64,000 nt of DNA. It comes from an uncultured Actinomycetota bacterium. Its GTDB lineage: Bacteria; Actinomycetota; Actinomycetes; JACCUZ01. The DNA is taken from positions 736 to 64,735 of the forward strand of contig CAWBMM010000018.1 in the NCBI GenBank assembly GCA_963789855.1. Direction: 5' to 3'. Shown here in pieces: positions 1 to 64,000 of the stretch. Under the pieces are notes generated by a model. That model saw only the letters and a program-made list of their open reading frames with translations, did no database searches and was not told the DNA's origin. The stretch's first letter is position 1. Every line of letters begins with the position of its first letter. The position numbers and the translations under genes were made by a program.

Positions 1-330
1 TGCACCGTTGGCCTTGTAGTAGGTGATCGTCGCCCGCGCGGTTGCCCGGTCGGGAGCAGCGTTGACGGCTTGAGCACCGCTCGGCGGCCAGGCGCACGGC
101 AGGTTGACTCCCGCGGTCTGGATCTCTGCATAGCTGGCGTCGATGCCGGCCTCGGCGGCATTCAGCGCGACCGTGTGTTGGCGGTCCTGACCACTTCGCT
201 GGTTGGCCGAGATGGCGACCGCGACAACGAGCATGCCAAGGCTCATGGCCACCCCCATGACCATCATGGCGATGACCAGTGTCACACCTTCGTCCCCAGA
301 AGGCCGACGAGTGTAGAAAAGGCGGTGCAT
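1..330 (-). CDS. PilX-like pilus assembly protein, N-terminal part (runs off the left edge)
   Basis: Own translation from ATG at 330: MHRLFYTRRPSGDEG|VTLVIAMMVMGVAMSLGMLVVAVAI...ALNAAEAGIDA. It has a class III signal without E5 and the AAEAGI motif of PilX N-termini. GGAG RBS upstream. Confidence 0.8.
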   Translation of the reverse strand, partial: MHRLFYTRRPSGDEGVTLVIAMMVMGVAMSLGMLVVAVAISANQRSGQDRQHTVALNAAEAGIDASYAEIQTAGVNLPCAWPPSGAQAVNAAPDRATARATITYYKANGA

Positions 331-340
331 AGCGGTCTCC

Positions 341-950
341 TCAGGGGGTGGGCATCGGGTTGCAGATGCCTGGGTCGTAGCCGTATGCCGTGTTGCGTCC
401 GGACAGCGAGCTCGTGACGGCGATGGGGGCGCCCTTCGCGTCGGGCGACTTGATCAGCAGGTTCACGTCGATCAGCCTCGACCCGTAGGCCGTGCTGCCG
501 CCTTGCAGCGCAAACGGCGGGGTAACGCTCGTGTTCACGACGTTGCGCGAGACGGTCGACCACGCCGAGACCTGGCCGTCTGTCTGCCAGGTAGGTGACC
601 ACGAGCGACTGCGCAGAACCGCGCCACTTACCTGCCACTGCACGCAGCGCTGCAGCCCGTTCGCCTGGGTGTAGACCCGCATCGACAGCGGCAGCGGCTC
701 GGTCGTGGGGTTGTACAGCACGTTCCCGGAGCGGACCTGCTGGTCGATCTGCTGAAGGGCAATGCGTGCGTCGCCCACCGCATCGGCCCGAGCGGTCGTG
801 TCACGTGCCTGCCGCTGGACGGTGATGAGCACGGCGTACGTCGCGGAGAGCACGATCGAGAAGATCGTCATGGTGATGAGCAGCTCGACCAGGGTGACGC
901 CGGAGTCCGAGCCGCGCCCGCGGCGGAGGTGCTGGAGATACTTCAGGCAC
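341..950 (-). CDS. PilW/PulJ-like minor pilin
   Basis: C-terminal part of ORF 341..1477: ...DSG|VTLVELLITMTIFSIVLSATYAVL...ARIALQQIDQQVRSG. Start is approximate (GTG near 950, probably one indel). Confidence 0.8.
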
Positions 951-2745
951 TGGGGGCCGCCTTGTAGGTCGACTGAGCGATGGTGCTGCCAAGGTCGGTG
1001 GTGACGACGAAGCTGCCGATGCTGACTCCGTTGTCGGCTACGTCGTACTGGATCAACGCCCGAACCCCGCCGACAGTGGCGACAGCGGTGCATGCGGCGG
1101 TAGTGACGTTCCAGACCCGGGACCGCCGTCACAGGATCGACGGTGACCGTTCCGGTCATGGACAGCGTGAGATCCGGATGGCCGGAGATCTTGTACACGC
1201 CTGTGGCCGTCCCGAGCGTGTACGTGGCGCCGCCACCGGTGGCAGGCAAGGTCACCGCGGTGTACCCGGAGCCGTTCCAGTAGCGAAGAGGGTTGGTGCC
1301 ACGGGAGGCGCCGGGCGCTCCGGGGTGATGCCGGCCTCCGCGGACGCCTGCGCGCTGAAACCGTCCAGCTGCACCATGGAGGTGAAGCCGGCCGGCACGA
1401 TGTCGCCTCCGCTTGCGGACGCCAGACCGCCTGCAGTGACCGCACCGAGCGTTCGGCGCGCCCCTGCAGCCACGCAACCGATCCGCTCGTGCCCGTGCAA
1501 TGACCGGACACCGGAGGCCGCTCTGGCGCCGAAAGACCGCCAGGTGTTGGCGACCGAAGGCGTTGCGATGCTTGCCAGGGTGACGTCCCCAGGTTCCTGT
1601 CCGCTCAGGTTCAGTGCCATCGTTGCGCTGTAGACGCCGTCAGGGGTCACGCTGCCGCTCGAGCAGGCCTGGTTCGTCACCAGCCCGGTGCCCGAGTCAT
1701 CGGCACACGCCGGCGACGCTGTGGCGACGGTGGTCGAAAACGCCGACCCCGTGCCGGTCGACGGGATGGACACGCTGAAGCTCCCGTTGGCACCGGATTG
1801 CGAAGCTGCTCGAGGAGCCCGAGAAGTTCACGCCGGTGACTGACGTCGGCGAGTTCGGCAGTCCGCTCGAAGGATCAGTGTCCGCTGCGGAGGTGCCCGA
1901 CTGGCCACCGATCGAACTGGTGCCCGACGAGGTCTTCACCGAGCCGCTCGACGTCGTCGTGATGTCCTCGTCGAGACGATCTGCTCGTTCTGGGTCCGGG
2001 CAGACAGCGAGGGCATCGTGGCCTGGAGGCCGAGGACGTCGATGCCGGACACCAGCGGCTGACCCTTGGTCACAGGAGACACCGAGATGCCCGCTGGTGC
2101 GATGCCGCCGTCGGAGTAGAAGAAGGCCTGGCACGGTCCCGCGAACGGGCGGGTCGCCGTTGATGTGGAGCTGCAGCCGGCCGGCGAGAACAGTCGGGAC
2201 CTCACCGCGGTCGCCTTGCTGACACCCTTGGTGTTCGCGCTCGCCCAGTTGACGACGACGGTCAGGAAGTAGCCCTGGTCGCTGGTCGTGCTGACCTTGC
2301 TGACGTACGTGCGCACGCGGTACTGGGTGTTGCCGATGTGCGTTGCGGCGCCGTTCTGCACATGCGGCCACAACGGCCCGGTGCTCGCGCCGCTACAAGC
2401 GTTCGAGTTGGTCACGAGGGTCTCGGACACACTCGGGTCGTACGTCGGTCGGAACAGGGTGCCGGAAATGTTCGGGTCACCGGCGACATCACAGGATCGC
2501 AACCCCGAGGTGACCGCGTCGTAGGGCAGAGCGCGAAGCTGTTCCATGGTTCGGTTCGCCATAGCGGTGGCCTGCTGCCGCTCCTTGGCGAGAGCGACGC
2601 TGCCGAGCGAGCTCACTTGGAGGGTGACCAGGCCGAGCAGGCAGAACGCGATCACGAACATCGTGATGACGACCTCGATCAAAGTGAAGCCGTCGTCGGT
2701 CCGGCGGAGCAGCCTGTTCCGGATGCGTGCAGTGAGAGACTTCAT
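943..2745 (-). CDS. Large PilV-like minor pilin with long Ser/Thr/Gly-rich C-terminal region (~600 aa, several frameshifts)
   Basis: MKSLTARIRNRLLRRTDDG|FTLIEVVITMFVIAF... The reading continues through ORF pieces 1697..2371, 1252..1773 and 341..1477 to ...QSTYKAAPSA* (stop 943-945). Confidence 0.7.
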
Positions 2746-3201
2746 GGGCAGACTCCGCGTCCCGAGACCGCTCGACGCGGTGAACTTGTAGGTCTTCGTC
2801 GACCCCTTGGGGTCCGTCAGCGAGACGCACCAGTTGAGGGGGTCACTGAGGTTCGAGGACGCTCCGATCGTGGGGGCCGCGGTTCCGTTGGTCAGGTTGA
2901 CCAGCTCGGCGTAGGACCCGTCTGTCACGACGACAGCGCCTGGCTGGCTCGCGAAGTCGAGAAGCAAGGTCCCTTGTCCGTCCACGAAGTAGGTGGCCAC
3001 CTCTTTGCCGAGGTGGTTCACGTCGGCCTTGGTCGACGCGTCGTGAGCCTTCGCCCGCTGGCTGAGGAAGACCGGGATCGCGATGGCCGCAAGAATGCCG
3101 ATGATGATCATCACAACGAGGAGCTCGATCAGCGTGAAGCCTGCGTCCGTCGGGGCGCCTGAGACGTCCTGGGAAGAGGCTGCAGAGCTGCGTGACGGCA
3201 C
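2742..3201 (-). CDS. PilA-like type IV pilin (third, divergent copy)
   Basis: GTG at 3201 after an AAAGGAG RBS; DAG|FTLIELLVVMIIIGILAAIAIPVFL...NWCVSLTD. Removing one base gives ...GLGTGVCP* with an ATGA overlap onto the next gene, so the fusion in the ORF track is probably an indel. Confidence 0.85.
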
Positions 3202-3257
3202 GCCCCTTCTCCTTTCGTGAGTGAGCCGCGGCCAGAACTGGCCGCTGCTGTGGAGGG

Positions 3258-3284
3258 ATCGACCGCTTGACCTAGCTTCTTGAG
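3258..3284 (-). promoter_or_regulatory. sigma28 (FliA/WhiG)-type promoter for pilin 3 and the minor pilins
   Basis: CTCAAG-N15-GTCGAT on the minus strand, same spacing as four other sites. Confidence 0.55.
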
Positions 3285-3338
3285 CGCACCGGGCAGGGCC
3301 GATCGGGCTACAGACTCCGACCGTCGGACCCCGGACGC

Positions 3339-3373
3339 AGCAGGGGCGGCCCCCGGAAGGGACCGCCCCTGCT
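3339..3373 (-). terminator. GC-rich hairpin (terminator or RNA-stabilising stem) after pilin 2
   Basis: AGCAGGGGCGG / CCGCCCCTGCT 11-bp inverted repeat, 15 nt after the stop codon. Confidence 0.65.
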
Positions 3374-3388
3374 CGAAGGCCTACCGCA

Positions 3389-3837
3389 TCACGGGCAGCT
3401 GCCCGGCTGGAGTCCAGCCGCGGCGGAGTACTTGTAGGTCTGCTGCTTGCCACTGGCGTTGGTCAGACCCACGCACCAGTTGACGTCGGTCGGCGTAGCG
3501 GTGAGCCGGCACCGCCGCCTGCAGAGCCGTGCCGTTGCTGACCTTGATCGTGGCGAACGTTCGCCGTTGTCGGCCAGCACGACATCGGCGCCGACAGCGG
3601 CCTGCGTCGCCGTCAGAACCGGGGTGGCGGCGGGCTCGACCCAGTAGGTGGCGATCTCCTTGCCCACCGTGGAGACGTCGGCCTTCGTCGAGGTGTCCCG
3701 GGCCTTCGCGCGCTGCAGAGGAACACCGGGATCGCGATGGCCGCGAGGATACCGATGATGATCATGACGACGAGGAGCTCGATCAGGGTGAAGCCCTGGT
3801 CCTTCTCCTCCATCGACTTACGAATGCGAGCGAGCAT
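3389..3837 (-). CDS. pilA: Type IVa major pilin PilA-like, copy 2 (frameshifted)
   Basis: MLARIRKSMEEKDQG|FTLIELLVVMIIIGILAAIAIPVFL joined to VGKEIATYWVEP...NWCVGLTNASGKQQTYKYSAAAGLQPGSCP*, with a C-terminal Cys pair. Confidence 0.85.
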
Positions 3838-3921
3838 CTGCTGTCCCCTTCAGGACGGTGAAGGATTCACGACTGTCCGCGGCGTCGGTACCCTGGCCGC
3901 GACCTTGACTCGAGCAACGAG

Positions 3922-3998
3922 ATCGGCTGACCGCGCCGCCTGGCCTTGAGGCCCGCCTACGACTGAGTGCCGTACTGACCGGTGAAGCTCGATGACAC
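3922..3998 (-). promoter_or_regulatory. Degenerate copy of the c-di-GMP-I riboswitch leader, containing CTCAAG-N17-GCCGAT
   Basis: GTCATCGAGCTTCACCGGTCAGTACGGCACTCAGTCGTAGGCGGGCCTCAAGGCCAGG...CGCGGTCAGCC aligns with the pilin-1 leader GTCAACGAGCTGCACCGGCCAGAAACGGCACACCCGTCGCGAGGCGGGGTCGCAAAGCCAGG...CGCGGTCAGCC. Confidence 0.6.
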
Positions 3999-4073
3999 TG
4001 ACAGCAGGTGCCCGACGCACAGCCTGCGCGGCTGGCTCGGGCCCGTCCGCTCCGCCCGATCAGTCTAGATGCA

Positions 4074-4530
4074 TCAGCGGGCAGCTGCCGGCTGCGAGGC
4101 CGGCCGCGGCGGAGTACTTGTAGGCCCTGTCTGCTTGTCGCTGGCGTTGGTCAGACCCGCGCACCAGTGACGTCGGTCGTCGAGCCGGCTGAAGCGGCGC
4201 CGTGCCGCCTGCAGAGCCGGTGCCGTTGCTCGAGCCTTGACCGTGGCGACGTCGACGCTGTCGTCGGCCAGCACGACATCGGCGCTCGACCGCGGCCTGC
4301 GTCGCGTCAGAACCGGGGTGGCGGCCTCGACCTAGTAGGTCGCGATCTCCTTGCCCACCGTGCGGACGTCGGACTTCGTCGACGGAGTCCCGAGCCTTCT
4401 TGCGCTGGTTCAGGAAGACCGGGATCGCGATGGCGGCGAGGATGCCGATGATGATGATGACGACGAGGAGCTCGATCAGGGTGAAGCCCTGGTCCTTCTC
4501 CTCCATCGACTTGCGGATGCGAGCGAGCAT
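4074..4530 (-). CDS. pilA: Type IVa major pilin PilA-like, copy 1 (indels and an in-frame TAG at 4332-4334 in this consensus)
   Basis: Same leader as copy 2 (MLARIRKSMEEKDQG|FTLIELLVV), AAAGGAGG RBS, ends YKYSAAAGLAAGSCP. Confidence 0.8.
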
Positions 4531-4603
4531 GCTGATGCTCCTCCTTTCGGACCGTTGCGGTGAGCCTCGCCGCCGGTCCCTCGCGAGCACCCTGTGCGGG
4601 TGC

Positions 4604-4693
4604 TCGGCCGAGGCAGCTGGGCTGACCGCGACTCTGTCCGCGGTTCCCTGGCTTTGCGACCCCGCCTCGCGACGGGTGTGCCGTTTCTGGCCG
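4604..4693 (-). ncRNA. c-di-GMP-I (GEMM-I) riboswitch-like aptamer
   Basis: AAAC-GGCACACCCGTC-GCGA-GGCGGG-GTCGCAAAGCC-AGGG-AACCGCGG..TCGCGGT-CAG-CCCAGCTGCC. It has P2 with a GNRA tetraloop, the CGCAAAGC junction, P3 and a 3' GCTGCC end; P1 pairs CGGCC/GGCCG. Confidence 0.8.
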
Positions 4694-4718
4694 GTGCAGC
4701 TCGTTGACATAGAGATGT

Positions 4719-4745
4719 TTCGGTCACCGGCGCGTGCGCCTTGAG
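4719..4745 (-). promoter_or_regulatory. sigma28-type promoter for the riboswitch-pilA1 transcript
   Basis: CTCAAG-N15-ACCGAA about 25 nt upstream of the aptamer. Confidence 0.65.
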
Positions 4746-4868
4746 CGTCTGACGCGTCGAGTGCAGTTCACCGGTCACCCGGACGGGCTAGGCCGAACGG
4801 CCGAGGCCGGGCCGCGACGGCGCGGACCCGGCCCTCGGCGCAGTGCACGTCGGCTGCGAGCGACGCGT

Positions 4869-6107
4869 CTACTTGATCAGGTCGAAGATCTTGAAGATCG
4901 GCATGTAGAGGGCGATGATCATCGACCCGACGATGGCGCCGAGGAAGGCGATCATCAGCGGCTCGATCAGCGCGGTCAGCGCCTCGGTGGTCGCCTCGAC
5001 CTCCTGGTCGTAGAACTCCGCGATCTTGTGGAGCATCGTGTCGAGCGCGCCGGTGTCCTCGCCGACGGCCATCATCTGCACGACCATCGGCGGGAAGACC
5101 GGGTGGTTGCGCCAGCGGGCCGGCGAGCGACTCGCCGCTGCGGACGCTCTCCTGGACGTCGCGGACGCGCGTCGCCGACGACGACGTTGCCGGTGGTGTC
5201 GGCGACGATGTCGAGGCTCTGCAGGATCGGCACGCCGGACGTGCATCATCGTGCCGAGGTTGCGGGTGAACCGGGCCAGCGCGATCTTCTGGAACAGCGT
5301 GCCGAAGACCGGCATCTTCAGCTTCAGCGGGTCGACGACGTCGCGCACGCGCTCGCTTGTGCTTGACCTTGCTGCCAGACGACGACGACGGCGATCAGCC
5401 GACGACGATGAGGATCGGAGCGCACGATCTTGAGCGACGTCGACATGCATGACCAGGATCTGGGTCGGCGCCGGCAGCTGCGCCGCCGAGGTCGTCGAAC
5501 ATCTTCGCGAACACCGGAACGATGAAGAGCAGCATGCCGATGACGGCCAGGATCGCCATGACGAACACGACGACCGGGTAGGTCATCGCGGCCTTGATCT
5601 TGCCGCGCAGCTTGACCTCGGCCTCGTAGTTCTCGGCGATCTGCAGCAGCACGGCGTCGAGGAAGCCGCCGACCTCGCCGGCCCGCATCATGTTGACCAT
5701 CAGCGGCGGGAAGACCTTCGGGTGCTTGCGCCAGCGCCGCCGACAGCGCGCTGCCGGTCTCGACGTCGTTGCCGGACCTCGCCGAGCGACCCGCGCGAGC
5801 TCCTTGTTCTCGGTCTGCTCGGCCAGGATGTTCAGCGCGCGCAGCAGCGACAGGCCCGAGTTGATCATCGTCGCGAACTGCCGCGACATGACCGCGAGGT
5901 CCTTGAGCTTGACCTTGCTCGCCGAAGCCCGGGATCTTGAGTCTCGGTCTTCATGCCGGCCTTGTGCTGGCTGATGCTGATCGGCGCGTAGCCCATCTGC
6001 TTCAGCTTGCCGGCCACGGCGGCCTGGGACTCGGCCTCGAGCGTGCCGGCGACGATCTTCCCGGTCCGGTCCCGGACCGAGTACTGGAAGGTCAGCGTTG
6101 CTGCCAT
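4869..6107 (-). CDS. pilC: Type IV pilus platform protein PilC (T2SSF family, frameshifted)
   Basis: [27 protein letters not shown]..., [59 protein letters not shown]...MPIF. Confidence 0.92.
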
Positions 6108-6118
6108 CGTGATGCCTC

Positions 6119-7799
6119 TCAGCCTCGGCCGGTGAGCCGGTTGAAGTCTTCGACGTGGTGGCACTTCTCGAGGCCGGTCTCGTAGGTGATCCGGCCCTTC
6201 GTTCACGAGGTCGGCGAGGTGCTGGTCCATGGTGTGCATGCCGTGCTTGGCGCCGGCCTGCATCGCCGAGTAGATCTGGTGGGTCTTGCCCTCGCGGATC
6301 AGGTTGCGGATCGCCGGCGTGGCGACCAGGACCTCGGTCGCGACCGCCCGGCCCGTGCCGTCGCGCGGTCGTGCACAGGGTCTGGCAGACGACGCCCTGC
6401 AGCGAGCCGGCGAGCTGCGACGCGGACCTGCTGCTGCTGGTGCGGCGGGAAGACGTCGATGATGCGGTCGATCGTCTGCGCCGCGTCCTGGGTGTGCAGG
6501 GTCGCGAAGACGAGGTGGCCGGTCTCGGCCGCGGTCAGCGCGACCGAGATCGTCTCGAGGTCGCGCATCTCGCCGACCAGGATGATGTCGGGGTCCTGGC
6601 GCAGCACGTGCTTGAGCGCGTTGCGCGAACGACTGGGTGTCCTCCCCCACCTCGCGCTGGTTGACGAGGCACGTCTGGTGCCGGTGCAGGAACTCGATCG
6701 GGTCCTCGACGGTCATGATGTGGTCGCTGCGGGTGCGGTTCGCCAGGTCGACGAGCGAGGCGAGCGTCGTCGACTTGCCGGAGCCGGTCGGGCCGGTGAC
6801 GAGGACGAAGCCGCGCGGCAGCGAGCGCGAAGTTGGCCACCGACGGCGGCACGCCGAGGTCCTCGAGCTTCTTGATCTCGAACGGGATGATGCGGAAGGC
6901 GGCACCGAGCGCGTCGCGCTGCCGGTACACGTTGACGCGGAACCGGGCCCGGCCGGGCACGCGTGTAGGCGAAGTCGAGCTCGAGCTCCTCCTCGAACTT
7001 CTCCCGCTGCTTCTGGGTGAGGGCGGCGTAGATCACCCGCTGGATCACCGGCGGGGTGAGGATCGGCTCGTCCTCCATCTGGCGTCAGCTCGCCGTTGAG
7101 CCGGATCGCCGGCCGGGCGCCGGACGTGAGGTGCAGGTCGGACGCGCCGCTGCTCGAGGACGTGCATCGAGCAGGTCGTTGAGGTTGATGTCGTGCTCGT
7201 CGACCTCGGCCTCGGTCGTGCCACGCGTGTACGCCGACTCCTCGCGCCTCCGACTCGGCGACGCCCACACTCGGGATGCCGTCGACCGGCACGACGTCCG
7301 GGGCGAACGCGGAGGGCGCCGGCGGCAGCGGGCTCGATGACGGCGTGACCAGCTCGGGCGCGTACACGGTCGGCGCCACGTCCTCGGTGAACGGCGCCAG
7401 CCCGGCGATCAGCCTGGCGACGGCACCTCGGTCGGCGCGAGCGTCCAGAGCGGTCGAGCTCGTAGCGGCGCGGCGCCGCGGCTCGTACGCGGGCACCGCG
7501 TCGAGCGTCGGAACCGGCTCGTACGCGGGAGCCGGCTCGTACGCCACCGGCGCCTCGAGCGGCGGCGCGTCGTACGCCGGCGCGACCGTCTCGTAGGACG
7601 GCTCGAGCGGGTAGCCGCCCAGCGCGTCGGGAACGGGCGGCGCCACCTGGTCGAGCGGCGTCGATGACGGCTGCTCAGCGACGAACGAGTAGGTCCACCC
7701 GCTGGCGGGCGTCTCGTTCTCGGTGTCGGCCGTCGGCACGGGCACGGCAGCAAAGCCTCCCGGCTCGCTCGGCACCGGCTGGTATCCGGACGTCTCCAC
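6119..7799 (-). CDS. pilT: Retraction ATPase PilT with a long acidic/Pro-rich N-terminal extension (frameshifted)
   Basis: [50 protein letters not shown] and the AIRNLIRE motif. GTG start at 7799 after GAGAGGGG. Confidence 0.92.
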
Positions 7800-7861
7800 C
7801 TGTAGCCCCTCTCGACAACGTCGGCGCACCGCAGACCGCGGGACACCTGTCTCGCGAGAGG

Positions 7862-7888
7862 ATCGGCGGATCGGGGCCTTCGCTTGAG
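7862..7888 (-). promoter_or_regulatory. sigma28-type promoter upstream of pilT
   Basis: CTCAAG-N15-GCCGAT in the pilB-pilT gap. Confidence 0.7.
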
Positions 7889-7913
7889 CGCGACCGGCGA
7901 CCTTGCCAGGTCT

Positions 7914-9586
7914 TTAGACGACGACCCGGAGGATCTCGTCGATCGCGGTGATGCCGGCGAGCACCTTGTCCAGGCCGTCGTCGCGCAGGGTCTTCATGCC
8001 CTGCTCGCGGGCGACGTTCTCGATGACCGTGGCGGACGCCTGCTCGACGGCCAGCCGCTCGATCTCCTCGCGACACGACCATGACCTCGTGCAGCGCCAG
8101 CCGGCCCTTGTAGCCGGTCTTGGAGCACGCCGAGCAGCCGACCGGCCGGTACAGCGTCGGCAGCGGCTTGCCGTCGTCCCACGGGAAGCGCGCCGCGATC
8201 GAGCGCCTCCGCGCGTCGGCGTGTAGGCCTCCTTGCACTTCGTGCACAGCCGTCGGGCCAGCCGCTGGGCGAGCACGCAGTCGAGCGCGGAACCGACGAG
8301 GAACGGCTCGATGCCCATCTCGGTGAGCCGGGTGACGGCGCGACGGCGCGTCGTTGGTGTGCAGCGTCGAGAGCACGAGGTGGCCGGTGAGGGCGGCCTC
8401 GACGGCGATCTGAGCCGGTCTCGTGGTCGCGGATCTCACCGATCAGCACGATGTCGGGGTCGGACCGCAGGATCGACCGCAGCGCCGAGGCGAACGTCAG
8501 CCCCGCCTTGTTGTTCGTCTGCACCTGGTTGATGCCGGCGAGCCGGTACTCCACCGGGTCCTCGACCGTGATGACGTTGACCTCGGGCCGGCTGACGATG
8601 TTCAGCGTCGCGTACAGCGTCGTCGACTTGCCGGAGCCGGTCGGGCCGGTGACCAGGATCATCCCGTACGGCTTGGTGAAGCTGCGCGAGTAGCGCTCGT
8701 AGTTGGCCTCGGAGAAGCCGAGGTCGGCGAGGTCGAGGCGCGCCGTGGAGTTGTCCAGGATGCGCATGACGACCTTCTCGCCCCACACCGTCGGCAGGGT
8801 GGCGACGCGCAGGTCGATCTTGCGTGCCGTGGGCGTTCACCGAGAGCCGGCCGTCCTGCGGGATGCGCCGCTCGGCGATGTTGATGTCGGCCATGATCTT
8901 CAGCCGGCTGATCACGCCGGACTGGATCGCCTTCGGCGAGTGCATGACCTCGTGCAGCACGCCGTCGATGCGGAACCGGACCCGCAGGTCGTGCTCGGTC
9001 GGCTCGAGGTGGATGTCGGACGCGCGGTCCTGGATCGCCTGGGTGATGAGCAGGTTGACGTACTTGACGATCGGCGCGTCCTCGACGACCTCCTTGACCT
9101 TGGAGAGGTCGTCGTCCTCGTCGTCGGTGTCCATGACGCTGGTCAGGTCGTCGAGGTCGGAGTCCGCCCGGTAGTACCGGTCGATCGCACCGATCACGTC
9201 GGCGCGGGTGGCGACGACCGGCTTGACGTCCATGCCGGTCAGCGACCGGATGTCGTCGATCGCGAAGACGTTCGCGGGGTCGGCCATCGCGACGAGCAGC
9301 TTGCCGTCCTCGAAGCCGATCGGCATCGCGGAGTGCCGGCGGCAGACCGCGCCCGGCACCCGGCCGATCGCGGAGCCGTCGACGCTGAAGTCGGACGAGG
9401 TCGACGAAGCGCAGCCCGATCTGGGTGGCCAGCGCGGCGACGAGCTGCGACTCGGTGAGCACGCCCTGGTCGACGAGCACCCGGCCGAGGGCCCGGCCCA
9501 CCCGCTGCTGCTCCACGAACGCGGCCTCGAGCTGGTGCTGGGCTGACGAGCCCGCCCTCGAGCAGGATGTCGCCCAGCTGCTTCAC
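7914..9586 (-). CDS. pilB: Extension ATPase PilB (GspE/PulE family) with an N-terminal MshEN-like domain (frameshifted)
   Basis: [50 protein letters not shown], and tetracysteine CTKC...CSAC. Confidence 0.93.
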
Positions 9587-9675
9587 GCGCCGTCCCTTCC
9601 GAGCTCGTCTGCGGAGTACGAGATGCCCCTCCTGACCATCGGGTCAGGCGGGCTGTTCCTGAAGCCGTCGACCGC

Positions 9676-9843
9676 TCACCAGTGCGCGAGCAGCGCCGCG
9701 ACCTGGCCCATCGACCGGGCCAGCGCGGAGTCGGGCGGGACGGCGACCTCGGCACCTCCCGCGAACACCAGGGTGACCCGCACCGGCGGGTCCGGCTTCC
9801 GATGTCGCCCGATGCGCGCGACGAGGTCACGCAGTCCTCGCAC
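9676..9843 (-). CDS. Small hypothetical protein (~55 aa)
   Basis: GGGGGAG RBS right after the GTPase stop; MRGLRDLVARIGRHRKPDPPVRVTLVFAGGAEVAVPPDSALARSMGQVAALLAHW*; GC-rich third positions. Confidence 0.55.
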   Translation of the reverse strand: MRGLRDLVARIGRHRKPDPPVRVTLVFAGGAEVAVPPDSALARSMGQVAALLAHW

Positions 9844-9851
9844 CACTCCCC

Positions 9852-10427
9852 CTAGGCCCGGACGGCCTCGGCCTCGACCTCGTCGAGCACCGCGTAGAGC
9901 AGGGCGAGCAGGACGTTCTTGACCGACTCCTTGTCGGTGGCGTCGCAGCCGAGGATGGCGATGTCCGACGGGATGCTCAGCCGGTCGCGGACGCCCTCGA
10001 TGAGCGCGTGGTCGTCGCCGGCCGCCCGGTTGAGCGCGACGACGTACGGCACCCGGGCCATCGTGCGGAACGCGTCCAGGATGCTGACCGCCTCCTGCAC
10101 CGACTCCTCCCGCGTGGTGTCGATGAGCAGCAGGTAGCCGAGCATCCCCTCGCCGAGGATCTCCCACATGAAGTCGAACCGGTCCTGCCCGGGCGTGCCG
10201 AACAGGTAGAGCACCAGGTCGCGGTCGATGGTGATGCGACCGAAGTCCATCGCCACCGTGGTCTCGGCCTTGCGCTTGCGGGTCGAGTCGGTGATGCCGC
10301 GCTCGGTCGACAGGACGGTGATCTCGCTGATCGTGCGGATCAGCGTCGTCTTGCCGGCGGCGAAGGGGCCGGTGACGACGACCTTCACCGCCTGACCCCC
10401 GCGACGGCGGGCTCGTGCGGTCGCCAC
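9852..10427 (-). CDS. MglA/CvnD-like small GTPase (ATP_bind_1-type)
   Basis: GPFAAGKTT (G1), TTVAMDFG (G2), LFGTPGQDRFDFMW (G3), VALNR (G4-like). Confidence 0.9.
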   Translation of the reverse strand: MATARARRRGGQAVKVVVTGPFAAGKTTLIRTISEITVLSTERGITDSTRKRKAETTVAMDFGRITIDRDLVLYLFGTPGQDRFDFMWEILGEGMLGYLLLIDTTREESVQEAVSILDAFRTMARVPYVVALNRAAGDDHALIEGVRDRLSIPSDIAILGCDATDKESVKNVLLALLYAVLDEVEAEAVRA

Positions 10428-11751
10428 TAGAGACCCCTCACGCCGGCGATGAGCCGCAGCATCAGGCTGCGGTTGACGTTCGGGTCGCGCTCGATGACCG
10501 AGGCGGCCTCCGGGTCCAGCGACGTGGCGGTCGCGCCGACGACGTCGCCGAGCCCGCCCATCGACGCCGACGGCCCGGCCTGCACCTGCAGCGGACGGCG
10601 TACGGCGGGAGCGTCGGGCTCGTGGTCGTCGAAGTCCGCCTGCCGGCGCGGCAGGAACGGCTCGGGCCGCGACGGCACGACGTCCTGCGGCACGTGGGCT
10701 CCGCCGAGCATCGTCGGGCCGCTCGATGCCGGCCGACGCGGTCGCCAGCTCGCGCTCGTCGTCGCCGTCGGAGTCCGCGCTCGATGCTGACGTCCTCGGA
10801 GCCGAAGTCCGCTCGGCGCCGATCCGGCGTCATCGGATACCTGGTCGGACCCGGCGTGAGCGTCGGACACGTATCCGTTGCGGTCAGAACCGGCCGAATC
10901 GGCAGCGGGATGCGGCCGGAGTCGTCGCCGCGGCGGCCGGCGTCGGCTCGGCCGGCGACCTCCTGCACCGGCACGAACGGCTCGCCCTCCAGCGGTGCGA
11001 GCAGCCGCTGCCGGCGCACCACGACCGTGACGTGGTCCTCGCCCTCGCCGGTGTCCGGGCGGACCTCCAGCAGGCCGCGCTGCACGAGCGCCGCCAGGGT
11101 GGACACGACGGCGTACTGGCCGCTGCCGGTGAGGTCGACGAGCTCGGTGACCGTACGCCGGCCGTCGACCAGCGCGAGCAGCGCCCACTCCTCGCGGCTG
11201 ACCTGCGGGTCGGCGGGCAGCACGACCGGCATCGACAGCACGGCGCGCGGCGACGGGACGACCTCGGACACGGACTCCCACGCGACCCGGCGGGCCTCGG
11301 CGTCGGCCAGGACCTCCTCGACGGTCAGCGCGACGCCGACCTCGTCGGGGTTGGCCTCGTCCATCACGAACGCGAAGTCGCCGGTGTGCCAGCGCAGCAG
11401 GTCGAACACCGCGTCCACGGCCTGGTCGGTCGCCGCGCGGCGCAGCAGGTCGGCGTCCATGACGCCCTGCTCGAGCAGCGCGCGCACCACGCCGACACCT
11501 TCGCCGGAGGTCGCGGTCTCGACCGCAGCGGCCAGCGCCTCGTCCGAGACCGTGCCGCTGCCCACCAGGCGGCGGGCCAGCGGCTGCCGGGAGCTGTCCG
11601 CGGAGGCACCGGTGACCTGGCCACCGGCGAGGAAGACGACGCCGTCGGACCCGTCCTGTGCCAGGTGCAGCCCGCCGCTCTTCTTGGTGAAGCTCAGCAG
11701 CTGGAACACGTCCGGCAGGCTGAACGCGTCGAGCGAGCCTTCGAGCTTCAC
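10427..11751 (-). CDS. DUF4388 (PatA-N-like) domain protein with winged helix and disordered C-terminal region (frameshifted)
   Basis: MKLEGSLDAFSLPDVFQLLSFTKKSGGLHL...LLRWHTGDFAF...EWALLALVDGRRTVTELV, ending ERDPNVNRSLMLRLIAGVRGL*. Confidence 0.8.
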
Positions 11752-11752
11752 G

Positions 11753-12338
11753 TCAGCTCCAGCTCGGTGGGCCGGCCGGGGTCTCGGCCGGCGTCTCCGC
11801 GATGTAGTCGTACGTCGGCTGGGCGACCACCTGCAGCGGCGCGGGCGCCGGCGGCAGCGGGGACACCCGGGCGACCGGCTCCGGAACCCACGCGGGCTCG
11901 AGCGAAGGCTCGGCGACCGTCTCGTAGGACAGCTCGGCCCGCAGCGCCTCGGCCACGACGGCCGCTGCCCGGCGTACCTCGAAGAGCATCAGGCCGACCT
12001 TGGCGCCCTTGGCGGCGACCGCCACCAGGACGGCCTCGTCGTCGGCCGAGATCAGGAAGACGGTGCCTTCCTCACCCTCGATGTAGACCTGGGACAGCTG
12101 GCCGCGGCCGAGTCCCTCGGCGGCGCGCTCCCCGAGGGAGAGCAGCGCGGCGCTCATGGCGGCCACCCGGTCCTCGTCCATGCCCGACCGGCAGGGCCGA
12201 GGCCATCGCCAGCCCGTCGAAGGACACGACCGAGGCCGCCTCGATCTCGGGAACCTGGCCCACCAGCTCGGACAGGATCTGGTCCAGCCGGCTCGACCTG
12301 CTGCTGCTCGTCCCGTGGTCGCCCAGTGCTGCGCTCAT
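11753..12338 (-). CDS. Roadblock/LC7 (MglB-like) protein with a Pro-rich tail (frameshifted)
   Basis: VPEIEAASVVSFDGLAMASALP joined to DEDRVAAMSAALLSLGERAAEGLGRGQLSQVYIEGEEG...KVGLMLFEVRR. Confidence 0.88.
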
Positions 12339-12401
12339 CGTCCACCTCGTGCCGCTCCCGCCGGCTCAGGCCTGTGCCTGTCCGGTACCGTCCATGGACC
12401 C

Positions 12402-12428
12402 ATCGGCCGGAGCGGCCAGCGCCTTGAG
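12402..12428 (-). promoter_or_regulatory. sigma28-type promoter heading the roadblock-DUF4388-GTPase operon
   Basis: CTCAAG-N15-GCCGAT between aroE and the roadblock gene. Confidence 0.7.
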
Positions 12429-12458
12429 CGGGGCGGGACGAACCCGGGCCGAACCGGC

Positions 12459-13288
12459 TCAGACGCGCAGCGCGCGCTCGCCGGCGGCCCGCATCACCGG
12501 CGCCAGCTCGGCCGGGTCCGCCTCGACGCCGGTCATCAGGGCCACCTGCAGCACGGCCTGGTGCACCAGCAGGTCCAGCCCGTCGACGACCAGCGCCTGC
12601 CGGGCCACCCAGGCGGCGGCCAGCGGGGTCGGCCACGGGTCGTAGAGCACCTCGAACAGCGCCCCGACCTGCCGCGGCACGGCCGGGACCAGCGCGGTCG
12701 GTGGCCCCGGCGGCGGTGGTGCTGACCACCAGCGGTGCGTCCAGCCCCTCGGCGGCCCGGGCCCACGGCGCGATCTCGAGCTCGACCCCGGCCCCGGCGG
12801 CGGCGCTCTGCAGGCCCGCGTGCCGCGCCGGGTCGCGCACGTAGGCGCGCACCGACCGGGTGACCGACGACAGCGCGACCACCGCCGAGCGGGCCGTCGC
12901 TCCCCCGCCGAGCACGCACGGCCCGGTCGACGCCGGCCACCTCGTGCGCCGCGAGCGCCGCGACCATGCCGGGCACGTCGGTGTTGACCCCGACCCGCCG
13001 GCCCTCCCGCAGCAGCACGGTGTTGGCCGCGCCGACCATCTCGACCACCGGCGAGGCGGCGTCGAGCAGCGGCAGCACGGCGGCCTTGAGCGGCATGGTG
13101 AGCGACAGCCCCGCCCAGCTCCGGTCCGAGCCCGGCCAGGAAGCCCGGCCAGGCCGGCCTCGTCGACGTCGTACGCCGTCGTAGGTCCAGCCCGTGAGCC
13201 CGAGGTGCTCGTACGCCGCCCGGTGCAGCACCGGCGACAGCGAGTGCCCGATCGGCGAGCCGAGGACGGCGGCCCGTCGCTGCGTCAC
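12459..13288 (-). CDS. aroE: Shikimate dehydrogenase (frameshifted)
   Basis: AVLGSPIGHSLSPVLH, GLSLTMPLK, GAANT, NTDVPG, EVLYDPWPT, GLDLLVHQA. Confidence 0.92.
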
Positions 13289-14406
13289 TGGTTGGACTTC
13301 AGCTCGTCCTTGAACTTCAGGAACTCCTGGTAGTCGCCGGTGAACTTCGTGGTGCCGGCCTGCGGGTCGGTGGTGACGAAGTACAGCCAGTCGCCCTCGG
13401 TCGGGTTGACGGCCGCGGTGAGCGCGGCCAGCCCGGGCGAGTTGATCGGTGCCGGCGGCAGCCCGGTGTTCTTGTAGGTGTTGTACGGCGAGTCGGCGCC
13501 GAGGTCCTCGTAGGTGACGATCTCCTTGTCGGCCTTGAGCGCGTAGTTGACCGTCGAGTCGAACTGCAGCGGCATCCCCTGCTCGAGCCGGTTGTAGACG
13601 ACGCGGGCGACCTTGCCGAAGTCCTCGGGGTTGCGCGCCTCGGCCTCGACCAGGCTGGCGATCGTGACGATCTCCTCCGGGGTGCGCTGGGTGCGCTCGA
13701 CCCCGGCCTTCTCGGCCGCGGCGCCGAAGGCGGCGAACAGCTGCTTCAGCACCGAGTCGGCATCGGCGTTGGGCTCGACGTCGTAGGTGGCCGGGAAGAG
13801 GAAGCCCTCCGGGTTGCCGTCGGCGTACGTCGGGAGGCCGAGCTTCTCGGCGTTCTGCTTCTTGAGGGCCTGCTCGTACTGCTTCAGCGGGATCTTGGTG
13901 TCCTTGGCGAGCCGTTGCAGCGTCTCGTCCAGCCGGAGGCCCTCGGGCAGGGTGACGCGGGCCTGGATCCGCGCCGCGGGGTCCAGCACGGCGGCGAGTG
14001 CGTCGGTCGCGGCCATCTTGCGGGCCAGCTGGTAGAAGCCCGGCTGCAGCTTGGAGGCGTCGGGGTCGGCGAAGGCTGCCTCGACGAACGCCTGGGTGCT
14101 CTTCACGACGTCCTGGGCCTTGAGGGTCTTCGCGACGTCGGCCGCGGTCTGGCCGGACTTCACCTCGATGACGACCTGGCCCTCGCCGGGGCCGGGGTAG
14201 TCGGGAGCCGACGACGAGCCGAAGGCGCTCTTGAGCTTGTTCAGGCCGCCGAGGGCGAGCACGGCTCCGCCGCCGAGGATGCCCGCCACCAGCAGCAGCG
14301 CGATCACCACGGCCAGGGCGGCCTTGCCGCGGCCACCCTTCTTCTTCCGGCGACGTCGGTGGGAGCGCGTCGTCTGCTCCTCCGACCACACGGACAGATC
14401 GGTCAT
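13285..14406 (-). CDS. mltG: Endolytic transglycosylase MltG
   Basis: TM segment, PEGFLFPATY, ASLVEAE, LQFDSTVNY, SPYNTY..GLPPAPINSPG. Confidence 0.93.
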   Translation of the reverse strand: MTDLSVWSEEQTTRSHRRRRKKKGGRGKAALAVVIALLLVAGILGGGAVLALGGLNKLKSAFGSSSAPDYPGPGEGQVVIEVKSGQTAADVAKTLKAQDVVKSTQAFVEAAFADPDASKLQPGFYQLARKMAATDALAAVLDPAARIQARVTLPEGLRLDETLQRLAKDTKIPLKQYEQALKKQNAEKLGLPTYADGNPEGFLFPATYDVEPNADADSVLKQLFAAFGAAAEKAGVERTQRTPEEIVTIASLVEAEARNPEDFGKVARVVYNRLEQGMPLQFDSTVNYALKADKEIVTYEDLGADSPYNTYKNTGLPPAPINSPGLAALTAAVNPTEGDWLYFVTTDPQAGTTKFTGDYQEFLKFKDELKSNQ

Positions 14407-14930
14407 GCCTCGCCTCTCACGTCGTTCTCGACCCTTTCACCCGGTTCCTCCCGAGCGATCGGGTCGTCAGCGCCCCGTGCGGAAAGTCCGACCAGCCTGC
14501 CAGGTGCCGTTCCTGATGTCCTCTCGGCGTCGAGCGCACCCTGCAAGATGATGACAGCAGCCGCCTGGTCGATCACGCTGCGTCCCTTGCGCGTGTCTAC
14601 CCCACTCGCGTGCAGCCCACGCTGGGCTCCGACGGTGGAGAACCGCTCGTCGACCAGGCGCACCGGCACCGACAGGCGGGCGGCCAGCGTCCCAGCGTAC
14701 GCGGTGGCCGCCTCGGCAGCCGGCCCGGCCCGGCCGGACAGCGACGTCGGCAGCCCGACGACCACCTCGACGGCCTCCCGGTCGGCCACCAGCCGGGCCA
14801 GCGCATCGACGTCGCCCTGACCGCGCCGCAGCGTCTCCACCGGCGTGGCGATCAGCCCGGCGGGGTCACAGGTGGCGACCCCGACCCGCACCGACCCGAC
14901 GTCGACGCCGAGGCGCACGCCGGGTCTCAT
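14403..14930 (-). CDS. ruvX: YqgF/RuvX resolvase-like RNase H-fold protein
   Basis: LGVDVGSVRVGVA, VVVGLP, VDERFST, IDQAAAVIILQ. Confidence 0.92.
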   Translation of the reverse strand: MRPGVRLGVDVGSVRVGVATCDPAGLIATPVETLRRGQGDVDALARLVADREAVEVVVGLPTSLSGRAGPAAEAATAYAGTLAARLSVPVRLVDERFSTVGAQRGLHASGVDTRKGRSVIDQAAAVIILQGALDAERTSGTAPGRLVGLSARGADDPIAREEPGERVENDVRGEA

Positions 14931-14946
14931 GCCCGCTCCGGCCGGC

Positions 14947-17975
<3,029 letters not shown>

Positions 17976-17976
<1 letters not shown>

Positions 17977-18410
17977 CAGTCGGCCTTCCGCCGCCGCTTC
18001 GCCGCGCGCGCGGCAGCCGCGTTGGCCCGGGTCTGGTCGGCCACCCGGCGGCGGGTGCGCTCACCGGGGCGGTCGGCCAGCGCGCTGCGGACCCCGTAGC
18101 TGAAGGCGGCGACCTTGACGACCGGCCCGCCGACGGTGGCGGCGAACAGCGCGGTCAGCGCCGACACGTTGGTGGTCGCGGACTGGACGTTCGAGGTGAT
18201 CGCGTCGACCCGCACCAGCTGCGCGTTGGTCGTGGTGACCGTGGTGGTGACCTCGGAGAGCAGCGGGACGGTCTCGTCGGAGACGCCCTTGATCATGGTC
18301 CGCGTCTCGTCGAAGACGCCGCCGAGCTTGATGAGCGGGATCGCCAGCACGCCCACCAGCAGCACGAACGCGACGGCCGCGATGAGTCCGGCGATGTCTC
18401 CGACTGACAT
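17976..18410 (-). CDS. DUF948 family membrane protein
   Basis: MSVGDIAGLIAAVAFVLLV...VDAITSNV...GGPVVKVAAFSYGVR. Confidence 0.85.
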
Positions 18411-18475
18411 GCCGAGGACCCTATCGCGGGCGTCCCCCGCTCCGGCGATACGCGTCCGGGCGCCGCGGTCTGCGG

Positions 18476-18532
18476 CGAGTGGTGAGGGCGAGGGGTCGCC
18501 AAGCGCCCGCGAGCCCCCGGAGCAACCACTCG
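18476..18532. repeat. 57-nt REP-like hairpin, upstream copy
   Basis: CGAGTGGTGA...GAGCAACCACTCG; same length and ends as 19579..19635. Confidence 0.7.
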
Positions 18533-18634
18533 CGCCGCTCGACGGACGATCCCCAGCCGCCGCGGGACCCGAACCCGTCCACAGATCGCCGCGGGCACGC
18601 TCTCCGCCGACCGCGGGTGCTCGACGCTCGCACG

Positions 18635-19588
18635 ATGACCACCCCGCAGCCCGCTCTGCGCACCGCCGACCTCCGGTCGCTGGGCGTCTCCGCGGACGAG
18701 CTGCGTGGACCGAGGTGGCGCAGCCCCTTCCGCGGGTTCCACACACCCAGCATCCCGGGGCCCCCACCGCCCGCCCAGCGGCTCGCCGACGCCGTCGCGC
18801 TCGTCCCGCCCGGCGGTGCTGTCGCGGGCTGGGCTGCGGCTCACCTCCTCGGCGCCTCCGAGCTGGACGGTCGGGGCCGCTCGGGCCACGACTCGGAGGA
18901 CATCGTCATCGTCGTCCCCCGGAGCACGCACCTGACGGTGCGGGCGGGCGTGCGCTACCGGCGCTGGGCGCTGGCCGACGACGACCTCCGGGAGGTGGCC
19001 GGAACCCGCGTCACGAGCCCGATCCGGACGGCGTTCGACCTGGCACGTGCCTCGACGGTCGAGGAGGGACTCGTCGCCACCGACATCGCCTGCCGGCAGC
19101 TCGGGATCGATCCGCGGGACGTCGAGGAGTACCTGCGGGCTCACCCGCGCAAGCGCGGGGTGCCGGTCGCCCGGGCAGTCCTGTCACTGACCGATCCCCG
19201 GTCGAGGTCGAGCGGGGAGACGCGGCTGCGCTACGTCTGGGTGGTCGAGGCGGGCCTGCCGCGACCACAGTGCAACCCGTACGTGCTGGACGCCGACGGG
19301 GTCGTCGTCGCGATGCCCGATCTGCTCGACCTGGAGTCCGGGTTGGCCGGGGAGTACGACGGCAGCACCCACCGGGGCTTGCGTGAGCACACCGAGGACA
19401 ACGCTCGTGAAGAGTGCCTCGAGGACCTCGGTGTCGAGGTGGTGCGGGCAACGTCCCTCGACCTCGGACCTGCGCGGGCCCGGACGGTCGGCCGTCTTCT
19501 CGCCGGTCAGCGGCGGGCCGCTTCGGCCACCCGGGCCTGGGGCTGGCGACCGAGCCCGCTGCCTGGTCGAGCCAGCGCCGAGTGGTGA
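18635..19588 (+). CDS. AbiEi-like plus DUF559/Vsr-like PD-(D/E)XK endonuclease-domain protein
   Basis: VTSPIRTAFDLAR, SRSSGETRLR...AGLPRPQCN...PDLLD...GEYDGSTH...DNAREECLEDLGVEVVR. Confidence 0.8.
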   Translation: MTTPQPALRTADLRSLGVSADELRGPRWRSPFRGFHTPSIPGPPPPAQRLADAVALVPPGGAVAGWAAAHLLGASELDGRGRSGHDSEDIVIVVPRSTHLTVRAGVRYRRWALADDDLREVAGTRVTSPIRTAFDLARASTVEEGLVATDIACRQLGIDPRDVEEYLRAHPRKRGVPVARAVLSLTDPRSRSSGETRLRYVWVVEAGLPRPQCNPYVLDADGVVVAMPDLLDLESGLAGEYDGSTHRGLREHTEDNAREECLEDLGVEVVRATSLDLGPARARTVGRLLAGQRRAASATRAWGWRPSPLPGRASAEW

Positions 19589-19637
19589 CTCGCGAGGCTG
19601 TCCGGCCACCGTCAGGCCCCGAGAGTCACCACTCGGC
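19577..19637. repeat. REP-like hairpin, downstream copy (overlaps the stop codon)
   Basis: 15-bp perfect inverted repeat GCCGAGTGGTGACTC / GAGTCACCACTCGGC. Confidence 0.8.
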
Positions 19638-19690
19638 TGCCGGCTCGCCGGTCGGGTCGCGTCAGGCACCCGCTCCGGTGCGCGCGGGTG

Positions 19691-21022
19691 TCAGGTGCCG
19701 CGGACCAGGCTGCGGAGCTTGTCCCAGAGGTCGGCCAGCCGGGCTTCGGCGCCGTACCGGGTGGGCCGGTAGTAGGTGCGCGGCAGCACGGCGTCGGGCG
19801 GGTACTGCTGGGCCGCGACGCCGCCGGGCTCGTCGTGCGGGTAGACGTAGCCGATGCCGGAGCCCACCTTGCCCGCGCCGCCGTAGTGCGCGTCGCGCAG
19901 TGCGGGCGGCACCGGACCCGCCAGCCCAGCCCGTACGTCGGCCAGCGCGGCATCGACCGCCGTGATCACCGCGTTGGACTTCGGCGCCAGCGACAGGTGG
20001 ATGACCGCCTGCGCCAGGTTGATCCGGCCCTCCGGCATGCCGATCAGCGCCACCGCGTCGGCCGCCGCCACCGCCGCCAGCAGCGCGGTCGGGTCGGCCA
20101 GCCCGATGTCCTCGGAGGCCAGGATGACCAGCCGGCGGGCGATGAACCGCGGGTCCTCCCCCGCCTCGATCATCCGGGCCAGGTAGTGCAGTGCGGCGTC
20201 GACGTCCGAGCCGCGCACCGACTTGATGAAGGCCGAGATCACGTCGTAGTGCTGGTCGCCGTCCCGGTCGTAGCGCAGCGCCGCCCGGTCGACCGCGGAC
20301 TCCAGGGTCTGTACGTCGAGCACGGTGGCCCCCGTCGCCATCGCCGCCCCGGCTCCGGCCTCCAGCGCGGTCAGCGCCCGCCGGGCGTCGCCCCCGGCCA
20401 CCCGCAGCAGGTGCGACATCGCCTCGTCGGACACCTCGATCGCGCCGTCGAGCCCGCGCGGGTCGGTCACCGCCCGGCGCACCACCTCCTCGACCCCGCC
20501 GTCGTCCAGCGGTGCCAGGGTGAGCAGCAGCGAGCGGGACAGCAGCGGCGACACCACCGAGAAGTACGGGTTCTCGGTGGTCGCCGCGACCAGGGTGACC
20601 CAGCGGTTCTCGACGGCCGGCAGCAGCGCGTCCTGCTGGGTCTTGGAGAAGCGGTGCACCTCGTCGATGAACAGCACCGTCTCGCGGTCGGACATCGCCG
20701 ACTGCCGCCGGGCCGCCTCGACGACCGCGCGCACGTCCTTGACCCCGGCGTTGACCGCGGACAGCTCGGTGAACGAGCGCCCGGTGGCCGAGGACACCAG
20801 GTAGGCCAGGGTCGTCTTGCCGGTGCCCGGCGGCCCCCACAGGATCAGCGACGCGGGGCCGGCGACCCCGCCGTCGCCCGCCACCAGCCGCCGGAGCGGC
20901 GACCCCGGCACCAGCAGGTGCTCCTGGCCGACCACCTCGTCCAGGGTGCGCGGCCGCATCCGGACCGCGAGCGGCTTGTCCGCGTCGCCGCGGTCGTCGG
21001 CAGCCGCCTCGAACAGGTCCAC
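19691..21022 (-). CDS. rarA: Replication-associated recombination protein A (MgsA/RarA)
   Basis: [51 protein letters not shown]. Confidence 0.95.
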
Positions 21023-21091
21023 GGAGCGAACCTAACCCGCTCGGGTCGAAGGTCCCTGACCGGCGGCGCCGACGCCCCGGACAATGAGCGG

Positions 21092-23250
<2,159 letters not shown>

Positions 23251-23285
23251 GGCCGGCGCCCTGCTTGGCGCGGCTGGCGCCGGCG

Positions 23286-23471
23286 CCCGGCAGTGCTGCC
23301 CGTCAGCCGGACCTGTAGCGCTGCCCACACCAAGGTGGGCAGCGCGTGGCACCGGCCCGGCAGGGCTACCCGTCAGCAGGACCTGTAGCGCTGCCCACAC
23401 CAAGGTGGGCAGGCGCGGCTGGGCTGCGAGGCCGGTAGCCCTGCCCACACCAAAGTGGGCAGCGCTACAGG
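23286..23471. repeat. Three-copy palindromic REP/BIME-like array
   Basis: Core (CCTGTAGCG)CTGCCCAC-ACCAAG-GTGGGCAG(CGC) at about 23312, 23382 and 23432; periods 70 and 50 nt. Confidence 0.85.
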
Positions 23472-23543
23472 TGGGCGACAGCTGGGTGGCGTCGCGGGCC
23501 TGCCGGCCGAGCCCGCCCGGCCTGCCGAGCCCGCCCGGCCCGA

Positions 23544-23578
23544 CAGGTCAGTCAGGTCAGTCAGGTCAGTCAGGTCAG
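23544..23578. repeat. Short tandem repeat (CAGGTCAGT)x~4
   Basis: caggtcagtcaggtcagtcaggtcagtcaggtcag at the aspS stop. Confidence 0.8.
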
Positions 23579-25401
23579 CTCGTGCGCGGGCTCGGCGGCT
23601 CTCCGGGCTTCACCGGGTCGGCAGCACTGGACGGCGCCGGCGCCGGCACCGGCGCCGCGTCCACGCCGGTCTCCTTCCGCTGCTCCGGCGGCACCGGCGC
23701 GGGTGCGCCGGTCAGCGGGTCGTAGCCGCCGCCGCTCTTCGGGAAGGCGATGACGTCGCGGATCGACTCGCTGCGGGAGAGCAGCGCGCAGATCCGGTCC
23801 CAGCCGAAGGCGATGCCGCCGTGCGGCGGGGCGCCGTACGCGAAGGCGTCGAGCAGGAAGCCGAACTTCTCCTGCGCCTCCTCCTCGGAGAGCCCCATCA
23901 TCGCGAAGACCCGCTCCTGCACGTCGCGGCGGTGGATACGGATCGACCCGCCGCCGATCTCGTTGCCGTTGCAGACGATGTCGTAGGCGTACGCGAGGGC
24001 GTTGGCCGGGTCCTGCTCGAAGCGGTCGATCCACTCCGGCTTCGGCGAGGTGAAGGCGTGGTGCACTGCGGTCCACGCACCGGCACCGACCGCGACGTCG
24101 CCGGAGGCCCGCGCCTTGGCCGACGGCTCGAACAGCGGCGCGTCGACGACCCAGAGGAACGACCAGGCGTCCTCGTCGACCAGCCCGCAGCGCCGGCCGA
24201 CCTCGACCCGGGCTGCGCCGAGCAACGTCTGGGACGGCGTCGGCTCCCCCGCGGCGAAGAACACGGCGTCACCGGGCGCCGCGCCGGCGTGCCCGACGAT
24301 GCCCGCGCGCTCGGTCTCCGAGAGGTTCTTCGCCGTGGGCCCGCCCAGCTCGCCGTCCGCGCCGACGAGGACGTAGGCAAGACCGCGGGCGCCCCGGGAC
24401 TTGGCCCAGTCCTGCCACGCGTCGAGCTCCTTGCGCGACTGGGACGCGCCGCCGGGCATGACCACCGCACCGACGTACGGCGCCTGGAAGACCCGGAACG
24501 GCGTGCCGGCGAAGAACTCCGTGCAGTCGACGAGCTCCTGCCCGAAGCGCAGGTCGGGCTTGTCGGTGCCGTAACGGCGCATCGCCTCGGCGTAGGTCAT
24601 CCGCGGGATCGGCAGCTCGATGTCGTGACCGATGAGCTTCCAGAGGGCGACGAGCACCGCCTCGGCGGTCTCGAGGACGTCGTCCTCGTCGACGAAGCTC
24701 ATCTCGATGTCCAGCTGGGTGAACTCCGGCTGCCGGTCGGCCCGGAAGTCCTCGTCCCGGTAGCACCGGGCGATCTGGAAGTAGCGCTCCAGGCCCGCCA
24801 CCATCAGCAGCTGCTTGAACAGCTGCGGCGACTGGGGCAGGGCGTACCAGCTGCCCGGCGCGAGCCGCGCGGGAACGAGGAAGTCCCGGGCACCCTCGGG
24901 TGTCGACCGGGTCAGCGTCGGCGTCTCGACCTCGACGAAGTCGCGACCATGCAGCACGTCGCGGGCCGCCCGGCTCACCTCGCTGCGCAGCCGGATCGCC
25001 GCGGCGGGGGCAGCGCGCCGCAGGTCGAGGTAGCGGTAGCGCAACCGCACCTCCTCGCCCACCTCGACGTGCTCGTCGATCTGGAACGGCAGCGGTGCCG
25101 ACTCGTTGAGGACCGCGACGTCACTGGCCACCACCTCGATCTCGCCGGTCGGCAGGCTCGGGTTTGCGTTGCCCTCCGGCCGGACGCTGACCTCGCCGAC
25201 GACCTTGAGCACGTACTCGTTGCGCAGGCCGGCGGCGACCGCCTCGTCGCGGATCACCACCTGCACGAAGCCGGACGCGTCGCGCAGGTCGATGAAGGCG
25301 ACGCCGCCGTGGTCGCGTCGCCGGGCGACCCAACCGGTGAGGGTGACGGTCTGGCCCGCGTGCGACGCGCGCAGCACACCGGACTGGTGGGTGCGGATCA
25401 T
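23575..25401 (-). CDS. aspS: Aspartate--tRNA ligase (probably non-discriminating type)
   Basis: [62 protein letters not shown]. Confidence 0.97.
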
Positions 25402-26657
25402 GCGAGGAGCTCCTGGAGGTGGGCGACGAGGTCGTCGAGGGGTACGGCGGTCTGCGCACCGGTGGTCAGGTCCTTGACCTGGGCGACACCGGCGGCGAGA
25501 TCTCGCTCGCCCAGCACCACGGCGTACGACGCGCCGGACCGGTCGGCCGCCTTCATCGATCCCTTGAGGCCGCGGCCTCCGTAGGCCAGGTCGGCGCGCA
25601 GGCCGGCCCGCCGCCAGCGGCTGACTGCGTCGAACAGCACGGGCCCGGCATCGGCCCCGATCGGCACGGCGAAGACCTGCACCCCGGCAAGGCCGGGCGC
25701 CTCGACGCCTTCGGCCCGTAGGGCGAGCACGGTGCGGTCGACGCCGAGCGCCCAGCCGACACCGGGCAGCTCGGGGCCGCCGATCGACTCCGAGAGCCCG
25801 TCGTAGCGGCCGCCGCCCCCGACTGCCGACTGCGCACCAAGCCCGTCGTGCACGAACTCGAACGTCGTGCGCGTGTAGTAGTCGAGGCCACGGACGAGGG
25901 TCGGCGTGTCGATGAACGCCGCGCCGGCGGCGGTCAGCAGCGACCGCACCTGCTCGTGGTGGGCCTTGCAGGCCTCGCAGAGGTGGTCGACCACCAGCGG
26001 CGCACCGACAAGCTGGGCCTGGATGTGCGGCCGCTTGTCGTCGAGCACCCGCAGCGGGTTCAGCTCGACCCGGCGGCGGGTCTCGTCGTCGAGGTCCAGG
26101 CCGCGCAGGAACTCCTGCAGGGCCTCGCGGTACGCCGGTCGGCACACCTTGTCGCCCAGCGAGTTCAGCAGCAGCTTCACCTCGCGCAGTCCGAGGTCGG
26201 CGAAGGCGTCGACGGCGAGCAGCACGGTCTCGGCGTCCAGCGCGGCGTCCTCGACACCCAGCGCCTCGATGCCGACCTGGGAGAAGTGCCGGTAGCGGCC
26301 CGCCTGCGGGCGCTCGTAGCGGTAGTAGCTGCCGGAGTACCACAGCTTCACCGGCAGGGCGCCGCGGTGCAGGTTGTGCTCGAGGACGGCCCGCAGCACC
26401 GACGCGGTGCCCTCGGGACGCAGGGTGAGCGAGCGGCCGCCCTTGTCCTCGAAGGTGTACATCTCCTTGGCGACGATGTCGGTCGACTCGCCGACGCCCC
26501 GCGCGAACAGCCCGGTGTCCTCGAACGCCGGCGTCTCGGCGTACGCGTAGCCGGCCCGGCGCGCCGGAGCGGCCATCGCCTCGCGGACGGCGAGGAAGGT
26601 GGCCGAGTCGGGCGGCAGCAGGTCGAAAGTGCCCTTCGGGGCTTGGAAGGACGTCAT
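25398..26657 (-). CDS. hisS: Histidine--tRNA ligase
   Basis: [43 protein letters not shown]. Confidence 0.97.
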
Positions 26658-26660
26658 CCG

Positions 26661-27365
26661 TCAGAGTCCTCGCTGGCCGGCCGCGGCGCCGTCCGACGTG
26701 AGGTCCTGCAGGAACGGGTTGGTGGCCCGCTCGCGGCCGATGGTGGTCTGCGGGCCGTGGCCGGGCAGCACCACGACCTCGTCGCGCAGCGGCAGCACCT
26801 TGGCGGCGAGGCTGCGCTGCATGGTGGCGTGGTCGCCGCCCGGTAGGTCGGTGCGTCCGATGCTGCCGGCGAACAGCAGGTCGCCCGAGAACATCACCTC
26901 CGGCACCTCCTCGTGCGGCAGCCGGAACGCGACCGACCCGGCGGTGTGCCCCGGCGCGTGGTCGACGGTGATCTCCAGCCCGGCCAGCCGCAGCACCTCG
27001 CCGTCGGCAAGCGGCTTCACGTCGGAGGGCTCCGACCAGCTCAGCCGCCCCTGGAAGATGGCCTTGGTCTCGGGCCCCAGCCAGGCCAGCGGGTCGGCGA
27101 GCATGTCGTCGTCGTCGGGATGGATGTACGCCGGGATGTCGCGCGCGCCGCAGACCGGGGTCACCGAGTAGGTGTGGTCGAGGTGCCCGTGGGTGAGCAG
27201 GACGGCCACCGGACGCACGCGGTACTCCTCCAGGAGGGCGTCGAGCTGGTCGAGCACCTCGATGCCGGGGTCGACCACGACGCACTCCTCGCCGGCGCCG
27301 ACGGCCACGACGTAGCAGTTCGTGCCGAAGGCGGCGGCGGGGAAGCCGGTGATCAGCACGAGCAC
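26661..27365 (-). CDS. MBL-fold metallo-hydrolase (glyoxalase II-like)
   Basis: [28 protein letters not shown]. Confidence 0.92.
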
Positions 27366-27505
27366 CCTTCGAGGTCGGCGAAAGCGGGCAACGTGAGCCT
27401 ACCGGCGGCTTCACCGGCCCAGCGAACCCGTAAAACCCTAGACTGACCGACCGTGTGCGCGGCCCCCTCGGTCGGCACGGTCAGCGGGACGAGCAGGAGG
27501 CAAGG

Positions 27506-28360
27506 GTGGCGGGCAGCGCGAAGCGTGAGCGACAGCTGGCGCGAGAGCACTACGAGCGTCAGCAGGCACGCCGAGCCGAGCGCGCCAGCAAGCAGCGCCG
27601 CAACCGAGTGGCGACCGGTGTCGCCATCGCGGTTCTGGTGCTCGTGGCGGCCGTCTCGGTGCTCTCGACCCAGCTCGGCGGCGGCGACGACACGGTGACC
27701 GCCGGCTCGACGTCCTCCCCCTCGGCCAGCCCGCCGGCCTCCGCGACGCCGACCCCCACCCCGACGCCGTCCGCGACCGCCGCGGCCGCCGGCTGCACGT
27801 ACACGAAGAGCGGCACCGCCGCCAAGGACGTCGGCCTGCCGGCGTACGACGTGAAGAAGGCGGCGAGCTACAAGAAGCCCTTCACGGCGACCATCGCCAC
27901 CGACCAGGGCGACGTCGTGGTCGACATGGCCGCCGCCAAGGCGCCCTGCACGACGAACAGCTTCAAGCACCTGGCCCAGGCGAAGTACTTCGACGGCACG
28001 TCCTGCCACCGCCTCACCACGGAGAACATCTACGTGCTGCAGTGCGGCGACCCGACGGGGCAGGGCAGCGGCGGGCCGGGCTACCAGTTCGGCGAGGAGA
28101 ACCTGCCGGCGGAGGGCCAGAACAACTACCCCGCGGGCACGGTGGCGATGGCCAACGCGGGTGCCGGTACCAACGGCAGCCAGTTCTTCCTGGTGTACAA
28201 GGACACCACCCTGCCGCCGAACTACACGATCTTCGGGAACATCACCGACGGGCTGGACGTGGTGCAGAAGGTGGCCGCGAAGGGTGTGGAGGGCGGCGGC
28301 AACGACGGCGCGCCCGCGCAGAAGGTCACCATCAAGAACGTGACGGTCGGAGAGGGCTGA
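27506..28360 (+). CDS. ppiB: Membrane-anchored cyclophilin-type peptidyl-prolyl isomerase
   Basis: AGGAGG RBS, TM segment, CHRLT, LQCGDPTG.GSGGPGY, NGSQFFLVY. Confidence 0.9.
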   Translation: MAGSAKRERQLAREHYERQQARRAERASKQRRNRVATGVAIAVLVLVAAVSVLSTQLGGGDDTVTAGSTSSPSASPPASATPTPTPTPSATAAAAGCTYTKSGTAAKDVGLPAYDVKKAASYKKPFTATIATDQGDVVVDMAAAKAPCTTNSFKHLAQAKYFDGTSCHRLTTENIYVLQCGDPTGQGSGGPGYQFGEENLPAEGQNNYPAGTVAMANAGAGTNGSQFFLVYKDTTLPPNYTIFGNITDGLDVVQKVAAKGVEGGGNDGAPAQKVTIKNVTVGEG

Positions 28361-28361
28361 C

Positions 28362-30236
28362 GTGAGCGACACCCCGGAGACCGGCGCGGCCCAGCCGGAC
28401 CGCGACGCCCCGCTCCCGGACGCACCCGCGGGCGAGGAGCGGGCGGGGTCGCCGACGGCTGCAGCCGCCGGAGGTTGACCAGCCGGAGGTCGACCAGCCG
28501 CCGCGCCGACACGCCGCCGAGGAACCGGCCGCGGTCGCAGAGGCCACCCCGCCCGCGGAGCCGACGCCCGTCGACGGAACCGCCGCCACCGCGAGCCGAG
28601 CCGCCGCCGAGGAACGCCGCCGCGTCCGTCGAGCTGCGCCGCACCGACGAACCGGCCGCCGCCCCGGACGGCGACCGCCGCCGAGGAGAGCGTCCGTCGA
28701 GCGTCGCCGCATCCGTCGAGCCCGAGCCCGCGGAGCCGCGTCCGGCTCGAGCTGTGCCCGTCGCCGTCAGCCCGACCGTGGCCGGCAGCCCGCGGCCAGC
28801 CGCCGGCCGCACCGGCCGAGCCGCGGGACGCATCGGCAGAGCCGGCTGCCGGGCTGACAGAGCCAGCCGCGGGTCCCGAGACGCCGGCAGCGGCCGCCAA
28901 GCCGCCGGTCCCGACGCCGGCGCAGGTCGTGCACCCCCCGGCCGCCCAGACCGCCCCCTCCTCGCCGGCCGCCCCGGCAGCAGCTGGCCGCGCCGCCGCG
29001 GTCGCCGCGTCGGACCCGTCCGAGTGGGGCCGGGTGGCCGACGACGGCACGGTCTACGTCCGCACGGCCGAGGGCGAGCGCCCGGTCGGGTCCTACCCCG
29101 ATGCCTCCCCGGAGGAGGCGCTGGCGTACTTCGGCCGGAAGTTCGACGAGCTGGCCGGCCAGGTCGACCTGCTCGAGCAGCGGGTCCGCGCGGGCGGCAT
29201 CGCGCCGAAGGATGCGGGCAGCACGCTCACCCACCTGCAGGAGGCGGTCACCGAGGCCAACGCCGTCGGGGACCTGGCCGCCCTGCTGACCCGGCTGGAC
29301 GCCGTCGCCACCCAGATCGAGGAGCGCCGCAAGCGCTCCGAGGCGGCCCGGGCGAAGGCCCGCGAGGCGGCTGCTGCCACCAAGGAGCGCATCGTCGAGG
29401 AGGCCGAGAAGCTCTCGACGTCCTCCGACTGGAAGCGGGCCGGCGACCGGCTGCGCGAGCTGCTGGAGGAGTGGAAGAAGGCGCCCCGGCTGGAGCGCAA
29501 GGTCGACGACGCGCTGTGGAAGCGGTTCAGCCACGCCCGTACCGCCTTCGACAAGCGACGCCGGGTGCACTTCGCCGAGCTCGACGAGCAGCGCGGCGAG
29601 GCCGCGGCCCGCAAGGAGAAGCTCATCAAGAAGGCCGAGGAGCTCTCGACCTCGAAGGAGTGGGGCGACACGGCGCGCGCCTACCGGGACCTGATGACCG
29701 AGTGGAAGGCCGCCGGCCGCGCCCGCCGGGACGTCGAGGACAAGCTCTGGGAGCGGTTCCGGGCCGCCCAGGACGTGTTCTTCGCGGCCCGGTCCGAGGT
29801 GTTCGCCGAGCGGGACGCCGGCCAGGCCGAGAACCTGGAGAAGAAGCGCAGCCTTGCCTCCGAGGCCGAGGCGCTGCTGCCGATCACCGACCTCAAGTCA
29901 GCCCGGGCCGCCCTGCGACACGTGCACGAGCAGTGGGAGGCCGTCGGCCACGTGCCGCGCTCGGACCGCGACGCCGTCGAGAACCGGCTGAAGAAGGTCG
30001 ACGACGCCGTCCGCGCCGCCGAGGAGGCGGAGTGGGCCCGCTCGAACCCGGAGGCGCGGGCCCGGGCGGAGGCGACCGTGAGCCAGCTGCGCACCAGCAT
30101 CGCGAACCTCGAGGCCGACGCCGCGAAGGCCCGGACGGCGGGCAACGAGAAGAAGGCCGCCGACGCCGAGTCCGCGGCCGAGGCCCGGCGCAGCTGGCTG
30201 GTCGAGGCCGAGCGGACCCTCGCCGAGTTCAGCTGA
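28362..30236 (+). CDS. DUF349 domain protein with low-complexity N-terminus (frameshifted there)
   Basis: WGRVADDGTVYVRT...YFGRKF, repeated LWKRF/LWERF helical units. Confidence 0.85.
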
Positions 30237-30246
30237 CCGCCGTACC

Positions 30247-30315
30247 CAAGATCGTTCGCGACGTTCGGCGGCAACACGCGCGGCGTGTCGCCCGCGAACG
30301 TCGCGAACGATCTTG
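30247..30315. repeat. Long inverted repeat between convergent genes
   Basis: 21-bp perfect IR CAAGATCGTTCGCGACGTTCG / CGAACGTCGCGAACGATCTTG. Confidence 0.85.
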
Positions 30316-30366
30316 CTCTCGGCGCGCGGGCGGGCGAGGGGCGGTGGCCGTCGCGAACCCGGCCCC

Positions 30367-31863
30367 CTACCGGGACGTCGGGAAGTGGAAGCTGGCCTCC
30401 GAGTCGGCGGCGACCTCCGGCCAGCGGGCCGTGACGACCTTGGCGCGGGTGTAGAACGACACGCCCTCGGGGCCGTGCACGTGCTTGTCGCCGAACAGCG
30501 AGTCCTTCCAGCCGCCGAAGGAGTAGTACGCCATCGGCACCGGCACCGGCACGTTGATGCCGATCATGCCCACCTTGACCCCGCGCTGGAACTGCCGCGC
30601 CGCCTGGCCGCTGTTGGTGAAGATCGCGGTGCCGTTGCCGTACGGGTTCGCGTTGATCAGCGCGATGGCCTCCTCGACCGTGCCGGCCCGCAGCACCGAC
30701 AGCACCGGCCCGAAGATCTCCTCGGTGTAGACGTCCATCTCGGGGGTCACCGAGTCGAGCACGGTCGGGCCGACGAAGAAGCCCTCCTCCAGCCCCGGCA
30801 CGACCAGCCCGCGCCCGTCGACCGCCACCGCGGCGCCCTGCGACTCCCCCGCGGTCACGATGCCCTCGATGCGGTCCTTCGCCGCCCGGGTGACCACCGG
30901 TCCCATCTCACTGGCGCTGTCGCGGCCGGACCCCACCGTGACCGCCTGCGCGCGGGCGCTGACCGCCTCGACCACCGCGTCACCCGCGCGGCCGACCGCC
31001 ACCGCCGCCGAGATCGCCATGCAGCGCTCGCCGGCCGACCCGAAGGCCGCCGCCGCCAGGTGCTCGGCCGCGAAGTCGATGTCGGCGTCCGGCAGCACGA
31101 TCGCGTGGTTCTTCGCGCCGCCGAGCGCCTGCACCCGCTTGCCGGACGCCGTGCCGCGCTCGTGGATGTAGCGCGCGATCGGGGTCGAGCCGACGAACGA
31201 GACGGCCGCGACCCGCGAGTCGTCGAGCAGCGCGTCGACCGCAACCTTGTCACCGTTCACCACGTTGAAGACGCCGTCCGGCAGCCCGGCCTGCTGCCAC
31301 AGGTCGGCCACGAGCAGCGACGGCGACGGGTCGCGCTCGCTGGGCTTGAGCACGAAGGCGTTCCCGCAGGCGATCGCCACGGGGTACATCCACATCGGGA
31401 CCATCGCCGGGAAGTTGAACGGCGTGATGCCCGCACACACCCCGAGCGGCTCGCGGAACGAGAACGTGTCGACCCCGGCCGACACCTGGTCGGAGTAGTC
31501 GCCCTTGAGCAGCGACGGGATCCCGCAGGCGAACTCCACCACCTCCAGCCCGCGCTGCACCTCCCCCAGCGCGTCGGAGAGCACCTTGCCGTGCTCGTCG
31601 ACGATCAGCCCGGCCAGCTCCTCGGCGTTCCGGTTGACCAGCTCGCGGAACGCGAACAGCACCTTGGCCCGCTTGCTCACCGAGGTCTGCGACCACTCCT
31701 CGAACGCCACCTCGGCGACCCGCACCGCCTCGGCGACGTCCTCGACCGCTGCCAGCGCGACCTCCGCCTGCTGCTGGCCGGTGGCCGGGTTCCAGACCGG
31801 CGCGGTGCGCCCCGACGTCCCGGGTGCCGCCTTGCCGCCGATCCAGTGCTCGATGGTGCGCAT
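30367..31863 (-). CDS. iolA: CoA-acylating (methyl)malonate-semialdehyde dehydrogenase
   Basis: ITPFNFPAMVPMW, KPSERDP, FVGSTPIA, GGAKNH, AFGSAGERCMA. Confidence 0.93.
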   Translation of the reverse strand: MRTIEHWIGGKAAPGTSGRTAPVWNPATGQQQAEVALAAVEDVAEAVRVAEVAFEEWSQTSVSKRAKVLFAFRELVNRNAEELAGLIVDEHGKVLSDALGEVQRGLEVVEFACGIPSLLKGDYSDQVSAGVDTFSFREPLGVCAGITPFNFPAMVPMWMYPVAIACGNAFVLKPSERDPSPSLLVADLWQQAGLPDGVFNVVNGDKVAVDALLDDSRVAAVSFVGSTPIARYIHERGTASGKRVQALGGAKNHAIVLPDADIDFAAEHLAAAAFGSAGERCMAISAAVAVGRAGDAVVEAVSARAQAVTVGSGRDSASEMGPVVTRAAKDRIEGIVTAGESQGAAVAVDGRGLVVPGLEEGFFVGPTVLDSVTPEMDVYTEEIFGPVLSVLRAGTVEEAIALINANPYGNGTAIFTNSGQAARQFQRGVKVGMIGINVPVPVPMAYYSFGGWKDSLFGDKHVHGPEGVSFYTRAKVVTARWPEVAADSEASFHFPTSR

Positions 31864-31875
31864 GCTGGTGCCTCT

Positions 31876-33750
<1,875 letters not shown>

Positions 33751-33751
<1 letters not shown>

Positions 33752-34632
33752 CAGCCCTCCCCTGGGGTGAACGGCAGCCGCGGGTCGGGCTGCTGGGCGG
33801 CCCAGGTGTCGCGTACCCAGGCGTGGTCGGGGTCGTCGCAGACCACCCAGGCGCGCTCCCCCGGGCCGGCCATCACGTTCAGGTAGTACATGTCGTATCC
33901 CGGCGCCGCCATCGACGGCCCGTGCCAGCCGTGCGGCACCAGCACGACGTCACCCTGGCGCACCTCGGCGAGCACGTCGACCGGTCGCTCCGGCGACGAG
34001 GCGTAGACCCGCTGGTAGCCGAAGCCGGCCGCGCCGGCGACCTCGAAGTAGTAGATCTCCTCCAGCTCGGTCTCGACCGGGGTGCCGTCGTCGGCGGTGC
34101 GCCGCTCGTCGTGCTTGTGCGGCGGGTACGACGACCAGTTGCCGCCGGGGGTGAACACCTCGCAGGCGATCAGCGAGTCGGCCGCCAGCACCCCGGGCAC
34201 CCCGAAGTTGTGGACCTGTCGGGACGACCGGCCGGCCCCGCGCAGCTCGACGGGCACCTCGGCGGCCGGCAGGTGCCGCACCGGGCGGTCACCGGCGGCC
34301 CGGGCGGACGGCACGGCGAACCGCCCGCCGGCCGTGCTGGAGACGCGCACCTGTCGGCCGGGCGGCAGGTAGGCGACGTCGGTGGGCCCGTCGAAGACCG
34401 ACGTGCGGCCGGCCAGCTCGACGACGTCCCCGCCGGTCGTCAGGGTGAACGACCCGGTCAGCGGCACCACCATCGCCTCGTCCGCGGCCGTGTCGAAGGA
34501 CAGCTCGCCGCCGGGCGGAAGCGTCCCCACCCGCAGCCCGCAGGACGCCCAGCCGGCCTGCTCCGGTGTGAGCAGCAGGTCCCAGCCGTCGGCAGCGAGG
34601 GTCCCCGCCGGCCGGTGCAGACCGGGGGTCAC
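33751..34632 (-). CDS. iolB: 5-deoxy-glucuronate isomerase
   Basis: GGNWSSYPPHKHD, LEEIYYF, YYLNVMAGP. Confidence 0.95.
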
Positions 34633-35540
34633 GAGCGGCTCCCGGCAGACACGGTGACGCCCCGGACCATGCCGGCCGCCCGGTCGACCGCGGCGGCGAC
34701 GTCGCCGTCCGGCGGGTAGAGCAGCGCCCGCCCCACCACCAGCCCGCGGACGCCGGGCAGCGCCAGCGCCCGCTCCCACGCGTCGTAGGTGAGCTCCGGG
34801 TCGACGTCCGGGTCGCCGCCGAGCAGCAGGGTCGGCAGCGTGGTCGCGGCCAGCACCTGCTCCATGCCCTCGACGACGGGCAGCTTGAGCCAGGTCCACG
34901 CGCTGGTGACGCCGAGGGCCGACGCCACGCCGACCGAGCGGACCACGCCCTCGGTGCTGAGGTCGTTCTGCAGCCGGCCGTCGACCCGCCGGGACACGAA
35001 CGGCTCGACCATCGCGACCAGCCGCCGCTCGGCCAGGCCGCTCACGGCGCGAGCGGAGGCCTCGAGGGTCGCTGCGGTCGCGGGGTCGTCGAGGCCGATG
35101 CGGGTCAGCATCTTGCCGCCGTCCCAGCCCATCCGCTCCACCGTCGCGGCGTCGCACGCGGTGAACCGGTCGTCGAGCTCGAAGACCGACCCCTGCAGAC
35201 CGCCGCGGTTCATCGAGGCGATGGCCACCCGGTCGTCGAGCTCGCCGAGCAGCAGCAGGTCCTCGAGCACGTCGGGCGTGCCGAGGACGCCGTCGACGCC
35301 GGGCCGGCGCAGCGCGGTGACCAGCCGAGCCAGCAGCTCGCCGCGGTCGCCCATCGCCATCGCCTCGCCGCGGACGCCGAGCGCGTTGCGGGCCGGGTGG
35401 TCGGCGGCGACGAGCATCACCCGCCCGTCCTCACCGACGAGGGGACGCCGGCGCCGGGACAGCGCCTTGGCTGCCACGGCCCCGGGCTCGCGCAGCCGCA
35501 GGTCGCGCAGCCGCTCGAGGTCGAGCTCGACGTCAGCCAC
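34629..35540 (-). CDS. Cgl0159-like class I aldolase (DeoC/FbaB-like), probable IolJ substitute
   Basis: MLVAADHPAR, GVLGTPDVLEDL, SMNRGGLQG..FELDDRFT, TWLKLP, GLVVGRALLYP. Confidence 0.75.
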   Translation of the reverse strand: MADVELDLERLRDLRLREPGAVAAKALSRRRRPLVGEDGRVMLVAADHPARNALGVRGEAMAMGDRGELLARLVTALRRPGVDGVLGTPDVLEDLLLLGELDDRVAIASMNRGGLQGSVFELDDRFTACDAATVERMGWDGGKMLTRIGLDDPATAATLEASARAVSGLAERRLVAMVEPFVSRRVDGRLQNDLSTEGVVRSVGVASALGVTSAWTWLKLPVVEGMEQVLAATTLPTLLLGGDPDVDPELTYDAWERALALPGVRGLVVGRALLYPPDGDVAAAVDRAAGMVRGVTVSAGSRS

Positions 35541-36498
35541 CGATGACCCCTCCCTGTGCTGCGACCCGCAGGCCGTCCTCGACCTCGTCGGTGGTCGGCA
35601 TCGCCGTCGAGCACTCCAGCCGCGACGCGACCAGGGCGCCGGCGACGTTGGCGAACCGGACGAGCCGCTCGAGGTCCCAGCCGGCGAGCAGCCCGTGGCA
35701 CAGCGCGCCGCCGAACCCGTCGCCCGCACCGAGGCCGTTCACCACCCGGACCCGAACCGGAGCCACCTCGACCCGCTCGTCGCGCGTGGCGGCCAGCACC
35801 CCGAGCGGGCCCTGCTTGACGACGGCCAGCTCGACACCGCGTTCGAGCAGCGCGTCGGCCGCCCGGCCCGGGTCCCGCTCCCCTACCGCGACCTCGCACT
35901 CCTCGAGGTTGCCCACCACCACGGTGACCTGCTCCAGCGCCCGGCCCACCTGGGCCGTCGCCTCCTCGCGCGAGTCCCAGAACATCGGCCGGTAGTCGAG
36001 GTCGAGCACGGTGAGCGGCCGACGCTCGCGGGCCTCCCAGGCCGCGAAGTGAGCGCCCCGGCTCGGCTCCACCGACAACCCGGTGACGGTCGACCACCAG
36101 ATGCCGGCGGCCCGCACCGCGTCAAGGTCCAGCTCGTCGGCCCGCACCATGAGGTCCGGCGCCACCGGCAGCCGGTAGAAGTACAGCGGGAAGTCGTCCG
36201 GCGGGAAGATCTCGCAGAAGGTCACCGGCGTCGGCAGGTCGGGCACTGCGGTCACGTAACGGTCGTCGACGCCGAGCTCCTTGAGCGCGCGGTGCACGAA
36301 CCGGCCGAACGGGTCCGCACCGGTGCGGGTGACCACGGCGACCTCGTGGCCGTGGCGGGCGGCCGCGACCGCGACGTTCGTCGCGCTGCCGCCGAGGAAC
36401 TTGCCGAACGTCTCCACGTCCTCCAGCCCCACGCCGACCTGCAGCGGGTAGATGTCCACGCCGACCCGACCCATGGTGAGCACGTCGTACGCCGTCAT
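35533..36498 (-). CDS. iolC: 5-dehydro-2-deoxygluconokinase
   Basis: MGRVGVDIYP, EIFPPDDFPLYFYR, DLDYRP, NGLGAGDGFGG. Confidence 0.93.
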   Translation of the reverse strand: MTAYDVLTMGRVGVDIYPLQVGVGLEDVETFGKFLGGSATNVAVAAARHGHEVAVVTRTGADPFGRFVHRALKELGVDDRYVTAVPDLPTPVTFCEIFPPDDFPLYFYRLPVAPDLMVRADELDLDAVRAAGIWWSTVTGLSVEPSRGAHFAAWEARERRPLTVLDLDYRPMFWDSREEATAQVGRALEQVTVVVGNLEECEVAVGERDPGRAADALLERGVELAVVKQGPLGVLAATRDERVEVAPVRVRVVNGLGAGDGFGGALCHGLLAGWDLERLVRFANVAGALVASRLECSTAMPTTDEVEDGLRVAAQGGVIGG

Positions 36499-37397
36499 GC
36501 CGGCCCCGCGTCGGCAACGGCCGCCAGGTAGGCCACGCTGGCCCGCACGTCGGCCAACGGTCCCTCGCCGGCCGGCTCGGCGGTGAGCACGGTGTCCTGC
36601 TCCAGGACGTACCAGCCGTCGTAGCCGGCAGCCTCCAGCGTGCGGACGATCGCGGCGACATCGACGTCCCCTGCCCCCAGCGGCCGGTACATGCCCTGCC
36701 GCACGGCCTCCGCGTAGCCGACGTCCCCGGTCCGCACCCGCGCAGCCCAGCTCTCGTCGACGTCCTTGAGGTGGGTGTGCACCACCCGGTCGCTCGCGTC
36801 GGCGGCGAGCGCGACGGGGTCGGTGCCGCCGATGAGCAGGTGTCCGGTGTCCAGGCAGAGCGGGACGGTCGACCCGTCGAGCACCCGGTCGACGTCCTCG
36901 CGGGTCTCGACGGTGGTGCCGACGTGCGGGTGCAGGCAGGCCTGCACGCCGCGGCTCGCGGCGTGCTCGGCAAGCGCGTCGAGGTGCCAGAGCAGGGTCT
37001 GCCACTGCGCGGCGTCGAGCTGTGGCCGCTCGTCGTACCCCGTCAGGCCGGTCGCCCCGGCGAGCACGACCGTCCGGGCGCCGGCGGCGAGCAGCCCGTC
37101 CAGCGCCCGGTCGACCTCCGGCACCGGGTCGTGGGCCGCCTCGTGCAGCAGCACCGGCACGAAGCCACCGACGGCCGTCAGGCCGTGTGCTGCCAGCGTC
37201 GCCGCCTTCTCCTGCGGCTCGTCCGGCAGGAAGCCGTCGGGGCCGAGCTCGGTGGCCCGCAGCCCCACCTCCCGCATCTCGGTGAGCACCCGCTCGGGCG
37301 CCAGCTGGTGGCCCCAGCCGGGCACCTCGCAGACGCCCCACGAGATGGGTGCCCCGGCGATCCGCTCCCGGAGCGCCCGCCGCGCCGCCGCCGTCAC
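36495..37397 (-). CDS. iolE: Myo-inosose-2 dehydratase-like TIM barrel
   Basis: APISWGVCEVPGWG, HPHVGT, CLDTGH, HLKDV, WYVLEQD. Confidence 0.82.
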   Translation of the reverse strand: MTAAARRALRERIAGAPISWGVCEVPGWGHQLAPERVLTEMREVGLRATELGPDGFLPDEPQEKAATLAAHGLTAVGGFVPVLLHEAAHDPVPEVDRALDGLLAAGARTVVLAGATGLTGYDERPQLDAAQWQTLLWHLDALAEHAASRGVQACLHPHVGTTVETREDVDRVLDGSTVPLCLDTGHLLIGGTDPVALAADASDRVVHTHLKDVDESWAARVRTGDVGYAEAVRQGMYRPLGAGDVDVAAIVRTLEAAGYDGWYVLEQDTVLTAEPAGEGPLADVRASVAYLAAVADAGPA

Positions 37398-38405
37398 CGG
37401 CGCACCTCGTCGAGGCGCACCGGCCGGTGCTCGTGGCGGGACAGCTCGCAGGCCTCCGCGACATAGCTGGCCTCGAGGGCGTCGGCCACCGTGCAGGCCG
37501 GTTCGGCGCGGCCGGCGACCACCTCGGTGAACGCCAGCAGCTCGGCCCGGTAGGCCGCGGCGAAGCGCTCCATGAAGGCGGGGTACGGCGTGCCGGCCGG
37601 GAAGGTGACCCCCGGCTCGACCGAGCGCAGCGGCAGCCGGTCGTCGAGGCCGGCCACGATGCTGTCGCGCGAGCCGAGGACCTCGAGCCGGACGTCGTAC
37701 CCGCGGGCGTTGTAGCGGGTCGCCGAGACCAGCGCGAAGGTGTCGTCGGTCAGCGTCAGCAGCGCGGCGGCGGCGTCGACGTCACCGGCCGCGGCGAAGA
37801 ACTCGGCCCCGCGGTTGGCGCCGACGGCGTAGACCTCGCGGACCTCCTGCCCGCTCACCCACCGGATGGCGTCGAAGTCGTGGACGCTGCAGTCGCGGAA
37901 CACGCCGCCGGACGTCGGCACGTAGTCCGCGGGCGGCGGCGCCATGTCGAGCGTCCCGGAGCGGATGGTGTGCACGAAGCCGAGCTCGCCGGACGCGACG
38001 GCCGCGCGCGCCGCCAGGTGCCCGGCGTCGTGGCGTCGCTGGAAGCCGATCTGCACGTGCGCGAGCTGCCGGCTGCTGCCGGCCACCTTCTCGAGGACCG
38101 CGATCGTCCCCTCGATGTCACCCGCGACCGGCTTCTCGCAGAACACCGGGAGCCCGGCCTCGACGCCGCCGAGCACCAGGGCGGCATGCGCGTCGGTGGC
38201 CGCGGCGACCACCAGCCCGTCGATGCCCGGCGGCGAACAGCTCGTCCGGCGACCCCACCGCGTCGACCCCCAGCTCGACCGCCACCGCCCGCGCCCGTCG
38301 CGGGTCGGCGTCGGCCACCACGAGGCCCTCCACCTCGGGAAGCGCGGCCAGGGTGCGGGCGTGGAACGCGCCGATGCGCCCCGCACCGGCCAGTCCGATC
38401 CGCAT
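37394..38405 (-). CDS. iolG: Gfo/Idh/MocA inositol dehydrogenase (frameshifted)
   Basis: GLAGAGRIG, CEKP, IGFQRR, SGGVFRDCSVHDFD, GYDVRLEV. Confidence 0.85.
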
Positions 38406-38470
38406 CTCCGCCGGCCTCCGGGTGTCGCACGGGTGGGGGTTGCCCCGAGCATGTCGGGGCCGTAGATTCA

Positions 38471-38499
38471 TGTCAACACTAAGTCAGTATGTCTTGACA
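38471..38499. promoter_or_regulatory. Divergent iol promoter with IolR-like operator
   Basis: TGTCTTGACA at 38490-38499 fits the Corynebacterium IolR box KGWCHTRACA. A second TTGACA lies on the minus strand at 38471-38476. Confidence 0.6.
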
Positions 38500-38527
38500 A
38501 ACTAGATGCGTTCGGAGGGTGAGACGG

Positions 38528-39264
38528 TGGGCGAGCTGGCCGTCGTGATCGACCGGTCCAGCCCGGTGCCGCTGTGGTTCCAGGCGGCCGGCCAGGTCGA
38601 GGCAGCCATCGCCCGGGGCGACCTCGCCCCCGGTGACCGGTTGGACAACGAGGTCGACCTGGCGGCCCGGTGGGGGCTGTCCCGCCCGACGGTCCGGCAG
38701 GCCATCGAGGATCTGGTGGCCAAGGGGCTGCTGGTGCGCAAGCGCGGTGTCGGTACCCAGGTGGTGCACGGCGGGCTGAAGCGCTCGCTCGAGCTGAGCA
38801 GCCTGTACGACGACCTCGCGGCGGCCCGCCGGCGGCCGGGCACCCGGGTGCTCTCGTTCGGCACCGAGGCGGCCGACGCCACGACCGCGAGCGCCCTCGG
38901 GTTGTCCGTCGGCGACCCGGTGGTGGCGGTGCGCCGGGTCCGGACCGCGGGTGGTGAGCCCCTCGCCGTGCTGGCCAACTGGCTGCCGGCCGACCTGGTC
39001 GGCTTCACCGCGGCCGACCTCGAGGCCGGTGGCCTCTACGCGCTGCTCCGGGCCGGCGGGGTGCACCTGCGAGTGGCCAACCAGCGGATCAGCGCCCTGG
39101 CCGCCGACGCGGAGCAGGCCCGGCTGCTGGGCCTCCGGCGCGGTGCGCCGCTGCTGAGCATGAGCCGCACGACGTACGACGACAGCGGTCGACCGGTCGA
39201 GCTGGGCAGCCACGTCTACCGCCCCGACGGCTACTCCGTCGAGGTGCGGCTGGTGTCCCGCTGA
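38528..39264 (+). CDS. GntR/HutC-family regulator (IolR-like)
   Basis: IDRSSPVPLWFQ, SRPTVRQAI, RKRGVGT, UTRA C-terminus; divergent from the iol operon. Confidence 0.9.
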
Positions 39265-39297
39265 GGCCGCGCGGTGACCGGCCGTCGGGTCAGCCGG

Positions 39298-40050
39298 TCA
39301 GCCGGGTGCCAGCCGTGCGATGCCGTCGGCCATCAGCCGGCGGGCCAGCCCTGCCCGGCGGACCCGGGCCGCGGCCGTCAGGCGCACCGGCTCGCCGCGG
39401 CGGCGGCTGCCGATCTCGGCCACCAGCTCCGGCGGCACCCCGAACCTGGACAGCCGGGGCAGGGCGTCGCCCTTGGTGAGCAGCGTGCCGTCGGCCAGCG
39501 TCGCCTCGACCCGCACCAGGGTGATCAGGCCCAGGTCGACGTAGACGTCCTGCAGCCACAGGTACGGCTTGCGGACCGCTCCGGCCCAGTAGCCCGAGAG
39601 CTCCGCCCGGGCGGCGTCGCGCAGCCCTTGCTCGCTGACCGGCGGGAGCACCTCGACCGGCTCGGGGCCGTAGACCGTGACGCCGAACCGCAGCAGCTCG
39701 GCCCGCACCACTCCGGTCACCGGCCGTCGGAAGAGCTCGCGATGGGCCCAGCACAGGTGCGCAGCCGCGACGTCGGCGACCTCGTGCCGCGGCAGGTAGG
39801 CGCAGTGCAGCCCGGTCGCCAACGGCTGCTCGGCCAGCAGGGTGGTGTGCAGCGCGGTCAGCCGGTCCTGCTGGGCAGCGCTGAGCGGCGCGGCGACGAG
39901 GGCGACCAGGTCGAGGTCGCTCCGGCCGGGCTGGTAGTCGCCGGTGGCGAGCGAGCCCCCGACCCAGAACGCCGTGACGTCGGCAACCGGTCGAACCAGC
40001 TCCGCGAAGTCGGCCACCAGGTCCCGCGCTCCCCCGGGCAGCTCGCTCAC
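39298..40050 (-). CDS. Pol-beta-type nucleotidyltransferase (aminoglycoside adenylyltransferase-like)
   Basis: WVGGSLATGDYQPGRSDLDLVA (GS..DxD motif), C-terminal LTKGDA. Confidence 0.75.
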   Translation of the reverse strand: MSELPGGARDLVADFAELVRPVADVTAFWVGGSLATGDYQPGRSDLDLVALVAAPLSAAQQDRLTALHTTLLAEQPLATGLHCAYLPRHEVADVAAAHLCWAHRELFRRPVTGVVRAELLRFGVTVYGPEPVEVLPPVSEQGLRDAARAELSGYWAGAVRKPYLWLQDVYVDLGLITLVRVEATLADGTLLTKGDALPRLSRFGVPPELVAEIGSRRRGEPVRLTAAARVRRAGLARRLMADGIARLAPG

Positions 40051-40226
40051 CGCTCGGGCGAGTACGTCGACATCAGCCCGCCCCTCTCCGCCGACCCGGG
40101 GCTCCACCCTGGCCGCCGCGGCCGGGCACCGTCAACGCGGCAGCGGCCGACCAGCCCGCCGACCAGCTTTCGACCACCTGTCCGCGGCGCTGTTTCGCCC
40201 ACCCAGCGGGTGGAACGGGGGGCAGA

Positions 40227-40505
40227 TGAGCTTCAGCACACCGAGCGCCGTGCCCTCCGCGACGGCCTGCCGGGTCCTCCAGGTGCACGGTCGGCGACCG
40301 CGTTGCCCTGACCGACTTCGAGGGGGACGTCGCGTTCGTGCTCGACCTCGGCGACGGCTACCTGGTGTCGGGGGCCGGCCGGGCCCACGGCGACCTCGTG
40401 CGCTTCCACGAGAAGGACATGGAGCACAACGGGAAGGACATCCGGGTCTGGCACGTCCGGCAGGAGGGCGCCGACTTCCTGGCCGAGCAGGCCGCGACGT
40501 TCTGA
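40227..40505 (+). CDS. Small hypothetical protein (~90 aa, frameshifted)
   Basis: Coding-like pieces VGDRVALTDFEGDVAFVLDLGDGYLVSG and HGDLVRFHEKDMEHNGKDIRVWHVRQEGADFLAEQAATF*. Confidence 0.45.
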
Positions 40506-40546
40506 GCTCCCGGTCGGAGCAGCGTCAGGTCAGGTCAAGGGTGAGG

Positions 40547-43053
40547 TCAGGTCGTGCCGCTGGTGACCCGGTAGACGTCGTACACCCCGTCGACCCCGCG
40601 CACCGCCCGCAGCACGTGACCCAGGTGCTTCGGGTCGCCCATCTCGAAGGTGAACCGGGACATCGCGACCCGGTCGCGGGTCGTGGTGACCGAGGCCGAC
40701 AGGATGTTGACGTGCTGGTCGGACAGCACCCGCGTGACGTCCGACAGCAGCCGCGACCGGTCGAGGGCCTCGACCTGGATGGCCACCAGGAACACCGAGG
40801 ATGCCGACGGCGCCCACTCGACCTCGACCATCCGGTCCGGCTGGGAGCGCAGCGCCACGGCGTTCACGCAGTCGGCCCGGTGCACCGAGACCCCGCTGCC
40901 CCGCGTCACGAAGCCGACGATGCCGTCGCCCGGGACCGGGGTGCAGCAGCGCGCGAGCTTGACCCAGACGTCGGAGGCGCCCTTCACCACGACGCCGGGG
41001 TCGGTGGCGGCCCGGCGGCGGGTGCGGTTGCCGGGGGTGACGACCTCGGCGAGGTCCTCGGTGGCGCCCTCCTCGCCGCCGAGCGACTCGACGAGCCGCG
41101 CGCACGACCGACTGCGCCGACACGTGGCTGTCGCCGATCGCGGCGTACAGCGCGGAGATGTCGGGGTAGCGCAGCTCGTGGGCCAGCGGCACCGAGCGTC
41201 TCGCCGGTCAGCAGCCGCTGGATCGGCAGGTTCTGCTTGCGCATCGCCTTGGTGATGGCGTCCTTGCCCTGCTCGATGGCCTCCTCGCGGCGCTCCTTGG
41301 AGAACCAGCCGCGGATCTTGTTCCGGGCGCGCGGGCTGGCTGACGAAGGTCAGCCAGTCGCGGCTGGGCCCGGCGCCCTGGGCCTTGGAGGTGAAGACCT
41401 CGACCAGGTCGCCGTTGTCCAGCGTGCTCTCCAGCGGCACCAGGCGTCCGTTGACCCGGGCGCCGATACAGCGGTGACCGACCTCGGTGTGCACGGCGTA
41501 GGCGAAGTCGACGGGCGTCGACCCGGCCGGCAGCGCGATCACGTCGCCCTTGGGGGTGAAGACGAAGACCTCGCTGCCGCCTGAGGTCGAAGCGCAGGCG
41601 CTCGAGGAACTCGCCCGGGTCCTCGGTCTCGCGCTGCCAGTCCAGCAGCTGGCGCAGCCAGGCCATGTCGTTGGCCGCGCCCGGTGAGGTCTCGCCCTTG
41701 CCCCCGCGGGCTCCGGCGGCGGCGGCCGACTGGGCGGGTCCTCCTTGTACTTCCAGTGCGCCGCGACGCCGTACTCGGCCCGCCGGTGCATCGCGAAGGT
41801 CCGGATCTGCAGCTCGACCGGCTTGCCCTCGGGCCCGATGACCGTCGTGTGCAGCGACTGGTACATGTTGAACTTGGGCATCGCGATGTAGTCCTTGAAC
41901 CGGCCGGGCACCGGGTTCCACCGCGCGTGGATGCTGCCGAGGACCGCGTAGCAGTCGCGGACCGAGTCGACGAGGATGCGGATGCCGACCAGGTCGTAGA
42001 TGTCGGCGAAGTCGCGGCCGCGCACGATCATCTTCTGGTAGATCGAGTAGTAGTGCTTCGGCCGGCCGGTGACCTGGCCCGGATCTTCGCGTTCTTCAGG
42101 TCGCCCGTCGACGCTGCTCGATGACGCCGGCGAGGTAGTCGTCGCGGCTGGGCGACCGGTCGCTGACCAGCCGCACGATCTCGTCGTAGACCTTGGGGTA
42201 GAGGGTCGCGAAGGCGAGGTCCTCCAGCTCCCACTTCAGCGTGTTCATGCCGAGCCGGTGGGCCAGCGGCGCGTAGATCTCCAGCGTCTCGCGGGCCGAC
42301 CGCTCGCTGCCGACGGCGGGCTTGACGTACTTGATGGTGCGCATGTTGTGCAGCCGGTCGGCCAGCTTGATGACCAGCACCCGGATGTCGCGGGCCATCG
42401 CGACGACCATCTTGCGCACGGTCTCGGCCTGCGCCGACTCGCCGTAGTTGACCCGGTCGAGCTTGGTGACGCCGTCGACCAGGTGGGCGACCTCGTCGCC
42501 GAAGTCGGCCCGCAGCGCCTCCAGCGTGTACGTCGGTGTCCTCGACGGTGTCGTGCAGCAGCGCGGCGCACAGGGTGGGCGGCGTCATGCCCAGCTCGGC
42601 CAGGATCGTGGTGACGGCCAGCGGGTGGGTGATGTACGGGTCGCCGCTCTTGCGCAGCTGGCCGCGGTGGTGCCGCTCGGCCACCGCGTAGGCCTGCTCG
42701 AGGACCCGCAGGTCGGCCTTGGGGTGGGTCTGCCGGACGACCCGGAACAGCGGCTCCAGGACGGGGTTGGCGCTCGGCCGCTGCGCCCCCAGCCGAGCCA
42801 GCCTGGCCCGCACCCGGCGACTGGGCGGGGCCGTGACGGCCAGTGCCGGCTCCACGTCGAGCTCGGTGCTGCCGGTGTCGGTGCTGCTGGGGGGCTCCGG
42901 CGCCGGCTCGGCAGCCGCGTCGCCAGAGCCGGCGGCCGCGTCGACCTCGGCGGGCGGTGGCGCCGCCACCGCGGCGGTCCGGACGGGCGCCCCGGGCCGG
43001 CCCGGCTGACCCTCGTCGAGGTCGACCGGGCTCGAGGTGGGGGCGTCGGCCAC
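40547..43053 (-). CDS. relA: Bifunctional (p)ppGpp synthetase/hydrolase Rel (frameshifted)
   Basis: [50 protein letters not shown] domain, [11 protein letters not shown] domain. Confidence 0.95.
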
Positions 43054-43140
43054 GGTGCCCCTCCAGGTCGCTCGCGCCGGTGGAGCCTCCCAGTCTACGG
43101 GGCAGGCTGTGCTGACCGGCGGGATCGAGGTCCCGGGCGC

Positions 43141-43683
43141 TCAGACGAGCAGCAGGGAGCGCGGCTCCGGTGCGTCGACTCCGGCCAGCATCTCTCGACC
43201 GGACAGGAAGCCGAGCTCGAGCAGGAAGGTGATCCCGACCACCTCGGCCCCGCACCGGCGTACCAGGTCGATGGTGGCGGCGGCGGTGCCGCCGGTGGCC
43301 AGCACGTCGTCGACGACGAGCACCCGGTCGCCCGGCGAGAACGCGTCCGAGGTCACCTCGATCGTCGCCGAGCCGTACTCGAGGTCGTACGACGCCGCGA
43401 TGACGTCGCCCGGCAGCTTGCCCTTCTTGCGCACCGGGACGAAACCCACGCCCAGCGCCCGCGCCACCGGCGCGCCGAGGATGAACCCGCGGGCCTCGAT
43501 GCCCGCCACCAGGTGCGGCGGCGTTCCCCGGTACGGCTCGGACAGCGCCTCGATGACCTCGGCGAAGGCGGCGGCGTCGGCGAGCAGCGGCGTGATGTCC
43601 TTGAAGACGATGCCCGGGTCGGGGAAGTCGGGGACGTCGCGGACCCGGTCCAGCAGCCGGGCGGTGAGCTCGGCGTCGGTCAC
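43141..43683 (-). CDS. apt: Adenine phosphoribosyltransferase
   Basis: DFPDPGIVFKDITP, EARGF, RKKGKLP, VDDVLATGGT. Confidence 0.95.
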   Translation of the reverse strand: MTDAELTARLLDRVRDVPDFPDPGIVFKDITPLLADAAAFAEVIEALSEPYRGTPPHLVAGIEARGFILGAPVARALGVGFVPVRKKGKLPGDVIAASYDLEYGSATIEVTSDAFSPGDRVLVVDDVLATGGTAAATIDLVRRCGAEVVGITFLLELGFLSGREMLAGVDAPEPRSLLLV

Positions 43684-44855
43684 CGCTTCTTCTTCTTGCG
43701 CGGCTGGCTGCGCTGGGTGCCACCGCCGGGCCGCCGCGGCGGCGCCGGTGGCCGGGCTCGGGTGGCCGCAGCCGCCGCCGCGGCGCCGGCGGCAACCGTC
43801 TCGGCCTCCGGCACGGCGTCGTCCGCCCCCGGCTGGGAGGTCGCCGACTTGGCCGCCGCCCGGCGCGCGGACGGCGTCGTCGGCTCGGCGCCCGCGCGCC
43901 GGCTGGCGACCCGCTTGGCCAGCGCCTGCATCGCGGGCTCGCGCTCCTTGAACCCGGCGAGCAGCGGCGTCGCGATGAAGATGGAGGAGTAGGCGCCGAC
44001 CGCGACACCGATGAACAGCGCCAGCGCCAGGTCCTTCAGCGGCCCGGCCCCCAGCAGCACGACACCGGCGAACAGGATGGCGGCGATCGGCAGCAGCGCG
44101 ATGATCGAGGTGTTGATCGACCGGACCAGGGTCTGGTTGACCGCGAGGTTGGCCGCCTGGCTGTAGGTCATCCGGCTGCCGCCGGCGAGCCCGGCGGTGT
44201 TCTCGCGCACCTTGTCGAACACCACGACGGTGTCGTACAGCGAGTAGCCGAGGATCGTCAGGAAGCCGATGACCGTCGCGGGTGTGACCTCGAAACCGGA
44301 CAAGGAGTAGAGCCCAGCCGTGATCACCAGGTCGTGGACCAGGGCGATCATCGCGGCGACCGCCATCTTCCACTCGAAGTACAGCGAGAGGAAGATCACC
44401 ACGAAGAGCAGGAAGAACAGCAGGGCCCGTAGGGCCTTGTTGGAGATGTCCTTGCCCCAGCTCGGCCCGACGAACTGGGTGCTCACCGAGTTGCGGCTGA
44501 CGCCGAACTCCTTGGCCAGCGCGTTCTGCACCTGCTCCAGCTCGTTGCTGGTCAGGGTCTCGGTCTGGGCCCGGACCGTGTCGTTGCCGACCGTCTGCAC
44601 GACGACCTCGGTGTTGCCCACGACGCCGGTCACGGTCTTGGTGACCTGCTGCTCGCTGACCGTCGGCGAGGTGACCCGGAACTCCGCCCCGCCGCGGAAC
44701 TCGATGCCCAGGGTCAGGCCGCGGAACAGCAGGGAGAGGATCGACACGGTCAGCACGACGGCGGAGATGGCGTACCAGACGCGGCGGCGCCCGACGAAGT
44801 CGTAGGAGACCTCCCCGCGGTAGAGCCGGGCGCCGACCGTTCCCACGCGGCTCAT
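43680..44855 (-). CDS. secF: Protein translocase subunit SecF
   Basis: LGIEFRGG, VGPSWG, GYSLYDTVVVFDKVREN, RSINTS. Confidence 0.95.
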   Translation of the reverse strand: MSRVGTVGARLYRGEVSYDFVGRRRVWYAISAVVLTVSILSLLFRGLTLGIEFRGGAEFRVTSPTVSEQQVTKTVTGVVGNTEVVVQTVGNDTVRAQTETLTSNELEQVQNALAKEFGVSRNSVSTQFVGPSWGKDISNKALRALLFFLLFVVIFLSLYFEWKMAVAAMIALVHDLVITAGLYSLSGFEVTPATVIGFLTILGYSLYDTVVVFDKVRENTAGLAGGSRMTYSQAANLAVNQTLVRSINTSIIALLPIAAILFAGVVLLGAGPLKDLALALFIGVAVGAYSSIFIATPLLAGFKEREPAMQALAKRVASRRAGAEPTTPSARRAAAKSATSQPGADDAVPEAETVAAGAAAAAAATRARPPAPPRRPGGGTQRSQPRKKKKR

Positions 44856-46699
44856 CACGCCTCCTTGACGGTGCTGGTGGCAGTGCTCGTGGCGGTGCCG
44901 GGGGCGGCGGGGGTGGCGCGGCGGCCTCTCGGCGGAGGCGTGAAGGCGGTGCGCCGGGTGGCGCCCAGGCGTTCGGGATCGAGCCCGGACCACTTGTGGC
45001 CCTGCCCGTAGAACTCGGTGCGGGCCAGGATGGTGACCAGCGGCTTGGTGAACATGAAGACCACGACGATGTCGACCAGGGTCGTCAGCCCGAGGGTGAA
45101 GGCGAAGCCGCGGACCCCGCCGACCGAGAGCACGTAGAGCACCACGGCGGCCAGGAACGACACGAAGTCGGCCGCGAGGATGGTGCGCCGGGCCCGCGCC
45201 CAGCCGGTCTCGACCGCCACCCGCAACGTCCTCCCGTCGCGGACCTCGTCGCGTATCCGTTCGAAGTAGACGACGAACGAGTCGGCGGTGATGCCGATGG
45301 CCACGATCAGGCCGGCGATGCCGGCGAGGCTGAGCCGGAAGCCGATCTGCCAGCCCAGCAGCACGACCAGGCCGTAGGTGATGATGCCCGCGACGACGAG
45401 GCTGGCCACCGTCACGAGGCCGAGACCGCGGTAGTACAGCAGCGAGTACAGGACCACGAGGAGCAGCCCCAGCAGGCCGGCGACCACGCCGGCCCTGCAG
45501 CTGGTCACCGCCCAGGGTGGCCGAGACCTCCTCGACCGACCCGGCGTCGAAGGTCAGCGGCAGCGCGCCGTACTTGAGGACGTTGGCGAGGCTGGTGGCC
45601 TCGGACTGGCTGAAGTTGCCGGTGATCTGCGCCTGGCCGCCGAGGATCGGGCCGTTGTTCAGCGACGGTGCGGACACGACGAGCCCGTCGAGCACGATGC
45701 CGAACCGGTTCTCGCGGGTCGCTGAGCGCGGCGAGCCGGCGGGTGGTGTCGCCGAACTTCTTCTTGCCGTCGCCGGTGAAGTTGAGCTGGACCTGCCAGC
45801 CGCCGGTGCTCACGCCCTGGTTGTTGGTCTCCAGCGCGGCGCTGGCGCTCTTGACGTCGGTGCCGAGGACCTCGGCCGGGCCGAGGATGTACTTCTCGAC
45901 GCCGTCGTCGGAACAGGTCACCAGCGGCTTGCTGGGCCGGTCGGCGCCCGGCTTGCGGAGCTCCTGCCGGACGGCTTCCGGGTCGGTGCAGTCGAGCTGG
46001 GAGAACTGCTGGGCCAGCGCCGGCGGTGATGTTGGCGGCGCCGGCCGACGGGTTGAGCCCGGGGCTCGCGGTGGGCGTCGGCGTGGGTGCGGGCGTCGCC
46101 GGCGGGGTGGTGGTCGCCTTGCGCAGCGCCTTGGGGACCACGGCGTTGTTGCTGCTGGTCGTCGGGCTGGGCGTGGCGGACGCCGGCGGCGAGGCCGTGC
46201 CGCTCGGGGAGGCGGTCGCGCCGGGTGACGCGCCGCCGCTCGCCGTCGGGCTGGGGGACGCGGTCGGCTGCGGCGTCGCCGCGCCGGCACCGGCGAGCCA
46301 CACCGGCCGGAACCGCAGCTGGGCGGTCTGCTGGACGGTCTTGAGGATGGACTTGTCCTGCTTGCCGGGGATCGAGATGACGATGTTGTCGCCCGCCGTG
46401 GTCACCTCGGACTCCGCGACACCGAAGCTGTCGACCCGGTTGCGGATGATCGACACCGCCTGGTTCAGCGAGTCCTTGGGCGGCGAGCCGCCGCCCTTGA
46501 CCAGGCGCGGGGTGAGGATGACGCTGGTGCCGCCCTCGAGGTCCAGGCCCAGCCGCGGCGTGAACTTGTCCGCGATCGACAGGGTCTGCTTCCCGATGGT
46601 GTCCGGAGCGACGACCAGGATCAGGCCGTAGATCAGGACGATGAGGGCCGCCAGCACCGCGATGGTGCGCCCGGGGCGCGCCCCGCTCGGTGTTGCCAC
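44855..46699 (-). CDS. secD: Protein translocase subunit SecD (frameshifted)
   Basis: [43 protein letters not shown]. Confidence 0.95.
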
Positions 46700-46778
46700 G
46701 TGGAGATCTCTTCTCTACTGGAGTGCGTACGTCGGTGCGTTCCCCCGCCGAACCGGTGCGGCCGGCGTCAAGCCTGTC

Positions 46779-47212
46779 TCAGTCGCCCGTGCTGCGGCGG
46801 CTGCCCGCGTCGGCGTCGGTCTCGACGCTGCCGGTCGGTGCGCTCTCGTCGACGCTCCCGGTCGCGCGCCCTCGTCGGCGTCGGCCCGTCGCCCTCGACC
46901 GGGTCCTCGGTGCCGTCGGTGTCGTCGGTCGTCGTGTCATCGGTCGTCTCGTCGGTGGTGTCGGCGGTCAGGATCCGGCCCACCGCTGCCTTCGCGAACC
47001 GCACGGTCACGCCGGGCGAGATCTCCAGGTGGACCGCGTCGTCGGCCACCTCGGTCACCGTGCCGTACATCCCGGCCGTGGTGACGACCTGCGCCCCGGG
47101 CTGCCAGGCGGGCCTGGAGCTGCGCGGCAGCCCGGGCCCGGTTGCGCTGGGGCCGGATGATGAGCAGGTAGAACGCCACCAGGATGAGCGCAAACGGCAG
47201 CAGAATGTCCAC
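46779..47212 (-). CDS. yajC: Preprotein translocase subunit YajC (frameshifted)
   Basis: FYLLIIRPQRNR...PGAQVVTTAGMYGTV...LEISPGVTVRF. Confidence 0.88.
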
Positions 47213-47338
47213 GACGGTGAGGATCCTTCCGAGAGGGGCAGCCGGGACAGAGTCCGGCCGGACCGGGCGGAAGTCTACCCGCCGGACCTGGGCACGACCG
47301 GCCAACGCGCGAGGCCGCCCCGCTCGGCGCAGCGCGGT

Positions 47339-48435
47339 TCAGGCGTCGTCGTCCAGCCCGTCGTCGAGGCCGGCGAACAGGTCCGGCGCGCTCGTGCTGC
47401 CGGGCCGGCCCCGGGGCGGCGTCAGCCCGAGGTGGGTCCAGGCTGCCGGGGTCGCCACCCGGCCTCTCGGCGTACGGGCCAGCAGCCCCGCCCGGACCAG
47501 GAACGGCTCGGCGACCTCCTCGACCGTCTCGCGCTCCTCCCCGACCGCCACCGCCAGGGTGGACACGCCCACCGGGCCGCCGCCGAAGCTCACGACAGGG
47601 CCCGCAGCACGCCGCGGTCGAGCCGGTCGAGGCCCATCTCGTCGACCTCGTAGACCAGCAGCGCCTCCTGCGCGACCTCCTCGGTGACCACGCCGTCGGC
47701 GCGGACCTGCGCGAAGTCGCGGACCCGACGGAGCAGCCGGTTGGCGATCCGCGGCGTGCCGCGGGACCGGCCGGCGATCTCGGTCGCGCCGCCGGGGGTG
47801 AGGTGCACGCCGAGCAGCCGGGCCGAGCGGGTGAGCACGTGCTCGAGGTCGGCGGCCTCGTAGAAGTCCATGTGGGCGGTGAAGCCGAACCGGTCGCGCA
47901 GCGGGCCGGGCAGCAGGCCGGCCCGGGTGGTGGCCCCGACCAGGGTGAACGGCGGGATCTCCAGCGGGATGGCGGTGGCGCCCGGGCCCTTGCCGACCAC
48001 GACGTCGACCCGGAAGTCCTCCATCGCGAGGTAGAGCATCTCCTCGGCCGGCCGGGACATCCGGTGGATCTCGTCGAGGAAGAGCACCTCGCCCTCGAGC
48101 AGGCTGGACAGGATGGCCGCGAGGTCCCCGGCGTGCTGGATGGCCGGCCCGCTGGTGATGCGCAGCGGCTGCTCCAGCTCGGCGGCGACGATCATCGCCA
48201 GCGTCGTCTTGCCCAGCCCGGGCGGCCCGCTGAGCAGCACGTGGTCGGGGACCCGGCCGCGGCCCTTCGCGGCGTCGAGCACCAGCCCGAGCTGCTCGCG
48301 GACCCGATGCTGGCCGATGAACTCCGCAAGGGTGCGCGGCCGCAGCGCGGCTTCGACCTGCCGCTCGTCGTCGGTGTCGGTGACCTCGAGGGCGGCGTCG
48401 ACGAGCCGCTCGGCGCCGCCCGGCTGGCTGCTCAT
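47339..48435 (-). CDS. ruvB: Holliday junction helicase RuvB (frameshifted)
   Basis: [48 protein letters not shown]. Confidence 0.96.
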
Positions 48436-49052
48436 GCCCGGCTCAACGTCCGCAGGGCCACCTTGAGCAGGGCCGCGACGTCCGGCGGCTCACCCGCTGC
48501 CGAGGCCTCGTCGGCGTACGGCGCAGCGCCGGCCACGCCGTCGTCGGCCTCGCGGGCCGACCAGCCCAGCCCCATCAGCGCGCCGTGCAGCTGGTCGCGC
48601 CAGCCGCCGGGCGCGCCGGCGGCCCGCCGGGCGGCCGGGGTGCCGCCGTGGACCGCGCCGAGCCGGTCCTTGAGCTCGAGGACGATCCGCTGGGCGCCCT
48701 TGCGGCCGATGCCGGGCACCTGCACGAGCGCGGCGAGGTCCTCGGTGGCGACGGCGCGGCGCAGCTCGTCGGGGCCGTGCACCGCGAGCATCGCCTGGGC
48801 GAGCCGCGGGCCGACCCCGCTGGCGGTCTGCAGCAGCTCGAACACGACCCGCTCGTCCTCGTCGGCGAACCCGTAGAGCGTCAGCGAGTCCTCGCGGACG
48901 ACGAGCGAGGTCGGCAGGTGGGCCTGCTCGCCGAGCCGTAGCCCGGCGAGGGTGGCCGGGGTGCACTGCAGCGACAGCCCGACCCCGCCGACCTCGACGA
49001 CGGCGCCGTCCGGGGCCAGCGCGGCGACCCGGCCCGACACGAAGGCGATCAT
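48432..49052 (-). CDS. ruvA: Holliday junction protein RuvA
   Basis: [37 protein letters not shown]. Confidence 0.95.
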
Positions 49053-49571
49053 CGGGCGGCCGCCGCGGCGACGACGGCCGCGGTGATGCGGGCCTGGGCG
49101 CCCCCGCGCCAGACGTGGCAGATCGCCAGTCCGAGGGCGTCGGCGGCGTCCGCCGGCCGGGGGGCGGCCGGAAGCCGCAGGATCCTGGTCACCATGGCTC
49201 CCACCTGGGCCTTGTCGGCGCGGCCGTTGCCGGTGACGGCCGCCTTCATCTCGCTGGGGGTGTGCAGGACGACCGGCACCCCGGCCCGGGCCGCCGCCAC
49301 GATCGCGACGGCGCTGGCCTGGGCGGTGCCCATCACGGTCCGGACGTTGTGCTGGGCGAAGACCCGCTCGACCGCCACGACGTCCGGCCGGTGCTCGGCG
49401 AGCCAGGCCGTCGACGGCCCGCTCGATCGTCAGCAGCCGGCGCCCGATGTCGTCCTCGGCCGGCGTCCGGACGACGTCGACGGCCACCAGGGTCAGCGGG
49501 CGGCCGGGCGCCCCGTCGACCACGCCGAGACCGCAGCGGGTCAGGCCGGGGTCGACTCCGAGCACGCGCAC
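49049..49571 (-). CDS. ruvC: Crossover junction endodeoxyribonuclease RuvC (frameshifted)
   Basis: [39 protein letters not shown]. Confidence 0.95.
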
Positions 49572-49655
49572 GCCGTACCTCCGTCCGAACACCTGTTCGG
49601 GACGAAACTACCCGCGCCCCACCCGCCAGCCCCGCACCGACGCGCCGCCGGCTCG

Positions 49656-49782
49656 CGAGTCGCACCACCCGCGGGAGTCGACCACCCCCGGGAGTCGACC
49701 ACGTAAAGCACGGCCGCGCCCGCTTCAGCACGTCTGCCCACGTGTTGCCGCGGCGCTCAGCGTGCTTTACGTGGTCGACTCC
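49656..49782. repeat. REP-like inverted repeat preceded by two truncated direct copies
   Basis: 22-bp perfect IR GGAGTCGACCACGTAAAGCACG (49691-49712) / 49761-49782; partial GAGTCG(C)ACCAC copies just upstream. Confidence 0.85.
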
Positions 49783-49784
49783 GC

Positions 49785-49827
49785 GTCAACCGGGGTTGAC
49801 AGCGTCGGCGGGTCAACGTAGGTTGAC
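49785..49827 (+). promoter_or_regulatory. Two tandem palindromic operators GTCAAC-N4-GTTGAC
   Basis: 49785-49800 and 49812-49827, ending 4 nt before the ATG at 49832; a TTGACA -35 overlaps the first. Confidence 0.75.
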
Positions 49828-49831
49828 AGGC

Positions 49832-50056
49832 ATGAGTGCTGCACCGGACGTCGCCGAGCAGGCCACCAGCCAGGACCCCGCGGTCGGGCTGCGGGCCGTC
49901 GCAGCGCTGCGCCGGCTCGCCGACCAGCTCGAGGCGCTGCAGGTGCGCAACGCCCGCGCACAGGGCTGGTCCTGGGACGCCATCGGCGCTCTGCTCGGCG
50001 TCAGCAAGCAGGCGGTGCACAAGAAGCACGCCCGCACCGCGACCTCGGAGGGATGA
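49832..50056 (+). CDS. Small HTH protein resembling the ClpC2 N-terminal DNA-binding domain
   Basis: VRNARAQGWSWDAIGALLGVSKQAVHKKH. Confidence 0.85.
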   Translation: MSAAPDVAEQATSQDPAVGLRAVAALRRLADQLEALQVRNARAQGWSWDAIGALLGVSKQAVHKKHARTATSEG

Positions 50057-50057
50057 C

Positions 50058-50660
50058 ATGTTCGAACGCTTCACCGACTCCGCCCGCGCGGTCGTCGTCG
50101 GCGCCCAGCAGGAGGCCCGTTCGCTGGGCCACGGCTGGATCGGGACCGAGCACCTGCTGCTCGCCGTGGTCGCGGACCCGGCCACGCCGCTCGGCCGGCG
50201 GCTCGGCGACCTCGGCCTCAGCCACGACCGGGTCCGCGCCGAGGTGCACGCCACCCTCGGGGGGAACGCGGACGACGGGTCGGCGCTGCGCGGCCTCGGC
50301 ATCGACCTGGACGCCGTCCGGGCGCGGGTCGAGGAGCAGTTCGGCCCAGGCGCGCTCGACCAGCAGCCGCCGGCGCCGGCTCGAGGGTTGCGCAGCCGGC
50401 TCCGGCGCAGCCGGCTCCGGCGCCCCCGCCGGCCGCAGGACTGCGGCGGTCACATCCCGTTCTCCCGCAGCGCCAAGAAGGCGCTCGAGCTCGCCCTGCG
50501 CGAGTCGATCGGCCTGGGGCAGCGCGAGATCCGGCTGGAGCACCTGACGTTGGGCCTGATGCGCGCCGACGGGCTCGCCTCGACCGTGGTCACCCGGCTG
50601 GGCAGCTCGCCGCAGCAGGTACGCCGGGCAGTGCTCGACGAGCTGGGCCGGGCCGCCTGA
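50058..50660 (+). CDS. Stand-alone Clp N-terminal repeat-domain protein
   Basis: MFERFTDSARAVVVGAQQEARSLGHGWIGTEHLLL...HIPFSRSAKKALELALRESIGLG; no AAA module. Confidence 0.88.
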   Translation: MFERFTDSARAVVVGAQQEARSLGHGWIGTEHLLLAVVADPATPLGRRLGDLGLSHDRVRAEVHATLGGNADDGSALRGLGIDLDAVRARVEEQFGPGALDQQPPAPARGLRSRLRRSRLRRPRRPQDCGGHIPFSRSAKKALELALRESIGLGQREIRLEHLTLGLMRADGLASTVVTRLGSSPQQVRRAVLDELGRAA

Positions 50661-50725
50661 GCGACCCGTCGGGGTCGGGCGCCCGGCAGCGGCACAGCCC
50701 GGACCCGGCGCGGGCAGGGAGTCCG

Positions 50726-51478
50726 TCAGCCGACGGCTTCCATCACCTCGTCGCTGACGTCGAAGTTGGCCCACACGTTCTGCACGTCGTCGGAGTCCTC
50801 GAGGGCATCGATCAGCCGGAAGACCTTCTTGGCGCCGTCCTCGTCGAGCGGCACGTTGACCGAGGGCAGGAACGACGCGTCGGCCGAGTCGTAGTCGATG
50901 CCGGCGTCGACCAGCGCGGTGCGCACGGCCACCAGGTCGGTGGCCTCCGAGACCACCTCGAACGCCTCGTCGAGGTCGTTGACCTCCTCGGCCCCCGCGT
51001 CCAGCACCGCGGTGAGCACGTCGTCCTCGGACAGCCCGTCGGACTTCGGGACGATCACCACGCCCTTGCGGTTGAACAGGTAGGACACCGAGCCGGGGTC
51101 GGCCATCGAGCCGCCGTTGCGGGTCATCGCGGTGCGCACCTCGGCGGCCGCCCGGTTGCGGTTGTCGGTGAGGCACTCGATGAGCACCGCGACGCCGTTG
51201 GGGCCGTAGCCCTCGTACATGATCGTCTGGTAGTCGGCGCCGCCGGCCTCGGCGCCGGAGCCGCGCTTGACCGCGCGCTCGATGTTGTCGTTGGGGACCG
51301 AGGTCTTCTTGGCCTTCTGGATGGCGTCGTACAGGGTGGGGTTGCCGTTGACGTCACCGCCGCCGGTGCGGGCCGCGACCTCGATGTTCTTGATCAGCTT
51401 GGCGAAGGCCTTGCCGCGCCGGGCGTCGATGACGGCCTTCTTGTGCTTGGTGGTTGCCCACTTGGAGTGGCCGCTCAC
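50726..51478 (-). CDS. yebC: YebC/PmpR family protein
   Basis: [39 protein letters not shown]. Confidence 0.95.
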
Positions 51479-51488
51479 GGTGCGATCC

Positions 51489-52100
51489 TCACTGCTGACG
51501 ATCCCTCACGATCCGGACGAACAGCTCGTGGACCCGTCCGTCACCCGTGACCTCCGGGTGGAACGACGTGGCCAGCAGCGAGCCCTGGCGAACGGCGACG
51601 ATCCTACCCGCGGCCGGCCCCTCGTCCACGCGGGCGAGCACCGTGACGCCGTCGCCGACCTCCTCGACCCAGGGCGCCCGGATGAAGACGCCGTGCATCC
51701 GGCCCCCGTCGACCCCGGCCAGCTCGACGTCGCCCTCGAAGGACGCCACCTGCCGGCCGAAAGCGTTGCGCCGCACCGTCATGTCGATGCCGCCGAGGGT
51801 CTCCTGGTCGGGCTTCCCGTCGAGCACCCGGTCGGCGAGCAGGATCATCCCTGCACAGGACCCGTACGCCGGGAGGCCGGCCCGCAGCGCCGCCCGCAGC
51901 GGGTCGCGCAGGCCGAAGGCACGCATCAGCTTGTCCATCGTCGTCGACTCGCCGCCGGGCAGCACGATGCCGGCCAGCCCCTCGAGCTCCTCGGCCCGGC
52001 GTACCGGCCGGCCGGTCGCCCCCGCCCGGTCGAGGGCCACCAGGTGCTCGCGGACGTCGCCCTGCAGGGCCAGGACGCCGATCGTCGGGGCGGTGGTCAC
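51489..52100 (-). CDS. pdxT: PLP synthase glutaminase subunit
   Basis: [32 protein letters not shown]. Confidence 0.96.
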
Positions 52101-52129
52101 GACCGGCCAGCCTAGGAGGTCCCCGCCGA

Positions 52130-52194
52130 AGATCCAGTGGACGCCTCCGCACCGGACCCGCCGCGGAACCGGTGCGTCCGCGTCCAGTGGATCT
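52130..52194. repeat. REP-like long hairpin
   Basis: AGATCCAGTGGACGC / GCGTCCAGTGGATCT (one mismatch) with an inner CGCACCGG / CCGGTGCG stem. Confidence 0.75.
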
Positions 52195-52556
52195 CAGGGG
52201 TCGAGCTCGGCCAGCAGGTGCGCCGGGGCCACCGCGCGCCACGAGTCGGTCACCAGCTCGGCCAGGTCGGCCGCGGCGACGTCGGGCAGCCGGACGAGCA
52301 CGGCCCGGTACCCGTCGTAGTGCGGCTCGGTGAACACTCCCGGCACGGAGGCGATCAGCGCCTCCTTCTCGCCCAGGTCGGCGACCCGGAGCACGACGAC
52401 CTCGGGGTTCGGCACCTTGGTCTTCTTCGGGTGGACCCGCTCGCGCCACAGCCAGACGAATCGCTTGCCGGCGACCTCGAAGCCGAACGCGTCCGGCGAC
52501 TCGGTCGCCGAGGGCAGCGCGAGCGCCAGCCGGCGTACGTCGTCCTGGTCGGCCAT
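52194..52556 (-). CDS. MmcQ/YjbR-like protein
   Basis: VRRLALALP...EKEALIAS..VFTEPHYDGYRAVLVRL...ELVTDSWR. Confidence 0.8.
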   Translation of the reverse strand: MADQDDVRRLALALPSATESPDAFGFEVAGKRFVWLWRERVHPKKTKVPNPEVVVLRVADLGEKEALIASVPGVFTEPHYDGYRAVLVRLPDVAAADLAELVTDSWRAVAPAHLLAELDP

Positions 52557-52584
52557 CGGCTGTTCCCGGCGAACGGCGGGCGGG

Positions 52585-53511
<927 letters not shown>

Positions 53512-53569
53512 GAGGGACCTCACGGGAGAGACGGACGGAGCGCGCCCATCGTACGTCCCGGCGGGGTGG

Positions 53570-54604
53570 TCAGCGGATGGTGACCGGGCTGCCGCGGCCG
53601 ACGAGGGTGACCCACAGCTGACCCGGGGCCAGCGAGGCCGGCTGCCCGGCGATCGTGTACGACGTCACGTCGGACTTCGACGGCCGGGACCACGCGCCCT
53701 CGAACACCTGGCCGTCGCGGAAGAACAGCGCCTTGCCCTTGCCGACCGTCAGGGTCTGCGGCGTGTTCGCGCCGTTGATGTCGTGGTAGACCGACGGCTT
53801 GACCGTGACGTACTGGACGACCAGCGTCGTCGGGCCGAGCTGGCCACCCTCCGCGGCGCGGTCGGCGACCCCGTCCATCGACAGCAGCCAGCGCTTCTTG
53901 GCCGGCGACCACACCGCGCCGACCCGGGCACTCGGGTAGCTCACGGTGACCGCCTTGGCCGGCTTGCCACCGGCCGGCGCGGCACCGAACGTGTAGCCCA
54001 TCTTCGGCGGGGTGTCGACCTTGCCGGCGCGCTTGCGCAGCGCGTCGAACGTCCCGATGACGTCGTAGGGCTGGATGCGGGCCGGCGAGCGGGTGTAGCC
54101 GGTGTGGTCCTGGTCGAAGGACACCAGCTTGAGGTCGGCCCGCTGCAGGTTGTCGGCCAGCTTGTTCTGCGAACCGGAGTAGAAGAGGCCGACCGTGCCG
54201 TACTGCTCGAGCAGGTCGATGTCGGTGATCCGGCCGCTGCGCACCGGCCCGACGTACTTCGGGTAGTCGCTGGAGTAGACCGCCGCCAGCCGGGTGACCC
54301 CGCCCTCGACCTGCTCGACGTAGACGACGTCCGCCTTCGACAGACCCACCTGCGGGTGGGCGTGCCCGGTGTTGTCGAGCTTGACCGCGTAGACCGGACC
54401 GTCCGTCTTCCCCATCCGGCCGGACAGCCGGCTGGGCTGCGGCGGCGGGGGCGGCGTCGAGGTGGCGCTCGGGGTGGGTGTCGGGTTCTCGGCGGCCTGG
54501 GTCTTCGGCTTCGGGTCGGACGAGCAGGCGCTGAGGACGAGCGCGGCGGCCAGCGCGGCCACCGCGGCAAGGCGCAGCGGGGTGGTTCGGGGGGCAGGGT
54601 TCAC
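53570..54604 (-). CDS. DUF3048 family lipoprotein
   Basis: Lipobox VLSAC, AVKLDN...[30 protein letters not shown]. Confidence 0.85.
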
Positions 54605-54623
54605 AGGGCAAACGGTACGGGAC

Positions 54624-55182
54624 CTAGATGAACACCCGCCCCGCCAGGGCGTCCGGCGGCGTGTCGTCGAACTCGGCGGTGGCCGGCCACTCCGCGTGCC
54701 CGGCCAGCCGCAGGTAGCGGACGACGACCTTGCCGCGCACCACCCGGGCCGCCCGCACCACGTCGTTGTGGAAACGGCGCGACAGCTGCACCCGCAGGCA
54801 GGCCGCGCCCAGCTCCTGCAGCATCTCGCGCCCCGCGGCGTCCCCCTCGAACGGCTCGGTGCTCCCCGCGTCGTCGAAGGTCGCGTGCAGGGCCCGGCTG
54901 AGGTCGCTCTCGGCCTGCTCGCGCTCGGCACCGCCCGACTCCCGGGCCTCGTGGGCGGCGTCGGCGAGCAGCAGCCCGCTCGCGGGGTCGAGCCGACCGG
55001 ACACCGCGATCTGCAGCGACACCGAGGCCCGGCGCACCAGCTGCGCGTCCAGCGCGCTGCGCGCCCCCTCGAGCCGCGCGTGCAGCCGGTCGAGCCGGCT
55101 GGCGCTGAACGTGAGGTACCACCCGAGCACGAGCAGCAGCAGGACGGGCCCCGACGACCAGCGTGACGCTCTGGCTCAGCAC
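54624..55182 (-). CDS. Conserved membrane protein of the PIM locus (LemA-like helical domain; frameshift near start)
   Basis: SRLDRLHAR...LDAQLVRR...REQAESDLS...RRFHNDVVR...RLAGHA. Confidence 0.75.
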
Positions 55183-55212
55183 CCCCGGAGCCTAGGGCCC
55201 CGCGCCACTGCG

Positions 55213-55585
55213 TCAGCCGCGCGCCGGCAGCTGTTGCAGCGCCCAGGTGTTGCCATCGGGGTCGGCGAAGTAGACGAACGACCCCCACGGCTGCACGTCG
55301 ACCTCGCTGGCCTCGACGCCGCGGCCGAGCAGCAGCTCACGGGCAGCGGCCGCGTCAGCGATGACGCACATCAGGCCCTTCTGGGTGCCCGGCGTCATCT
55401 CGGTGAGGCCGGTGCCGATCACCACCGAGCAGGCCGAGCCGGGCGGGGTCAGCTGGACGAACCTCATGCTTCTCGTCGACCTGGTGGTCGTGGTCGGCGA
55501 CGAAGCCGACCTGGTCGACGTAGAACGCCTTGGCCCGGTCGACATCGGTGACCGGCACGGTCACGACCTCGAGCTTCATGTCCAT
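55213..55585 (-). CDS. VOC/glyoxalase family protein (frameshifted)
   Basis: VPVTDVDRAKAFY, RFVQLTPPGSACS, FADPDGNTWALQ. Confidence 0.85.
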
Positions 55586-55625
55586 GGCCGGCAACGTAGT
55601 CGGCGGCGAACCGACACCGCGGACG

Positions 55626-56784
55626 TCAGCGGCGCAGCCGGTCCCGCCACGGCCGGCCGACGTCCTCGCCCACCGCCCCGGCCGCGGCCGCCACGGTCTC
55701 GTAGACGGCGAGCAGCTCGGCGCTCACGGTCGCCCAGTCGTAGCGCCGGACCCAGGAGGAGGCGGCCGCGACCAGCTCGGCGCGGCGCGGGCCGTCGTCC
55801 AGCAGCCGCAGCAGCGCCGCGGTGAGCGCCGCCGTGTCGCCGGTCGGGAACGTCACGCCGACCCGCCCGCCGTCCAGCACCCGGCCGAACGCGTCGAGGT
55901 CGGAGGCCACCACCGGCGTCCCCGCCGACATCGCCTCGACGAGCACGATCCCGAAGCTCTCCCCGCCGAGGTTCGGGGCCACGTAGACGTCAGCCGTGCG
56001 CAGCATCCGCGCCTTGTCGTCCTCGGTCACCACCCCGAGGAACGTCACGGCGTCCCGGACCTCGGGGGTGGCGTCCTCGACGGCCTCCCGCGCGTCCCCG
56101 CGACCGGCGACCAGCAGCCGCAGCCCGGGCCGGACCGCGAGCACCCCCTCCATCGCGGCAAGCAGGGTCGGCAGTCCCTTGCGGTCCTCGTCCAGCCGCC
56201 CGATGAACCCGAGGGTGCCGCCCGCGCCGCGCCACTCCGCGCGCGGCTCGGCAGCGCCGAACCGGTCCACGAAGACGCCGTTGGGGATGAGGACCGCGTC
56301 TCCCCCGACGTGCTCGACGAGGGTGCGCCGGGCGTCCTCGGACACCGCCACCCGCGCGCCGATCTTCTCCAGCGCCGGCTCCAGGATCGGGTAGGCCGCG
56401 CTCATGGCCCGGGACCGCAGGTTCGAGGTGTGGAAGGTCGCCACGATCGCCCCGGTCGCCGCCCAGCACGCCAGCAGGGACAGCGACGGCGTCGCCGGCT
56501 CGTGGATGTGCAGCACGTCGAAGCCCCCCTCCCGCAGCCACCGCCGCACCCGCGCGGCCGACAGCGGGCCGAAGTTCACCCGGGCCACCGACCCGTTGTA
56601 CGGCACGGGGACCGCTCGCCCGGCCGGCACCACGTAGGCGGGCAGCGGGGTGTCGTCGTCCGCCGGGGCGAGCACCGACACCTGGTGGCCCATGCCGAGC
56701 AGCACCTGCGCCAGGTCGCGGACGTGGAACTGCACGCCGCCCGGGAACGTCCCAGGAGTACGGGCAGACGATGCCGACCTTCAT
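55626..56784 (-). CDS. pimA: Phosphatidylinositol alpha-mannosyltransferase (GT4; frameshift near start)
   Basis: IVCPYSWDVPG, VPYNGSVAR, LHIHEP, GESFGIVLVEAM. Confidence 0.92.
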
Positions 56785-57725
56785 GCCGCGCCGGCCGTAC
56801 GCCGGGGGCGTGCCGGGTCGAGGTCGGCGAGCCACAGCGGCTGCAGCATGTGCCAGTCGGCGGGGTGCTCGACGATCGCCGCGCCGAACACGTCGGCCAC
56901 CTGCTGGGTCGCCGCCACCACCTTCTCCCGGGTGGTCCCTCGGTCGGGCGGCCGGACCTCGTCGTGGAACCTGATGACCAGCCGGCGTGCGCCCGGGCCG
57001 CCGGTCCCGTCGTCCTCGTGCCAGATGCTCACCGGGTGCAGCGCCGCCCCGGTGCGCAGCGCGAGCATGGCCGGCCCGGGGGGCATGCTCGTCGGCTCGC
57101 CGAGCAGCTCGACCGGGATCCCGGTCGAGCGCAGGTCGCGGTCGGCGAGCAACGGAACCAGGCGGCCGCCCCGCAGCCGCTGGCTCAGCACGTCGAGCAG
57201 GTCCCGCTCGCCGCCGGTCAGCGGCAGGATCTCCATGCCGAGCCCCTCCCGGTAGGCGAGGAAGCGCTCGTAGAGCCGCTCGGGCCGCAGCCGCTCGGCC
57301 ACCGTCACCACCGGGACCCCCGTCAGCGAGGCCCAGGCTCCGGCGTGGTCCCAGTTGCCCATGTGCATCAGGGCCGCGACCAGGCCGCGCTGCCCCGCGC
57401 CGGTGCTGGCCCGCAGGTGCTCCTCCCCCACCACCCGCACCGTCGCGACCACCCGGTCCCGGCTCCAGTCCGGCAGCCGGAAGGCGTCGCACCAGTAGCG
57501 CAGGTAGGACCGCAGCCCGGCCCGGCTGAGCGCCCGCAGGGCCGCCTCGTCGGCGTCCGGCCGGGCCCGCCGCAGGTTGGCCTCCAGCCGCCGGACCGCC
57601 TCGCCGCGCCGCCACCACGCGAGGTCGGCCACCACCTCGAAGAGCCGGTACGCCGCCCGTTCGGGCAGCCGGCGCACCAGGCCCCAGGCCGCGGCGTACA
57701 GCCGGTACGTCAGCGTGTCGCGCAT
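56781..57725 (-). CDS. patA: PIM acyltransferase
   Basis: RYWCDAFRLP, HMGNWDHAG, VAERLRPE, DWHMLQPLW. Confidence 0.9.
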   Translation of the reverse strand: MRDTLTYRLYAAAWGLVRRLPERAAYRLFEVVADLAWWRRGEAVRRLEANLRRARPDADEAALRALSRAGLRSYLRYWCDAFRLPDWSRDRVVATVRVVGEEHLRASTGAGQRGLVAALMHMGNWDHAGAWASLTGVPVVTVAERLRPERLYERFLAYREGLGMEILPLTGGERDLLDVLSQRLRGGRLVPLLADRDLRSTGIPVELLGEPTSMPPGPAMLALRTGAALHPVSIWHEDDGTGGPGARRLVIRFHDEVRPPDRGTTREKVVAATQQVADVFGAAIVEHPADWHMLQPLWLADLDPARPRRTAGAA

Positions 57726-57728
57726 CGG

Positions 57729-58337
57729 TCAGGGGGTCTCGGCGAGCGCCTGGCGGCGCACCGCCATGGCCCGCTGCCCGATCGTCACGGTGCTCGCGAT
57801 CGCGAGCAGCCACAGCGCGACGGCCAGGATGTAGGGGACGCCGAGCCCCGAGAAGCCCGCGCCGACCAGGATCACGACGAGCCGGTCGGCGCGCTCGGCG
57901 ACACCGACGTTCGCGGTCATGCCGAGTCCTTCGGCCCGGGCCCGCGCGTAGGACACGACCGCACCGGTGACCAGGCAGTACAGGCACAGGGCCAGCAGCA
58001 GCGTGTCGTCGCCGTCGCCGGCGAACCACAGCGCCAGGCCGCTGAAGATGGCGGCGTCCCCGATGCGGTCCAGCGTCGAGTCGAGCCAGGCGCCCCACCG
58101 GCTGGACCGGTTGCTCATCCGGGCCATCGTGCCGTCGACGAGGTCGGAGAACACGAAGCAGGTGATGACGATGCTTCCCCACCACAGCGACCCGCGCGGG
58201 TAGAAGGCGAGCGCTCCGACCACGACCCCGATCGTCCCGATCAGGGTCACCAGGTCCGGGCTGACGCCCCGGCGGACCAGGAAGCCCGCGATCGGGGTGA
58301 GGATGCGGGTGAACAGCGCCCGGAAGCGGTTGAGCAC
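57729..58337 (-). CDS. pgsA: Phosphatidylinositol phosphate synthase
   Basis: DLVDGTMAR...GAWLDSTLDRIGD (CDP-alcohol motif); adjacent to patA and pimA. Confidence 0.92.
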   Translation of the reverse strand: MLNRFRALFTRILTPIAGFLVRRGVSPDLVTLIGTIGVVVGALAFYPRGSLWWGSIVITCFVFSDLVDGTMARMSNRSSRWGAWLDSTLDRIGDAAIFSGLALWFAGDGDDTLLLALCLYCLVTGAVVSYARARAEGLGMTANVGVAERADRLVVILVGAGFSGLGVPYILAVALWLLAIASTVTIGQRAMAVRRQALAETP

Positions 58338-58433
58338 GGTCTCCCCGTTCGGGGTCGGCAGCGAGTGAGCCTGGATCGTAGCGAGCGGGCACCCCGGCTC
58401 CGGCAGCGCGACGGGGCGCCCCCCGTTCGGCGG

Positions 58434-58460
58434 CTCAAGGTCTGGCCGGATCGTGCCGAC
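58434..58460 (+). promoter_or_regulatory. sigma28-type promoter
   Basis: CTCAAG-N15-GCCGAC, 10 nt upstream of GTG 58471. Confidence 0.6.
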
Positions 58461-58470
58461 TACTGCCCTC

Positions 58471-60294
58471 GTGCAGCCTCGTCATCCCCTCGGCCACGCA
58501 GCGGCAGCCGTGCTGGCCCTCGCGCTGCCGCTCGGCGCCTGGCTGCTGCCGGTGGCCGGCGGGGCCTCGGCTCCCGTCGTCCGGCTGCCCGACGCCGCCG
58601 AGCACTGCGCGACGTCCGCCCGGCTGACGGTCTGCTCGCACGCCGACCTCGGCCCCGAGGACCCGCTCTCGACCACCACGGCGGCCGTCCAGGCGCGGGC
58701 CGACGCGCTGCAGGACGCCCTGCAGGACGCCGTGCTCGCCGAGCCGTCCGACGCGCCGGACGCCTCGAGCCCGCTGCCGGTCATGCACACCGCCCCCGGG
58801 TGCACCGGCGACGGAGTCTCCGGCAACCGGGTCCAGGTGGTCTACGCCCTGCCCACCGGCCGCACCGACCGGTTCAGCTCGCTGAAGGGCGACCTGGTCA
58901 CCTTCGTCGCGCGGGTCGACGACGTCCTGCAGGGCTCGTCGGCGCTGACCGGGGGCGATGCGGCGGTGCGCTGGGTGACCGACTCGAGCTGCGCGCTGTC
59001 GGTGCAGAAGGTGCCGGTGTCCAGCGCCGCCGAGACGAGCTTCGACACCATGACGACCGAGCTGGCGGCGGCCGGGCTGACCGCCAAGGACCGGAAGTAC
59101 CTCGTCCTGGTCGACACCCCGCTGCGTGGCTACTGCGGCATCGCCCAGCAGTACCTCGACGACCAGCCCGCCTCGACGAACGCCAACAACGGCCGCTACC
59201 CCATGTTCGCCCGGGTCGACACCCAGTGCTGGGGACGGCCCGACCACTCCACCGAGGCCCACGAGCTGGTGCACACGCTCGGCGCGGTGCAGCGCAGCGC
59301 GCCCAACTCCACGGCGTACGGGCACTGCACCGACGAGTCCGACCTGATGTGCTACGCCGACGGCTCCGGCTCGGTGATGCGCTCGGTGTGCGCCGCCGCC
59401 GGCGAGGAGTACCTCGACTGCCGGCACGACGACTACTTCTCGAGCAACCCCTCGGCCTCCTCCTACCTCGGCACCCACTGGAACACGGCTCGCTCGGGGT
59501 TCCTCACCGTGCCGGAGCCGCCGACCGTGACGGTCGCAGCGGTCGACGAGGTGCGCGGCTCGCCGTTCCGGCTGAGCGCGACGCCGGTGGTGCGCTCCGG
59601 ACAGACCTGGACGCTGGGCTGGCACCTGCCGGACGGCTGCACCGTCACCACTGACCCGAGCGGCACGTCGGGAAGCTGCCCGGCGACGATGACCGACCCG
59701 CTCACGGTCTCGGCCACCGTGACCCAGCGCGACGGCCAGGCGGTGACCGTGGCCGCGGCGGTGACGACCGACGGCGTCGCCGTGCCACCAGCCCCGACGC
59801 CCACCCCCACGCCGACGTCCAGCGCGGCACCGACCCCGACCCCCACCCCGACGGCATCGACGATCCCGACGAGCCCGATCGCCGCGGCGCCGCCGGCCCC
59901 CACGACCACCAGCCCGACGACCGGGACCTCCGGCTCACCGGCGCCGACCATCGCCACCGTGACGGCCCTCCGGCGCACGACGGTGTCGGTCGCGCTGGCC
60001 CGCAGCCGGGTCAGCTCCGGCCACCGGGTCCGGGTGTCCGGCCAGGTACGGCTGGCGACCAGCGCCCGGCCGGTCGCCGGCGCCCGGGCGGTGCTCCAGG
60101 TCCGGTCCCGCTCCGGCGCGTGGCGCACGCTGGTCCGGACGTCCGCCGGCTCCCGCGGCGGCCTGCACGCCAGGGTGGCGGCTGACGCCCTGCCGAGGCG
60201 GGCCCGCACCGCCGTGCTGCGCTGGTCGGTCGCCCCGACCACGAGCACAGCCGGGTCGGTCAGCCCGCGGGCACGGGTCACCCTGCTCCGCTGA
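58471..60294 (+). CDS. Secreted Cys-rich zinc metallopeptidase-like protein with Pro/Thr linker and Ig-like C-terminus
   Basis: Signal peptide ending ..GGASA; HELVHTLG...GHCTDESDLMCY (HEXXH plus Met-turn-like); PTPTPT linker; Arg-rich beta tail. Confidence 0.75.
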   Translation: MQPRHPLGHAAAAVLALALPLGAWLLPVAGGASAPVVRLPDAAEHCATSARLTVCSHADLGPEDPLSTTTAAVQARADALQDALQDAVLAEPSDAPDASSPLPVMHTAPGCTGDGVSGNRVQVVYALPTGRTDRFSSLKGDLVTFVARVDDVLQGSSALTGGDAAVRWVTDSSCALSVQKVPVSSAAETSFDTMTTELAAAGLTAKDRKYLVLVDTPLRGYCGIAQQYLDDQPASTNANNGRYPMFARVDTQCWGRPDHSTEAHELVHTLGAVQRSAPNSTAYGHCTDESDLMCYADGSGSVMRSVCAAAGEEYLDCRHDDYFSSNPSASSYLGTHWNTARSGFLTVPEPPTVTVAAVDEVRGSPFRLSATPVVRSGQTWTLGWHLPDGCTVTTDPSGTSGSCPATMTDPLTVSATVTQRDGQAVTVAAAVTTDGVAVPPAPTPTPTPTSSAAPTPTPTPTASTIPTSPIAAAPPAPTTTSPTTGTSGSPAPTIATVTALRRTTVSVALARSRVSSGHRVRVSGQVRLATSARPVAGARAVLQVRSRSGAWRTLVRTSAGSRGGLHARVAADALPRRARTAVLRWSVAPTTSTAGSVSPRARVTLLR

Positions 60295-60445
60295 GGACGC
60301 CGGCGACGCCGGCGACGCTGGCGACCTCGGCTGGCGAGACGTGCGACACAGTCCGGGGCGAAGGACCGAGAGCCCTTGTGCCGAGAGGTACGCCGGGTGA
60401 AGGCTCGGGGCAGTCCTAGCTGACGTCCCCCAGGAGGCGGTCGAG

Positions 60446-62605
60446 ATGGTCCAGAGCAGCAGTCCCGGAGCCGCCGGAGGTGCGCCGGAGGCCGACCAGC
60501 CCGGATCCGTGCGCAACGTCGTGCTGGTCGGCCACTCCGGGGCGGGCAAGACCTCGCTGGTCGAGGCGCTGCTGGCCGCGGCCGGCACCGTCACCCGGGC
60601 CGGACGGGTGGAGGACGGCACCACCGTCACCGACTTCGACGAGGCCGAGCACCGCCAGCAGCGCTCGATCTCCCTCGCGCTGGCCCCGCTCGTGCACGCG
60701 GGGGTCAAGGTCAACCTGCTGGACACCCCCGGCTACGCGGACTTCGTCGGCGACCTGCGGGCCGGCCTGCGCGCGGCCGACGCGGCCCTCTTCGTGGTCT
60801 CGGCGGTCGACGGGGTCGACGGCGCCACCCAGATGCTCTGGGAGGAGTGCGCCGTCGGTCGGCATGCCGCGCGCCGTGGTCGTGACGAAGCTGGACAAGG
60901 ACCGCGCCGACTTCGACGAGGCGGTGGCGATCTGCCAGCGGGTCTTCGGCGAGGGCGTCCTGCCGCTCTACCTGCCGATGGCCGCCGACGACGGCACCGC
61001 GGCCGGCGTGATCGGCCTGCTGGCCCGGAAGGTCGCCGACTACTCCAGCGGCACCCGGGTCGAGCGCGACCCGGACCCTCAGCACCTCCCGTTGATCGAC
61101 ACCGCGCGCAACGCGCTCATCGAGGGGATCATCGCCGAGTCCGAGGACGAGACGCTGATGGACCGCTACCTCGGCGGCGAGGACATCGACCTCAAGGTGC
61201 TCATCGACGACCTGGAGACCGCGGTCGCCCGCGGGTCCTTCTACCCGGTCGTGGCCGCCGCGGCGCCCAGCGGGCTCGGCAGCTCGAGCTGCTCGACCTC
61301 GTCACCCAGGCGTTCCCGTCGCCGCTGGAGCACGAGGTGCCCCCGGTGACCAGCCCCACCGGTGACCCGCGCGGCCCGTTGTCCTGCGACCCCTCCGGTC
61401 CCCTCGTCGCCGAGATCGTGAAGACCACCACCGACCCGTACGTCGGCCGGGTCTCCCTGGTCCGCGTCTTCTCCGGCACCCTGCGCCCGGACACCCCGGT
61501 GCACGTCTCGGGTCACCTCAACAGCTTCTTCGGCCCCGAGCACGGGCACGAGGACCACGACGTCGACGAGAAGGTCGGTGCCCTCACCTCGCCGCTGGGC
61601 AAGACCCAGCGGACCGTCTCCAGAGCGATCGCGGGTGACATCTGCGCGGTCGCCAAGCTGAGCCGGGCCGAGACCGGCGACACGCTCTCCGCCAAGGACG
61701 AGCCGCTGCTGATGGAGCCGTGGCTGATGCCCGACCCGCTGCTGCCGGTGGCGATCGTCGCGAAGTCCAAGGCCGACGAGGACAAGCTCTCGGTGGGCCT
61801 CGGCCGCCTCGTCGCCGAGGACCCGACGCTGACGCTGGAGAACAACGCCGAGACCCACCAGCTGGTGCTGTGGTGCATGGGCGAGGCGCACCTCGACGTG
61901 CTGCTCGACCGGCTGCGCACCCGCTACGGCGTCGACGTCGAGTCGGTGCCGCTGCGGGTCCAGCTGCGCGAGACCTTCGCCGGGAAGTCGACCGGTCACG
62001 GCCGGCACGTCAAGCAGTCCGGCGGCCACGGCCAGTACGCCGTCTGCGACATCGAGGTCGAGCCGCTGCCGTCCGGCGGCGGCTTCGAGTTCGTCGACAA
62101 GGTCGTCGGCGGCGCGGTGCCGCGGCAGTTCATCCCCTCGGTGGAGAAGGGCGTGCGCGCCCAGATGGAGCGCGGGGTGGCCGCCGGCTACCCGGTCGTC
62201 GACATCAAGGTGACGCTCACCGACGGCAAGGCGCACTCGGTCGACTCCTCGGACATGGCCTTCCAGATGGCCGGCGGCCTGGCCCTGAAGGAGGCCGCCA
62301 AGGCGACGACCGTGCACATGCTCGAGCCGGTCGACGAGCTGTCCGTGCTGGTGTCCGACGAGTACGTCGGTGCGGTCATGAGCGACCTGTCCACCCGCCG
62401 CGGCCGGGTCACCGGCACCGAGTCGGTCGGGAACGGCCGGTCGCTGGTCAAGGCCGAGATCCCGCAGGTCGAGATCACCCGGTACGCCGTCGACCTGCGC
62501 TCGCTCTCCCACGGCACCGGCACCTTCTCCCGCCACTACACCCGGCACGAGCCGATGCCGACCCAGATCGCGGCCAAGCTGCAGGCGGAGGCCGCCGAGC
62601 AGTGA
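60446..62605 (+). CDS. fusA2: Elongation factor G-like protein EF-G2 (local frameshifts)
   Basis: GHSGAGKT, DTPGYADF, TKLD, MGEAHLD, KQSGGHGQY, HSVDSSDMAF. Confidence 0.93.
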   Translation: MVQSSSPGAAGGAPEADQPGSVRNVVLVGHSGAGKTSLVEALLAAAGTVTRAGRVEDGTTVTDFDEAEHRQQRSISLALAPLVHAGVKVNLLDTPGYADFVGDLRAGLRAADAALFVVSAVDGVDGATQMLWEECAVGRHAARRGRDEAGQGPRRLRRGGGDLPAGLRRGRPAALPADGRRRRHRGRRDRPAGPEGRRLLQRHPGRARPGPSAPPVDRHRAQRAHRGDHRRVRGRDADGPLPRRRGHRPQGAHRRPGDRGRPRVLLPGRGRRGAQRARQLELLDLVTQAFPSPLEHEVPPVTSPTGDPRGPLSCDPSGPLVAEIVKTTTDPYVGRVSLVRVFSGTLRPDTPVHVSGHLNSFFGPEHGHEDHDVDEKVGALTSPLGKTQRTVSRAIAGDICAVAKLSRAETGDTLSAKDEPLLMEPWLMPDPLLPVAIVAKSKADEDKLSVGLGRLVAEDPTLTLENNAETHQLVLWCMGEAHLDVLLDRLRTRYGVDVESVPLRVQLRETFAGKSTGHGRHVKQSGGHGQYAVCDIEVEPLPSGGGFEFVDKVVGGAVPRQFIPSVEKGVRAQMERGVAAGYPVVDIKVTLTDGKAHSVDSSDMAFQMAGGLALKEAAKATTVHMLEPVDELSVLVSDEYVGAVMSDLSTRRGRVTGTESVGNGRSLVKAEIPQVEITRYAVDLRSLSHGTGTFSRHYTRHEPMPTQIAAKLQAEAAEQ

Positions 62606-63030
62606 CCCCGGAGGAGCTCGGACACGTCCGGCGGGCCCGCGACCTGATGGACCGGGAGTACGCGCGACCCCTCGACGTCCCGGCGATGGCCCGGGTCGCC
62701 CTGATGTCGCCGGCGCACTTCTCGCGGCAGTTCCGCGCGGCGTACGGCGAGACGCCGTACGGCTACCTGATGACCCGCCGGATCGAGCGCGCCAAGGCAC
62801 TGCTGCGCCGCGGCGACCTGTCGGTGACCGACGTGTGCATGGCGGTCGGCTGTACGTCGCTGGGGTCGTTCAGCTCCCGGTTCACCGAGGTCGTCGGCGA
62901 GTCGCCCAGCGCCTACCGGGCGCGGGACCACTCGGGGGCGGGCGCCGTCCCGTCCTGCGTCGCGACGGTCTGGAGCAGGCCGGCTCGAACGAGCAGGAAC
63001 GGAGAAGCCGGCAGCCGGTCAGGCACCTAG
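62602..63030 (+). CDS. AraC-family HTH regulator
   Basis: RARDLMDREY, SPAHFSRQF, GCTSLGSFSSRF. Confidence 0.9.
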   Translation: MTPEELGHVRRARDLMDREYARPLDVPAMARVALMSPAHFSRQFRAAYGETPYGYLMTRRIERAKALLRRGDLSVTDVCMAVGCTSLGSFSSRFTEVVGESPSAYRARDHSGAGAVPSCVATVWSRPARTSRNGEAGSRSGT

Positions 63031-63039
63031 CGTTGTGCC

Positions 63040-63459
63040 ATGACCATCTCCCTCTCCCACAGCTTCGTCCTCGTCAACGACCAGGACGAGGCGCTGTCCT
63101 TCTACCGTGACGTGCTCGGCCTCGAGCTGCGCACCGACGCACCCTTCGACAGCTTCCGCTGGCTGACCGTCGGGCCGCCTGGCGACCCGGGCACCGAGAT
63201 CGTGCTGGCGCACCCGTCGATGGGCCACTCCCCCGAGGACACCACGGCCCTCGCCGGCCTCGTCGCCAAGGGCGCCATGTCCACCGTCATCTTCCGGGTC
63301 GACGACGTCGACACCATGTTCGAGAAGATCCGGGCCTCCGGCGCCGAGGTGCTGCAGGAGCCGATCGACCAGCCGTACGGCGTCCGCGACTTCGCGTTCC
63401 GCGACCCGTCGGGCAACCACATCCGGTTCAGCGGCGGCAGCGCCGGCAGCGCCGGCTGA
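63040..63459 (+). CDS. VOC family protein
   Basis: DQDEALSFYRDVLG, QEPIDQPYGVRDFAFRDPSGN. Confidence 0.9.
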   Translation: MTISLSHSFVLVNDQDEALSFYRDVLGLELRTDAPFDSFRWLTVGPPGDPGTEIVLAHPSMGHSPEDTTALAGLVAKGAMSTVIFRVDDVDTMFEKIRASGAEVLQEPIDQPYGVRDFAFRDPSGNHIRFSGGSAGSAG

Positions 63460-63469
63460 CCCGGACGGG

Positions 63470-64000
63470 TCAGACCCAGGCGTCGGCCAGCAGGTCGCGG
63501 GTCTCGGCCAGCAGCTGCGGGATGACCTTGGTGCCCGCCAGCACGGTGATGAAGTTCGCGTCGCCGCCCCAGCGGGGCACCACGTGCTGGTGCAGGTGGT
63601 CGGCCAGCGAGCCGCCCGCCACGTTGCCCAGGTTGAGGCCCACGTTGAAGCCGTGCGGCGCCGATGCGGCGCGCACCGCCTCGACCGCCCGGCGGGTGAA
63701 CGTCATGACCTCGACCGTCTCCTCGGCGGTCAGCTCGTCGAGCCCTGCGACATGGCGGTAGGGCACGACCATCAGGTGACCGGGGTTGTACGGGTGCAGG
63801 TTGAGGACGGCGTACACCGTCTCGCCGCGCGCCACGACCAGCCCGGTGCGGTCGTCGAGGGTGGGGATGCGGCAGAACGGGCAGCCACCGTCGTCCTCGC
63901 GACCGGTGCCCTCGTCGCCCTTGATGTACGCCAGCCGGTGCGGAGCCCACAGCCGCTGCAGCCGGTCGGGCGTGCCGACCCCCTCCTGCGCGACCAGCTC
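63470..64000 (-). CDS. HIT-family Ap4A phosphorylase-like protein (start beyond the right edge)
   Basis: LQRLWAPHRLAYI, CPFC, LNLHPYNPGHLMVVPYRH, HLHQHVVPRW. Confidence 0.9.
   Translation of the reverse strand, partial: ELVAQEGVGTPDRLQRLWAPHRLAYIKGDEGTGREDDGGCPFCRIPTLDDRTGLVVARGETVYAVLNLHPYNPGHLMVVPYRHVAGLDELTAEETVEVMTFTRRAVEAVRAASAPHGFNVGLNLGNVAGGSLADHLHQHVVPRWGGDANFITVLAGTKVIPQLLAETRDLLADAWV

What the first reader, a model, noticed from the sequence alone, without database searches (positions are those of the whole stretch)
9676..12428. MglB-DUF4388-MglA-like module attached to an actinobacterial type IV pilus locus: candidate polarity switch
Seen: roadblock/LC7, DUF4388-wHTH, small GTPase and a small ORF are tightly coupled (1-nt gap or overlap between the first three). 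They lie directly upstream of and co-oriented with pilB-pilT-pilC-pilA and share the same promoter motif. Known: MglA/MglB set pilus polarity in Myxococcus and Thermus. The usual actinobacterial relatives (conservons) include a sensor-kinase-like CvnA and DUF742, and both are absent here. Inference: a kinase-less module, with DUF4388 as adaptor or GEF-like partner, that positions or reverses twitching pili in a monoderm. I know of no characterised example, but cannot search to confirm novelty.
Basis: partly seen in the sequence, partly recalled or inferred. Interest (0 to 1): 0.82.

Follow-up and report, generated by a model that had tools for sequence, protein, structure and literature searches.

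The report
GTPase switch wired to actinobacterial pili

Summary
On the minus strand lie a roadblock gene, a DUF4388 (PATAN)+winged-helix gene, a small GTPase and a conserved 56-aa ORF, directly upstream of pilB-pilT-pilC-pilA. The breaks in these genes are single-base assembly errors; contigs of four public runs lack the extra bases.

The order Robl-PATAN-GTPase-PilB is kept in 58 of 60 fetched loci with room. In a 401-genome class sample, PilB lies downstream on the same strand in 99 of 99 genomes with both genes on one contig. Related genomes carry the same pil operon without the cassette, and three same-family genomes lack both.

The GTPase is conservon-like (44% to CvnD, GTPGQ, no arginine finger), forms its own clade and has deviant G4/G5 motifs.

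A complex model (0.79; best control 0.00) docks the PATAN protein's invariant C-terminal helix into the alpha5/beta2-beta3 pocket, where MglB's exchange-promoting helix binds MglA.

WhiG-type promoter motifs precede the cassette and several pil genes.

Best reading: a kinase-less, conservon-derived G-protein switch that acts on the pilus motor through the PATAN domain. Polarity control is untested. This is a new variant of known kinds.

The parts
12403..12428 (-). WhiG/sigma-28-type promoter-like motif (CTCAAGG-N15-GCCGATGG, i.e. TCAA-N16-GCCGA) upstream of the roadblock gene
   Evidence: The same motif lies upstream of the roadblock gene in 62 of 74 related loci (70 of 74 relaxed), against 140 (243) of 5000 random 350-nt windows. 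It matches the published WhiG2 consensus T(A/C)AA-N16-GCCGATAA (PMC12871210, passages).
11753..12338 (-). Roadblock/LC7 (MglB/CvnB-like) gene. One extra G near 12189 splits it in this assembly
   Evidence: Pfam PF03259; frames; insertion relative to G023; 35% identity to G000's CvnB; domain conserved, C-terminal tail variable.
10427..11751 (-). PATAN (DUF4388) + wHTH + disordered linker + invariant C-terminal helix protein. Frame-shifted within about 10720-10960 in this assembly
   Evidence: Pfam PF14332 82 bits, MarR_2 below cut-off; tblastn in two frames; alignments A1/A2; AF2 model.
9852..10427 (-). Small Ras-superfamily GTPase, MglA family, conservon-like. G1 GPFAAGKTT, G2 ETTV, G3 GTPGQ, G4 LNRAAG, G5 CDAT
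9676..9846 (-). Conserved micro-protein gene (56 aa here, 36-170 aa in relatives). N-terminal GRH(R/S)R motif and C-terminal VxLxFxDGxxVxL...AALL motif. No known family
   Evidence: conservation; no Pfam match; Atlas: only unnamed actinobacterial clusters, scores under 0.9.
9637..9663 (-). Conserved promoter-like motif before pilB (TTCAGGAAC...CCCGATG). The -10 is like the WhiG type; the -35 differs
   Evidence: The pattern derived from these sequences is found in 27 of 66 loci against 31 of 5000 background windows.
7914..9586 (-). pilB extension ATPase with an N-terminal MshEN c-di-GMP motif. Carries at least 6 single-base insertions (plus one 2-base gap) in this assembly
7863..7888 (-). WhiG-type motif before pilT (CTCAAGC...GCCGA)
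6119..7829 (-). pilT retraction ATPase with a long Pro-rich N-terminal extension (frame-shifted here; ends approximate)
4872..6164 (-). pilC platform protein (frame-shifted here; ends approximate)
4720..4745 (-). WhiG-type motif (relaxed match) before the major pilin gene
4060..4530 (-). Pilin gene (pilA-like; N-methylation motif GFTLIELLVV). The 3' part is unreliable in this assembly

Best explanation
This is a dedicated accessory regulator of the adjacent type IVa pilus machine. It is a kinase-less G-protein switch, related to the actinobacterial conservon.

Proposed parts and roles:
- The small GTPase cycles between two nucleotide states.
- The roadblock protein is its GAP-type partner (inferred by homology to MglB/MfpD).
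- The PATAN-wHTH protein binds the GTPase through its invariant C-terminal helix. The helix sits in the pocket formed by helix alpha5 and the beta2-beta3 hairpin, where the C-terminal helix of MglB drives nucleotide exchange on MglA (modelled, not shown).
- The PATAN domain is the output. It contacts PilB and/or PilC to switch pilus assembly on or off, or to place it (inferred from cyanobacterial PATAN regulators).
- The role of the conserved micro-protein is open.

The cassette and several pil genes carry WhiG/sigma-28-type promoter motifs, so they are probably made together.

Shown here: the genes, their coupling, synteny, phyletic pattern and motifs. Modelled: the GTPase-PATAN contact. Inferred: GAP and GEF roles, PATAN-PilB contact, and any effect on pilus number, timing or polarity.
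For: 1. Domains: Robl_LC7, DUF4388 + wHTH, small GTPase.

2. Translational coupling: the PATAN stop and GTPase start lie within -4..+3 nt in 38 of 38 loci.

3. Synteny in 80 loci from named public genomes:
- Robl upstream in 76 of 76 with room.
- GTPase downstream in 78 of 78.
- PilB downstream in 58 of 60 with at least 3 kb of room.
- The two misses have a degraded PilB hit (L041) or PilB about 11 kb further on (L092).

4. Class sample of 401 genomes: 111 have both genes listed and 99 of these have them on one contig. In 99 of 99, PilB lies downstream on the same strand. Median distance is 1.07 kb; in 15 genomes insertions of 5-16 kb lie between. Where examined, the inserts carry Wzy_C or glycosyltransferase genes.

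5. One-way dependence:
- G033, G036 and G037 have mltG-aroE followed directly by pilB, with no cassette.
- Same-family G013, G014 and G275 (84, 98 and 95% complete) lack both.

6. Complex model:
- ipSAE 0.79; best of 3 controls 0.00.
- The mark was reached by 58 of 80 solved complexes and 2 of 110 mismatched pairs.
- The runs agree in at least 41% of contacts; partner pLDDT is at least 64.
- My own alignments and a riding GTP were used, so the calibration holds only roughly.
- Interface: PATAN protein residues 414-436 against GTPase residues 62-76, 89-97 and 166-188.

7. That C-terminal stretch is the most conserved part of the PATAN protein.

8. Literature:
- The MglB1 Ct-helix binds the alpha5/beta2-beta3 pocket of MglA and is the GEF element (PMC11016934, passages).
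- DUF742 MfpC is the GEF and roadblock MfpD the GAP of MfpB (PMC11343762, passages).
- The PATAN domain of PixE binds PilB1, and PatA-type regulators bind PilB1 and PilC (bioRxiv 10.1101/2021.06.11.447907, abstract and passages).

9. WhiG-type motifs before Robl, pilT and the pilin genes. A FliA_WhiG sigma factor is present in G000 (283 bits, cut-off 190). WhiG drives T4P genes in Rubrobacter and Actinoplanes (PMC8325347, passages).

10. The genes are intact in nature.
Against: - No experiment of any kind bears on function.
- Synteny is counted among relatives, which are not independent. Inherited gene order can persist without a shared function.
- The complex pass may partly reflect the model's memory of MglA-MglB (6IZW). 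It says nothing about PilB.
- PATAN-PilB contact was not modelled or tested here. It rests on distant cyanobacterial homologues with a different architecture (PATAN-REC).
- 39 of 150 PilB-positive genomes in the class sample lack the cassette, so pili do not need it.
- 25 genomes list the PATAN protein but no PilB at E<=1e-200. Many are fragmented or frame-shifted assemblies, and G000 itself fails that threshold. True cassette-only genomes are not excluded.
- The canonical G4 Asp is not conserved (N133-R134 invariant, next two positions variable, D139 nearly invariant), so the nucleotide bound is uncertain.
- pilB's own upstream motif matches the WhiG query in only 3 of 66 loci.
Confidence: 0.6

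Rival explanations
1. The cassette is a transcription regulator. The winged helix of the PATAN protein binds DNA and, under GTPase control, switches the pil operon or other genes on or off.
For: - The wHTH matches MarR_2 (24.8 bits, cut-off 27) and folds as a three-helix wHTH in the model.
- The cassette sits just upstream of the operon it could regulate.
- Conservons affect gene expression in Streptomyces (PMC13343842, passages).
Against: - The wHTH region is acidic to neutral (median net charge -2, range -5 to +2 over 38 sequences). Its putative recognition helix is mostly hydrophobic.
- The related DUF742 wHTH protein MfpC acts as a GEF, not a shown DNA binder.
- In cyanobacteria, the PATAN domain is the output to the pilus motor.
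Confidence: 0.12
2. It is a general conservon-like signalling module whose output is not the pilus (for example envelope glycans, development or c-di-GMP turnover). It lies next to pil genes only because that gene order was inherited in one large clade.
For: - All carriers belong to one class, and the position after alaS-ruvX-mltG-aroE is also conserved.
- In G029 and L092 the first genes downstream are glycosyltransferases and a methyltransferase.
- 25 genomes list the PATAN protein without PilB at the threshold used.
Against: - PilB is still downstream on the same strand after 5-16 kb insertions in 15 genomes.
- Cassette and pilB are lost together in three same-family genomes.
- Promoter motifs are shared with pilT and the pilin genes.
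- The PATAN family has a shown link to PilB/PilC.
Confidence: 0.15
3. The invariant C-terminal helix is a membrane-targeting amphipathic helix, not a GTPase-binding element. The PATAN protein is a membrane-tethered scaffold, independent of the GTPase cycle.
For: - The helix has a conserved net charge of +2 at the extreme C-terminus, behind a long disordered linker.
- PatA-type regulators localise to the inner membrane through PATAN (abstract).
Against: - The complex model places this helix in the GTPase pocket with low expected error. The control with another GTPase-sized protein scores 0.00.
- The same end-signature occurs in only one other ORF of 33104 in the genome: CvnC, the partner of the other GTPase (the pattern was written after seeing both).
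Confidence: 0.08
4. In this genome the cassette and the pil operon are decaying pseudogenes.
For: Frame shifts are present in the roadblock, PATAN, pilB, pilT and pilC genes of the window.
Against: - Essential alaS is broken too.
- The breaks in pilB and the roadblock gene are single-base insertions without stop-creating substitutions.
- Contigs of 1 to 4 of four public runs from four studies lack the extra letters at or beside 7 sites.
- Genome completeness is only 74.7% for a 21-contig assembly.
Confidence: 0.03

Closest known systems
Actinobacterial conservon / AGPS (CvnA-CvnB-CvnC-CvnD; Mfp system)
   Same: - Roadblock gene, then a wHTH protein, then a GTPase, in the same order.
- The GTPase is 44.5% identical to G000's own CvnD, with identical G3 (LYLFGTPGQDRF) and TT in G2. 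The roadblock is 35% identical to CvnB.
- The wHTH and C-terminal helix faintly resemble CvnC (hhalign E 0.0097 and 0.16; end-signature in 2 of 33104 ORFs).
   Different: - No CvnA kinase, and no DUF742 by Pfam.
- An N-terminal PATAN domain and a long disordered linker are added.
- G4 is LNRxxG instead of NxFD, and G5 is DAT instead of DAR.
- The GTPases form a separate clade (SH-aLRT 99, quick tree, no outgroup).
- The module is fixed next to T4P genes, and a true conservon is present elsewhere in the same genome.
MglA/MglB polarity module of Myxococcus xanthus and Thermus thermophilus
   Same: - Small MglA-family GTPase plus a roadblock partner, linked to type IV pili.
- The predicted helix-in-pocket contact (alpha5 and beta2-beta3) mirrors the MglB1 Ct-helix on MglA.
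   Different: - The Group 1 signatures are absent: no TVPGQ and no intrinsic Arg finger.
- Sequence similarity to M. xanthus MglA is only E 0.005.
- The helix is supplied by the PATAN protein. The roadblock tail is variable and Pro-rich.
- The genes lie beside pilB, unlike mglBA.
- A polarity function is untested.
PatA-type PATAN-REC regulators of cyanobacteria (PixG, PixE, TaxP-like)
   Same: - PATAN/DUF4388 domain with a helical insertion.
- That family's PATAN domain is the output that binds PilB1 and PilC.
   Different: - The input is a small GTPase module instead of a phosphorylated receiver domain.
- The C-terminal part is a wHTH + linker + helix.
- The host is a monoderm actinobacterium.
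- Binding to PilB was not tested here.
WhiG (sigma-28 family) control of type IV pilus genes in Rubrobacter and Actinoplanes
   Same: - Promoter motifs matching T(A/C)AA-N16-GCCGA precede the cassette, pilT and the pilin genes.
- A FliA_WhiG sigma factor is encoded in G000.
   Different: - The families found here (Sporichthyaceae, Acidothermaceae, Nanopelagicales, Frankiaceae and relatives) are not among those named for T4P targets in the passages read.
- No GTPase, roadblock or PATAN gene is mentioned in either paper (0 occurrences; PATAN was searched only).

Membership tests
MglA family, Group 1 (MglA proper; Wuichet & Sogaard-Andersen 2015) | G3 motif TVPGQ | tested here: not met
   G3 is GTPGQ, invariant in 38 of 38 sequences. 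Definition from PMC4316618, passages.
MglA family, Group 1 | Intrinsic arginine finger next to the G2 threonine | tested here: not met
   G2 reads ETTV (T56 and T57 invariant), so Thr stands in place of Arg.
MglA family, Groups 2-5 | GTPGQ in G3 and Thr in place of the Arg in G2 | tested here: met
MglA Group 2 = conservon CvnD/MfpB | G4 NxFD and G5 DAR | tested here: not met
   The module has LNR-x-x-G (N133 and R134 invariant, Asp position variable, D139 nearly invariant) and C-D-A-T. G000's CvnD and 17 relatives have NCFDG and DAR.
MglA Group 2 = conservon CvnD/MfpB | Encoded in a cvnA-cvnB-cvnC-cvnD operon | tested here: not met
   There is no kinase gene. Upstream neighbours are aroE, mltG, ruvX and alaS. 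No DUF742 at E<=10.
MglA Group 2 = conservon CvnD/MfpB | Falls inside the CvnD clade in a tree | tested here: not met
   80 module GTPases and 18 CvnD sequences are split by one branch (SH-aLRT 99). This was a quick IQ-TREE run (the careful search was unfinished) with no outgroup.
MglA Group 5 | G4 consistent with [NT]KxD; occasional PATAN neighbours; some actinobacterial members | tested here: inconclusive
   G4 is not NKxD. No Group 5 reference sequence was on hand. The paper's Table S2, which lists members and neighbourhoods, is a supplement and could not be read.
Roadblock/LC7 (MglB, CvnB, MfpD) | Robl_LC7 domain over Pfam's cut-off | tested here: met
   66.9 bits against a cut-off of 23 for the intact G007 orthologue; 43.2 bits for the window's truncated ORF.
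Roadblock/LC7 (MglB, CvnB, MfpD) | GAP activity on the cognate GTPase | not testable with these tools
   Needs a GTPase assay.
M. xanthus-type MglB | Conserved C-terminal helix that binds the GTPase pocket | tested here: not met
   The tail after the domain is variable in length and sequence, and Pro-rich.
PATAN / DUF4388 | PF14332 over cut-off, with an alpha-helical insertion | tested here: met
   81.9 bits against a cut-off of 25. The model shows the beta-alpha-beta3 core, a four-helix insert at 57-118, then beta-alpha; pLDDT 91.
PatA-type response regulator | PATAN fused to a REC receiver domain | tested here: not met
   No REC domain. A wHTH, a linker and a helix follow instead.
DUF742 (CvnC/MfpC) | PF05331 match | tested here: not met
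   Not listed at E<=10 for three C-terminal halves. The profile comparison with 16 CvnC sequences is weak (E 0.0097 for the wHTH, 0.16 for the end helix).
Type IVa pilus system | PilB, PilT, PilC and a prepilin with an N-methylation motif in one locus | tested here: met
   T2SSE/MshEN, T2SSF and N_methyl. TIGR01420 scores 496 against a cut-off of 319. TIGR02538 scores 660, just under its cut-off of 675.65.
WhiG/sigma-28 regulon | T(A/C)AA-N16-GCCGA within 200 bp of a start codon | tested here: met
   Window 12403-12427, about 65 nt before the roadblock start. Found in 62 of 74 related loci.
WhiG/sigma-28 regulon | Transcription start and WhiG dependence | not testable with these tools
   Needs TSS mapping, ChIP or a whiG mutant.

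The most novel reading that the evidence does not exclude
The cassette is a conservon whose CvnC has been fused to a PATAN domain and whose kinase has been dropped. That would make it the first actinobacterial G-protein system with an identifiable effector route.

In this reading, GTPase state is read by the CvnC-type C-terminal helix and passed through PATAN directly to the pilus motor. The PATAN helical insert resembles the c-di-GMP-binding MshEN module of PilB/MshE/PilF. It lets the switch pair with PilB's own MshEN domain or sense c-di-GMP. Transcription (WhiG), motor (MshEN) and switch would then all answer to one second messenger.
Probability: 0.25. Interest if true: 0.85.

Novelty: new variant of a known kind. 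Interest (0 to 1): 0.7.

Why it matters
- In the passages read, the effector of the conservon GTPase MfpB is stated to be unknown, and signal transduction through AGPSs is described as poorly understood. A relative hard-wired to one molecular machine gives a concrete read-out.
- Regulation of type IV pili in monoderm actinobacteria is so far known mainly at the level of WhiG-dependent transcription. This cassette would be a post-translational layer.
- It is not a curiosity of one genome. About a third of a 401-genome class sample carries it, as do about three quarters of the PilB-positive genomes listed. Carriers include Sporichthyaceae, Acidothermaceae, Nanopelagicales, Frankiaceae and the cultured Longivirga aurantiaca.
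- A small GTPase, a roadblock protein, PATAN and type IV pili recur together in Myxococcota, Deinococcota, Cyanobacteria and now Actinomycetota. This points to an old or repeatedly assembled design.

Tried and rejected
- Sigma-70 consensus promoters and intrinsic terminators in 9300-12700: none found.
- Genome-wide scan for the pilB-type motif: 3 hits against about 12 expected, so no enrichment.
- Pfam DUF742 on the C-terminal halves of the PATAN protein: nothing.
- Pfam MshEN on the PATAN helical insert: nothing.
- NCBIfam: no family for the roadblock or PATAN proteins.
- PDB sequence search with the GTPase: best hits Rab27A at 8e-5 and M. xanthus MglA at 5e-3. This does not discriminate.
- Foldseek against PDB with the whole PATAN protein and with the PATAN domain alone: 0 matches at E<=0.001.
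  - Weak hits to GATOR1/SEAC subunits appeared for the full-length model only (E 0.33-0.99). I recall these as longin/roadblock proteins.
  - Repeated local hits to MshE-N, PilF-GSPIIB and PilB-N (E 0.6-1.9, rmsd 1.6-2.0 A over 53 columns) are leads only.
- Small ORF: no Pfam family. The Atlas gave only unnamed actinobacterial clusters scoring under 0.9.
- Pseudogene reading: rejected.
- An outgroup (MglA, Group 5) for the GTPase tree could not be obtained. Control genomes carry no handles.
- Kimura et al. 2019 (Actinoplanes pili) is not held.
- The single complex job went to GTPase-PATAN, so PATAN-PilB, PATAN-PilC, GTPase-roadblock and CvnC-CvnD were not modelled.


Full report
WHAT IS THERE

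The window (G000:C18:736-64735) has about 73% G+C. The feature lies on the minus strand. Reading 5' to 3' on that strand:
- a promoter-like motif at 12428-12403
- a roadblock/LC7 gene (12338-11753)
- a DUF4388 (PATAN) gene with a winged helix (11751-10427)
- a 191-aa small GTPase (10427-9852)
- a 56-aa ORF (9846-9676)
- pilB (9586-7914), pilT, pilC and pilin genes

Upstream lie aroE, mltG, ruvX and alaS. Roadblock and PATAN are 1 nt apart. The PATAN stop overlaps the GTPase start by 1 nt.

THE BREAKS ARE ASSEMBLY ERRORS

In the window as given, the roadblock, PATAN, pilB, pilT, pilC, aroE and even alaS genes are split over several frames. Several results point to assembly error:
- Against the closest relative (G023), the differences in pilB and the roadblock gene are single extra bases in the window.
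- Contigs of four public soil or rhizosphere runs from four studies were laid on 7800-12400. Contigs of one to four of them lack one letter at or beside 8070/8071, 8340, 8413-8415, 8825, 9397, 9536/9539 and 10722; all four runs do so at 8825 and 9539. The site near 12189 is not in the rows shown.
- G000 scores only 74.7% complete although it has just 21 contigs.
- The relative G007 (2 contigs, 95% complete) has the whole locus intact: roadblock 176 aa, PATAN protein 436 aa from the conserved MKLEG start, GTPase 191 aa, PilB 554, PilT 572, PilC 427, and pilins.

THE FOUR PROTEINS

Roadblock.
- The Robl_LC7 domain is highly conserved. The tail is Pro-rich, of variable length, and has no conserved helix.
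- It is 35% identical to the genome's conservon CvnB.
- G000 has only these two roadblock genes.

GTPase.
- It is extremely conserved (79% mean column identity over 38 sequences).
- Its motifs are G1 GPFAAGKTT, G2 ETTV and G3 GTPGQ. By the criteria of Wuichet and Sogaard-Andersen (PMC4316618, passages), this excludes Group 1 (true MglA: TVPGQ plus Arg finger) and places it with Groups 2-5.
- It is 44.5% identical to G000's CvnD. A canonical conservon lies on contig C11.
- In place of the Group 2 G4/G5 motifs NxFD and DAR it has LNRxxG and CDAT.
- In a quick maximum-likelihood tree, 80 module GTPases and 18 CvnD sequences fall on either side of one long branch (SH-aLRT 99). The careful search did not finish and there is no outgroup.
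- Against solved structures it is no closer to MglA (E 0.005) than to Rab proteins.

PATAN protein.
- The layout is: a confident PATAN domain with a four-helix insert (1-165); a wHTH (186-231); about 150 disordered residues containing a conserved VPPRPEPFLP patch; and an invariant last stretch, ERDPxVNRSLMLRLIAGVRGL, modelled as a helix.
- No solved fold matches at E<=0.001.

Small ORF.
- The window's C-terminal 35-residue peptide finds the same position (between the GTPase and pilB) in 30 loci at E<=1e-4. About 19 weaker hits share the motif VxLxFxDGxxVxL by eye.
- That set holds 87 loci with a GTPase or PilB hit (of 89 searched). Six are second copies of the same genomes. My printed '55' counted rows, not loci.
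- Full ORFs are 36-170 aa and carry an N-terminal GRH(R/S)R motif.
- It has no known family.

IS THE LINK TO PILI MORE THAN LOCAL?

Fetched loci.
- A scan of one genome per species with the PATAN alignment found 211 relatives. The best 80 were fetched.
- The roadblock gene lies upstream in 76 of 76 loci with room. The GTPase lies downstream in 78 of 78. PilB (at least 65% identity) lies downstream in 58 of 60 loci with at least 3 kb of room.
- The two misses are L041 (a PilB hit of only 51% identity) and L092, whose PilB lies about 11 kb further on.
- In 16 loci, 1-2.9 kb lie between the GTPase and pilB. In three of the four examined, the insert is a Wzy_C gene.

Class sample.
- In a sample of 401 genomes of the class, 159 match the PATAN profile at E<=1e-15, about 136 of them at orthologue level. 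PilB is matched at E<=1e-200 in 162.
- Of 111 genomes listed for both, 99 have them on one contig. In 99 of 99, PilB is downstream on the same strand (median 1.07 kb from the PATAN stop, maximum 16.4 kb, 15 over 5 kb).
- 39 listed genomes have PilB only.
- 25 have the PATAN protein only. Many of those are fragmented or error-prone assemblies, and G000 itself fails the PilB threshold.

Nearest 41 genomes.
- 26 have both the GTPase and PilB orthologues and 7 have neither. Two incomplete genomes have the GTPase only, and 6 have PilB only.
- In G033, G036 and G037 the same pil operon follows mltG-aroE directly, with no cassette.
- Same-family G013, G014 and G275 lack both.

The pattern is one-way: pili occur without the cassette, while the cassette is essentially always upstream of pilB. 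Relatives are not independent, so these counts overstate the number of events.

Unpublished genomes. These tallies include unpublished genomes: G015, G030 and G038; G030, G048, G056, G060, G279 and G385. Leaving them out changes '99 of 99' to 98 of 98 and does not change the reading.

PROMOTERS

No sigma-70 consensus or terminator is found. The sequence TCAA-N16-GCCGA lies upstream of the roadblock gene in 62 of 74 loci (70 of 74 with one -10 mismatch). In random 350-nt windows of the same loci it occurs in 140 and 243 of 5000.

This is the published WhiG2 query, T(A/C)AA-N16-GCCGA(TAA) (PMC12871210, passages).

In the window, like motifs also precede pilT (7888-7863), pilA (4745-4720) and a second pilin gene (3284-3259). 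pilB has its own conserved motif (CTTCAGGAAC...CCCGATGGTC) with a different -35. It fits the WhiG query in only 3 of 66 loci.

G000 encodes a FliA_WhiG sigma factor (283 bits, cut-off 190). No FlhA was found (the genome is incomplete).

WhiG-family sigma factors drive pilus genes in Rubrobacter and Actinoplanes (PMC8325347, passages).

HOW IT MAY WORK

A complex model was built of the GTPase (38-row alignment, with GTP) and the full PATAN protein (38 rows).
- It scored ipSAE 0.79; the best of three controls scored 0.00.
- That mark was reached by 58 of 80 solved complexes and 2 of 110 mismatched pairs.
- The runs agree in at least 41% of contacts, and partner pLDDT is at least 64.
- My own alignments and a riding ligand mean the calibration holds only roughly.

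The interface is the invariant C-terminal helix (414-436) lying between GTPase helix alpha5 (166-188) and the beta2-beta3 hairpin (62-76), also touching 89-97.

In M. xanthus, the C-terminal helix of one MglB protomer binds the pocket formed by alpha5 and the beta2-beta3 loop of MglA. It is the allosteric exchange-promoting element (PMC11016934, passages).

The pass may partly be memory of that structure. Even so, the partner here is not a roadblock protein, and the module's own roadblock has no such helix.

In mycobacteria, the DUF742 protein MfpC is the GEF and the roadblock MfpD is the GAP of the conservon GTPase MfpB. The mechanism is unsolved (PMC11343762, passages).

The PATAN protein occupies the cvnC position. 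It has a wHTH, and it ends in a helix whose signature ([LMIV]xx[LVIM][LVI]xG[LVI]xxL at the very end) occurs in only 2 of 33104 six-frame ORFs of G000. The other is CvnC. I wrote the pattern after seeing both. Profile comparison is weak (E 0.0097 and 0.16). I rate 'CvnC derivative fused to PATAN' at roughly even odds.

For the output step I rely on homology. In Synechocystis the PATAN domain is the output of PatA-type regulators and binds PilB1 and the N-terminal domain of PilC (bioRxiv 10.1101/2021.06.11.447907, abstract and passages).

One lead, not a result: the PATAN helical insert superposes on the c-di-GMP-binding MshEN/GSPII-B modules of MshE, PilF and PilB (rmsd 1.6-2.0 A over 53 columns, but E 0.6-1.9). 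No sequence match exists.

The wHTH is acidic to neutral (median charge -2). This argues against DNA binding.

WHAT IS KNOWN AND WHAT IS NEW

Known:
- MglA/MglB and pili.
- Conservons (AGPS).
- PATAN genes occasionally near mglA/mglB genes (PMC4316618, passages; bioRxiv 2021, passage).
- PATAN-PilB binding in cyanobacteria.
- WhiG control of actinobacterial pilus genes.

I found no description of a roadblock-PATAN-GTPase cassette fixed upstream of pilB in Actinomycetota. This rests on five full-text searches and on the passages read. The 2026 AGPS survey of 485 genomes, as far as the passages shown, counts four-gene CvnA-D synteny only. The supplement of PMC4316618 may list some of these loci. 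It could not be read.

VERDICT

'MglA-like' and 'polarity switch' go beyond the evidence. This is a new variant of known kinds.

Noticed in passing
window 1-64000 (examples 8070, 8341, 8413, 8825, 9396, 9536, 12189, about 17331): The assembly carries many single-base insertions that break genes, including essential alaS. Contigs of four public runs lack the extra letters at or beside 7 sites (one to four runs per site). Any gene call in this window needs frameshift-aware reading.
   Followed up: yes
L045:12040-13914, L057:11380-12867, L099:12092-14155 (related loci): In 16 of 58 loci, 1-2.9 kb lie between the GTPase/small ORF and pilB. In three of the four examined, the insert is a Wzy_C (O-antigen-ligase-like) gene, possibly a pilin glycosylase. 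In G029 and L092, 11-14 kb of glycosyltransferase and methyltransferase genes lie there. In the class sample, 15 genomes have inserts of 5-16 kb.
   Followed up: partly
window 9420-9586 (PilB N-terminus); L013:7764-9428: PilB carries the MshE-type c-di-GMP-binding motif (NF053729, 57 bits, cut-off 38) ahead of its MshEN domain. The motor itself may therefore sense c-di-GMP.
   Followed up: no
window about 7200-7829; L013:7100-7759: PilT has an N-terminal extension of about 200 residues, Pro/Ala-rich and poorly conserved, before the ATPase domain. I recall this as unusual for PilT.
   Followed up: no
G000:C11:24877-28774: A canonical conservon lies elsewhere in the same genome (CvnA kinase-like, CvnB, CvnC, CvnD). 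It is conserved in 16 relatives' loci (CvnC was not found in one, L109).
   Followed up: yes
e.g. G084:C11:3335-4177, G044:C44:148815-150035 (open frames 730-890 aa); G000 has 3 PATAN matches: A second, much longer PATAN-domain protein (E 1e-40 to 1e-44 to the profile) is present in many of the same genomes. Its context was not examined.
   Followed up: no
window 25543-25568 (-), 58434-58459 (+), 50-74 (-): Further matches to the WhiG-type motif lie outside the cassette. Their downstream genes were not identified. The first lies inside the 3' end of ORF 25398-26660.
   Followed up: no
PATAN protein residues 57-118 (window about 11400-11580): The helical insert of the PATAN domain superposes locally on MshEN/GSPII-B domains of pilus ATPases (MshE, PilF, PilB-N; rmsd 1.6-2.0 A over 53 columns; Foldseek E 0.6-1.9, not significant). 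There is no Pfam MshEN match.
   Followed up: partly
window 1-4700 (-): Several pilin-like genes with N-methylation motifs, and a large gene of no family, follow pilA (as in G007, L013:1747-4009). They are probably minor pilins. They are frame-shifted here.
   Followed up: partly
G000:C3:355547-356224: A FliA/WhiG-family sigma factor is encoded, although no FlhA (flagellar export) gene was found in this 75%-complete genome. This fits a non-flagellar, WhiG2-type role.
   Followed up: partly
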